DNA from: Tubiluchus corallicola
Taxonomy: Eukaryota > Animalia > Priapulida
Direction of reading: 5' to 3'
NCBI GenBank assembly: GCA_030141605.1
Contig: JAQGDQ010000302.1
Coordinates: 1 to 64,000, forward strand
DNA length: 64,000 bases
The notes below the pieces were generated by a model. That model searched no databases, had not been told where the DNA came from, and worked only from the letters and a program-made list of their open reading frames with translations. Numbering within the stretch: position 1 is the first letter of the stretch; each line of letters starts with the position of its first letter. Shown one piece after another: positions 1 to 64,000 of this stretch. The translations under genes and the position numbers were made by a program.

Positions 1-604
1 TTACTGTAGTCTAGATTAGACGATTGGCCTAATTTTGCAGATTTTAGTTTTTTAATCCAGATTTATTTAACAGTTTTTTAATCCAGATTTATTTAACATT
101 CGCCTACTGAGCATCGTGCACAAAAACAAAATTTATCCATATGCGCGTGTAAAAGCTTATGGTTTAAAGCTAAACATGTTTATTATCCTGTGAAATAGCG
201 AAGCAATATTTCGTGGTATTACCAACCAATGTTATATAAATTTACCTTATCATAACTGTATCATAACTTTATGATTGTACACAACAGCAGCTGTAGCTGC
301 TATTTCTATTCTGGCGTCGAAACACTTACTGTATGTTTTTAACTAAATTTCTATAGTATATACTTTGAAACATATATTGAAGTAATTAGTAATTTAAAGT
401 TTTACAGCAGTGATCGTACGTTTTACAAAGACACAAAGGCTTAATTATTTATTTAATTATTAGTTATTAATTATTCTATTGAATGTTCGCGTGCGAATAG
501 AGGTTCTTTGTATTCTGTATACAGATGTATGTAGATGTACTGCATAATCATGTAACTTTAACTTTTCGATCAATAAGCCTAAAATAATGAACTCTCCCCC
601 CTCT

Positions 605-611
<7 letters not shown>

Positions 612-675
<64 letters not shown>
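612..675. repeat. (CT)n microsatellite
   Basis: Directly visible. Confidence 0.98.
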
Positions 676-677
<2 letters not shown>

Positions 678-2513
678 TCTTGTCTGCCAGTCTGTCTACC
701 TGTCTGTCTGTCTCTCTTACACATACACATAGCAGAGTTATTTGCATGATCATTATATCTAATGCATCATTGGGGGAGGGGGATAACCAGGTGCCATTCG
801 TTCTTCCGCTCAGTGCCAAAGTAACACTGACTCATCACCATTGGAAACGGCTGTATACGTACAACACGTATTCAAGTAATAATTTCGATGCGCTGCTGCT
901 GTAGAATATAAAATAAATTGTAGCTCAACTCAGTAGGAAAGCAATTCAATTGATTTTCCTCTGCACGTTTATAGTCGTCTTCTTTATTGATTTAAGTTTG
1001 CTAACACGGGCATAAATACATTAAATACCGCAAAATGCGCAATGGACTTACGACACGGGAACATTTAGACATTGGGATTTTTACTTTTAGACACAGGGAT
1101 GTTCAAACCCAACGTGCTTGAATATTTCTACAGTGGAAGTTCAGACAGAAGCAAGTCTTAAAGTGAAACAGACTACTTCGTACTTGAAGAAGTTTGTACA
1201 CAGGACGCCTTGTCACGCTATATTAGCACACCATTATAAATAAGGATATAATTAATCATTTTAGAGTTTAGAAGTTTTTGCGTTTCGCAAAACTCTAACC
1301 ATAGTTTCCAATAGCTAACTGTTACTCTAATAAATAAATTCACTTAGGTCGTTTTTTTTTTGTTTTTGTTTTTTGGTTTTGGGGTGTTTTGGGGTTTTTT
1401 GGGTGGGTTTGTGTGGTTTGTTTGTTGTTTGTGGTTTGTGTTTGGGTTTTGGTGTGTTCAACGTACTCAAGTTTGAACATTTTCAAAGAAGTGAATTTAT
1501 TCCGTTTTTTTTCTGCAACTTCCATATATGGAAGGATAAGTTTGGAGTTAAGAAATTTTGGATTCGGCAAAGCTCTGTCCATATTTGTTTCTTTATTTAT
1601 GTCTCGTATCCAAAACGCCAAAGTGTGGTCTACAAAGCGTTCTTTAGTTCGAAATGTCAACAAATCAGTAACCCACACGTCTTGCGTTTAAATGACCTGC
1701 GACTTTCTGTGTTAAAATAACCCCGAGTGTAAACATCCTTTCATAATTTAGGTTCCTAAATGTCACATCAGAAAACAATGGCTGCTTATAAATCAAAAAT
1801 GTTCAAATCCAAGGGGAACTGTTAATATGTGACTGATTACATTTGCCACCATTGTTTTTTAACCAAATTTTTGTTTTAGCAACACGCGGTCAGAGTTTGG
1901 TCTTCCTGGGGCCCTAAACCAAATAAAGAAAGCTCAATATGACATTTTAATTTCCTAGAAATGCTTTCTAGAAATAGGTGAAAGGTTTTCGACGATTCTC
2001 TTTCAACCTGACTACATATCCCTAAATATGAAAACTATCTTGTATCAATCAAGTTTACTTACTAGTTACCTAAACTAATGCTGATGAGGGATAATCAGTT
2101 GGGGCTGTGAAAAAATTCTGATATAGTAACACACTCTGACGTCCTATCTTCCACATTATCTCAGTTTTTTAACTAATAGATCACTTCGTAAAAAAGACCT
2201 TCACAGACCTGCACACTAATGTTGTTTGCTCAACTAGTTCTTCAAATTACTTAGTTTCGGTTCGTCAACGTACGCGTTATTGGAGTTCACAAGGTATGTA
2301 GTGCTAATGGCTACGACACCGTGGTGGGAAGGAGCGGCTGGTATTGTGTTAGCAGTAAAATCAAACTTGAACGATCCCGTGGGTTAAAGAAGAACTGAAG
2401 TGAGACCTGGAAGCATCGTTTACGCATTAAGTTCTCCAAATTAATTACATATTCGTAACACACTCAAACCGGTTTGCATCCGATACGTTCCCATATCATT
2501 AAGTCCCGTGTGG

Positions 2514-2984
<471 letters not shown>

Positions 2985-3107
2985 TTTTAGTCACATCGGG
3001 GATGTTTTTACAGTTGAGACTGTCACTGCTGCAAGGCCTATAGATGGCACTAATAATATGTCCAGTTCAATGAAGGAGTTTACAATTCACCACACAATTT
3101 AAATACT

Positions 3108-3196
3108 CTAACCCTAACCCCGACCTTAATCCTAACTCTAGCCCTGACTCTAACCTTAATCCGCTTCACTAAACTGCCCTAACCCTAATTCTAACC
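3108..3196. repeat. Degenerate (CCCTAA)n telomere-like hexamer tract
   Basis: ctaaccctaacc..ccttaatcctaactctagccct..ccctaaccctaa. Confidence 0.7.
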
Positions 3197-4952
3197 GTGT
3201 TCTCTATGTTACAGGGAAGAGGATACTACGGAACACGCTTCACCAAACTAATTTCTTGTGTTTAGCCCACTTAAAATGTCAGTTCGGCGTATGCCAAAGT
3301 TTTAATAGCTTTTAGCAACTAGACTTGGTACCCTAAACAACATCAACGTTGCAACCATAAAAGATTGTTGCTCGTGTTGATGAAGTCAATGACCATGATG
3401 ATGCGATGATGGCAATAATGGCACAGTAACGATGACGATGACAACAACGATGATGAAGTTGATGTTGATGAATGTCACGAATACATTTTAAAGAGTCCTT
3501 GGAAGGAATTTTTCTAATTTAAAATTGGTCTACTTCTGCTGGCAAAAAACCAAAACTTTCTGTGAACAAGCTTGCCTAAATAATTGTTTGTTCAATGGCG
3601 TACCTCGTGACGATGTTGTGTGACAAACATCGATCCACTACGAAACAATATAAACGAATCCACGCCATCTCGATGCTTTCGGCTTGTTATTATATATGTC
3701 ACCATTTCAGTTGCCATTAATTAAAATCGCAATACATGTATTTGAATTTTCGAAGTAAACGGTGAAAAGTTGAAATTTTTGCAGATGAAAATCACAGAAC
3801 AAGATAGGGAGGTTGCTAAATGTGTGTGAAACGATTAATTAGTTCTACTTTCTCAGCAGCTATGTTTATACATTCTCACTGTCACAACAAAACAATGAAA
3901 AAGAAGTAATATCTACAACACGCAAATTGGCAATAAATAATGAAGCTAATATTAATTCTGTATAATTTGTACTTTAGTGCTTATAGTTTTTGGGATAGTG
4001 CTTTCCCTGATTGCAATGAATAGGCAATTTATAATTTTTTGGCTAACTAAACTTACCACCTGTAGCAGTGTCGTTGTGGTCATCATGTGATTCGATGGGA
4101 TTAACGGCGGTGATGACAATGCCAAAAAACATGAGCACACATACTGTAGGTGCCTCCATTACTGCACGCACTCACACCACGCCGCAAGATGAGGCTGCAG
4201 TGTAGAGTATTATACAGGTTTTGCTGCCTCCAGCTCAATTATTACAGGTAGTGGCATCTCAAATTGATGCGCATGAGTTGTACAGGTATGCGCTGTATAG
4301 ATGAGAGACAGGTGTGTTTATTATGTGGATGAAGCTTTACTAAAAATACTATTTTGCAAAGTTATGCAAGCACGGCCTAATATCATAATCTCAAAATGCA
4401 CATTACGGAACAACTACAGTTCAAAAAAATTTTTTATTGCCTGCAGTTCATAAATATAGACCTTTTCCTCCTTCTTCTCCTCCTCATTCTAGTCCAGGAA
4501 TCAGCAGCTGCTACAATTTTCATTGTTTCTGAAAGGTAATTGTATGATTTTTTTCCGGCGAAATCCTTGTAGTATAGTAACAGTGTCTTAGCTGTACAAG
4601 CGCCTTACTTTACTGTTACTTGTAGTGCTGTGCATTGCCACTTCAAGGTGTATTTGGCAGAACAAACAGTGGATCAATGTTGCATAACAACGTACTAAAT
4701 ACTACCTGGAGTACTAAGTAAATATCGTTATAAACTGTACTATCACTGCACTCTTTTAGATGATTCAGAAGAAGGTATACTTTGGGTGAAACTTGCGGCT
4801 GTGCAGTACCGGTTTTGCTTCCTTGTAGCTTTTTGCTATTTATCTCCTGATAACTCTTCTAGGTACGTGACTGTTCACAATTTTTATGAAACACTCCTAT
4901 CACAGTTATATGTGTGCCGTAATGTAAGCAAGCATATGCACTTTTCGAACAC

Positions 4953-5325
4953 CTGTTAGTACATTTATGCAATCTACAATGTTTCCTTAATTGAGTTATT
5001 GTGACTTTAATGCTGTGTCAGCAGCCATTTTGAATTACCTTGACCTAGAATGACTTTGAAACACTATTTTCTGATAGACCATATGCATTTTTATATCAGC
5101 TGTCAACATATTTATGCAGTGTACAATGCATCTTAGTGAGTTATTTTGACTTTAAAGCTAAGTCGGCGGCATTTTAAATGGCCTTGACCTTATATGACCT
5201 AAAACACTATTTTCCTGATAGGCCATGCGTACTTTTGTATTAGCTGTAATACATTTATGCCATCTTAAATGCCGTCTTTTTTAGTTCTTTTGACTTTAAA
5301 GCAGTGTTGGCAGCCATTTTGAACT
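4953..5325. repeat. Diverged tandem repeat, about 146-bp unit, about 2.6 copies; probably internal to a non-autonomous element
   Basis: Recurring atttatgc..tgacttta.agc..gcagccattttgaa..ccttgacct..aaacactatttt at about 4960, 5110 and 5252. Confidence 0.85.
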
Positions 5326-6466
5326 TAGAGCCCCATAACTTTTTCCAAAAGTGGATTTCAGAAAATTTTTAATATGTTGTTCTAGACGACTTTCTGGGTG
5401 TCTGTGCAAAAATTCAGCTTTACGCTATTTTTATCTACACATACATTTTTTGGTTAATTTGACTGGACTATTTAACTTGGACTGATAACCTCACAGAAAG
5501 CTGTACTGATCTGAGAGCGAAATGTTTCTCCACACTAATTATATTTCTTTCCACATACACCGCAAAATATCTTTTGCTTTACTAACTTTTAAAAATATAT
5601 CGATGTGTTAAAAAAATATAACTTTGTTAAACATGTAAGAGATACATAAGTATTTCTTATCCTATGTCATCTTATCTTACCTTATCGTACTTACATGGCT
5701 GGCCGCAATCCTTACTTAAATAGTTCTGTATACAGTGATTCGGGGTAAAATTTTCTAATTACCCATCTATGTCTCTGTTTTGTCTTTGGTTCCGATTTAC
5801 CAAGATCCAGACGCAGTTTACACTTAGCATTTGCCACACAGAGTTTTACATTTTTCATTTTGTTTCATACCAATAGAGGGCGCAGTTATGCAGCGGCACG
5901 AAAAATAATGTAAAAAAATAAAACAAATTAAAATTTGTATGAATTTTCAGTTTTTCTTTGTTCTTTTTATACAAACTAGTAAACTAGTAGTTTACGTATG
6001 TCAATTACATATGGCCTTCGTCAGTACAACAAGCGAAAAGTGGCACAGGTACCTAACATTAATAAAAATGTGATGAGGCAATTTTATAGGCACAAACTTT
6101 TAGTTACCCAGCAATGACTAAGTTATCGAAATTAAGCTTTCTAGCATATTACTTGACTACACCAATGGTATAGGCCTGAAGTAGCTGTAATATGTTACTC
6201 TACAATAAAATAATCACTAAAGCCATGCTTGAGACATTAAATGAAATTTCTGCTTTATGTAACTAATATTCTTTCTTAACTTGTTTGCCTTAGCGTGCCA
6301 TTTTAGAAGGTTGGGGAGCTTCTTGGCGATGAAGCCCATATTAAAATGTTCTCAATTTTTCTCTCACGAGCATCTTAAGACATATGCCGAGTTAGTTATA
6401 AAAAAATTACGTCTGTATCTACATAACAATTTGGTTGATCGGTTTTGATCAGTGAATTTTTGCACT

Positions 6467-7000
6467 TCACATTTCCGACGTAGCCGTTGTCGTAATCTTT
6501 GCCCCATTGTGAACTCTATCCTGAGAGGCATGACATTTGTCATTTATCGTTGCAATACATTCCAGACTTGTGTTCAAAGAGTGCACGCCACCTAAACCAC
6601 CTGGTCTAATCCTCTTACTGCGCTGTTGTAGCTCCGGCGTCTCGAATCGCTTTGGCAAATGTTCCATAGAGGTCGCTTGAAGCATCTGTCTTGCCACATC
6701 GCCTGGAAAGAGTGCAGTTCATGTTAGTGAATGCAACTACATGGTTGCAAGCCACTGACAGACAACTAGGTACAAATCATCCATTTTGTCTGTCTTGGTT
6801 TGTAAACACGCATTTGATACAAAATTTTTAAGTACCATCCAAGCTGCTACCATTAAACTAGTAGTGTCCCTGTAGAAGGATATTTTCGTCATAATAAAGG
6901 TAATCAGTTTATGGTTAGCTGCAAGCGAGCATTACCCGATAATTTGACTAATTATAAACTCATGAGTTAGTCATCATCAAAATATGCCAAAAGTGTCCCT

Positions 7001-7072
<72 letters not shown>

Positions 7073-9982
7073 TTCTTTCTCTCTTCACTTCGTTAATCTC
7101 TCATTAATTGTTAGTCTCCCTATCACAAAATATTATTAGATATCAGTAAGCATGCAAAAACGATGGTCGAGGTCGGCTAGCAATGAAGACTAAACAAGAA
7201 CATTAAAAGTGTAAAAGTTTTTCAACGTGCAGCGATTAAATACAGACAAAATATTATGCTGTTAAACCAAAAGAAATAGCCGCTCCCTGAACACACAGAT
7301 ATAAAACTTACTTTACAAGACTCGTTGACCGAACTTTCATTGATCTGAACGCTACCGAAGTTCGTAACTTGTGTTAACTGAAGAAGGTCACGACATCTAC
7401 AATCAAGTCAGTCTCGGTAATTACATGGTGCACGAAACACCAAAGAAGATGGAAGAGTAAAATTAAGGCACAGTTCGAAACAGATCACCCGAAAAGTACA
7501 GACACGTGAAGAAGTCTAATCCATTTTAGAAAGTACATACCATCTTCGTTAAAAGCAGCATCCCTAGCCGATGGTCCTCTTTTTGATGCACCAGGAATCA
7601 TACCACAAGCTATTGTTTATCAAATGAATTTTCTTAATATTTTTCCGTATCTAATACAGTTATACGTTTATTAAGTTGCTCTATTTTTTTAAAGTAAGCT
7701 CACAAAATAGTAAAATCAACAAGCCAGTGTACAACCTGAAGGGCACGATAATACAGTAACGTAGACACAAGTCAGACCAAAAATAATTTGTAGTGACCAA
7801 ACTTAAGTTGTGATTGTTAAATAGCAACAAATTAATCCGTCGCCTTGCGAAACATGATTTGAACCAATTTATAAGCATACACGTTCATTGTTCATTTTTA
7901 CGTACGTTGTAGATTTGTTTTACATGAAGATTAGATTCTAAAAGTGAAAGGAACTAAAAGAAAAATGTTACAATGTAAAAGAAACAAAAAACACCACATT
8001 TCCTAAAAAAAATAATTGCTTCAAGGTTATTGTAAGTGTTTCTCAGTAAGCATTGTGAACAATGGACATGCACTGATGGTCATGCAGAAGGCCATGGACA
8101 AAGGCAAAAATGATACGTTATAAACGTTAAACGACTGTTTCAATATACATCATTAACAGAACATTGTCATTATGAAAATATCTGGCATGTTAATGTTGAA
8201 TAGGATTAACCAAAAATTTTTATGCACCAATCAGATTGTAAGTACCTCTATAATGGAAAGTAACGATTAAAGTGGCAACGCAAAAATACTTCACTTCACA
8301 GTACTATCAAAGTAAACTACTTTACACTGCAATGTTGCGTATATTTCAAGGACAAAGCAGCAGCGTCCTGGATACTCAATGGGCTTCCCTATTAGCAAGT
8401 GTGGACTTTATAGTGCATGTAAATTTGCTGTTAATTAACGAAAAAACTTAGCGAACAAATTCACACTGAAGTGGAAGCTGGATGGTGTTACAGTATGTGC
8501 GAAAAAAGAAATTATTCGTCATCTGTAACTTTACTACTTTGTCTACAATTATTCGAGAAGAGATGAAAGTGATCTTTATTATTATTATACTGCACATCCT
8601 AACCAGCCTGTAAATTTGTGAAGTTTAAGCATACTTTACCAATTTTGCATATAGATCCTCACTAAACAACAATTTTTTCACAGTAGAAAAATAGCATAGA
8701 AAAGAAAATAGAAGTACGTGAAACAAGAAAAAAGAATGCTTGGGCTTTGAGAGAAAAGTTTGTAAGAAACAAGTGAATGTTCTTTCCCAAACAAATCGAG
8801 CAAAGACGTTTAATTAATGTTTACAGAAAAAATCTAGGTCAACGTGCAATTCTAATAAAGAATAAAAACAGACTAACCTGAAGTACAGAGACAAACGGTA
8901 TCAGGTCATGTTACAGTTACCGGAAAGAAAAAGATTTTGAGATGCCAAAGATGTTAAGAAATTTCCTGAATCTAATGGATTTGACAGATCTAAATACATT
9001 ATAGATGTTGAAGATGAAGAGACAACACTCGTATTTTTGGAGCTGAGTCATCGATAAATTCTACTTGTTGGCCAATGATATCATACTAACACCTCTCATT
9101 TTCCTTAAGGACTAGTTGATGGAAAATTAGCCACAGAGGTACTAGATACACCTACGTTCAAAATATTAAAATGGTGTTGAAAAATTCAAAACCTTGTGCT
9201 AAAGCCTGCACAAAATACTAAATCGGGAAAGTTCTAGGAAAAAGTGGTTTACTTTGAAGTGCTAAACAGAAGAAGACAACGTTGAACTGGATCGCTGAAA
9301 AGACACAACACACAATTATTGTGACTGGAATAGATCACCAAACTTTGTCCCAGCAGAGGTCAAACACTTATATAGATTTTTTGTATTGAAAGTAGAAAAA
9401 TCGCTCATCTCATTATTAAGTTATGTCGTTCGGATGTAAACTAGAGGAGGATCCTCATTCACGTCCCAAAAGCACACAGTTCTACAAGCACTTCATAGAC
9501 GATGATGATAATTCTTTATTTCGTAAATATATACAAATGAGTATATACAAAACTTTATAGAGGAATTAAGTTAGAAATCTTGCAAAGTCTGTTGCATGTA
9601 TTTTGGATGTGATGTATAAATATTTTTTGTTTTATAATGTCGCAAAGTTTTACAAATAGTTTTAAAAAGTTCTGTAACATGATCACTTTTGTGGTAGGAG
9701 AGATAGTAAATGTGTAAGTGTCCTTTTTGCCATAGTAGCCATTTGATACGTTCAGAAACTCTGATTTTCAAGATGGAAGCAGAGAGAAGAATCCCGGACA
9801 ATACATTACTGTTTTAGATTTTCAAAAGCTCATTTGCTTAACAGATTTTTCAGTAACAAAGTTAAAAGTTCTTTCCTTTTATAGTCTTCCCTATATACGC
9901 ATTTACACTGCAAAAGTACCTGCGTGCCTACTAGCTACGCACAAATCTACCTACCTGCATGCTTGCCTATCTGTCTCTCTCC

Positions 9983-10071
<89 letters not shown>

Positions 10072-13000
10072 TTCTCTCTCTCTCTCTCTCTTTCTCTCTC
10101 CCTCTTTTTCTCTCCCTCTTTCTCTCTCCCTCTCTCTCTCTCCCTCTCTTTCCCTCAAATTTTCTAAAAAAAGCAAGCAGCAGAGTAAAAGCGTTAACAC
10201 CAAAGAAAACAAAAGGCACAATAATTGTAACGAAAATCAGACAGCAGAAAAAGACATGTTGTACTGTTAAATTGAAAGAAATAGCTATTCCCTGAACACC
10301 AGTTTTTTACAGACTTCTGCTCACCAAACTTACTTTGAGGTGTGCAGTAACTTCAGATAAGTTTTAGTGCAACACCAAAACAAGACGGAAGTATCAAAAT
10401 CGAAAAGTTGATTTCCGGAAGACACGTGAAACTGGACCGCTAATATTACATACCATTTCTGCGAACAGCGTTTCGCCTAGCCAATTGTCCTCTTTTGGAT
10501 GAAGCAGGAATCATACCACAAACTACCAATTTTATCAAATAAATTTTGGTATGTTTACAACACATGTACTGGAATAATGGTTAAATTGTTAGAACAAGCT
10601 GAGTTTTTCAGCTATATTAACCAGCGAGCTTGCTCAATAAGTGACAGCACGGTAACACAGACACAAGTGACGAAGCTGAGTAGAATAAGTTAAACATCTG
10701 CCCGGCAGGACGCGCTTGCTGCCATTTCATAAAAACACATGTTCGTTCATTTTATGTAGGCCTGCATCACAGAGATTAACATTATGGTTAATGTTTAATT
10801 CAGTGCCTACCTATATCTTATTTGTAAATCAGATATAAAAAAATGAAAGGGACCAAAAAATGTAACAATGCAAAAGAAACAAAAGCCACCGCCACAAATA
10901 TAAAAAAGCATAGATGCTACAAGGTTATTGCAAGTGTTTTTCAGTAAGCAATGTGAACTAAAACATGCACAGACAACCAGGCAGAAAGCCATTGACAAAG
11001 ACGGAAATGACGTGTAACCCCACAGACATGTTGAATTTTTCAATATACATCATTGACACAACATTGATTTTTTCAGAATAACTGACGTGTTGAAAGCTGT
11101 ACACTGTACAGGAATACCCAATTTTGTTAAGAATACATGCATTGATCATAGCACAAGTTTCTTTACGTTGCAATGTATTGGTTATCGTCAGCATAAAGAA
11201 CGGTTCACTTCACAGTACTATTAATATAAACTATGCTTTACACCGCGATATTTCGTGCATTTATTACATAGAATGAAGCAGTAAAATTCTCATAAAAAAC
11301 GATTCATGTAAATTTTCTAATATTGGACAAAAAATCAGTCCAAAATGCACTCAGTCGAGTGGAGGATCGAGTGCTTGGTAGCATAAAAGGGAAACCGTAC
11401 GAAAAATGTATTAAAGATGCAAAAATTTTATCATTGTTTATTATGAGAAAACGTTATGATACCTATTTACTTGTCGAAACATTTTATGCAAGTTTACACG
11501 CAAATACGGGCTCCGATGTAACCCAACTAGACCAACTAATTTACACAAACTGTCGCGTAGTAAAACTAATTCATGTCTTTAGTTATGCAACATCTAAAAA
11601 AATTTGATATTCAGAAATTATTCTTTATAACCTGCACGAATTTCAGTTTGGGAACCGTAAAACGCAGATTCGCAGGACTCATAAAACCTTAAAGGCCGAC
11701 TTGTACAATAAATGTGTTTAAATAAGTTTAATCGATTTTTGACTTAACACCTACCTTAATTTCTATACATAACTGCGCAAAGCCAACAACGAAGATATCA
11801 TTAAGTAAGCGTACTTATTGCCTACCTCCACCAAAAAGGGCACCTCCTCCTCCTTGGACAGTTTTTAAGACTAGGCTGTTTAGTGTATCACCCTTCTCTC
11901 CCCACCCATGACCGTATGCATCTACTGGGTATGCCTGTTCTCCGTGCTTTGGTATATCTAGACCTCGCTCTTCTATAAGCGAATTAACACGTAGAAGGTT
12001 CGCCATCTTCAAACCCCAAAACATGAACGTTGCCATAACACTGCTCCAAACTATAATGGCAACTGCTCCAACTAAGTTCCAACCAAATTGCTAAAACAGA
12101 AAACTGTTAGCAACACTAAAACAAATCTGACACCAATGAAAACTAACAAACAGCAGCAGCAACAGCAACAATGACGACATGAAACAGTAACTAAACACCT
12201 AAAATACCTACTTAACATAAGACAAAGCGGTTACTAAAGTGAACAATGGCACTAAAGCATATTCACGCTTCGTACTGTATCAAGTTTGACGTGCATGCTG
12301 TTCGTATATAAATATTACAGTTGAAAAATTGAATAAAATTGCATTTACAATTAAAATGACAATTAAAAGACGTCAGCTGTAAACAATAAAATGACAAAAA
12401 ATATACTGAGATCATACAAAGTGCACCACTTTTGGTACAACCTATTAATAAAAAGTACGCAAAACACTATAAACCCTCATTAAAAAATGAAATAAAAACT
12501 AAAATAACCGATTTATTCCCCAAGATCATAATTACTATCATTTAAAAGACTCTTCATAATTGGGCACAGGTGACTAACACTCGCTATTTGTTTTACATGT
12601 GTTCTCTAGCAAAGTTTTTATTTTCTTTAATAGCATCGAGTGTAAATTTGCATGAACAGGTAATAAATAACATTGTTTTTCTGAATTTTTAGAAGGTCGG
12701 TTAGAGGATAGAGGTTACGACACATATTTACGAAGCCTCCGCACACAGGGAGGATAGGTAGCTAGCCAATCGATCGGCTACCTTCCTCCTCAAAACACGT
12801 GACCAAATACCCAGAAAGGGGTAAGTTATGCAGGAAGGCGACCAGAAAGCCTTGTTCCAATTCTAAATGACTCTAAAAATTTCGATATAGGTACAATATT
12901 CCAACCTAGAACCCTTGAAACGTCTTCTATTGGCTTAGGATATAAGTAAAACGTATATAATTGATTGCATATAATATTAGGTTGCATATGAAAGATAGCC

Positions 13001-16000
13001 TCAGAATTACTTTACTGGTGTCCGTTTCTTCACACCACAACACTCACCGGAAAACCTAAATAGGCATACTTACAACAAAAGCTATTCGACTGCCTGTATA
13101 TATCAGCCCAGTTTCTCGCGTAAATATTGGAGCCGCCAGAATACCCCAGAGACCGCCACCAGCATGCACTGAAAACAATGAAAAGTATTGGAGCATTAGA
13201 CGTGAAGAATACGAATTTAGCTTCAAACATTTACAAAACTAAAACTGTGGCTTACGAAATTTAATTTGCACACTTCTGAGGAGCTGTAAGTACAAACATA
13301 CAATAATTATTGCTCTTAAAGAAGATTATAGTTGAATGATCCAATATTGAGAATTCTTTTGTCAAAAATAGGAAAGATTTTTCGCGCATTAGTCGATTAG
13401 TGCTACTTTACGCTAATAGAAATTTACTTGGATAGGTGGCCTGTTTCAAAACGAGTGTTTCAATATTTTGCAATAACAAAACATGTAATTTTTAAGAGCA
13501 GAAAGATGTTTTGATTTAACGATAACCATAACTTTTATTGCGTCATTTGTAATGGTTTTGGCAGATTTATTATATTTTGTATTTTGACAATCTGGTGACA
13601 TTATTTAATGGAAGAAATTAATCCGTGGATGTAGCAGTCAGGTGAGCAAAAGTAAATATTTAAATGCAATTTAGAACTATCTTTACATTAGATAATCTTC
13701 CGTTATCAATAAAAATTTTGATGTCCAAATTTTTAACGAAAGTGGCAAGCTTTTCCATTTTCAGTTTTTAATCACTATCATTACAGCTATGAACGAAAGT
13801 TGGTGTTGTTACAGTATTTACAATATAGTATTAAATTCTACAGATTTCGAATTGCAACACTCAATAAAGAGTACCAGCAGTAGCATCCAATGGATCGTCT
13901 ATGTATAGAACTCTGGACACAAGGTGAGCTACAAGAATGAAATTCAATCCAGCGATCATGCCTATGATGCTTGAAGCCCACGGATAATAAACATTGCAAC
14001 CGGCGCAAACAGCAACCTGTAAAAATTAAATAAAGTGAGCATACGAAGAGTAATTTGTAAAAAAAATCCAGCAATATGAAAAGAAGAAATAACATTCCAC
14101 AAAATTCGAAATGAAATAAGAAAATGCGAATTGTGGTTTTGAAAAGACCGCAACCGCAAATCTGCTTGCGTTCTTATTAGTGAATTCCTTATTTCTTATT
14201 ACTGATTATGTTGTCATTACAAAACCCAAAAAATGGCATTCGTCTCAAATTGTTCTTTGAAGAAGAGAAACCTGTAACTAGTGACCATACCTTCCTGCAA
14301 CACAACTATCTGAAGTTGCAGTGCTGTGTCTTTGGTGATATTTGTGAATTTTCTTTTGTAGTTTTTCCTGAGCTGTATATTTTTTGCATAATTAATGCTG
14401 GTGTTATTATTATAAAAGTTGCTTTTATTAATTTATTGTGCACCTTTGTTCTTTTTCCCTTTATCACACCTGTCATCCATTATCATATTAATTATAGTCT
14501 CACATATAGTTAGTGGTTGCCAGTTTCTAACCAGAATCATGCATGGCAAAATTTGTTAAATAACAAAAAAAAACTGCTGTAATTAGTAAATATCTAATTA
14601 CTTCGTCGATTATCAACTTTTAAGTTAATTTTATGTTGTAAATTTTTAATTTTTCGGCAAAGGTATTCTAATATGCATTCTACATTTTTGGTTAGTAATT
14701 TTAATCTATTTTATGTATGTTGTAAATAGATGTAATATGGTATTATGTGTACTGAATTAAAATCTAATCTAATCTAATAGGTTGTGCGTAAGTGATATCA
14801 GTCTTTCACTTGTTCTTTTTTGCCAAATTTAAATTTGTGGCGTACACCATTGTTCATGTTGTAAGATTACATTTCCTTCGGTGAGAAAAGTTTAATGTCT
14901 TTAATCAGCTGTGCTAGAGCATTCTCTTCCAAATACAGCATAGGTAATATGAGTACCTACCATCCCCGTAAGTGAGCAATTTAGTGTTGTCACTAAACTC
15001 CATTTCAACGTGCCAAGAAAACCAAACTTGTTGAACAACAGTCCAGAGAAAGCTGCAAAGCTGCCTGCGATAGTCGTGTTTACCTACCAGTACACATAAA
15101 AACATGTGGTATTGAAATTGGTTGCAATTTTAAAAATCGCGCAATTTTTATTAGCCTCATATTAGCTTACAGCATAGGCAGCTCTGGTTGTCTTTTTTCC
15201 CCAACTCAAATAACTTCAAAACACAGCCCGAGAGGGTAGAACGAAAGCAATAGATCCTAAATTTAGTTTCTCAACTAAATAAGAAAAATACTCAATATAA
15301 TCGTATCTCATAAAATGACCGCTTTCTCTCAAACATAACTCATTCCGCAAACAGTCAGTTTAAACATTACTCAGTTTAGGCCTAATTGTCGAGTTTGTTC
15401 TTGAGAATGTTCGAACGTCCAAGACTTTATGCCCATACATTTTCAGGGAAGTGGTGCTTACACTAAAGCCAACTGTAGTGAGAAAAATTTTCAACAGAAG
15501 CCAATACCACTGAATAACACAATTCAGCCCAAAACTCATGTCGTCCAAGTGGATTAACTTGACTGTATGCAGCACAAGGATAATACAGATAGGTAAATGA
15601 GTGAAAAGCTGGCTTAAAAAAATTACAATTCAGTCACAGATTGCACTAATTCTGCTACACCCCTAACGTAACTAGTTGATATACTCTTTTGCCTTGTGTA
15701 AAATCTGTTTGGTTTTCCCCACTTGTTGTACCAGAATATTAAATATGAAGTGAAATCACGCTGGGACAATGAACATTAAGCCTTACCATTGCCATCGCTA
15801 TGTAGCCTCCATCACCTTCTTCAGAAATACCTCCCTGCTTTCCTCCATTACAGGCCAGAAAGCCAAACATTAAAATGAAGCCACCAAGAGCTGCGAGCTA
15901 AAATATAACATACATAAAGTTTCCAGAGTGTTCAAGAAACGTTAGCTACGTAATGCAAAAGTAGGACTAGACGTAACCATAATTATTAAATTTGAATAAA

Positions 16001-19000
16001 TTTGAATATTAGTACTAACTGGTGGTGGTGGTGGTGGTGGTGTTGGTGGTGTTGGTGTTGGAGGTGGTGGTGGTGGCGGCGGCGGCGGTAGTGGTGGTGA
16101 TGGTTGTGGTGGCGGCGGTGGTGTTGGTGTTGCTGGTGGCGTTGATGGCGGTGGTGGCGGCAGTGGTGGTAGTGGTGGTAGTGGTGGTAGTAGTAGCACT
16201 ACTAGTAGCAGTAGCATCAGCAGCATCCTTTCGAGATAGACTTAGTGGGAAATAAATATAAAGAACTACCTATCGTTTTAGGCTGGTATAAGTTTTCAAT
16301 GGTTTTTTATTCACTTAAATTGTAAAAATGCCTATACAATTGTTTTCTACACATCAAAATAGTTTACCTGAAGTGAACGCATATTATTAATTGGTACTGA
16401 AGCATATCCTCTAAAATAACAACTCTTTTGCGGAAAATAGAAACTACCTAATTTAAACTGATGCCATCGAACATAATTTGCATTTAGTCAACTGTGCATG
16501 TGTATACATTGAACTGAATTTTTATTTGTGGCCTTTGTATGATAATGTAAAATACTTGCTTATAGTGTTTGCGTGGCCGATAATAACCACCAAAATCAAG
16601 AAGCGGCACTTTGAGACACTAGTTCCGTTTACAGGAGACATGAAAAATGTCAAACAAATTTACGGCTCGCTGCTTCAGTTGTTAACAATGTCAGGTGAAG
16701 GGCGCTCAAAGCGAGACACCACCTATGATCTGAAAACTTCACCTAAAAGGTGCTAGACGGGAATGGGTCTTGGTTCACTGAGGAAGATTGGGATAATAGG
16801 AGAACGAACTAAAGTCGAAATTTTCAGTAATATTTATACAGTGCATAGTTAATGTGCAGTGAAATTGTGCATGCCCCGGACAGATTGCAGTGGTCGGTGA
16901 ATTTGATGAATGATTCAAGATAAAAAAGTCTAACCTTCCCAGCTAACAAAGGAGGCCCGAAAGAGCACTAAAATCAAGCTTAGATTCTGAAGACAGTTTA
17001 TGCAAAAACTTCGATATTGAAGCGTAGATCCAACGTGTAATTGCTAAACAATCATTTGATAATGTCTTCAGCCCTCAGGACTATAGAGAACTATTTGATA
17101 TTAAATCTATAGAGAACTTACTGGAACAGAGTGACCTTTTATGTCCTGCACACGTCCATCGACATCAAATCGCCCATGACGAGGTCCCAGAAAAAACGCC
17201 CCGATTATTGCACACACTCCTCCTAGCAAATGCACGACACCACTGCCAGCGTAGTCCTGGAAACAAAAATTAATTGCCAGATTTACAATGGATTTTTACA
17301 GAATTAATAAAGCTAATGAGTTATGATTTATGTTAAGCACCGTATCACCTAACTACTACTAAACTGAGGAAAGAAAGAAAAAGTGAAAGCTAGTGGGTTG
17401 GTGGAACTTGAACTGGAAACACTCGCACCCCTAGGACCACCTCAGTTATAAACCCAAATGGTAGACAGACCTCAACTCTCATCCTTAGTGCACACAATTA
17501 ATCAGTGCCACCTATACTCATTACACGCGGTGGACGAAACCAATTATTTGACTTAACTAAGTTAATTTTATTGATCAATTCATTAATTATTTGTAAAAGC
17601 TAGTTGATCTTTGGTAACAAAAGAAAGTCTTTGGGTACTGCCAGACACGAAACTGATAAATCTTTACTAGAAGTTGAATTCTTGCTACAAGATAATAGTC
17701 AACAAAATAATGAAAAATGCTCCCTTCTGTTAACAAACAACACTTTCTGCCTGTGACACTATAGTGCATGATGAATAATGCACGTGTATGTAAAACAAGA
17801 ATCGCAAACAACTCTTTCCTATTGTGACATAGCAGTTCACGATAAACATTAGCAGTGAGCCTACTAATTATATGCTAATTGCTTTTTACTCAGTCTGAGT
17901 TTGCTATATGTATGTATATATATTTATCACTCAACCGATACAAACTAGTTTGATATCCGAACTAACAAGAAACCAAACTGATCCAGTGATCCTATTTTTA
18001 AATATGTTTTTAAATAAGCGCTCAAAGCCGACAAAGCCAGCACCTTTTCAAGTTCCCATCGCGATAAGCACATGTGGGAGGCGGTTGGTTCTAAATATAT
18101 TCGTTTATTGCAGCTATATAAATTCTTACTATAATATTGTCCGATTTACACCGTAGAAGTGCGACTATTGGCTGGACGAGATTTGTCAGTTTATATACCA
18201 ACTGCTGACTTCTATACTATACCATATACAATAACTGGTCAAAAAGCGAATCCTATGCAATCCTTTGCTTATTTTTTAAAGCAATGGGCCTAAGGCTGTA
18301 ACATGTAAATTCGTTGGCGTGCAGTGGCGTTAGTTCAATAACTGGCGACACAATGAAAGTTCTATCTGGAACACTCGCGCACCTGCTGATTAATCTTCAC
18401 ACTGGGGTGAGTTTTTGGAGCGCCCTGCCACCCTGGCCACAGCCCACAGACAGACGCTACAGTTCAATGTAAGGTCGTGCAAACTGACGTCTTAGTTTCC
18501 AAAACAAAGACATCACTTACATAGAACGTTTTCTGGGATTTCTTGATATTTCATTAAATTTGGGGTGGCTCTTATTGCATGGAAGATTTTTGAATATTGT
18601 ATTATTGCATATTGCATTACACATTATAAAGCTACCTATTAATAACGTAAGAACTTATTCAAATGTTACCTCGAATATTACTTGACCATCATACAGCCCC
18701 TTTTTCAACCAGCCTTGCTTCGACCACGCCCAATGTGAAACTACTGGGTACACAAAACCTAAGTAGTTGGGAAACAAATTATTATTTTGCAGTTGTGAAA
18801 ATATATTATGTTCAATTCTCCATTACAAGAATCGTAATTGAAATATCTTTGCCCATGTTTAGCAAATAATGCAAAATTTATTAAGAATTCATCATGCTGC
18901 CAACCTTTTTCGGAACAGAAGGTCATTATCATTGCCTTAACTCAGGTGTGTAATTATTTTAGACTCTGATGATGGGCATCTAGACCAAAACCAATCGACA

Positions 19001-22000
19001 GCATGATGAATTCTTAATAACTGACATACGAAAAACAATCCTATTTTCTAAATCTAAAGAATTTGGCGTTTTTTCATTTATGTCAAGTGAGTATACGGTG
19101 ACTGAACTAAAGATAAAAACTAAAAATAATAATAGTGCTTAAAATTTGAGCACTAAAAGCGATTAGCAATAAAAATAGCATTAAAATAAGAGTATAAGAT
19201 CGACTGATATGATTATAAATATTAAGATCAAGAATAAGATTGTGGTGATTAAGACCAAAATACGCTAATTTGACAAATATATAAAGTGTGGTAAAACGTG
19301 TTGTAAATGTAAGCTAAAGGTGTTCTCTGCTGTCCTCCTTGAATAAGCCATCCACCAACTTCAGGTGTTGCTTAAACTTCAACAGAAAACTGGGAAAATG
19401 TGATGAAAATTCGGCTCTCAATTAAGACTCACAGACTTGGAGACCTGGGACTGGGACTTTTTTCTTGCTAGCTTAACTGCTTTTACCAGCTACAAGCAAG
19501 AATTCATCATGCCGCCAACCAGTTTCGGAACAGAAGGTCATTATCATTGCCCTAACTCAGGTGTTTAATTATTTTAGACTCTGACAGCAGTCGACAGCAA
19601 AACCAATCGACAGCATGATGAATTCTTAATAATTGACATACGAACAACAATCCTGTTTTCTAAATCTAAAGAATTTGGCGTTTTTCATTTATGTCAAGTG
19701 ACTATACGGTGACTGAACTAAAGATAAAAACTAAAAATAATAATAGTGCTTAAAATTAAGAATGAGATTGAGATTAAGATTGATAGCAATAAAAATAGCA
19801 TTAAAATAAGAGTATAAGATCGACTGATATGAATATAAATATTAAGATCAAGAATAAGATTGTGGTGATTAAGACCAAGATACGCTAATTTGACAAATAT
19901 ATAAAGTGTGGTAAAACGTGATGTAAATGTAAGCTAATGGTGTTCTCTGCTGTCCTCCTCGAATAAGCCATCCACCAACTTCAGGTGTTTCTCAAACTTC
20001 AACAGAAAACTGGGTAAATGTGATGAAAATTCGGCTCTCAATTAAGACTTACAGATTTGGAGACCTGGGACTGGGACTTTCTTTGCTAGCCTAACTGCTT
20101 TTACCAGCTACAGCACATTGGAATTTGCTACGCAGCAGCTTCCAATGGAATTCTTCTAATTATCTTGTAAGGATAAAATCTTGTGTTACTAATCTAGTAA
20201 AATATTGCAATGACAAACTATTTTATGTAGTACAGAAAGCTTGGATTGGCATGGTTGTCCGGAAGAGTAAAATTCATTGAAAATGTTTTTACGTCGTTTT
20301 TTTATTTTATTTAAATTTAATAACACAGTTATGATAAACGATTCTAAAATATCGATTCATGATCAGCTTATTTTTCAACACTTCACTACGTTGTTTCAAT
20401 GTACAACACGTTCAAGTCTTGGCTAGTTTGCCCCATCCTTGCCTAAAATGACTTCGACCTAACTTTGGCCCCATACTTAAATAAAAGAGCTTGACCTCTG
20501 CGAACAGTGATTATTTGTCTTCATTGTTACTTAAACTCCAATTAACACTGTCGAGTTAACAGCTTAGCTATTAAATTTCATGCTGAATGTATCATTGATT
20601 TCATTAATTTCAGTTTTAAATTCAAAAACGGGGTCAGGACCTTTTTGCGTTCTTAATAGGGGTGAGCATCGAACGTTCGAGTTCGAACGTTCGAATCGAT
20701 TTTGAACGCTCGAATTCGATTCGGAACGAGTTGAATAATTCAGCACTTCAATCACGCATGTTCTTTATCACTAAAACGATTGAAACATCATGCAATTAGC
20801 ATATTAGCATAATTTAGCTGTGATTTCTGCACACAATTTTAAAGAAATTGCTAGTCGTTTTATTGCAGAACAAAATCTAGTGATATGAATGATCTTTGCA
20901 AGACTAATTTTTGCTGGTGGTTCGAAAACTTGTTCGAAAATCTTTCGATCACGATTCGAATTCGGTTCGAATTCGAAACACTGAAGTTCGGTTCGATTCG
21001 ATTTCGAAAGTCACAAATTCGGTGCGGTTCGAATTCGCTTTTTGGTGAGAATGCTCACCCCTAATTCTTAACACTGATTTAACGATTAAATAACTTTTTC
21101 TATGTACCAGTTAATTCTGGCGCGATTAAATACTGGTATTACTATAACAAAAATTTTATAACGTTTCTTTTGTTCCTGATTAACATGGGCTGGCAAGTTA
21201 GGAAACTAAAACTCGTCTTTTAAATGATCACAAATCGAGCTGAGTAGAATAAAGAGCTGACTTTTTATGGTTTTTTTAAATGGCCTAGTTTTAACAAATA
21301 AAATAATTTCAAATTTTACACAGCCAATGCACCAATTGTATACAGGGCAGCAGTGTGGTTACAGGGCAAGAATTTGCCATAGGCCTATAATATAGTAGGA
21401 TCTGGAGAGTAAAGTTCCTAAGTCTTTCAGATTGTCTTGCCACAGACCTACGAACAGCCCTCGATGCAACTGAATAGCAAAGAAAAACTCGTAACAAAGC
21501 CACATTATTATATGTAATATAATTGTGTACTAGCTGGTCAGCGCTCAAGGACATTCACACAACATCAAGCACTGCTGACAATTTTCGTTCCCTACTCCCT
21601 CAAGCGTTTAAGCTTTTCCAACATAGCCGTGGACTACTATATTTAACAATCGGAGGTTTGTATATTTTAATCTGGAAATGCAACAGTTGCACATAGCGTT
21701 TGCGAAAACAGAAACAAGCCATTTTTCATTATTGTTCGGATATTAATTTTACTGGAATTTGGATTCAACATCCATTTTAAAACAACTTATTTCAAGGCAA
21801 GTTACAAGTGAATAAAGTATTATGTTGACATGCGTTACTTTAATATGATTGCTACGGTCCCATAAAAACATTCACTTCATCCTTACAGCTTCTTACAACA
21901 ACCAATCATAAATACGTACCTGTCAGTCCAAAACTATATACAAAATAGGCAACGAAGTTGCATCTTTCAGCCATGGCTCCGGACACAATTGTTGCAGCAG

Positions 22001-23438
22001 TGGCTGCGAATACCATTTGGAATAACCAGTAAGCCATCTTTTCTTTGGTCAAGCCATAGCTGAACCAGTGGTGGTAACCAATGAAAGCGTTTCCTTCCCC
22101 AAAAGCGAAAGGATATCCGATTGCCCAATAGGCTACACCAGCTATACCTGCAAAAACATGCAAATTGCCAAACAATTCAGTGAAAGAAAATTTTCCAGCA
22201 AATTAAACCTAAATGTTTTTCTTGCTGGACTAAAAATGACTTATAGCAACCCGTAATTTTGTCCACTACTGTGTCCTTCCATATATTTTCTCACTTCTTA
22301 GTGCATCACTTCATGTTCCATTCACATCATTATTGTTACGTAGGCTATCAGTAACACCAAATTATGCTCCTGGAATCTCCATTATAGTTGCATTAGTGTT
22401 CCTGCCATCATGTGTGAAGGCCACTGTTTCTGTCAGGTCAGCATCTGTTCATACTAATAGCCACAATATGGAATTATAAAGTAAAATAAGAAACGTTAAT
22501 AAATCGAGCACGAGTGCTTGTTGAACACAGTGGGCTGAAATGCCTGCAGAAACTCTGACCAACACCACATATACCACCAACATCACCACCACTACTACAT
22601 TTATCATCATCACCGCCACGGCTCCTTTAATATAGCTGCCATCACCATTGTTATCGTTGTTTTTATAGCCAGTCATATGTGCATCTCAGTAAAAACCAGT
22701 CTAAGTTCAGTGAAAATATTTCTACGTAAAACTATTTTATTTGATTTGGTGTATGGTAATTTGCGTCTGTTACGGAATTATAAACGTACATTTGAGCTGA
22801 CATAATATTATGTGTACTTAAAAGCTGAGACTTAAACATGAAAATATTTTATGTATCATCTTTTTGAGTACTGTATGTGACGTTTTCAGTAAATTTAACT
22901 TGGGTATGTGCTATAAGTGAAGTTGATTAGTGGCCCCGACTGTATAGCCCAGGGCAGGACAGAACCAGAAACGCTGACATTACAGGTACTGACGTCAGCA
23001 AGACTGGCCTGACACAGACACGACACCAGGCCTGTTGTTGGCATACAAATAAGTTTACTTACACGCATCTAACATATTTTTGATTAGAATATTAGTGCAA
23101 TTCTTGCTACGAACAGCTCCCGCCTCGAGGAACGCAAATCCACATTGCATAACTGAAAATAAAATGAATAACTGACAATTACAAATTGTTTTAAAATTAA
23201 TTTTGTTTAGTTTAAAAACTAAAGTTATATACGGTCAGTTAGGGTAAGTCTGAGGCAAGGCAAAGTCAGGAGAGATAAAGTATGGTAAGGTAAGGTTAGG
23301 TCAGGCAAAGTATAGGAAAGTAACGTTGATTACATTGTCAGATCATGTCAGACTTTGCATCAAATGGCTCCGTGCGGGCGTTGTACACTTTCTCTTTATA
23401 GGAATTCCAAATACTGTAATCTATATACCATAATACTG

Positions 23439-23481
<43 letters not shown>

Positions 23482-26400
23482 CATCTTTATTTGTATTTAA
23501 AATAGTTCGCTCCATAAAATAAGATTGAGTAAGCCTCAGCGTTACGTTAAAATAACAACACTGTTTAAGATAAATGCGTCCAGTGCAACGGGAAAAAACT
23601 AAAGTGCTCAAACAATATATACACATATTTACAAACACAATATTTCACGTAAAATTTCACATTACATTTGCACTATGTGTACATTCAAGACATTACATAA
23701 TTATTTTCGACTATGATTCACAAACCTATAAACTTGTAACTTTCGCAACTTCAACATTATTTTTATCATGTTGTGAATTTCAATTCTAGTAGGATACTTG
23801 CTGCTAATATGATTGTAGCCTAAATTTCGGCACATTTTTTTCAGCGCCACTCGATGTAAAAATTATCATAATTCATTTACGTTTCTCATTAAGTTTCTGA
23901 AATACTTGTAGAATGTTCTTGGAAATCAATTGTTTATTCTTTCTTTATTGCTTTTCCACTACGATGCTGAATAACTCCAAAACCAAGGTACCAAGAGCCA
24001 CTAAACTTGACGTTTCACTCGTTAAACATTAATTATATTAATTGAATTTCTTTAGAGTTGTGGGTTTGTAGACAACTTTTAAAGTCTTAGCAACTTATCA
24101 TTTCAAGTGACTCTGATAAATACAATTTAAAGTTTTACGATGTAATGCATACTCAAATAAATACTTAGTCTGTAAAATTTACTTTGTGTTTCCAAGAGGC
24201 GTAGATTCAGCCTCAGAGAAGTGATGAATATTTAATACATAGTTTACGTAAAGTTTGGTTTGAACGGCTACGAAATTTTATTGGGATTAAGTGATAATTT
24301 GCTTGCTTGGAATGCCTTAAAAAGTTAATTTGTTCCCAGGTTTGTAGCATTTTAATACCTATAGACAAATAGATAATATCGATGGCAGAGAGTCAATCTT
24401 TAATCTTTTCACACAGAAATTAAGACTCAGAGCAGAGCCTAGACGAACACCGATTTTGGTAACTGTGAAGACTGACATCAAGTAACATCACTTTGGTGGT
24501 AATTTACTCATATTCCAAAATTTCTCCAGAATTTTCTGTTCGCGTCCTGCGAACAGGTTCGTGAACACGGTCGCTGCATATTTTTTTTCTGAATTTTCTG
24601 GTACGTCGAATAAATGTATCGAACCTGTCCACAGTCGTGTAGTAACACATTTTGTATGAAAATTATTACAAGCACGAAAATGAGGAGCATACAAATTAGC
24701 AAGTTACTTGCTGTGCGTTTATTAAACATTCGAAAATGAATGACTTTAATATTTAGTATAAAGTCGGCAAGAGAATATTTATTACTTGGCCACCACGAGT
24801 CTGGAATTTTTAACGCAGATCTTTCGACTTCAAAGAATAATTGACAAAGTAGCAAAGAATAATGCTGGCGAGCTGGTGTACTGTCATGTATCATATAAAA
24901 GCAACTGAATAAGCGTAAAGCTAATTATTATTGCGGACTAATTTGCTACATATCAATTTTATTGCTCCAATCTATTTTCAACGAATTTCCAATTCTTTAT
25001 TTTGCACAGAAATTTAATTAGAGGTACTACATACAACAGCTCTAACTAATCTCAATAAATGCTATCTATTCTGCTGTTATATTTTTGCATTTCCAGAGAT
25101 TACCATGGGCGCAGCTGCTAGTACATGAAGTCATTTGTTTCTTCCAACAAAAATAAATTTTCGTCGTTTAATACAAAGTACATATGTTAAATTCCTTAAA
25201 GAAATACTAATGTATAATTCGTTGAAACTTATTTAGTACAGAGATTGGTGTTACTATTCTGAGGGGTTAGAGGAACAGCCGGGATGGTTACTGCGCTCAG
25301 CGACCAAAATTAAGCAATGCTGGGCCCGGGCAGTAAATGGACGGGTGACCGTCGGAAGAAATACTTCCATGTGGTTTCGTCTCCTATACCGTTGCTCTCT
25401 CACCATGTATTTATCTCGTTGAAAGGAGAATGTATACACATCAAAATGTTACATTTCTACCGGTATAGTGTCTCACACATTTTGTCTTAGAAGACAGTCA
25501 TTGACAATGAGAACGAGCTAGATTTCGGTACCGCCACAACCAACTGTGCTATTTAAATTAGACATGCCATTAAGTGAGGGACAAATCTTGCAAATGGCTG
25601 ACTTTTTCAACGAATCTATAGTCTTTGTCTTGCAGTAATTGATACTCGTACCGAATGACGGCTACGGCGCGTTCAGACTAGCGAGTTTTCTCTCTGACAG
25701 CAAACTCGTAAGCGTGAAGTGCTTTGTGAGTTACTGCCTAGTGTGAACGACGAATCAACGAATGCGAGTTCTCGGAGCCAATAGAAAAAGGAGTGTCAAC
25801 TAACGCTCACCGAAGGGAGTAACACACGGCAAGTTTTGTTCTCTAGTCTGAACACCCTTGCGAGTTACTTGGTGAGAACACTCGCCGTAACAAATATAAG
25901 AAAATTTACTATTTCAACAAGTTACTTAATTTTTGCATGCCGTCTTGTGATAATTTAAATTGTAAACGCATTTGCGTTGCAGATTTTGCTACTGATTAAA
26001 TATTTCGATAACGGGTCACTGTGCCGTTGCACATTTTGTCCGAGCATAATACAAGCAAATATTACTTCATTGTCGTGGGGTACACGTTTTATTACATAAT
26101 TCGACAGAGTTCGAATTTTCCATATAAGCCCCAAAAACACATCAGCGATGCATATTCAGACAAACACTTTTTGCCCTTGCACATTTTAGCAGTGCAATGT
26201 AAAATTCCACAGCCTACACCAGTAGGTTTACTCTTCATATTATTTTATCTTTAAGTATCAAGGAAAAGGGGAAAGTTCTTATGACAAAGGTTTTTATATC
26301 AGAATTCCTATAAATTTTATACCAACACTAGGAATGATCTCACATTGTTCTGCTGCCTGTTTTCATAACAAATGACCAACGGCAGCGAAACTTTGCACCT

Positions 26401-28447
26401 ACGGTTTTTCACTTGATAGTGATGTGTAACGATAATCGCGGAAAAGTGGCACTGAACCACCGCAAATTGATAACAAGTTTTTCTATAAAGTGGCCCACAC
26501 AAAGATATTAAACAATAACAGTTACAATCGCATACGACTGCAAAATAGTAGCTCGTACTTGGCAAAATAGCCTGTTGCTCTCTGCATAATTCTTCTACCT
26601 GTGCGTTTTACTGGAGCATAGTTAGGCAATATGACACTCGTTCTATGAAAAGCGGCCAAGTTATTGTTATAGAAAAAAGTAAGTGCTATCGTGTGTTCCC
26701 TAATTCATGTGTTGTGTAGCAGTTCATTCTTTTGGTGTTCTTTCAGTTTCTTACCTTACCTTAAAGACCCTCTTTACTTAATAAATAAATGAGAAGCCCC
26801 ATTTTGAGCCTCTACGAGCACTAGAACTTCCACAACATTGACTTCTTGTAATCCTTGACTTCTTTATGGAAGCAGCCCGGTAGAACAAATTGCCACCATC
26901 TTAGCCTCTTGGTTCGGACCGTTTCTGTCAATTAAGTGGCATTTCTAAGACCCTGTTAGTGCAAAAGGAAAGCTACAAAAGGAAAATTCTCAGCAGTCAA
27001 TAAACTTATACATATTTTGACACCGTTTTTACTTTTTAGCCTTGGACTTTTTCCAATGATTAAGTGCCACTTTTGCAATGATTTTTAAATGTTGGTGTGG
27101 AATGGAAAACCACGAATAGAATTTTGGGTGTTGTTTTCTTTTCGGAATAATTACCTGCAGTTGACATTGAAGAGGACAATGACATCAGTTTGGTGGTGAA
27201 CACCACGACTTTAATTAGCCAGTAATCCAATTCTGGATACGGGACAGCTCTATTAGGCCCGTGTCACACAAAGCTGGGCATGGTTAGTAATGTATAAGCC
27301 GTAAGGAGCAAAAGTCACCTTACGAAAAACGAACGTATGGTAACCAATGGTTCCCCTCCCTCAGATAACTCATCTTTTGCCTTCCTCGGTTTGCCATCAG
27401 CCATACGCCACGGTAGGCTCCTCACAAGCGGCTCATAAGGCGCCTCATTGCGAAATGAATTTGGCCATTAATCTCATTTGCCATAAGGTCTTTTGGATCG
27501 TTGCTAACACGGAAATTAGCATGTTTCTGGCTTTTACAGTACACATTTCTTTAATATCATTTCATAACAGAACGGTCTCATAAACATTAAAAATAATTTT
27601 TAAGCATGACATTTTACTAGCAATATAATGTGATACGTGCAACGCCACAGAGTAAGGAGCATACCACGGATTGTGACGTACGCTTATGGAAGATGGAAGA
27701 CGCCTTATGGTTTACGGATTACGGATTATGGCTTGCTCTTTACTCCTTCTCTGTGTGACACGGGCCTTAAGACGAAATTGCCAAATGATACGGACCTTTG
27801 AATTAAGTAAAGTGCATGGATTCTTGGACCATTACTGACTCACTAATCTGTTAGTGCCTAAATATTTTACATATCAGTGAGATAATTTTGCAATATCAAG
27901 CACCGACTTTCGTTATCTGATTATTTCAAATCAGCTACTTTTGCTAATAATTTCACGGTATATCAATTATCATGCTGATTTGTAAATCCTGCTGGATCAG
28001 GTAGCTCCTTTATACAGTAGATGAGTCGGGCAAACAATTTACTGTTGGCATATTGTAAATAAGAATGGAATGGCTCAATTTTAGACAGCCATCGTACAAA
28101 GTCAGAGTTGGACGCCGAAGAACACATTTTATATATAAATATTATATAACGCTACAATAGTTAAAAATATGATGATACTAATTTATATTCCCAGAGTTAG
28201 GCAGCTCCATAATAATCCTCAAAGGGAACAAATACTTACATAAGATGAGTGCTGAAATTACGACCAGAAAAAACACGTCACCATTGGTTTTAAGCGTTTC
28301 AACGCTGTGCCATAACTTTACCACGTCCACTTCTGATGTATTCTGAATAACCTCCTCTGGGCTCTCCGTATAATTCGGCATATAAGCAAACATGGTGTTG
28401 ATCCTATCCGCCACACTAGAATCATTTAATACTGAGAGCAACACCAT
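6467..28447 (-). CDS. amt: Ammonium transporter (Amt/Mep family), multi-exon. Core exons: 28240-28447, 23063-23152, 21920-22147, 18670-18758, 17122-17256, 15787-15897, 14961-15083, 13875-14016, 13074-13168, 11826-12090, 6467-6702 (1722 nt, 573 aa without the cassette exons)
   Basis: All introns are GT..AG and phases join in frame. Translation gives Amt motifs [74 protein letters not shown] and [12 protein letters not shown]. The last exon (6467-6702) is supported by its acceptor and phase only. Confidence 0.95.
7541..7609 (-). CDS. amt: Candidate 69-nt phase-1/phase-1 cassette exon B of Amt ([24 protein letters not shown])
   Basis: Flanked by ..acaatAG and GTATGT, open in the Amt frame, same length as copy A. 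Confidence 0.65.
9985..10156. repeat. (CT)n microsatellite (paralogous tract at about 7010-7085)
   Basis: Directly visible. Confidence 0.95.
10454..10522 (-). CDS. amt: Candidate 69-nt phase-1/phase-1 cassette exon A of Amt ([24 protein letters not shown])
   Basis: Flanked by ..ttggtAG and GTATGT, open in the Amt frame, and paralogous to 7541-7609. Confidence 0.65.
16020..16225. repeat. (GGT/GGC/AGT)n trinucleotide low-complexity tract in an Amt intron
   Basis: Directly visible; it accounts for the poly-Pro and poly-Val ORFs. Confidence 0.95.
16560..16830 (+). mobile_element. Possible Penelope-like retroelement 3' remnant with a hammerhead-like motif
   Basis: Decayed GIY-YIG-like tail ([16 protein letters not shown]) followed by CTGAGGA-agatt..aagtC-GAAA-ttttcagt at 16778-16828. 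Confidence 0.35.
18878..20112. repeat. Recent tandem duplication, about 615-bp unit x2 (copies start at about 18883 and 19498); copy 1 begins with a 22-bp inverted repeat
   Basis: Near-identical copies. IR ttattaagaattcatcatgctg (18878-18899) / cagcatgatgaattcttaataa (18999-19020). Confidence 0.95.
20657..21063. mobile_element. hAT-type MITE with TAGGG termini and TTCGA-rich subterminal repeats
   Basis: TIR taggggtgagcat/atgctcaccccta; 8-bp TSD gttcttaa/attcttaa (7/8). A related end occurs at about 48867-48920. Confidence 0.9.
23440..23476. repeat. (TA)n microsatellite
   Basis: Directly visible. Confidence 0.95.
25276..25380 (+). mobile_element. 5S rRNA-derived SINE-like fragment or 5S pseudogene piece
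   Basis: ttaagcaatgctgggcccgggcagtaaatggacgggtgaccg aligns by eye to the 5S internal control region (CTAAGCAGGGTCGGGCCTGGTTAGTACTTGGATGGGAGACCG). A more decayed copy lies at about 52757-52810. Confidence 0.6.
25667..25857. mobile_element. Short degenerate MITE, Harbinger-like termini
   Basis: gcgcgttcagactag / ctagtctgaacaccc inverted pair (13/15); TSD unclear. Confidence 0.5.
27256..27766. mobile_element. PIF/Harbinger-type MITE
   Basis: 15-bp perfect TIR ggcccgtgtcacaca, with a 3-bp TTA TSD on both sides. Confidence 0.9.
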
Positions 28448-29059
28448 CCTCGCAGCTCTTATACTGCGTACGACGCAACACTAAAAGTTGTACATACCTG
28501 GGTTGTGTGTGCGTCAACTTTGCCAAGTATACCGAAGTGTACCCCAGGGTCAATCATGCATGCTTCGCAAACCGTGTGCGAGTCCGGGCATTTAAGTTCG
28601 TCTTGTAGGATAAACAAGTGGAATCATTTATTAAGGGAGACGTGACAGTTTTGACTTTAAAGTTTAGCCGTAGGTCAGATGTCTGTCTGTTTGCACATTT
28701 TTTGCGTTTTCTCACCAGCAATTTCAACGTTTTTTTTCTTGGTGTGACGTGTTAAGTACCCGCTGGAGAGACCGTGCAAAGAATATTTTATTATAACATC
28801 TGAACATAAATTAATTAAAAAACACTATGTTTCAGCGTGACAGCTGGGGCTTAAAGGCCTCTCTGTAAAAGGAGGTTCGCTTCAACAAAATCGCGCCCTC
28901 TTGCAACTATGACGAATACATGAATCATTATTATAATAGTGACGAAATTTTACTTTTAATATTGACTATGATGACCATTACAGTGATAACTAGGAATGTT
29001 TAGATTAGGTTAGATTAGATTAGATTAGTTAGATCATGTTTATTTAGCCTGATAAAGAT

Positions 29060-29152
29060 ATCAAGACTTAACAGGTTTTACTTTTAAAACATGAAGAGTT
29101 TAACAGGTTTTACTTTAAAAAATCAAGACTTTAACAGGTTGTTCCTTTAAAA
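29060..29152. repeat. About 32-bp minisatellite x3
   Basis: ttaacaggttttactttt(a)aaaa repeated. Confidence 0.8.
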
Positions 29153-29619
29153 AAATTAAAAAAACAAATTTAACAATAGGCAAAATTTCAAATACGATAC
29201 AATACAATGCAATGAAACACAACGCAAAACAACACAACACAGCAAAACGAAACACAACATAGCACAGCACTTAACAATACAAGTACGTCAAGTAGTCTTA
29301 TTGCAGCTAAGTTAGATACTACCTAATTGTAAGCTTATAAGATGCTGATATTCAAACTGGCAAAAATAATTATTCTGTTATAAATTTGTAAAAGCTGTAC
29401 TATACATTGTAAATTTTGGCAAGTGATATGACGTCCAAGCTGGCTGAAATACACACCACTAATGGTTAGTGGTGTATACACAAACGCAATTTGTTATTTC
29501 AACATTTGCTAAAAGGAATACGTTTCTATAGTTTGCACTTTCCGTTTCGGGTATTTGTATTCATAGAGACTCGCAAAATAAGTGCAGTGATTCAATTTCT
29601 CCGAATAGCCGTTGTATAC

Positions 29620-29678
29620 TTGTAAAATTCTGGTGAAATATTTTTGTAAATTCGGGTGAAATATTTTTGTAAATTCAG
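29620..29678. repeat. 21-bp minisatellite, about 2.5 copies
   Basis: aaattc.ggtgaaatatttttgt repeated. Confidence 0.8.
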
Positions 29679-30449
29679 AAAACATTTCAGAAATTTTGCA
29701 CAAAACCTGCACATTCGGCCAAGCCAAACTGTATAAGAGTTTCCTGCTTCAATAAAAATTCAATCTCTAGATGATCTTTTGAAAAAATAAACCACGGCAG
29801 ATGAACCAGTTGCTTGATGTACAAGTGGTCGAGAATGATGAAGCCTTGCAGAAATAGGCAAGCAAATCATGTACAAGTAAATAAATGCCTACATAAAAAA
29901 TATGGCCACGACTGACGTCAGTTTCGGACTCTTGAAGGGAGGTCAGCGAGCGTCTGCCTGTGCGGTCCACAATTAGTTGGTCATTTTTTCATGTTTCTGT
30001 AAATTCTCTGATAAAAACCGATATAGAGCTATAAAGGGCTAGCGAATTTGAAACGCTAGCTGCGAATGACTTCGAAGAGGCTTTTGAAAATTAACTGACT
30101 TCTATAACGAACATTCGGGATATTATCTTATGGACAAAGAGTGAGAAAAATCGCTCACACTTTCGACAGGTAAACGCGTCTAGAATTTAGGTCATGTATA
30201 ATATATAGTGAATTGGAAACACTAGCTATGAATAACCTCAGTTTTAAATTTTTGAATCAACTACGAGAGGTTCTGTAGCAATATATTGTACCCTGAACAT
30301 TACTATATAGTTGTAATTGAGAACAAGTTGTAAAGGGATTCATTGGCAATGGTTAGTGCACAATGTCTGTTTGAAATAGGAATTTCAGAGCGTTAGCTCT
30401 GGTCTTGAAAAAAACCGGTCAGTCCGCCACATTTTTTCCAACTTTTTGA

Positions 30450-31090
30450 CTCCAAATGAGTTGAAATAGGCGTAAGTTCAAAAGTATTTATCAAATTGAG
30501 TTGAAAATGGCGTGTTGATTAGACAGCATGACCTTGGTTCAAGGCACAAAAGTTGTCACACTAGTTCGTTAATTAGTTAGAGATGTTTAATTCAATAATT
30601 TTAAATTGATTCACTTCCAAAAATATTTATCCAATTGGAATTTGTTACGATGATTAGCTAGGATTTTCTTTGTTCAAAAAACCAAAAATTTGTAGCAATT
30701 CCTTAATTAGTTAAAATATAAAGCTGTTTAATTTACTAAATTTATACTTATTTAAAGTGCATTTTCTCATGATTTAATTGAGTTGAAATTTGATAGAAGT
30801 TTAGCTAACATGTCCTTATTGAAAAAAAACGTACTGTAGCAATTTACTAATCAGTCAGTTAATCAGAACATTTTAATTCTAAACTGATTTAAATTGCATG
30901 TTCTCATCTAATTGAGTTGAAATTTGCAAGTGATTAGCTAGGATGTCGTTGGTTAAAAAAATGTAGCAATTCGTTAATTAGTCGATTAATTAGAATTGTC
31001 TGATTCTTTTCACATTGGTTTGAAAGTAGAAATTTGGTGCGATGACTAGATGTTGGCGCGAAATAAAAAAACTTGTAGCAATGCGAGAGT
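30450..31090. repeat. Highly diverged tandem array, about 110-145-bp period
   Basis: Recurring tgtagcaatt..taattagt and aattgagttgaaat blocks (about 30691, 30835, 30962, 31074). Confidence 0.7.
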
Positions 31091-31358
31091 GACCTAGATT
31101 TATTTCCTGTTATTTTGAACGTCTTCAAGTTGCATTTTTGAGGATGAATGTGAAAAGATGTACAAAACGTTGATGTTGTCAATGACGCTGGGGGTATTAA
31201 ATCTTTAGATTTTTGCGGCAAGTTGTAAACTAGCTTCATTATAATAAAGATTCGAAACTGCTCATTATTGTGTGGAGATTATGTGCAATGTTTTAATATT
31301 TAATATACTTTTATAATATTTATAGATAAAGCACCACAGAATTTACATAGCTAAAAAA

Positions 31359-31406
31359 TTATGTCAAACGTTTCGACAGAGCTACTGCTGTTATCATCAG
31401 TGATAA
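31359..31406 (-). ncRNA. Minimal type-I hammerhead ribozyme-like motif, possibly degenerate
   Basis: CUGAUGA and GAAA core boxes, 4-bp stem II, palindromic AAACGUUU stem III and short stem I. The closing pair of stem II is an A-C mismatch. Confidence 0.55.
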
Positions 31407-31475
31407 ATTTTTACAAACATACAACCAGTTTATAAGCAGAGCCCACAGTATATCATGCACTAATAATGTATTTAA

Positions 31476-31919
31476 CCCTTTCAGTCCCAAATTATTTTTT
31501 TAATAAGAAAAATTTTTTTGGCTTGGTTGTTCAGTATGTCCATCTTGTTCACACATAATAATAATTTTTTTATACATGTGCCCGCGTGCTAAATATAGCT
31601 TGTATCCCACGGGATACACTGGGATTCATAAAATGTGCTTCATTTTGCAACTGCTGATAATTTTTTAAAGTATCTAAGACATTTAGTATGCATGCTATGC
31701 TGATCTGTACAAAGTCATCTCTAAAGTACTGTACCTTGCGCAGTTTTTTATGCTATGTAGATTTTCTAGTTTGCCATTTTATCGCCATTTTTAGTCTATT
31801 TATTCGCTTAAATCAAAATAACTATTAACAGATCAAATAACTGTCAGTTTTAAAATTTTATTAATTTTAAAGGCAGAAAATATTCTCGTATCCCAGGGGA
31901 TACAACGGGCATGAAAGGG
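31476..31919. mobile_element. piggyBac-type MITE
   Basis: TTAA|CCCTTTCA..TGAAAGGG|TTAA, with internal palindromes gtatccc..gggatac near both ends. Confidence 0.9.
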
Positions 31920-33050
31920 TTAACAGAAGCCAAATAGGTAATGAGCAAACAGACCAGTAGAGAAAGAAATTGATACAGCAACAAATAGTTAAGTGTTTGA
32001 GAATAAAGCTAAACAGATTGAACTGCTTTGTACATTAACAGAAGGCTTATTAGGGTACATAGATAAAGTTTCTTTTATTAATAAGATCCAGTTATTTGTA
32101 GCTCTGGTCACAATGCTGAAATTATTAAAATCACGTTTACAAATATGCTCATTATTGCTGGACTGAGGAGAATTTTTTAATTTTTTGCCAGTTCTAATGA
32201 CTAGAATTAAAAAATGATACATTATAAAACCTATAAATGTTTTTAAGCGCCAGTAATAAAAAAATTGACGTTTATAATAATATTATGGTCGCTCCGAAAA
32301 AATTTCCTTGCGTGAATATTATTTTTTAGATGTGCTCTTGACATACACAACACAGGTACCACTTGAACAGTTTTCCTTGAATAAGTAGCCGCATAAGATG
32401 ATGAAGCTTAGATAACAAACTTTTATGGATGAAAGATAAAATTGTGACATTCACAAGTAAAGTATATTCTATAATAACTAATACAACAATCAAAAGCAGC
32501 TTCAGAAAATGAAAATTCTACAAAAAGCTGTTCAGTGGCGGCTCTAGGTAGTTTGACACTCTAGACAAAGTAATTCAGCGCCTCCTCCTCAAGCCCTTTT
32601 CTGTCGTCACCGGCTTACCACCAAGATTGAATGTTTGTTATAGATAATGTAGTGTTACCCATATGTTAGGCTTATACATATCTTACACATGTATACTGAA
32701 ATGGATGTGCTTGAAAAGAAGAGAGGCTCATGTCACAGTGAGGTCGCACAGTAAAATGCCTCCGAGAAATTCCTTGCGGCATCCTCACGAAATTTCGTTT
32801 TCTATGACGCATTTCACAGTGAAGACGCGCGGCAAAATTCTTTGTGCAATCCTCATGAGTAATTCTGCCGCCGGCTAAAAACTATGCGTCAAAAATTTTT
32901 GAAACCCTAACTCCTCTTTTTCACATCACTTTCACAACCATAACTATAGTCTAATTGCAAATACTTAGCAAATATGTTTGCTGTATAATATCTGCCAGGA
33001 CTCCTGAAGGCTTCGATTTCGTATAAATTTATATATCTACAAGAATTAGA

Positions 33051-33901
33051 CAGAGGCGTATCGACAGGGCCTATTTCAGCCTAAGCGAGGCCCGGGGAAG
33101 TGGGACGTGTGAGGCCTCCTCGGGGGGGGGGGGGTAGAAGCGCCGGGGGCGGGCGCCACCAGGGTTGGCGCCCAGAAAATTTTTGAACTGCTAGAACGCC
33201 GGAGAAGCATTTTCGAAGAGAAAATATGGAGTTATACAGTTGTTAAAGGAAAGAACAATTGAAAGAAAAACTGCTTTATTCTAAAGACCAGTCCTTAATA
33301 CTTGTCAATACTGGCAAATGGCGCTCGTGCGGCAAGAGAGAGAGAGAGGGGGAGAGAGGAGGCAGTATGTTTGCATAAAGCAAAAAAATGTTACCTTGGC
33401 GCGAGGCCCCCTGGAGGGTGAGGCCCCGGGGAAGTATAACCACCCCCCCCCCCACCCCCCTGAAATAGGCCCTGCGTATCGACGCTTTACGACACCCCAG
33501 GCTGATAGTTCTGTCCCGCCCTACTCTATTGTGAATTTATGGTTGTTTATGTAATAAGGAGATATTAAAAAATTACTTGTGGCGTACTAGAAACGCTATT
33601 AATCTAGTTTCTGCATAGTCATTATTAATTACATGTCTTTATATTCAGAGCGCTTATATTCAAGCAGGCAGAGCAACTGCTTGTTGTGAAAATACCTTGC
33701 ACCTGTTCATTAAGTGGCATATATATAAAAGCTGCCAACAGTAACTGCCTGTGGTATGTTATAAAATGCGCCCTTTACATGAATATGAATAAGTATATGC
33801 ATTTTCCGAGGAGAATAAGAATTTTTTACAAAATGTGACGCCTCTCAAATTTTGGCGCCCTAGGCTATAGCCTAGTTAGCCTATTGGCGAATACGGCTCT
33901 G
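33051..33901. mobile_element. Middle hAT-type MITE
   Basis: TIR cagaggcgtat / atacggctctg; TSD gaattaga/gaattagg (7/8). Confidence 0.75.
33065..33474. mobile_element. Inner (youngest) hAT-type MITE
   Basis: Perfect 15-bp TIR cagggcctatttcag and perfect 8-bp TSD cgtatcga. Confidence 0.95.
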
Positions 33902-34656
33902 GAATTAGGTAAATGCCGAACATAAGAAACTTTTTTATTAAGGGAAGGATCTGCTGTTGTTAATAATTAATTTGCTCAGGAGTTGCTTTATAAACTATGT
34001 ATAATAAAAACTATAGGCAAAATTAGGGTAACACGTCAGTAGTGTCAGCCTGAAATATCATAACTCACGGTCTTATAGGAAGCCACTAAAAATAAAATGT
34101 GGAAGTAGAAAATGTTTCGTTACGGGAAGACAGCTCGGTGGTAGCGTGGATGAATTATACGCTTTAGGACTTTCGGGCACGAAAATAATGCTAGAATTTG
34201 GCGCCACTCCCCCTCCCCGTTCAAAATTTGGCGCCCTAGGCAACTGTTAGTTTGCCTAGTGGTTAAACCGGCCCTTGAAGATGTTCCAATAAAGCTGTAG
34301 TAGCATTTCAGGTAAATACTACCAACTGTTTTTCACAGTTGAACAATTAGCCTATAATTGGTTTCAAAAACTATAAGGTTGCGTAGTCAAGAATTCATTA
34401 AGAACATTTTACTTTAATTAATCGTAACTAATTAACAGCAAAACACCTTACGGTATCTCAAATAGTATAGGATTCACCTTATCTTTTCTCTTACTTAACT
34501 CATCTTATCTTAAACTTTATGAACGTAAATTATATCAACTGTTCTGCGGATTTATGTGAAACAATTTTCGATGCCGTTCAGGGTCATATGCTACGTCACA
34601 GCGCATGTGCACCAGTTACTAACTTTAAAAAATGTTTATATTTATACCGTCAGCTG

Positions 34657-35056
34657 ATACAAATACACACTTGAAACACACTCAAAAAGTCACACGTAAC
34701 GTCAGCTACACACAATCGACATAAACATCATTTTGAGAGCGGTTTCTATAGTATCAAAAGCAGGCTTATTGTTTAACATTTAGTTTCTACAAATGGATTA
34801 GCACAGATAAGCATGTGTTTAGACCACTCAAAAATAGTTTTCAGAGTAATTATTCTAATACAAATACACACTTGAAACACACTCAAAAAGTCACGCGTAA
34901 CGTCAGCTACACACAATCCACATAAACCTCATTTTGAGAGCGGTTTCTATAGTATCAAAAGCAGGCTTATTGTTTAACATTTAGTCTCTACAAATGGATT
35001 AGCACAGATAAGCATGTGTTTAGACCACTCAAAAATAGTTTTCAGAGTAATTATTC
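34657..35056. repeat. Recent tandem duplication, 201-bp unit x2
   Basis: Near-identical copies starting at 34657 and 34858. Confidence 0.95.
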
Positions 35057-35859
35057 AAAACAACACGTGATGTGCAGTTAATTAACTACATTTCATTAAG
35101 ACGCGTGTGCTTATAAGTAAAATAGTTTCATGCTTTATATATGTAATGTTAGGCTTATGTGTTCTATCAGTTGATCCATTGATTAATATTATTACAATAT
35201 TTTCCTCATTTTAACAAGTTTACCTTTATTTATGATAATACAACATACTTAAGCAAAATTAAAATATTTGAGCTCACTAATGAACACTTTTCAACATTTA
35301 TTGTTACTGAATTCATTACATTTTAATTGCTATAAAAAGTTTACTGCCAGTTTTTATCCCACAATGTCTATGAACGTACATTTTTCTGGAATTCCTGACC
35401 AGTCTATGAACATTACTAACATTTATAGTTAATTTGTTTGAGAAATAGACGCAGTTTATACAGACAGTGTCTACAAACTAACCTGAATTTTAAGCCTGAG
35501 AGTGTAATATTTTGTCATACTACAAACAAGTTTCTGCTAACAACCATAATAAATTAGAACAACAGTCAAACTTTACCAAATGCACTGTAATACTAGAATT
35601 CAAACGCAAGTCATAAATAAGTTAACTAAATACAGAACTGATGACATACAAGCATGATAAAAGAAGTACATAATAGTTTTTCTTTGGTTAAATCTGCTAA
35701 ACCTCCGAGAGAAAGGTTTACATAACATAATGAGCAATGCGTAGGTATACGTTTGATACATGGTAATACACAAATATATGCAAAGTTTAAAAAGTAGTTA
35801 CCGTAACTTTCAATTTGTTTAGTGTATTTACAGTACAGCATTAATAATTTGTTGAACAT

Positions 35860-36270
35860 GGAGCACCTGTGTGGTCCCCTATTAGAGTGGCTGACATAAA
35901 AATGTTAGAGAAGGTCCAAAGGCGTGCAACTGAGATGCTTCGACATAAAAAGTACACCCAAAGATTGCAAGAGCTTAAACTTTCAACACTTATATACCGA
36001 CGAATTAAGCGTAATGTGATAAATATTCATAACGGTATAGCAAATGCAAACTTTGATTTATTCGTCACTTTTGTGACAAGACATTCATTCCCATAACACT
36101 CATGGAGACAGTCTTTAACTGTATAGAACATCAAGGATTCACAGCAGTATGGACTTGTGTATTTCTTTTGCTATGAGGTGTATTAATGTATGGAATCGAT
36201 TGCCATACCATGTAGTTTCAGCAGCTACTGTAAGCTCATTCAAGAATAGACTAGACAGTCATATGGTTAA
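35860..36270 (+). mobile_element. CR1/L2-group LINE ORF2 3' fragment (decayed)
   Basis: VWSP..DIKMLEKVQRRAT..Y.QRLQELKLSTL..RR, followed by NVWNRLP..VVSAATVSSFKNRLD. Confidence 0.9.
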
Positions 36271-37277
36271 TATTATGAACATTTAGTGTGACAAACCTGT
36301 TTGCAATGACAGGAATTTAATACACAGTTTTGAAAGATATCTAGGCCCACCTGATCAAATAATGAATTTGTGATTAATTGCAACTGAAATGCTAATTATC
36401 ATGACGTGAGACTTAAGATTTTTATATGTCCCACTGTAAAATTTTCAAAATTTTGTTACACATTGTTTTTTATCTTCTGTTTTTATTCTATGGATTTAAC
36501 CCCCCCCCCCTCTCCTCTCTTTCTCACTAATTCTGGCATTTGACGTTAGCTCTGATAAGTTGTTCCAGGATTATTTTACCTGGCCAAAAAGACACACTCA
36601 TTGAAAGACAGATCAGCATCAGAACTCAGATGCAAAATCTAAATAACAAAGAAGCTGGTACTATGAGCTGTCTCAAAGTGCCATCCCAGGACTTTCAAAA
36701 CTTACTGATACTGTCTTCCAGATATACAAAGCAATACTTTGGTACTCACATATTCGTATCTAAAATATCGAATAGCTTTGAGAAGCTATGCAGTCAGGAC
36801 ACAGAAGATGCTTCCACATTCTAAAGTGTCATATAAAAAGGCAGTCACAAATTGACAGCATTCAAATTAATGGTTATTATTCAAATTATTCTAGCTGGCT
36901 ATACTAGTTACTTTGATGACGAACAGTGTCTGCTATCAGGATGTACACACTACTATCAGCAGCCATTGTTTTCCTTCTTTTTTTGTAACTAAGGTCTCTC
37001 CAAAAACAAATCAGCAGCAGCTACGCTGTCATAATTTCTATTCTTAGAATAAATGGGAAGCCCCAATTGGGGCACGTAATCCGTTGATTATAAAAGAACA
37101 GTATAATTAGAAAATGAGCAGCAGCTTCTAAAGATTAAAATTTAGAAACTCCAAAAGGGAGTTTTTGTACAATCAAATACATGAATGATTTAGTTTCCTA
37201 GTGTTAAAGAATCTCTGCATGATCATTTTAGTATTGGTGAATCTCATAATGGAATTTTGACACTCAAATAAAATGCT

Positions 37278-39344
37278 CTACACACCACACACAAGAAAAC
37301 CATCACAGAAAGTACACACATCATTAACTAATGGATACCAGGCATCTCTCTGGTTGGGATTAATTGCCAAAGCACCACACAGTGAACATTTGCGTTGAGA
37401 ACTAAATTCTAGTTGTCCTGTCTGAAGTAAAGTCTGGCAACAACGGGCCATTTTATGCCCATTTGAACAATTTGATGTGGTTAGATTCTGCAGCGTTACT
37501 TCTTCATGGCACACTGCACAAGTGTCCCAAGTGGCGTTGCGTGGATCATCAGGAAAATGCAGCCCTCGAATATCAAAAACAGATTGGGCGACACTTTTGT
37601 CTGAACATTCAGGATTGTACTGCAGCCACCACGTCGCAAGTAACAAAAAAGAAACTGCGAAACAAGAATTTGAAGCCAATCTACTTTCCAAAGCTTTCTC
37701 AGATACTAACAGTTGGAAACGACGACAAATGAGCTCGCCATCGATGTTCGCAATCTTAAATCGAAGACGGTCTTCCGATTCCGTGCCTGCAGCTAGTGCT
37801 GCTTGTACGCTTAATAAATAGTGAACTAGCTTGAGTATGAATGGAGAAGCTTGTTTGAGATCAATGTCGCAAAGTTCCAGCAAGACACCAGGTAATGCAA
37901 CACCAACATTCAAAGAGATTCGTATGTATTCCAGAATATCGAGAAGATTGGTTAGTCTGCTATTACTTTTGCCTAGCAGAATATCTGACGCAGCATCTAG
38001 ATTTGGAGCTAAAGTAGCAATATGGACATTCAGTGGTTCCCTTAGGAGCAAATGATCATATGGACCTGCCGGGCTATCAGCAAACACCATAAATGCACCA
38101 TTAGGAGAAACAGCAAGGCCATGTGATGCCATATTTGGTTTTACATCTAAGTCAACTCCAGATAACTCAATCATCAACTCCTCACTTTCGTCAAAACTGG
38201 GATATATTTGCTGACAGATTCCTTCGCCAGATAAAGCAAGAAAATACTGATTATTCACAGCCTCAATGGCAGTTACATGCAGAGTGTGACTTCCAATTAA
38301 GCAGTGTGTTGTTGCCTTTATGAGTTCATTTTTGATATCCAAAGCTACAGCAACAAAGAAGGCTTCCTTTGCAGCAACAAGAACAGCTTGGTCATGTTTA
38401 CCACATGCCATCATGCAAACTCTAGCTACTGGTACTTTATCCATCTGAGACCAGGCAGGTCCAAAACTAGCGACATTAACATAACCATCTGAATTCAAAG
38501 AAACTCTTAAAATCTGGATCAAACCCTCACTAATACCAATGGCAAGCAGTCCAGATGAAGCACCAAGTGAATGCCAAAACAAGCAAGTAGGGCGACACTG
38601 ATTCAATTCGAAGACCGAAGCGAAAGCAACATTTTCAGTCTTTGAAGAGACTTTCCAAAATACAACATGACCAGACTTCTGAGCTGTTACTAGCAGACAG
38701 CAGGGTTTTTCATTCAAAACCATCGCATGTGACCACAACATATCCACTGTAGCCAACAAATAAGTTCTCGTCTTTAGACGCCTGACTTCAACATTCTCCA
38801 TTTTAAATGTTGCCTGATTAATGTACCTGTCACCATGCTCGAAATTGTTTTCAGACATCTTTTCATAAAAAAGTTGAGAAATTTCGACAATATTTCTCCA
38901 GTTTTTCCCCTCCCCTCGACTGTGCAAACACAATCTGTGGTCCATAGTAAGAGAAGACAGAATACACCGACCAATAGGATCCACTCCTTCGGGAGACCAT
39001 GCTACCATCTTGTAAGCTTTGTAATGATGCTGTGTTGTTATGTCGGGGCTCAGGGTTCGGTCTAGTGAAAAGCCAATGAATGAACTACGGTTTGTATCCC
39101 GCAGCTTCTGCAACTTCTCTTTTGATATACCAACGTCAAACCTGCGTACAGCTGTTGGTCTAGGAATTCTAGCTTTGTGCCAGCTGATGTTGCCGTTCTG
39201 ATCAGACGGCGTGGAGCACAAGCTCATCACGTAAACACACTCATCTGTACATAATGCAACTTCGTTATGTGGAGACCACGATACAGCTGGACTATGGCAA
39301 ACACTTTCAGGAAAAGAAAAAGTTGCAACGATTTTAGTGGCCAT
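37278..39344 (-). CDS. GTF3C4: General transcription factor IIIC subunit 4 (TFIIIC90-like), 688 aa, intronless
   Basis: Long ORF with WD40-like N-terminus, the motif WSPEGVDPIGRCILSSLTMDHRL recognised from GTF3C4, and a C-terminal zf-TFIIIC-like Cys pattern (CAVC..CSNGH..RCCQT..CSLC..CTFCD). Confidence 0.9.
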   Translation of the reverse strand: MATKIVATFSFPESVCHSPAVSWSPHNEVALCTDECVYVMSLCSTPSDQNGNISWHKARIPRPTAVRRFDVGISKEKLQKLRDTNRSSFIGFSLDRTLSPDITTQHHYKAYKMVAWSPEGVDPIGRCILSSLTMDHRLCLHSRGEGKNWRNIVEISQLFYEKMSENNFEHGDRYINQATFKMENVEVRRLKTRTYLLATVDMLWSHAMVLNEKPCCLLVTAQKSGHVVFWKVSSKTENVAFASVFELNQCRPTCLFWHSLGASSGLLAIGISEGLIQILRVSLNSDGYVNVASFGPAWSQMDKVPVARVCMMACGKHDQAVLVAAKEAFFVAVALDIKNELIKATTHCLIGSHTLHVTAIEAVNNQYFLALSGEGICQQIYPSFDESEELMIELSGVDLDVKPNMASHGLAVSPNGAFMVFADSPAGPYDHLLLREPLNVHIATLAPNLDAASDILLGKSNSRLTNLLDILEYIRISLNVGVALPGVLLELCDIDLKQASPFILKLVHYLLSVQAALAAGTESEDRLRFKIANIDGELICRRFQLLVSEKALESRLASNSCFAVSFLLLATWWLQYNPECSDKSVAQSVFDIRGLHFPDDPRNATWDTCAVCHEEVTLQNLTTSNCSNGHKMARCCQTLLQTGQLEFSSQRKCSLCGALAINPNQRDAWYPLVNDVCTFCDGFLVCGV

Positions 39345-39446
39345 TCTACAGACCTTTAACTTAAGTATTTATTGTTAAGGCCACCCAGGTGAGAAGGTAG
39401 TCATGCTGTCAAACCCACACTAATGACGAACTGATGATCAGAATGT

Positions 39447-39635
39447 CTACTCCACTGGTTTTATTGTTACAAACCTGGATAAGATGAATGCCACCATAAA
39501 ACTCATTGCGGTGAAAACTGCTGCAGTTATGTAGAAAGTTTGTTCATCAAAAACGTCAGTGAAAGCCGGCAAGTGTTGTGAGATCTTGTTTAAAAGCTGA
39601 ATGTGTGCTGATTTCACGTGCTCTGAGTCTTCCAT
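39447..39635 (-). CDS. Small single-pass membrane protein, 62 aa (MEDSEHVK...LPAFTDVFDEQTFYITAAVFTAMSFMVAFILSRFVTIKPVE)
   Basis: ATG in good Kozak context (aacATGg) 82 nt into an exon that begins at a strong acceptor (tttcctctttttgtactttctAG, 39718). One clear hydrophobic helix. From memory it resembles uncharacterised invertebrate microproteins; not verified. Confidence 0.75.
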   Translation of the reverse strand: MEDSEHVKSAHIQLLNKISQHLPAFTDVFDEQTFYITAAVFTAMSFMVAFILSRFVTIKPVE

Positions 39636-39834
39636 GTTTAGCAAAATAATACCAGTAGTTCACTACCAAAAAATTATATAGAAACGTTTAGAACAGAGTC
39701 CTTATTCTGCATCAAATCTAGAAAGTACAAAAAGAGGAAACGAGTTAGTAGCAATATAACAACCAAGAGCTCTAACATTTAATGTTGAATCATACAGTTA
39801 TGGCAGAAAATCAAACCCTTGTCTTTTTGATTAA

Positions 39835-40396
39835 AGGAAAACGGGATGATTTTTCAAATGTTGCTCTGTTTTGAAGTGCGGTAAAAAGTATACATTTTAA
39901 CACCTGCATTAATGTAACAGTGTTTCTGATAATTAAATAATAACTTAAAAAAATTTAATTAAAAGCCAGCGAGCACAGCAGAACAGAGCACAAACAGCAC
40001 AAACATTCCACGAGCATGATGCACGTGTTTGCGACAGCAAAAATTGAAATTGCTACTGTACTACAAACAAAGACTGGGCAAATTTGTTTAAAAAAACTTG
40101 AATTTTAAGTTTACTGCTGTTTCACCACCATAATAGTGCACTACATCAGAAACAAACCGAGAAGGACAGTGCCTCTTTTTTGTGAAACACAGTTCTGGGA
40201 TGCATGCACTGCATCAATCTAACCTGCGAATGGTGGAATGCAAGGAACAGGATGCAAATGTGCACGTAAATGTCCATGTGATAATTCTTTCATGCAAGTC
40301 ATCCTTAAAAAAACAATTTAATTCTCCTTCAACAATTTATACATTAGTCTATAGTTTAGACTGTAGCTATAGTTTAAAATTGGGTCCTGTTTTCCT
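39835..40396. mobile_element. Kolobok-type non-autonomous DNA transposon
   Basis: TTAA|AGGAAAACGGGA .. TCCTGTTTTCCT|TTAA. An orphan related end occurs at about 43138-43174. Confidence 0.7.
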
Positions 40397-40499
40397 TTAA
40401 ATCACAAAAATATTAACTATGCTCTCTGCATTTTTAGGGCCTAATGTTATAAAACTTACATAGTGTGTTTACAGGTAAAGCGTAAGAATAATTTGCCTG

Positions 40500-41343
40500 T
40501 GGTAATTTGTTCGTCTGTTTAGTAGGCGTTATGACGCTTACACTTTCATGATATTTAGAAATCATACAGATTAGCTGCAATGCATACTATGTGAATTTCA
40601 TAGCACAATTAAACAAACATTTAGATCATCATTTTCAATTTGCATATCTTTAGTGTTTGTGACAGTATTTCTCGGATTTGTGACCTGGTATTAAGGTAGT
40701 TCAATAAAACTGATTGAATTTTTTATGTACATGCCTACACCGCCTGCATTTGCAGCTGAATTATGAATCTAATAAACTGATATCCTGGCAAATGAGAAAG
40801 AAAAAGATGCCCTATTTTGATTCTTGTTTCACTTACTGCTATAATTTCAGGTGGGTGGTGAAAATGCAATAAAACATCTAACATGCTGCTGTAATTTTTT
40901 TGAAGCCTACTTACATTGAAATGGACCATCGCAAAATCTTTGTTCGTGTTTGTGTAGCTTTTTTGACTAGCTAAAGATGATAATTTAATAAATTTACTAT
41001 CAGGATAATGAATATAGTTGTCTGGATCATTGTTATTGGTACAGAAATTTGTTATACTACAAATATCACGTAAGGATTGAAAATTTGATAAACTTGATAA
41101 TGAGACATCAAGTGTAAAAAAATTGTATACATCTTTGTCTTCTTCATATTGAAACGGTAGTATCGAGTTCAAACATAACATACAGTAATATGCATCATTT
41201 GAATTTGCGTAAGTATTAAATTCATTCAAATTTAATGCGGTACATCTAAAATGCACCCAGTCTTGACACACATCACATTGTGTACATAGCTGATTAGTCT
41301 TGCAAGGTTTGGTACATTGCTTGCAAGGATACTGAGCAGGCAT
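40500..41343 (-). mobile_element. LINE fragment encoding a PHD finger plus the N-terminus of an APE endonuclease (frameshifted)
   Basis: CKQC..QCDVCQDWVHFRC..YYCMLC (PHD), then MVHFNVSRLQKN..PEIIAVSETRI..LPGYQF (APE motifs I-II); decays afterwards. Confidence 0.85.
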
Positions 41344-42657
41344 AATTAGTAAAATCAGTTACAAGTAAACAGTTTCGTTAGCTATTCTATAGGCTGCAGC
41401 CTAGAGACCTCAGTCATGAAGGGCCCTGCTAAAAGATTTGCAAATATTTTTTTTTTTGGAAAATGAGTATAACACTTTAACATTTTTCATCTCTGAATAA
41501 TTCATTTAATTTAAAATAAAATTTCCTCTTTAAAAAAGGTGGCCTGGGAGTATGAAAACTCAATTTAAAAAATGACCCAGTCGTGGCCCCTTATTCGAGA
41601 GAAAGTACCAGCAAACTCCATAAAAGGCCCTTTTTGAGGCCCAGACATATTTGTTTGATTTTGAAAAGTTTGAGATAAAGGGTCCCTGTATGAAGTCCTT
41701 TATTTTAAATAAGGCCATTAAGGGACTTCAGTTTGAGTGCTGCGAGCTAGATGATGGCTTAGGCTGAGGGTGCCCCATAATTTAATTAGCCTAGGGGCAC
41801 CAAAAGCCTTGGAGCTAAGGCTACTATTTTTCTGCGTGCTATGATAGTTTCAGTCCTGAGTAAACTTCGCAGATATTTACATTTCTTCAAAGAAGTAGCA
41901 CAGCCACCACCGCTGTATTGTTCTGTATTATTTATCTTCAAATTGAAATTTCTCTCACGGTTGGTTGCATCGAACGTAAATGTATCTTAATTTAAAGTTT
42001 TAATGTCTACGCACTAACTTTTTTGTAGCGTGCTGTCTCAGTTTTTTTTGCCACATTAAAATAAAATTTCTCAGGTTCAAGGCATAATCAATACCAGTAA
42101 TCTTTCTGAAAAGGTCACTGCTGCTTTCTTCTGTTTTGGGCGCAATTGCGGCGTGCCGTGCTTTGGAACTCAGCAGTGAGCAGCCAACAGTTCGAGCTTT
42201 TTTGCCCGGGAAGACCCGCAGTGTAGCAGGGCAAACTTAAAGCAAAGCAGTATGATTTTTCATATCCCACTCCATTTTCAAATATGGTAAAAACATTTTA
42301 ACACCTATAATAATGCTAAACTGTTTAGGATAATAAAAAATAATAGGTTAAAAACTTGATGGCTGGTGAAAGCTGTTAGTGACACAAATATTACACCAGC
42401 GTGCAATACTACTGCACAACATTCAGTGTGATACATAAAAACTCAGCAAATTATAAGTTTAAAAATCTAAATTTCATGAGCTCTCAAACACATTCTATAT
42501 CACAACTAAACTGAGAGGTGCAATGCCCGTTTTTAAACAATGTATTTCCGAAATGCAGGCACTGTCTCCATCTAAGTATGGCGAAATGCAGGTAACTGAG
42601 TGTGTAATTAAACTTCTATGCTAATAATTCTTTCACGTAAACCACACTTAGTAATTA

Positions 42658-43096
42658 CCGTATTTTCCCGTGTATAAGAGACCCTTTTTTGCTCAGAATT
42701 TTCACTTTAAAAATAGGGGGTCTCTTATACATGGGAGTAAGTCTTTTCAATAAGATGCATAAATTGTGACACTAATGATTTTAAAGAAATAAGTGCTCTA
42801 CAACTGTTTTGCGTGTCGCGTTCGACTATGAAGCGGTTGTAAGCAATACAAGCATCGTGACACAGGCATTATCTCCTCGTTTTCTCTTTTCCTGTTACAG
42901 GTTTGCAGGTACGCACTTTAATATATAACAGTACTCTTTTTCTACAACACATTAACTGGTTTTATTTTGTTTTCAGTACCGCACTGAGTTGAAAAAAGTT
43001 GTACTCTACCCTCTACCCCCTTTTTTCCAGAATTTTTGCCTAAAAATTGAAGGGGTCTCTTATATACAAGGGTCTCTTATACACGGGAAAATACGG
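42658..43096. mobile_element. Tc1/mariner-type MITE
   Basis: 29-bp perfect TIR ccgtattttcccgtgtataagagaccctt flanked by TA; subterminal ggggtctcttata repeats. Confidence 0.92.
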
Positions 43097-43628
43097 TATG
43101 TTCTTCCAAAATTAAATTTTTTGCACATGCGATTCTTTAGCTATAGTATAAAATTGGGTCCTGCTCCCCTTTAATGATTTGTATTAGGATCCAGTAAGCC
43201 ATTTGTCATTATTACAGTCATTACTATTGTTTTATTATTATGTGCTTAGCGCTTCTTATTGTTACTAGTCATTGCTGATTCACGTTTCAGTCATTATTGT
43301 GTCCCAAGCCATAAAATTTAAACTTTCATGAAATATTATTGTATCCAAAATGCTGAAAAGGCTTTGAGTAGGCCTATTGGAGTCTTAATTTTGAATTAAG
43401 ATAAGAAATTAGGATGCATTAAACTGGTTTCCAAAGGCCAGGATAAAAGTTAGACATATAACATGGTACATCCACTGCTTATATGCAGATTAATGCAAAA
43501 AATACAGTGCTAGACACCTGACTTTACAACGTGTGAGATGGAAACCAGACGGACTGACTACTGAGACTAGTACACAAGTCGCAAAGTAAAACAAACATAA
43601 AGCAATCAGGTAATTATTTTCCCAAAAT

Positions 43629-43634
43629 TTTATT
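43629..43634 (-). promoter_or_regulatory. Candidate AATAAA polyadenylation signal for a DJ-1-only mRNA
   Basis: tttatt on the + strand about 370 nt downstream of the DJ-1 stop codon. Confidence 0.5.
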
Positions 43635-44005
43635 TAACACCGGTCAAAAGTAACTGCAAGTTAACAATCCTCAACATAATCTAGGTAGTGCAAATGCCAG
43701 TTTTTAAACAGATTTGACTTTGACAATGTAAAATGGCTACATAATACACAGCTGAGTGTTTTTCAAATGGTTAAATTAATGTAGACTCAGAAAATGCTGT
43801 TAGCTTTTAATAATTCCATTATCACTACTCAATGATCCAACAATTACAGAGAAAACACTGATATTTGGTAATCGCATCACAAACTAGCAACTTTGCACAC
43901 AAACTCAAAGTCTAACAAAAAATGAAATCAACAACTATCAACATGATTTTTAAAGTAGGGCAACTACTTACCCTACTTCAAAATAAAGAGTAACAAACGA
44001 GATTA

Positions 44006-47000
44006 TTATAACTTTAAGAGCATAGGTGGTACAATTGAATCACGCTTTTCTTTCCCCTGTAATGCCTCTACCAATGCAAGTCCAAACTCAAATGCTGTCC
44101 CGGGTCCTCTGCTAGTGATAAGAGTTCCGTCTCGCACAACTCTGTCTTCGCTGTATTTGTAACTATCTATGTGATGAAGAAAATCTATAAGTGCCAGGTA
44201 ACAAAAAATGCCGCGGTGAAAGGAATTGTTATGGAAAGTATTAGTAAACAGGCAAAGCTCAAAATTACTTGATAAATGTTTTATTAGAATTGTTGCAATG
44301 ATGTTCATTTTATGTTGGCATTGTTTTTGCAACACAATTCCATGTTGTACTTGTAATAACTGTAAAAGTACTTGTGTAATTTGAATTGTGTAAATCCATT
44401 TTGGATAAAACTAATTTAAACTTGAAAAAATTGGAAAACAGTTTTCAAAAAATTAAGTCTGTTTGAGGGGATTTCTTGGTTTACTATAGTAGGTTCTCAT
44501 GACGACATTTTTTTCCACAGTAATAAATAAACAGTCTAAAATGATACTGACTTTATGATATAAAACTTTACCAATAACTGCAATGTTAGAAAAGGCTTAG
44601 AAAATTCTCAGTGGAGGTGGTGAGGAAGAGTTGGTACATTTTGCTCAATCACAATAAACAACTCGTATTGATGTGTTATGTTATGTGCTGCAGTAGGTGG
44701 TAGAGAGGTTCCACTATGCCAAATGCAAAAGATTCTTGATAAGAAAGCAGCCATATCATTAACTAAGTCACATAATCTAAATCTAATATGTTAATTGCAA
44801 GTTTTACTAAAGTAATGAATGTATTAAATTTTTACCTGAAAGTTGATTCTTTACCGAGGGATGACTTGTTAGCATTTTTCCAGTGCAAATCTTATGGCTG
44901 AGCAAAGCAGTCGGTGCAGCACAGATTGCGCCAATAAAACGTCCGGATTTCTGTTGTTCTTCAAGTAAAAGTTTTACTTTTGCTGACTGAAACGTAAAAA
45001 TTTAGATTGTCCTATAAGAAAGTATTGCCATATGCTAAAAATTCAGCAGCTGCTGCTGAAGGATTGTTTAAGTAATGCACATATTAAAAACGAAAGATTT
45101 CATGACAACAAAAAAATCTGCTAAACAGAATGGGAAAGAATGTTATGTGTAATATATTAATACCACTAATGTATGTAGTTCCAGCCCACTGAATGAGTTT
45201 CAAAACTCTACCAGACTACCTAGATGATATTATGGATGAGAAAAGTTGTTATAACACATTTAAGACCTTGTGCTGCACTGCACTGCAATCTCTATTGAAC
45301 ACCCATAATTATACGTCACACACGGGCAAGGGCAGTACAATAAGATGTAATATATATTATGCGTCAAATTTTTCTTATATCTTGCACTAGCATGCATCCT
45401 ACTGCCCACTGCTTACTAACAACACTGATCATCCAAACATAAACATTCTCACCCCGGCAAGATTCTGAGCACCCTTCAATCCACCTGGAAGTATGACAGC
45501 TTCATAGCTAGTAGTGCTGGTGGCATCGTCAAGGCTTTTATCAGGTTTTACCACCACATTTCTGCTGCACCTGACTGGCTCAGGTCCATCCAATCCAGCA
45601 ATAGTGACATCAACCTGTAAAGTACAAATTGCCCGAAAATGTTACTTATCATGTACGTAGAATCATAATCCCTTTTAGACTTTTAGTGTCAATAGTCCAC
45701 ATGCCCGAGTTATTAGCAAAATGTAAAAAACTGTAAATGCCAAAACAAGAGCTAGAATGCTAGTACTCTGTGTACATTATTGCAATAAAATACAAACTTC
45801 TTACAGATACATTAACATAAAATTTTCTGGCGCTATTACACTTTTGCATCTTCTAGTTTTTTCGAGCTATTATTTGTTTCTAGGCTTGTAAGCCATAAAG
45901 CAGAACAATAGACCTACTATAAGACAATTTCAGGATGTCAGCGACTGTGTTTACTGCACACAAACTAACACAGCAGTGACATTACGATGAAGCATGGACC
46001 TTAATTCGAATTTTCAGTTCTATTATATCTATTTTGTTTTGCGTCCACAGTTGATTGCGTTCTACATATAGGCAAAGCATGTATAATATATTGCCTTTCT
46101 ATAGGCCTGCAAACCTGTTTTCCACGTAGGTTTTATTTGTCAAATGTGTTAAAAAATAAATAGTTTTTTACATAAAAATATTTCATTAATATTATTATGC
46201 ACCATCACCAATTCATCACATCGTCATCATCACCAATATCATCTTGATCATCATTATCATCGGCATCATCATCTTCAGTCACCGTCGTTAGTGCCAAGCA
46301 TAGAGTGCAAAAATGGTCGCAGTTAGCATAGCCATTGTCATTGGAAGTGTCACAGTTTGCAGACAGCGAGGCAGATGTCCCTGGATGCAGAAGAGGGTGG
46401 AGATGTTGCCCAAAAGCGTGGTGGGATAATGTTTTCAGTTACGTAAGTATAATTCTGTATATTTGCTTATCCCGGGTAAATACAGTATTTCTTGCGTTGT
46501 TTAGTTAACTATGTTTATTGTGTTATTTTAATTGATGCATTTTGTTGTGCATTTATGCTTTGTTTTTTTTGTTTGGGTGTTTTGTGTGAATGGAGCTTTA
46601 AGTCGTGTCATCAGTTGCACTAAACGAACTCTTGAGCACATATGTATAATTATATGTTAGTGTGCGTGTGTATGTTTGTGTGTATGTACGTGCATGTGTG
46701 CACATATGTGCATGCATATGTGTGTGTGTGAGTGTGTATCAGTCTTAAAAACCAAAGTGGATAGCAGCCGTGTACTTCCAGGTTCCATTTTCAGCTTTGC
46801 TTATAGCTGGCTTCAGTAAGATGTTATTATACTGCTTTAAGGTCACCTCACCAATGTGTATGAGGATCATGATGACAACGATGGAAATGATGATGGTGAC
46901 AATGGCGGTGGTGATGATGATGATAAAGATGGTAATATATTAATGGTGGTGACGAAAAGGATGGTGATGATGTATGCAATAATAACATTGATGACAATGA

Positions 47001-47638
47001 GAATGATGCTGACATGATGTTCTTTAGCTAAGGTGATGATGACACTGTGTTGAAGATAATGATGTTGCTGATAAAATTAAACAATTTTTAATTTTTCATC
47101 GCCATTAAAATTAATGTCTTGCTTATATGCTTAACTAGTTGGAATGAATATTTTACGTAATGCTTGTAAGACAATAACTTTATAATTTTAATATACAAAA
47201 TAAGAATGTTTTAAAAACTGTAGCAGTAGCAACTTAAATTAATATGCGTATAAATGGTGTACTCCAGCAATACAGTATTTATAGGCCTACTATCAATTGT
47301 ATTCTTGAGCCGTTTTGCAAATTTGTTTTCACTTTGTTGCTAAATTAGCTTCTCTTCAAAAGACTAATTCCGAATTTTCTCTTTCTACTTCTTGAATTCT
47401 AGTCAATTCCGAAAGTGAAATAGCGCCAACTTTTTTGATCACTGGAATAACTAATGACATCAAATATTAACGTAACCTCAGCTCTTCGTAATACATCTGC
47501 AGTGATGACTGCCTCCATTTCTTCTGCGCCTTCAGCTAAAATTAAAAGTGCCTTCGGAGAAGCTGTGCTCATCTTTCTGAATATTAAGCTTAAGAATAGA
47601 AACTGCTGCGAAGCAAATAAACGAATTCTGCTACTCAT
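44006..47638 (-). CDS. PARK7: DJ-1/PARK7 (DJ-1/PfpI family). Exons 47477-47572 (or from the upstream in-frame ATG at 47638), 45453-45614, 44836-44986, 44006-44166; 189 aa from ATG 47572, 211 aa from ATG 47638
   Basis: GT..AG introns join in frame. Motifs GAEEME (E18 equivalent), LPGG, AICAAP (C106 equivalent), TSHP (H126 equivalent) and [11 protein letters not shown] are present. Confidence 0.96.
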
Positions 47639-49090
47639 AAATTTGCAAAACTATTCACTAAATTTGTTTTCACACACTGCTACAAGCATACAATGTAGTC
47701 ATACACTTCTACAGTATTAACCATGTCTGTAGCTATAACTGTTGCGAGCAGAGTAGGACACTAGCCGAAGAAGGACAATTGGCGTAGGGCTGCCCAAGTA
47801 CGCCAATTGAGACAGAGACACAAGAATTGTGTCGTTAACCGTACTGGCAGTGTTAGCCGTACACGTTGAATAATTTATTATACATCTGATAAAATAAAAG
47901 AATCTTATTCTGAGCTAGTACAATGGTCAATATTAAATTCGGTATTGACATTAATCTTTTTGAAGTGAAATAAGCCCGCTTTTAGGTGATTCCAACACTT
48001 GTGTTTCTTTTTCTATTTTGTCTTGCTTCACAGAAAGGTGATCCGTTTCACTACCTCTTGGAGAAATAATTGTCTTTTACTAAGACAATATTTTACTTCT
48101 ACTAAGTAAACGGGATAGTGAGCTACGTGCCCTACATAGTTTCTCTTTGTAAAGCATTAAATACTTAGATGAATGTTATGGTGATATTAATTGAGCTAAT
48201 AATAATGATGATATTATTGCAAAACATGCGTTAACTTTGAAAATTGTCAAGGTCTATCCATCATTATTATGAAGTTACTCTTTTCTAAAACAAATTTAGT
48301 TTTATGTCTTATTATGTCATAATTCTCGACAGAAATCTGCAGTGCCCTACTTTGGTTGCCCTTATACAACACTGCTTTTGCGCAAACTTAGCACATGCGC
48401 ATTAGCGGAAGTGTACTACTTCGGCTAGTGTCGTACTCTGCGCCCTATATAGTTATAAAACGTGAGAGCACAGTTTCCAGTTTTCATCGATCATCTTTCA
48501 CCACCTCTGAGAACCGAAAGGAATTTTATTTAAATCGGATTTGTTATAAATATTCAATAGGAATTGCACAATACCAAACGAGAAAATCTATGTGATCACT
48601 GCCTGTGGACTGAGGGAGCACAACAATATTGTACCAATGTTGGAACAATATTTTTGCAAATATTGGGACTATATAGAAATGTGGGCTTGCCAAAACATTG
48701 TACCAATATTTTTTAACAATATGTGTAAACTTTGTGTACCAAACGAAAATATTTGTTCTACCGATGTTGCACAAAAATATCAATATTGCATCAACGCAGT
48801 GACAATATTTTCTGAACATATTTTTGTCAAGATCATGACCATATGGCGACAATATTGTGTGATCAGTAGGGATGAGCATCGAATTCGAACAAGTTTTTTT
48901 AGTTCGAATTCGATTCAACCTAAAATTATAGATTTGAATAATTCACCACTCCAACCATATATGTTTTTTATCATAAAATGTTTGCAACATCATGCAAATA
49001 GTACAATTTCGTGTGGAAAATTTTTGAAAATTTTTCAAAGCTTTTGTGAATTTTTTTTAGTAAACTAATAATGGTTTTACTGCGAAACAA

Positions 49091-49091
<1 letters not shown>

Positions 49092-49152
<61 letters not shown>

Positions 49153-49185
49153 TACTATTACTATTACTATTACTATTACTATTAC

Positions 49186-49221
<36 letters not shown>
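49092..49221. repeat. (TTA)n/(TTACTA)n compound microsatellite
   Basis: Directly visible. Confidence 0.98.
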
Positions 49222-49222
<1 letters not shown>

Positions 49223-51737
49223 AATTATCAAGGCTTTATGCATTATCTTTGTGAAAAGATCTTTAAATATTTTCTCTGTAAAAAAGTAATATCAAGATAT
49301 AATCTTCATAAATAACTCACCTTTGCTGGTACGTCAATTATTTTGGCTATTTTTGTTTCTTGAATTTTGTTAGCCATTGTGTAAGGAACTTAAAACTGGG
49401 TTATATAATACACTCGATTTCTAATCAAACTTTTTTGTGGCGCTTGTACTTTAACTACTATGATTGTAATGATATGTTATATACACTAAGCACACATACA
49501 TGGAGCAAAAACATAGGTATCTGTAACTAAGGCTTCTAGTGTCGTGCTGTAGCAAAACAATTTCCATAAACCTGCTTGAAATGAATTTCACAGTTTGCAA
49601 GTTATTATCCGTAGCCTTGTCGGTTCTTCCAGCAGTAAGTTTACTCAGTTGCTATGGTTGATTTTGTACACAACGTGAAATCTAAAAAATTCTGTGTTCT
49701 CACTACATTTATCGATTGGTCTTTATGCTTGCTTCGGTCAAAGTTCTGACGGTGTACAAGTTTAGCTTGACAATTTCCGGTTCATCTGGAATAATTACGT
49801 CTCTACATAGAATTATACTGAATAAAACGTAAGGGTACATGGGTTTAAGAGATGATTTATTGAGAGATGCCGCTCACTTGAGTTAATAATATTAATGTTC
49901 AGTAGCATTATAACCTAAGGCGTAACCGTTTTCACGAAAGTCTAAAATAAACACTACGTGTACCGTTTCCGATTGCTAGACATTCCCAGGTTTACCGCGG
50001 CGCTACATGCCGCTTCACTGTCTACTGTGGTACAGTGTACTCTCTTCCCACATGCCACTGTACTATGTACAGCAATGCAGTATATGGCATAGTATACAGC
50101 AAGGCAGTACTGTTGCAGTCAGAGCACAACGCTATCGTACACAATGAGGCAGTATGCTGCGCTGCGAATCTCGCATGTAATATTTAATTGAATTTGAAGT
50201 AAGAAACTATGCCATTGCCATTGACATCATAGTACCATCTAATATAAGTAGCTGGCTATAATGGTTTCTTATATTACACTATGTGTCATTATGTGAAATG
50301 GGGTTAATGTTTACATTTGACACTTTTCACTTAAAAATTTGATTGAGCAAAATTTGCCTGACGATAGCTTGAAAAAAGTTGAAACATTGTTAAATTTTCT
50401 AATTGCGTAGAACATGCTATATGCTCTTTTTTTCAAACAATACTACATATAATCCGATTATTGTAACATTGTGCTTCTATCTCTTGTGAAGACTTGTTTA
50501 CTATCTGAAAAAAGTAAGGCTGTCTAAGAACATTTGTAAACGGGTTTGATTTGATCGAATTCATTCTACAGCATAAAGCATGATACACAATATATGTCTG
50601 TTTCCCAGAAAAAGAGTTAGCTTTAGAAAAGAAATGTCCATTAACTAATATATTAAATTGGAAAAAATAATTTTAAAAACTGGATTTGAAAATATAGCCT
50701 ATCTTTTATATTTCATTCAGCATGTGTGGAAGTGATTTTGATTAATTTTTTTTGTGAAATTACCAAATGAAATGCACTACACTGTTCCTTAATTAGCATC
50801 ATGGACAGGACACACACTATTGAAAATCTGTCTGCACCAACTTGTCTAACAGGTTTTTTCTCATCTGCAGCTTGATGAACATGTTTTACCAATTTTGTCA
50901 TACCTAGATTTTTAACAAACTTAACTTTCTGTCTCAGGCAAACTTATCCTGCTCGTATGTGCGGATAGGCAATTTTGCATCAGACCAAACCAGAGTGCTT
51001 AGTTGTTTAGTAAGTGTTTACTGTAACACAGTGTGCTTCATACTAAAGTTGTTATGTGCTGGGAAATTTTGCCCATGTTTCATACAGTTTGTTGCAGACA
51101 GATTTTTTATTGTGTGTGACTAGCATTGTCTACACTGTTAATACATATTAAATAGAGCATGTAACCTGCATGTGATACATGTATTAATATACATGTAGTT
51201 ATACCATTTTGTCCTGCTGCTGCTGCTGTCGAGTAGATTAAATTTAATAAAGACACTTTGGATGTTCTTGCAACCAGATGCTTGTAGACAAAGGCTGTGA
51301 TCCAGCTCTAGTTATTGTTTCAACATTTTTTCTACATCAAGTGAGATCCTACACTTATAAAGTTTTATAGTAAGTTTCTGGTCAACTTACTGTCTTATCA
51401 TGAAAGGTGTCTCTAAGACCTGTTGGTTTCAGTTAGTATCAGATTTTTGTTTTTACTAGACAATGTGGTAGTAGATTTTTGTGTGTTTTCTCTTTGTCTT
51501 GGTCTGTAGCTATTGCCTTGAATAGCCTACTGTCTTACTGGAGGTGTGTTTACTTGTGAGTGCACTTTAGTCTGCATTTGTACTATTATTTTTCAGATAA
51601 TTGTACAACGAGCTATCAGTGTCATGGTGCCATTACTGCAAATGTGATGTAATATTTTTGCGTAATTTTGCTGTAGGTGATCATGTGATTTCAACTGAAA
51701 TACAGCCATCACGCCTGTGTATGAAACAGGTGAAAAG

Positions 51738-54700
51738 ATGAAAGGACTATTACTGAGCAAAAATCACAGTTACATTATATCTCCAACAGATGTCACCACG
51801 ATTGGAAAGTCTGAAGAATGTGACCTGGTCATGACAGTAAGAAGTATATTAAGATTTTATGACTGTGGGGCGAGAAACGTTGTTGAATGGTCATGGTGAA
51901 TCTAGTAATCGAAGTTTAAAATGCTTGGCTTTGTTACTAAATGAATAAGTCACTCATTGGGAGACTGCTGTTAACAGCATAGTTGCATCTGACGTAATGG
52001 TGCTATCTATTTACCTCAGTGAGGCAGGCTATTATGGTTTAGAAAACTCTACCTGCTCAGTGTTTCATCACAGATACTTTAACTTGGTGCTAACTTATGA
52101 TAGTGAGTTAGGCTTTGGTTATGCCACAACAATACATTGTTAGTAGTAGGTCCTGCCAGTGAGCAACAAACTAATGGGCTTAGTCTGCGGACACCTCTTC
52201 TGGCAGTGAGACACAAATTTTTACTTAAAATATTTTTTCTCAAAATTTTAATAGAAAAATGTTTAGATGGTTTCCTTTCTATATTGATCAGTAAAAACAG
52301 CAAAACTGTTTCACATTCTTATACTAATCAAAATTACAATGTAATTGTTACTTGAGGTTATATTTTTCCACATGCCTGCATATGCTGCAATTTGCCAGGG
52401 CTACTTACTGCATTGTACCCAGAAACTTGTCAATGCAGAAGGTTCAGGTGTGATTGTATATGCCTGCAGTAGCTGTTATTGTGGCAATCTGGCTCTATAA
52501 AGAGGCGCGCTGCTATGAAGCACAGCTAACCTTCTAGACCTTTCCAGCAGTACAAAAATTTCGCTACGCATTAGCATAAACTTAAAAAAAAGTATTGTCT
52601 TTCTAACTCATTGATTTGTAGTTGATTTCAAATTATACTAATATAGTTACCATAGCAACTGGCGTTGCCACCCAGTGACCATTTAGTATAAGTTATGTGT
52701 AATATCTTAAAGACTCCACCGTTTAATTATTTTATAACACTCAAAAACACTTTCTTCAGTAGTTAAGCAACATCAGACAAGAAGCACCTAGATGGGTGAG
52801 TCATTTGGCAGAATGATTGTTTCAAGTTGTGTCCTAGCAAAGTGATAATATAGTGAGCCAAACAAAATCCATTCTTAGTGTAGTTCTAAGAAAGACTGAG
52901 AAACAGTATTAACATATGATAAAATTATTTTGCTAGACATCACAGTTTAAATCACTTAACTCCACGTGGTGCTTGGTGTATATGTAGACTACTAATTAAT
53001 GCTATGATTGAGCGTGTAACAATTCAACTGGTGAAAATTCCAACAAAATTGACATTTTAGAACTCTTCAAATATTTGTGGAGCTCTGTGGCCTGTTGCTG
53101 TAACACCCCCCCCCCCTTCTCACAACTACCTCTATCCTAGCTGCTTCTCTAATTGTCTCTGGGCTAGGTCCATCACTGTGATGCCAACTTTTAGTATCCG
53201 AAGTGTCAGATTTAATCGTTATTTATATATGCATTGATTATTTTTTGTTGTAACTTCATGCGAATTGTATGTACATACCCGCAGAAACCATTAAAACAAA
53301 CACTAGTAGTCCAAATTATTAGGACGTTTTTGCTAAAAATACATATTGAAAATGACCTGAATAGTCTGAATATATCCTTTGTGTGTACTGCATATGTGCA
53401 GACCTCAACATTCTCTTCAAACAAAATGGCTACACGTAGGTCAGTTTTTGTAATGAATTACTAATTAACTGACATCAGTTTTATTGCAAGAACAATGTCA
53501 TATGCTTCCTAGCATTTAGCATTAATGGCTTTTTAATTGAACTAATTAATTTGATAATTGATGGGTAGTTGTTGCTTGTAAATAATTGATTAAGCTTTCT
53601 GAAATTGCATTAATGGAACTGTCGACATTTGCAGTTAATAAACATACAATTTGCATTGTGTGCTGATTTGAAAACTGAACATCTCTTTTCAAAGATGCTG
53701 CACTGACAGACTGGTATATGTCTTTTTTGTCTTGGTAGCAAAAGTGATAAGTGATAAGAAAATACATTTACCCGCACTACTAATTTACATACAAGTTTGT
53801 ATGGTCTGCTGATTTTTGTTGGAATATTGTTGTACAGAAGCCAAAATTTAAATTCCAGTTTTTTTTTTTAATGTTTAGATTTGTGTTTTGGGTTTTGGAC
53901 TTAGTTTTACTTTTAGTAGAAACCGCGTAGTTTTGTGTTTGTTTCAGCAGTACCACGCACGGTTTTATTAAGCTACTCTGCTTGTGCTTCTGCTAGTAAA
54001 CATGTCTACCTTACTATCCTCATAGGTGCAATGAGGTGATAATGTAGTTTTATGAATAAGAGCTGTTTTGTAGCTTTAATAACTAAACAACTGAATTAAG
54101 TTTTATAGTAAGACAATTTGTTTTGTAGTGGCATTTGTGCAGTCAAGTTGTTAGAAAGGGATCACTTGCTTTTAATTTCAAGTTCAGATAAGGTATAGCT
54201 GTCTAAAAAATATAAAATGTTAAAAATTGATTGTAACTTGATTTGATTCACACTAGTGACACTCATGAACTTGATCGTAATCAGTTCGCTTCATTTTGGA
54301 AATCAAATTTATTTGCAATTTGGACTAGTCACCAAATCAAAGTCAAAATAAGGCTTATAGAATTAAATCTTCTTTGAGTACTTTTGCAAATCTGTAATGG
54401 ATTCATCAGGTACTTTTACTTACGGTGAAAGTTTAGGAAAGTTTAGATAATATGCGTGATGACGGAAAATATGGCAAAATTTGAAGAGTATATGAAAGTG
54501 TTGCCCTTAAAATGCAGAGAACACCATACTTTTAGTGAATCGGAAAAATTATAATTTGAACTTTTTCTATTTGAGAAGAATGCAAACTTCCAGTTAGTGT
54601 GAATACACTGACAGATTGAAATATAATCAGTTCAGAACATTTGGAGTACTTCAAGTCTGTTTGGTTAGTCTTTTGTGAAATTTGTTTCTGAATCAAAATG

Positions 54701-57700
54701 TTTTAGATCAATTTTAAATTATCAAATTGCTGATTATCACTAATTGCATTTGATTTTTCTAACTACGCAGACGCCTCAAGTTGCTGATGAACATGCTGAG
54801 ATCATGTGGAGTGACACTGATGGAGGTTTTGTGCTGCAAGATCTTGGTTCTTATCATGGAACTTACATCAACGACTGCCGAGTGGAAAATGCTTCTGTAA
54901 GATTAGCTTCGGGTGACTGTGTTCAATTTGGGAAGGATGGTGAAGTGTTTAGTTTTAGCACAGAAACTGATACTGAGTTGGTAGGTATATTTTAAGTGAT
55001 TAGTAAATGCTTGTTTTTTACATATCAGAATGGTATGGCTAATGCTTATTGGCATTGTTCTTTTTGTTGTTCTATGTAGACAGTTTGTTTTGAAGTCACC
55101 ATCCATGGATCATGAGTTCTGGGGTTTCACATTGCATGCTGCATTCTGTAATTTTATAGCTCACTTGAGCTTGTCCGCTACTCAATGGTTGCTCCTAATT
55201 AACATAAATGATTGTCGCAGAACTGGAACCTAGCTTAGAGAGAGTATCTTCTAAGATGAGATACTGAACTCATAGAGGTGTTTAAGCGAAATTCAGATAT
55301 GTTGCATCTTTTGTCAACAAGAGAATTATCTTTGGACAGTCTGACTGATGATATTTACCATCTATAACTGCCAGATTTACCACTGCTTAAACTTGGTTAC
55401 TATGCACAAACTGTAATCACTGAACTGTTTCCTCTGCTATTGATAAGTCTGAATTCTTTATGTTAACTGTGAGCATTTTTGATATTTGTACTTGTGTATT
55501 AACTACTGAAAATGAATTATTATCACAAACAACAGAACTGTGTTGATTTGAAGGAAAGAAGGACCATTCTTAAATCATGGTGTAAAATAATCTATTGTAT
55601 AAAATATTGAAAGTGCAAATATTTGTTTCTTAAGGATGACTTACTTAAAAGAATTATAGCCTCAAAGTGGGCTTAATTTTGCATTTATACAATTAATTTT
55701 TCGCTGTTGTAGACATTTTAAGATTTCCTAGTTAGATGGCAACAATATCTGAATCTCGAAAACTCATTGCACAAAAATAGTCACTGCAGCTGATCTTTCA
55801 CATTCCACATTTGAAAGGTACATGGCACATAAAATTCACATTCGTGAAACCACAGAGAAGAACTTAGAATTTATTACGTGTGAATCGTAGTCAAAGCTGT
55901 ACAGTAACACTCATTGCTAACTATAGGTGTTAAAATGTACACTTTTTACCATATTTCAAAATGGGGTAAGATCTAAAAAAGTCGTCATGTTTTATTTTAA
56001 TTTTCGTCTTTTACATAGCGCCTTTTTCAAAATACTCCATCAAAATTGAAAATTTCTTTCTGTTTTACATTTCATGTTTGCAGAGAGGTCATCAGATTAA
56101 TAGTGCACCTATTTATAACTTTAGTTTTTGTTTCTGGCTAAATGACATTCGCTACTCTATATTAATTATTGGCTATTTACTACACCTGTATTATTAAGAA
56201 AAGACAGAACAATATGGCATAGACAAACCATTAGCAAACTAAAATATATGTTGTCTTCATAAAATTGTGCCATGCTGTCATCCAAGTGAGAAGAATAATG
56301 CATACAAATGACATTTCGGTTTATTTTCATAACTCTGGGACAAAGGCAGATTAGTGACTGTGAAGGTTTGTGAGAATGTGTACTGTAACCTTGTTTGGTT
56401 ATGTTAACTGACTGCGATGTAATCCCCAGTTTTTTGGAGTCCTCATCTTGTAAGTTAATATTTAAACTTTGTAAAGAACTTGGTTGTATTTGTGTACACT
56501 CGTTTGTTTCTCTCGAGGTATGTGCATTATACTCATGATACTTTGGAATGAATGCTATTGTTGGTTAATGATTAATTACATCTGGAGTGTTTAGAAATAG
56601 GAAAGACTTGGCATAGGCCTACTTTCAACAATAAAATTTTCAATAAATTGATATGTGGGGCTCCTTCAAACTCTCCCATGCAGCTGTGCAACTCCAATAA
56701 ATATTTTTTATTTAGCAAGATTGGGCATCAGTTTCTGCACGTCTGTAAGTAGACAGATGCATTGGAATTTAAGCATTGTGTTATTGTATGTATGAGAGCT
56801 GAACATTTCCATATCTTACTCTTTTCTTTTTAGCTACCAGTAGCGAGATATCGTAACTCTTATCAGCCGCTGACTTTTCTTGATGCTGACGGTGGTGTTG
56901 CATCAGCAGCTGACTCAGCGCTACCTCAGCTTCGCATCTCCAACAGCAGACCTGAGTCTAGTAGTAGCTTGACATCTCTGGAAAGGGTTGCTAATAATGG
57001 GCCAATCATGCAGCAGCCAGCTAGAGCAAATCTTAGCTCACCATCAGTGGGAAGACATACGATTAGCAGCATCAATAAATCAATACAGCTGAAGCAAGCA
57101 TGGACACCGCAGTTACTTTGTCCAAAACTTGTAAGTTATATGCAGTTATGTCATATGTATATGTACACATACTGTAACTACTTTTTTGTAGTATTATTGT
57201 TTAATCTGCAAATTAAGAGAGGCATACTTAAAGTTTGAGCAAAATACGCTGAAACACAATATGGCGCAGCAAAAGATGCTCAAATGCAAAGTACATGGCT
57301 AAGTAAATAGTAAAAATTTAGCCTAAAGTTTTATAATACATATTCTAATATGTGAATACAAATTTAGAAGTTCAAAAAGGAGTTGCGTAATTTTCTTAAT
57401 TACTTATATCATAGCGGCAATTGGTTGGCTGAAATGCGAAATACATGTAGCACTAAGACCAGAAAAAAATATACGAATATTTGGCAGACACAATAACACA
57501 AAGTAGACATTAACTCACACATTAAGCTTTGCTACGTCAGTGTCTACACACACACCTTATACCTGCCCTAAACTGCTGTTACCTGGTGCCACCATTTTTG
57601 AAATTCAGAAAAAATCCCCACGTATGCCCTTATGCAGTTTGTGATATGCAGTTCATTTGTGCCATTAGCTACTAAACAGTAGCATTTAAATATTAAATGG

Positions 57701-60700
57701 TTGAGGCTGATCCAAAACTTTGTTCACTGGCAAGGATAATTCTCTATATTGAGATTCTCAATTGACCTGGTATATTGGAACCTAAATAACCTCCAGCTAT
57801 TTCTATCCTTGAGAGACGATGTATGTATGTACCTGGATGTGGATGAGACAATCTGCTGATTTTATCCTAGAAGAATATTTTTTTAATGAGATAGGTTCTG
57901 CTCTGTTTGCATACCCACCAACATCAGTGAATTTTGAGTAATTGTTGGCTTGTCAAACTGTATGAAATATTTAAAGAAAACATTGTTAGCCAGCCAGAAT
58001 AAAAATGCAACTTTGTACGGTCTCGTCGACTATGCCTTTTGAAATTAATGTGCTATTGTAATGAAATACTGTAACGAATTTCGAAATAAGTGATAATGAA
58101 TGAATAAGTGTGGCTTTATTTGGTGTAACAAGACAATCAGAATGGCGGCAAGTTTATCATTAATCCAAAAAGATTAGTAAAAGTTGAGTCTCGTTTGTAT
58201 GTCTATGTACTCAAACTTGCTGCTGTAATTGCAATCCTCCTATTTAGCATTACTTGTAGCATGATGCGTGAGAACAAAGCATAATTTTTGTTTAATGTTA
58301 ATTGATTTTTACTGATACTGATTCTGATTTTCTTTCTTTTCTGCAGTGTTTAAAATAATATCTAATGATTCACACAATGCTGCTTAAAATTAGTTATTAG
58401 AATTAGATAGTAGAATCACACAGTCTGCATAATCTCTTGTGATTAATCCTTCAATTTTTATGTTTTTAGAGCATTTCTGTGTGAGCTGAGATTTTTTCTT
58501 TTTTTGATTCTATGTCAATTTGTATCCTATATTATTACTGAAAAGAACCTAAACAGTAAATGCACTTTGCAGTTTTTTGTTTTTTGTAAGTTGTTAGATT
58601 CCTTCACTTTTCTTGCCTGGGGACCTTATCCATCGTCCCAGCATCCATCTTACATCATCGGTCACATCTTACATCATCACCATTCACAATTTGAGTTTAA
58701 GTCAGTTATACCTGAATCACTTGGGGTAGTCTTGAGATTTTTGGCATGCCAGGGTAATTTTACGACAAGGTAATGGTCAAGGTTGAAGATGATTCCAATG
58801 GCATATCCAGAACATGGGTAAACAGATAGGAGCATCAAGAGCTGCAAAGTAGTGGTGGGCATCGTGGGAGAATTAGAGTCACCTCATTGCGCACTATTTA
58901 CAGTAACCTGTCGCCAATTGACAATCCAACAATAACGAAAATGTCGCCAAGGGGAAGAGCTGAAATGTCCTGCATTGGTTTTGATAACTCCTAGCATTCT
59001 ATATTAATTGTATTTCATCAATAGTTTTTTCTTTATGAGTGATTTCCTGAAATTGTACTAATCAACTGTGGAGTTTGTATGTCCAAAATTAATAATCTCT
59101 TAGGAATTTCAAGGTCATTTGCTTTTTGCAGAATAATAGCTACACGGCTTTGAGTTCCGTTGAACATCTTGCTCAGTCTGCAGCTTCACTTCATTCTAAC
59201 TCAACAGGTAGAACTGTTACTATAGCAACTAATCGCTCCCCAGACGAAAATTTGGAGCTGAATAAGAAGTATTTACCAGGTGTAGAAATGCACAGTTCAG
59301 GTATATACAAGGCATATTATTGATTTACTCTGTTTATAGCCCACGATTGTAGCTTAATTAAATCACGGAGGGAAACAAACCTGGTACAGCTAAAGTATAT
59401 GATCCATATTTTAATGTTCTTGTTAGTATGCAAATGCATATAATTGCTTATACTTTTAAATTGTTTACCATTAAATTTATTCCCAGTTTAAGTATTATTT
59501 TAAATGTTACAGTAATATTAAAAGTAATAAAAGCTGAGAGCACTGCAGTTGCTTACCTAGTTATCTACTGGAAAAGTTTGTCAGGGATTTCTTCCAGTTT
59601 AAGACCCCACACAGACACTATTTTTCATTGTGCAACCAAAAATTGAATCAATTTTACTGATGCACCAAAATCAGAAATGCAGACATGCAATTTTAAATTG
59701 AGCAACTGGTGCTGTATTTGTGCTTTATTAATTCGTAAAAAAATGAATAGACAGGAAAAATTGGGCCTCATTAACTAGCCAGCCATTACCGAAAAGGCAA
59801 TTACAAGATTCCTGACGACTTACAGACGCATCCGAGTAAATTCTTTAGTTGTTATTGGATGAGTCTAAATAGTTTTGATGAACTGCTGAATATTTTTTTG
59901 GTTTTGCATTACTTATTTCGATGTCAAGTGGTGTTAAAGCAGTACCTCAAAGACTCTCGTTTTTGGGTTTCTCTTAATGCATGGTCTATGTAAGCTTACA
60001 TGTGCATTCTATGTAAACTTAGATGTGCATTCAATATAAACTTACATGTGCATATTTTATAATGAAATCTATGCAGCCGTAGTATACTGGCATGCATTAA
60101 CTTGAGAACAAAAATTGCATAAAAAGTGAATGCGTGCAAGCACCTATGCAGCTCAAGAACTTGAAATCCAAGTACAAATGTATTTTAGCGATATCACTTC
60201 ATATGAAAAGGTTAACTTATTTTGTCATGTGAATTTTATTCAGTTTGTATATTTCCTGGCAAGGAATTTGAACATTTTTTAAGGCTTGTTTAATTGACAC
60301 ACTGCGCAATGAAGTGCGGGAGCCTGAGTGACCGATCAGAAGCATAATTATAAGCGGTGTCTGTCATTGTGATAGGCCGCACTAGTAGGAAAAAATCAGC
60401 AGCTGGCAGCAGAAATGTGTTGATTGTATCGAGATATCGTCGCATGTGCTCTTCACATTCAGAACTTCATATTTTGGTCTCCAGTTTCTGAATTTGCCAG
60501 TGAATGTCTTAAAAGATGGTTGCAAAGAAGTGTTAGAATGATTTATCTTCATTAATTTCTTTTTCTTTTTTCTCTTTTGTATATTTAATGTGCCACTTCA
60601 TAAGACACTACCTTCTTCTTACACTTAATTATTGAGTTTAGCTAAAAGTTGTGCAAATAAAAATTGCATGTCTGTGTGCTCTCACTGAAAGCAGCACAAT

Positions 60701-63066
60701 ACAGTTGCGCAACCGCAAGTTTGATCCCATGTTGTAACTTTTAGTAGCACATGCTTGAGCGCTATAAGTATCTTACTTTATCTTTGAGTATTTTAAGAAT
60801 CTTTGAGTATAAGACATGCATGATCTCTAGCATAGTTTATTTAAATTTTTCTATCTGCTTTCAATTTATTTTTTCGCCAGCTTGGTGCCCCCTGAGCCTT
60901 GTGCCCTAAGCATGTACTTAGCCTGCTTATGAGTTGATCTGGCCCTGGCTATAAGACGGTAGAAGACTGCAGTAAGTTTCTTTCATTACAGCAACACATT
61001 ATGAGCACAGCAGGGGTAAGTGGAAACCGTTGCGTTCCAGCAGCGTTCCGTCAGAAGCCGATATTCTCCGCAGAGATGCCCATCTTGCACAGTTACAAGA
61101 TGAGATTTGGTCTCTTCAAGAGATTTTAGGTGACAATGGAATGCAGGGTCCCGGGTACATGGATTTATTCAACCGGCTTGGAGCATTGGAGGATGAGGTG
61201 CATAAAGCTCGATCTGATGTTAGTAAACTAGCAGAGCAGGTACTGTATATATTATTCAATCATAATGATTGCAGTAAACAGGTAGATGGTACAAGATGCT
61301 AAACTGACATTCATTTATTGCTAACACACATATTACTAAAGTTCTAATTGCAAACTGCATATTTTTGAAGAATATCCCAAAACCTTTTTTTTGTTTACCA
61401 TATATACGTGTGTACCTTATGTGCAACTTGATGCAAAGTCTTAAAATGTACATCATTTTATATATTACCTGTGTACAAGTCGACCATAAAATATTAAGAT
61501 CTTCCAGAGTAAATGATGTCAACAATGATATCATCCTCTGCGTAGTTGTGTTTTATATACGCGTGTATGCTGGTAATCGATATTTTGACAATAAAACACG
61601 CGTATACAAGGCCAGGTAAAACTTCCCGCAGAAGCCGACAGGCAGCAGCACCTGCACAACATTGGCGATTTCCATGTTCTGATTGAGTGCTCCGTCGCTA
61701 GTTTATTTGCCGGTAATATGTAAATTTTAACTTAATTTCACATACATTAAAATAAATTGCAGTAATATTTGTTAAATTTGTGAAGTAATGTCAAGATGCG
61801 AACATTCTCTGATGTGAAGTATCACAGTATGAGTGTCCATTCAGTTCAGTGTATAATGAAGGATTATTTCTCTACGTATTCGTATTGTAGACGATTCTTT
61901 AGCGATATCTCCCAAAAACATATCGTAAGTATGTCGACCCCAAAAATTTCACCTTAAAATCGCCTCCCAAAAATTCGACTTGTACATGCAGTAAATGTGA
62001 CAATCGTTGTATCTAAATTAGTAATGCTTTTATCAAGATCATTTATAAAGTCGAACCTAGACTGATCTGAAATAGAAACTGAATTTTATTACTTTACAAA
62101 AATTGCAAAAGTTTGTCATGGAATTGCTTGACCATGACATGAGCATGATTTTTGTTGACTCGGTTTTGGCTAAATGGCTAAGGCTGGTGTTTGCCAGCTC
62201 CCCAGAAGACTGAATGAATTATCAGAAAACATTGATTCTCCGTTTGCTTCACGGGGTAGTTCAAAATTGTGGTCAGTAAAATTCTGTTTAGACAGAGCGA
62301 TGTTTTGAGTAACAGTATGAAATACTGGCAAGTTCTAGTAAATTTATCAAGTACCACTATTAAGAAGCATTTTTCCAGTTTTCGTATACTTCCCTAATGT
62401 TTTTTCACTATTACAACAAAGATGCAGTTTTGACAGGCTTATTTGCTAAACTGCAACCTACTCTCATTCTCATGGATTTTGGTGGATTTTTGTTGCTATG
62501 ATATGCAATAAATCAAAAACCTAAACACAGCTTTGTGCATCCTGAAACTAAGGAATTGAGCCTGGTCAGTTTCTTGTAAAACGGCTGATTCTTCTACTTT
62601 TGGACCATGCTGTTTTCAGAGTAGGATAAATGATTTTTGGTGCTAGTTACTGATTAATCAAGATGTTGAGGCTAAAGTCCTTCGTTAAACCGTTCAACTT
62701 TCCAAAAAAGTTTTCCGTTTAGAAAATTCAGATTAGTGCTATACTTGTGTGTTTTAGTTATGTGTTTTTTTTGCGCTCTTGATTACATTTTTGCTCGCTA
62801 CTTTTTTACTATTTAATTGTTGTCTATATCAGGTTGTTAATCAGAGGAATAGTAGGATAAACGACATCACCCAGCAAACGCAGCAGATGAAGATTGAAGT
62901 TGAAAAGCTTTCTACGGAACGAAACAATCTTGCACAACTTACTGGGGAGCTTCAATTAGATGTGACCAATAAAAACAAGCGTATAAGTCACATGACCGAA
63001 GAGTTAGAAAATGTTAATCTTAAGCTTGCAGAGCAAGAAGGTGACATCATTGACTTGAACTCTAGG
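51738..63066 (+). CDS. FHAD1: Forkhead-associated domain-containing protein 1-like, 5' portion (continues beyond the window). Exons 51738-51836, 54771-54980, 56834-57130, 59132-59300, 60992-61239, 62833-63066
   Basis: N-terminal FHA domain (MKGLL..TTIGKSEECDLV|..HAEI..FVLQDLGSYHGTYINDC..VRLASGDCVQFG), then an S/P-rich linker and coiled-coil exons. Splice phases 0,0,0,1,0 are mutually compatible. Confidence 0.85.
61455..62000. mobile_element. Degenerate MITE in an FHAD1 intron
   Basis: Inverted ends tgtgtacaagtcga / tcgacttgtaca and an internal gtcgacccc repeat; TSD not resolved. Confidence 0.5.
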
Positions 63067-64000
63067 GTAAAAATCTATTGATGAAATCAACGTATTTTTA
63101 TGATATAATAGTGATGAAAATGGTGGGTGCTTGAAGCAAAACAAAAAGTATCAATGAAAAATAGTTTGTGTTTGAAGTAAATCAAAATGTTTTGACAAAA
63201 ATAAACAAAGGCATGAGGAAAGAAAGACAAAAATACAACCAGATAAAGTTGGTATAATAGACTCGACAAGTCATGATTGTGGAACGTATGAAAAAAACAA
63301 TACTACGACTAACAGACTATGTACACAAAGAAAGAGGAAAAAATCATGACGAAAGTAGTAATATGAAGTAAAAAATAAATCATGATTCATTACAACTGAT
63401 TAGTAAATTAAATTAAAAGAAGGTAATGTGAACTATAATGTCTAAAAATGTATGTGCATGAAATTAGACAGAAAGCTGTGACTAATAAATATAGCTGCAC
63501 AATGTGGGACAAAAAGTCGTTAGCAAAAGGGATGTGTACAATCTGCTTCTCATTCACCGAGTACCACTTAAAACCTCAAGAGTGCACCTTGTGAGAAAAT
63601 CAATTTTCTTAGATTTATTTTGTTTTAGTACTTCTGTTTATTAATTTCTTTTATTTTTATCCTAACATGAAGTTCATTTGTGGAGATTGTTTGCTAGAAA
63701 AAGAGTAAGTTGCTGGATTTATGAAAGTAAATGCTATATAGCAGTGCTGCCAATGATGTACACTTCAATGTAGAATTGTTTAAACAGTTCAACACATTGT
63801 GAGTTGTGATCCAGCATTAAATGGCAGGGTCTGCTAATAATATAGACAATCCCGGTAGGGCTAACAGACATTACAACATCAAGAACTGTCATTCTAAAAA
63901 AATACTATGGTGGCTGAACTGTCCCAGTTGCCCTTTGGTGAGTAAAATAGCTAGGTGCAGTACGGCAACTGAAACAGCTTTCCCAGTGGTCACCCATTCA

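What the first reader, a model, noticed from the sequence alone, without database searches (positions are those of the whole stretch)
37278..47638. Candidate tricistronic / operon-like unit: DJ-1 -> 62-aa microprotein -> GTF3C4
Seen: three same-strand ORFs. The small ORF and the intronless GTF3C4 lie 102 nt apart, downstream of one strong splice acceptor (39718). The 4 kb upstream is mostly TE remnants (Kolobok MITE, LINE, Tc1 MITE) with no recognisable first exon. A perfect GTAAGT donor lies 34 nt after the DJ-1 stop (43971). Joining them gives DJ-1, a 116-nt spacer, the small ORF, a 102-nt spacer and GTF3C4. Established: a junction less than about 50 nt after a stop escapes exon-junction-dependent NMD. 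Inference: one promoter drives an oxidative-stress protein, a membrane microprotein and a Pol III factor, and the intronic AATAAA (43629) competes with splicing to give a DJ-1-only mRNA.
Basis: partly seen in the sequence, partly recalled or inferred. Interest (0 to 1): 0.85.

Follow-up and report, generated by a model that had tools for sequence, protein, structure and literature searches.

The report
Partner-swapping microprotein ahead of GTF3C4
In this invertebrate (likely a priapulid worm) a conserved 62-residue protein gene, predicted to cross a membrane once, sits 102 bases in front of the gene for an RNA polymerase III factor and likely shares its messenger RNA; the same small gene lies next to different housekeeping genes in other animals, and the proposed splice link to the upstream DJ-1 gene remains possible but was not seen.

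Summary
The anatomy is as described: spliced DJ-1, AGG|GTAAGT 34 nt after its stop, a strong acceptor with a TACTAAC branch point at 39718, a 62-aa ORF, 102 nt, intronless GTF3C4. The small ORF is a real gene family (372 clusters; insects, tardigrade, nematode, mussel), most likely that of Drosophila CG33155, which is dicistronic behind mRpL53. In 63 fetched loci it never neighbours DJ-1 or GTF3C4. It follows mRpL53 (10 loci) or PRP38 (1), or precedes ABCB9 (4) or an F-box gene (1); a Trichinella gene model fuses it to DDX55. A relative's spliced contig carries DJ-1 through the proposed donor into its own 3' UTR, with seven deleted bases around that donor; another runs from the spacer into GTF3C4. 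Best reading: a microprotein-GTF3C4 bicistron with its own unseen first exon (0.45). The tricistronic splice stays a live rival (0.28): the donor is unlikely by chance (about 1.5%), and two other loci show stop, donor, intron, microprotein. Polycistronic microprotein genes are a known kind; partner swapping by this family is the new part. The scan noted similar pairs in other genomes, not this family.

The parts
47477..47572 (-). DJ-1 coding exon 1 (an in-frame ATG at 47638 would add 22 residues)
   Evidence: joint 45611-47474 (cut +3) in run X2
45453..45614 (-). DJ-1 coding exon 2
   Evidence: spliced in X2 contig
44836..44986 (-). DJ-1 coding exon 3
   Evidence: spliced in X2 contig
44006..44166 (-). 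DJ-1 coding exon 4 to the stop codon
   Evidence: PF01965 2.2e-08
43966..43974 (-). Candidate donor AGG|GTAAGT, 34 nt after the DJ-1 stop; read through, and hit by deletions, in the relative's contig
   Evidence: 8 of 9 consensus; P about 0.015; table 4
43806..43811 (-). ATTAAA, likely DJ-1 poly(A) signal (the relative's contig ends near the equivalent of 43796)
   Evidence: (129 loose letters before 43925); inference
43629..43634 (-).
42237..43174 (.). Repeat element with TTAA ends, holding a nested element 42656-43098 with perfect 31-nt inverted ends
   Evidence: high depth in DNA-like run X1
41831..42236 (-). CpG-richer stretch (o/e 0.88, 15 CpG), candidate own promoter and non-coding first exon; donor-like sites at 42018, 41958, 41880
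   Evidence: X1 contig 41832-42252 at depth 24.4, like other unique pieces; function inferred only
40735..41343 (-). LINE-like fragment (PHD finger, then endonuclease-like start)
   Evidence: PHD, E 0.0084, below cut-off; endonuclease motif recognised from memory
39831..40400 (.). MITE-like element with TTAA-flanked inverted ends; related copies at 42237 and near 55.5-56.0 kb
39718..39750 (-). Branch point TACTAAC, pyrimidine tract and acceptor AG of the exon that holds the small ORF
39636..39717 (-). 82-nt leader with a 12-codon uORF (39712-39674, weak start context)
39447..39635 (-). 62-aa microprotein of a conserved family without Pfam model (CG33155-like); N-terminal helix, PxFxDxFDEExFY motif, one predicted membrane helix (residues about 31-55)
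39345..39446 (-). 102-nt spacer: possible second acceptor at 39420, 9-codon uORF 39404-39375, AATAAA at 39373
   Evidence: X2 contig 39199-39423
37278..39344 (-). GTF3C4 (TFIIIC90), 688 aa, no intron in the coding region
   Evidence: 47% to Priapulus caudatus XP_014677632.1

Best explanation
The 62-residue gene and GTF3C4 lie 102 bases apart in one uninterrupted stretch and are likely read from one two-gene mRNA that would start at an unseen non-coding first exon in the 4-kb gap, while DJ-1 likely ends at its own poly(A) site as a separate gene. Shown: the three ORFs, the strong acceptor, the conserved protein family, and in a relative one spliced contig for DJ-1 with its own 3' UTR and one from the spacer into GTF3C4. 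Inferred: a promoter in the gap (best candidate 41831-42236) splices to 39717; ribosomes make the microprotein from its strong start (A at -3, G at +4) and a minority re-start on GTF3C4 after the 62-codon ORF and a 9-codon uORF, which would keep TFIIIC90 low. The microprotein is likely the Drosophila CG33155 family, a single-pass membrane peptide that would need only a housekeeping promoter and so has changed partner and position between animal lineages; no shared pathway with GTF3C4 or DJ-1 is implied.
For: Family: 63 clusters at 50% identity, 372 at 90% with named insects, a tardigrade and a mussel. Spacer plus GTF3C4 start on one contig of run X2, 27 differences and 2 gaps in 225 nt, about as alike as pure coding pieces (27 in 274, 39 in 289), reading across AATAAA 39373. 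DJ-1 contig of 977 nt with three introns removed runs colinear past the donor; its loose 3' letters align at 43891-43919 (20 of 29; 13 of 6394 windows score as high) and not to the small-ORF leader (scores 16-17 against 31). Seven deletions at 43962-43976 in that contig. The family as front gene elsewhere: F-box gene 98 nt behind it in L014, ABCB9-like gene 204 nt behind it in L038 and further off in L035, L046, L057; DDX55 fused in a Trichinella model. Short predicted 5' introns without an upstream ORF in L010 and L034 (read by eye). Fly CG33155 also has a promoter of its own (PMC4528330 File S1).
Against: No first exon or start site was seen. The best donor in the gap is the one behind DJ-1 (8 of 9; the only other 8 of 9 lies in the LINE fragment). 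CpG stays low from DJ-1 through the gap to GTF3C4 (unique gap sequence o/e 0.49, against 0.92-0.97 upstream of DJ-1 and 0.82 below 36 kb), as one transcription unit would; the bump at 41831-42236 is no higher than a window inside GTF3C4 itself (0.92 at 37501-37900). The spacer contig does not reach the small ORF and has 17 unaligned letters beyond 39423, which could be a splice to the acceptor at 39420. Six AUGs precede the GTF3C4 start within the exon. A contig across two genes does not show a single transcript, and the RNA comes from a relative about 10% diverged, one run.
Confidence: 0.45

Rival explanations
1. One reading: DJ-1 transcripts either end at a poly(A) site in the 3' UTR or splice from the donor at 43971 to 39717, giving a DJ-1, microprotein, GTF3C4 mRNA. 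DJ-1 would have taken the place that mRpL53 holds in arthropods, and the 4-kb gap would be an intron swollen by transposons.
For: Donor 8 of 9, 34 nt after the stop, P about 0.015; an acceptor with TACTAAC needs an upstream donor and this is the best in the gap; unbroken CpG depletion from 46 to 35 kb. The family follows another gene's stop by 12-164 nt in 11 of 37 locus clusters; in L003 (mRpL53) and L011 (PRP38) a 7-of-9 donor lies 26 and 43 nt after that stop, with an acceptor 10 and 5 nt before the small ORF (predicted, not seen spliced). FlyBase lists seven tricistronic sets (PMC4528330, passages).
Against: The relative's DJ-1 contig reads through the donor, and its deletions take in donor positions +1, +4, +6; if the letters between the gaps match, the site falls to about 6 of 9 (worked by hand), a level met by chance in 50 nt with P 0.36. 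An essential splice site should be kept at 10% divergence. GTF3C4 would be third, behind 19 AUGs, and 2474 nt would follow the DJ-1 stop. DJ-1 is next to the family in 0 of 63 other loci.
Confidence: 0.28
2. One upstream exon, two acceptors: splicing to 39717 gives a microprotein mRNA (ending near AATAAA 39373 or running on), splicing to 39419 skips the small ORF and gives a GTF3C4 mRNA. The two proteins would come mainly from separate mRNAs of one promoter.
For: AG at 39420 has 13 pyrimidines in 20, like DJ-1's real acceptors (12-14), with a CTGAT branch-like motif about 20 nt upstream. The X2 contig stops aligning at 39423 with 17 letters left over. It avoids re-initiation behind a strong start codon.
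Against: The 17 letters were not shown and may be plain divergence; contigs of this run are short pieces. AATAAA 39373 would lie in the GTF3C4 leader. AGs with 13 of 20 pyrimidines are not rare.
Confidence: 0.15
3. The upstream partner lies further off: an exon beyond DJ-1 (for example mRpL53 outside the window, with DJ-1 nested in its intron as ATG13 is in L003), or an earlier DJ-1 donor, splices to 39717.
For: L003 shows a same-strand gene nested between mRpL53 exons upstream of the small ORF. mRpL53 is the commonest partner among ecdysozoan-like loci.
Against: No mRpL53 in the window (best profile hit E 5.7); the 16 kb upstream of DJ-1 hold a CpG-rich stretch and then what reads as an opposite-strand gene. 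Joining DJ-1 donors 1-3 to 39717 gives truncated products of 33, 87 and 150 aa.
Confidence: 0.07
4. A nematode-style operon: the acceptor at 39718 takes a trans-spliced leader, and DJ-1, the small gene and GTF3C4 are cut from one precursor.
For: An acceptor with no seen donor partner; in Trichinella the family abuts DDX55; a 102-nt gap with AATAAA before GTF3C4.
Against: The AG next to the GTF3C4 start is weak (9 of 20 pyrimidines) and a contig crosses it unspliced. The 4.3-kb DJ-1 gap is long for an operon (recalled norm about 100 nt). Two searches gave no paper on trans-splicing in priapulids (listings only).
Confidence: 0.05

Closest known systems
Drosophila mRpL53/CG33155 dicistronic locus (FlyBase; PMC4528330 File S1 rows seen; PMC4185420 passage; PMC4359375 Table 3)
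   Same: CG33155 is 60 aa, translated, 8 nt behind the mRpL53 stop, and has an alternative promoter. The family found here is 56-70 aa in insects and follows mRpL53 by 12-145 nt in 10 loci; two cluster members are even labelled L53 by their source.
   Different: Here mRpL53 is absent, the small gene is the front cistron before GTF3C4 (or the middle one if DJ-1 splices in), and it sits behind a strong acceptor. The fly protein itself was not in hand, so identity with CG33155 rests on size and gene order.
Drosophila sloth1-sloth2 bicistron (PMC9681215, passages)
   Same: Single-pass microproteins on a shared mRNA; the downstream ORF is set by how well the upstream start is used; linkage kept in some lineages and lost in others.
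   Different: There the upstream start is weak and leaky scanning was shown, and the partners work together. Here the upstream start context is strong, the partner is a 688-aa nuclear factor, and partners differ by lineage.
FlyBase polycistronic gene class (PMC4528330, passages): 159 dicistronic pairs, seven tricistronic sets, 2.5% of genes, small proteins over-represented
   Same: Gap of 102 nt (116 nt for the DJ-1 join) is inside the -34 to 319 nt range; unrelated partners are the rule; 5' monocistronic forms usually end at an upstream poly(A) site and 3' forms use a downstream promoter.
   Different: No cDNA spans the ORFs here, and the organism is likely a priapulid, for which my searches found no such report.
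Spliced-leader operons of nematodes and tunicates (recalled)
   Same: Same-strand housekeeping genes, an acceptor without a seen donor, a gap near 100 nt.
   Different: No leader seen, no strong acceptor before GTF3C4, and a long repeat-filled gap behind DJ-1.

Membership tests
CG33155-like microprotein family (no Pfam model) | Sequence homology to the about 60-aa insect proteins | tested here: met
   46-54% identity to Eurosta, Phlebotomus, Anthonomus, Papilio proteins; nearly invariant P23, F25, F29, D30, E31, F34, Y35
CG33155-like microprotein family (no Pfam model) | One hydrophobic helix near the C-terminus | tested here: met
   mean hydropathy 2.1 over residues 34-52; helix 31-55, pLDDT 87-97; prediction only
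CG33155-like microprotein family (no Pfam model) | Direct match to the Drosophila melanogaster CG33155 sequence | not tested
   the fly sequence was not among the named hits; the link rests on length (60 aa) and on mRpL53 linkage
mRpL53/CG33155 dicistron | mRpL53 directly upstream on the same strand | tested here: not met
   no mRpL53 in the window (best E 5.7); met in 10 of 63 other loci
Dicistronic mRNA (FlyBase sense), microprotein-GTF3C4 | Two non-overlapping same-strand ORFs with a short gap | tested here: met
   102 nt; reported range -34 to 319 nt
Dicistronic mRNA (FlyBase sense), microprotein-GTF3C4 | A processed mRNA that spans both ORFs | tested here: inconclusive
   one contig of a relative covers 79 of 102 spacer bases and the GTF3C4 start, not the small ORF
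Dicistronic mRNA (FlyBase sense), microprotein-GTF3C4 | Both proteins made from the same mRNA | not testable with these tools
   needs ribosome profiling or reporters
Tricistronic DJ-1 unit | Splice junction 43972-39717 | tested here: inconclusive
   not among the joints; the read-through form is present; contigs show presence, not absence
Tricistronic DJ-1 unit | Donor kept in a close relative | tested here: not met
   seven single-base deletions at 43962-43976 in the X2 contig; gap placement is the tool's, the letters were not shown
Spliced-leader operon | Common leader on 5' ends, or an SL RNA gene | tested here: inconclusive
   no Rfam match above cut-off in 35-50 kb; the 65 loose 5' letters of the DJ-1 contig are unexplained (score reached by 507 of 6394 windows); no genome held
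DJ-1/PfpI family | PF01965 domain over an open spliced frame | tested here: met
   2 of 4 exons scanned
GTF3C4 / TFIIIC90 | PF12657 beta-propeller plus PF12660 zinc finger | tested here: met
   both above curated cut-off

The most novel reading that the evidence does not exclude
An essential-looking membrane microprotein conserved across protostomes travels as a spliceable cassette that docks onto other genes' transcripts: behind mRpL53 in arthropods, behind PRP38 or ahead of ABCB9, an F-box gene or DDX55 elsewhere, and in this priapulid-like animal between DJ-1 and GTF3C4, where a choice between poly(A) and a 3'-UTR splice yields a three-protein mRNA without trans-splicing.
Probability: 0.25. 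Interest if true: 0.62.

Novelty: new variant of a known kind. Interest (0 to 1): 0.4.

Why it matters
Microprotein-housekeeping dicistrons are common in flies, so the locus alone is not surprising. What is useful is the comparison: one uncharacterised family, whose fly member is translated (PMC4359375) and whose locus carries candidate lethal insertions (PMC12974806; these also fall in the span shared with mRpL53), keeps being found hard against a different housekeeping gene, in front or behind. That argues that such shared mRNAs are about borrowing a promoter, not about linking one pathway, and it can be tested with public transcriptomes. It also marks a gene that annotation misses or fuses (Trichinella DDX55 models, L53 labels). 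If the DJ-1 splice is real, it would be a tricistronic mRNA in an early-branching ecdysozoan with a 688-aa essential factor in third place, a hard case for scanning models of translation.

Tried and rejected
No genome is held for this window, so gene order in relatives, the mRpL53 locus and SL RNA genes could not be searched. Sequencing runs: no RNA holder listed; X2 came as an addition with next to none of the sampled words and is only guessed to be RNA, though its DJ-1 contig lacks three GT-AG introns. No listed X2 piece covers 39424-39717 (table 8 shows 8 rows, 22 more hidden; binned depth also suggests none), so the small ORF and the acceptor were not sampled and the missing junction is no evidence of absence. 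tblastn of DJ-1, GTF3C4 (two queries) and DDX55 against 63 loci: no hit. mRpL53, PRP38, GST, TRM61, F-box, ATG13 and ABCB9 queries against the window: nothing significant. Neighbour census limits: 39 representatives of 37 clusters were read; 145 of 228 listed ORFs plus some shorter ones went to Pfam; many contigs are 1-3 kb, so distant partners are missed; of the 37 clusters 21 showed none of the tight or recurring partners named. No Pfam family on the small-protein part of 63 homologues, no solved structure, Atlas hits to SMIM5/6 under 0.8 are leads only and were dropped; no fold search was run on a two-helix peptide. A shared promoter motif from the DJ-1 5' end is not enriched (14 matches, 10 expected). 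Rfam gave only microsatellite-like miRNA matches below cut-off. The protein tree has 66 columns and does not resolve the order of partner swaps; it only pairs the window with P0001 (99/91). Paper searches for priapulid trans-splicing or operons, GTF3C4 or mRpL53 bicistrons gave nothing on this locus (listings seen); subscription papers are not covered, file 1 of the PMC4528330 supplements was not searched, and bioRxiv supplements are closed. PMC2246290 (passages) gave only the map position of mRpL53. Earlier findings: none near this place or on this sequence.
Full report
OBSERVATION. The three ORFs lie on the minus strand as stated. DJ-1 has four coding exons that give 189 aa, with PF01965 on the two exons scanned. 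GTF3C4 is one 688-aa ORF with PF12657 and PF12660; its only hit among 7992 scored candidates is Priapulus caudatus XP_014677632.1 at 47%, so the animal is likely a priapulid, as earlier agents also judged. Distances of 34, 82, 116 and 102 nt are right. The acceptor at 39718 is unusually strong: TACTAAC at 39750, 17 pyrimidines in 20, matched by 7 of 3690 minus-strand AGs. The exon that holds the small ORF is therefore very likely spliced to something upstream. The donor behind the DJ-1 stop matches 8 of 9 consensus positions (the consensus is recalled); such a site falls within 50 nt of a given point with P about 0.015. Repeats that I could delimit fill about half of the gap.

THE SMALL ORF IS A REAL GENE. 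phmmer found 63 clusters at 50% identity; a profile found 372 clusters at 90%, the best 120 listed, with named flies, beetles, moths, wasps, an ant, a tardigrade and a mussel. No Pfam family covers it and no solved structure matches. The model has an N-terminal helix, the conserved PxFxDxFDEExFY turn and one hydrophobic helix at 31-55.

ITS NEIGHBOURS ELSEWHERE. One scan of metagenome contigs gave 63 loci in 37 clusters. None holds DJ-1 or GTF3C4. mRpL53 ends 12-145 nt before the small ORF in 10 loci. That is the known fly arrangement: FlyBase File S1 lists mRpL53 and CG33155 as dicistronic, 8 nt apart, with CG33155 also made from an alternative promoter (PMC4528330, supplement rows); CG33155 is 60 aa and translated (PMC4359375, table passage); Transib1 insertions there are the best candidates for four lethal lines, unconfirmed by crossing (PMC12974806, passages). 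I file the family as CG33155-like on size and gene order; the fly sequence was not compared. Other partners: PRP38 ends 164 nt before it in L011; an F-box/PHR ORF starts 98 nt after it in L014; an ABCB9-like gene follows it in L035, L038, L046 and L057 (204 nt in L038); a Trichinella pseudospiralis model joins it to DDX55. In L010 and L034 it seems to have a short 5' intron of its own (by eye). The other 21 clusters showed none of these partners, often on short contigs. The tree does not order the swaps.

RNA. Only two runs were offered. X1 looks like DNA of the same or a very close species. X2 is a relative about 6-14% different in coding pieces; its 977-nt contig has all three DJ-1 introns removed, runs colinear through the proposed donor to 43925 and on for 129 letters whose listed 30 align at 43891-43919 (20 of 29; 13 of 6394 windows score as high) and not to the small-ORF leader. 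So a DJ-1 RNA with its own 3' UTR of about 200 nt exists, ending near ATTAAA 43811. More telling, the contig has seven single-base deletions at 43962-43976, including donor positions +1, +4 and +6; the letters were not shown, and by hand the site would drop to about 6 of 9. A second contig covers 39199-39423, that is 79 of the 102 spacer bases and the GTF3C4 start, at 27 differences and 2 gaps in 225 nt, about as conserved as coding pieces, and reads across AATAAA 39373. It leaves 17 letters unaligned beyond 39423, three bases past a plausible second acceptor at 39420; this is unexplained.

CpG. Priapulus is predicted to methylate its DNA (PMC8821070, passages). CpG o/e is about 0.8 below 35 kb, 0.33-0.75 per kb from 35 to 47 kb, 0.92-0.97 at 47.7-50.2 kb and about 0.35 beyond. 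The low stretch covers DJ-1, the gap (unique parts 0.49) and GTF3C4 without a clear island, which mildly favours one transcription unit. The only non-repeat bump is 41831-42236 (0.88; 15 CpG), no higher than one window inside GTF3C4; it is the best but weak candidate for a separate promoter.

MECHANISM. I put 0.45 on a microprotein-GTF3C4 bicistron with its own non-coding first exon, DJ-1 separate; 0.28 on the DJ-1 splice competing with poly(A); 0.15 on two acceptors giving separate mRNAs; 0.07 on a more distant upstream exon; 0.05 on trans-splicing. These are judgements: the good donor and the CpG profile raise the DJ-1 model, the eroded donor in the relative and the load on translation lower it. 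In the joined model GTF3C4 lies behind 19 AUGs and 2474 nt follow the DJ-1 stop, so escaping junction-dependent NMD is not enough; a long-3'-UTR mode is described, though with weak transcriptome-wide signal (PMC6173133, passages). In the bicistron the small ORF's start has A at -3 and G at +4, so leaky scanning as shown for sloth1-sloth2 (PMC9681215, passages) fits less well than re-initiation after the short ORF; this is inference.

NOVELTY. Dicistronic and tricistronic mRNAs with small proteins are an established class: 159 pairs and seven triples in the fly (PMC4528330, passages). My searches found no report of this pairing, of polycistronic mRNA or trans-splicing in priapulids, or of this family's changing partners (listings). 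I rate it a new variant of a known kind, interest 0.4; the tricistronic, cassette-like reading would deserve about 0.6 and has about one chance in four.

Noticed in passing
window 47638-47573 (-): An in-frame ATG 66 nt upstream of the DJ-1 start would add 22 residues rich in Arg, Ser, Phe and Leu with no acidic residue, like a mitochondrial presequence; the relative's contig covers this stretch. No targeting predictor was run.
   Followed up: no
window 47748-48441: A 33-nt inverted repeat (88%) brackets about 700 nt of high-depth sequence right at the DJ-1 5' end; a MITE may sit on or supply the DJ-1 start site.
   Followed up: partly
window 1-64000: Sharp mosaic CpG pattern: about 0.8 below 35 kb, low at 35-47 kb, high at 47.7-50.2 kb, low again to 61 kb, as gene-body methylation would leave.
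   Followed up: partly
window 11815-28480 (-): Scattered exons that read like an ammonium transporter (Amt) gene, recognised by eye; not scanned.
   Followed up: no
window 56834-63081 (+): Exons of a coiled-coil protein gene on the plus strand, probably head to head with DJ-1 across the CpG-rich 47.7-50.2 kb stretch; not identified.
   Followed up: no
L003 764-3460 (+): A 404-codon open frame with an ATG13 domain lies on the same strand between the two mRpL53 exons, upstream of the small ORF: a nested gene inside a likely dicistronic unit.
   Followed up: partly
P0029; P0195 and P0196: Annotation trips over this family: a Trichinella DDX55 model starts with it, and two 64-aa members are labelled ribosomal protein L53.
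   Followed up: partly
P0002: The Priapulus GTF3C4 model (619 aa) starts at about residue 80 of the window's ORF, so it may be cut short at its 5' end.
   Followed up: no
window 39420-39440: The relative's contig leaves 17 letters unaligned just past a plausible second acceptor; it may mark a splice that skips the small ORF.
   Followed up: partly
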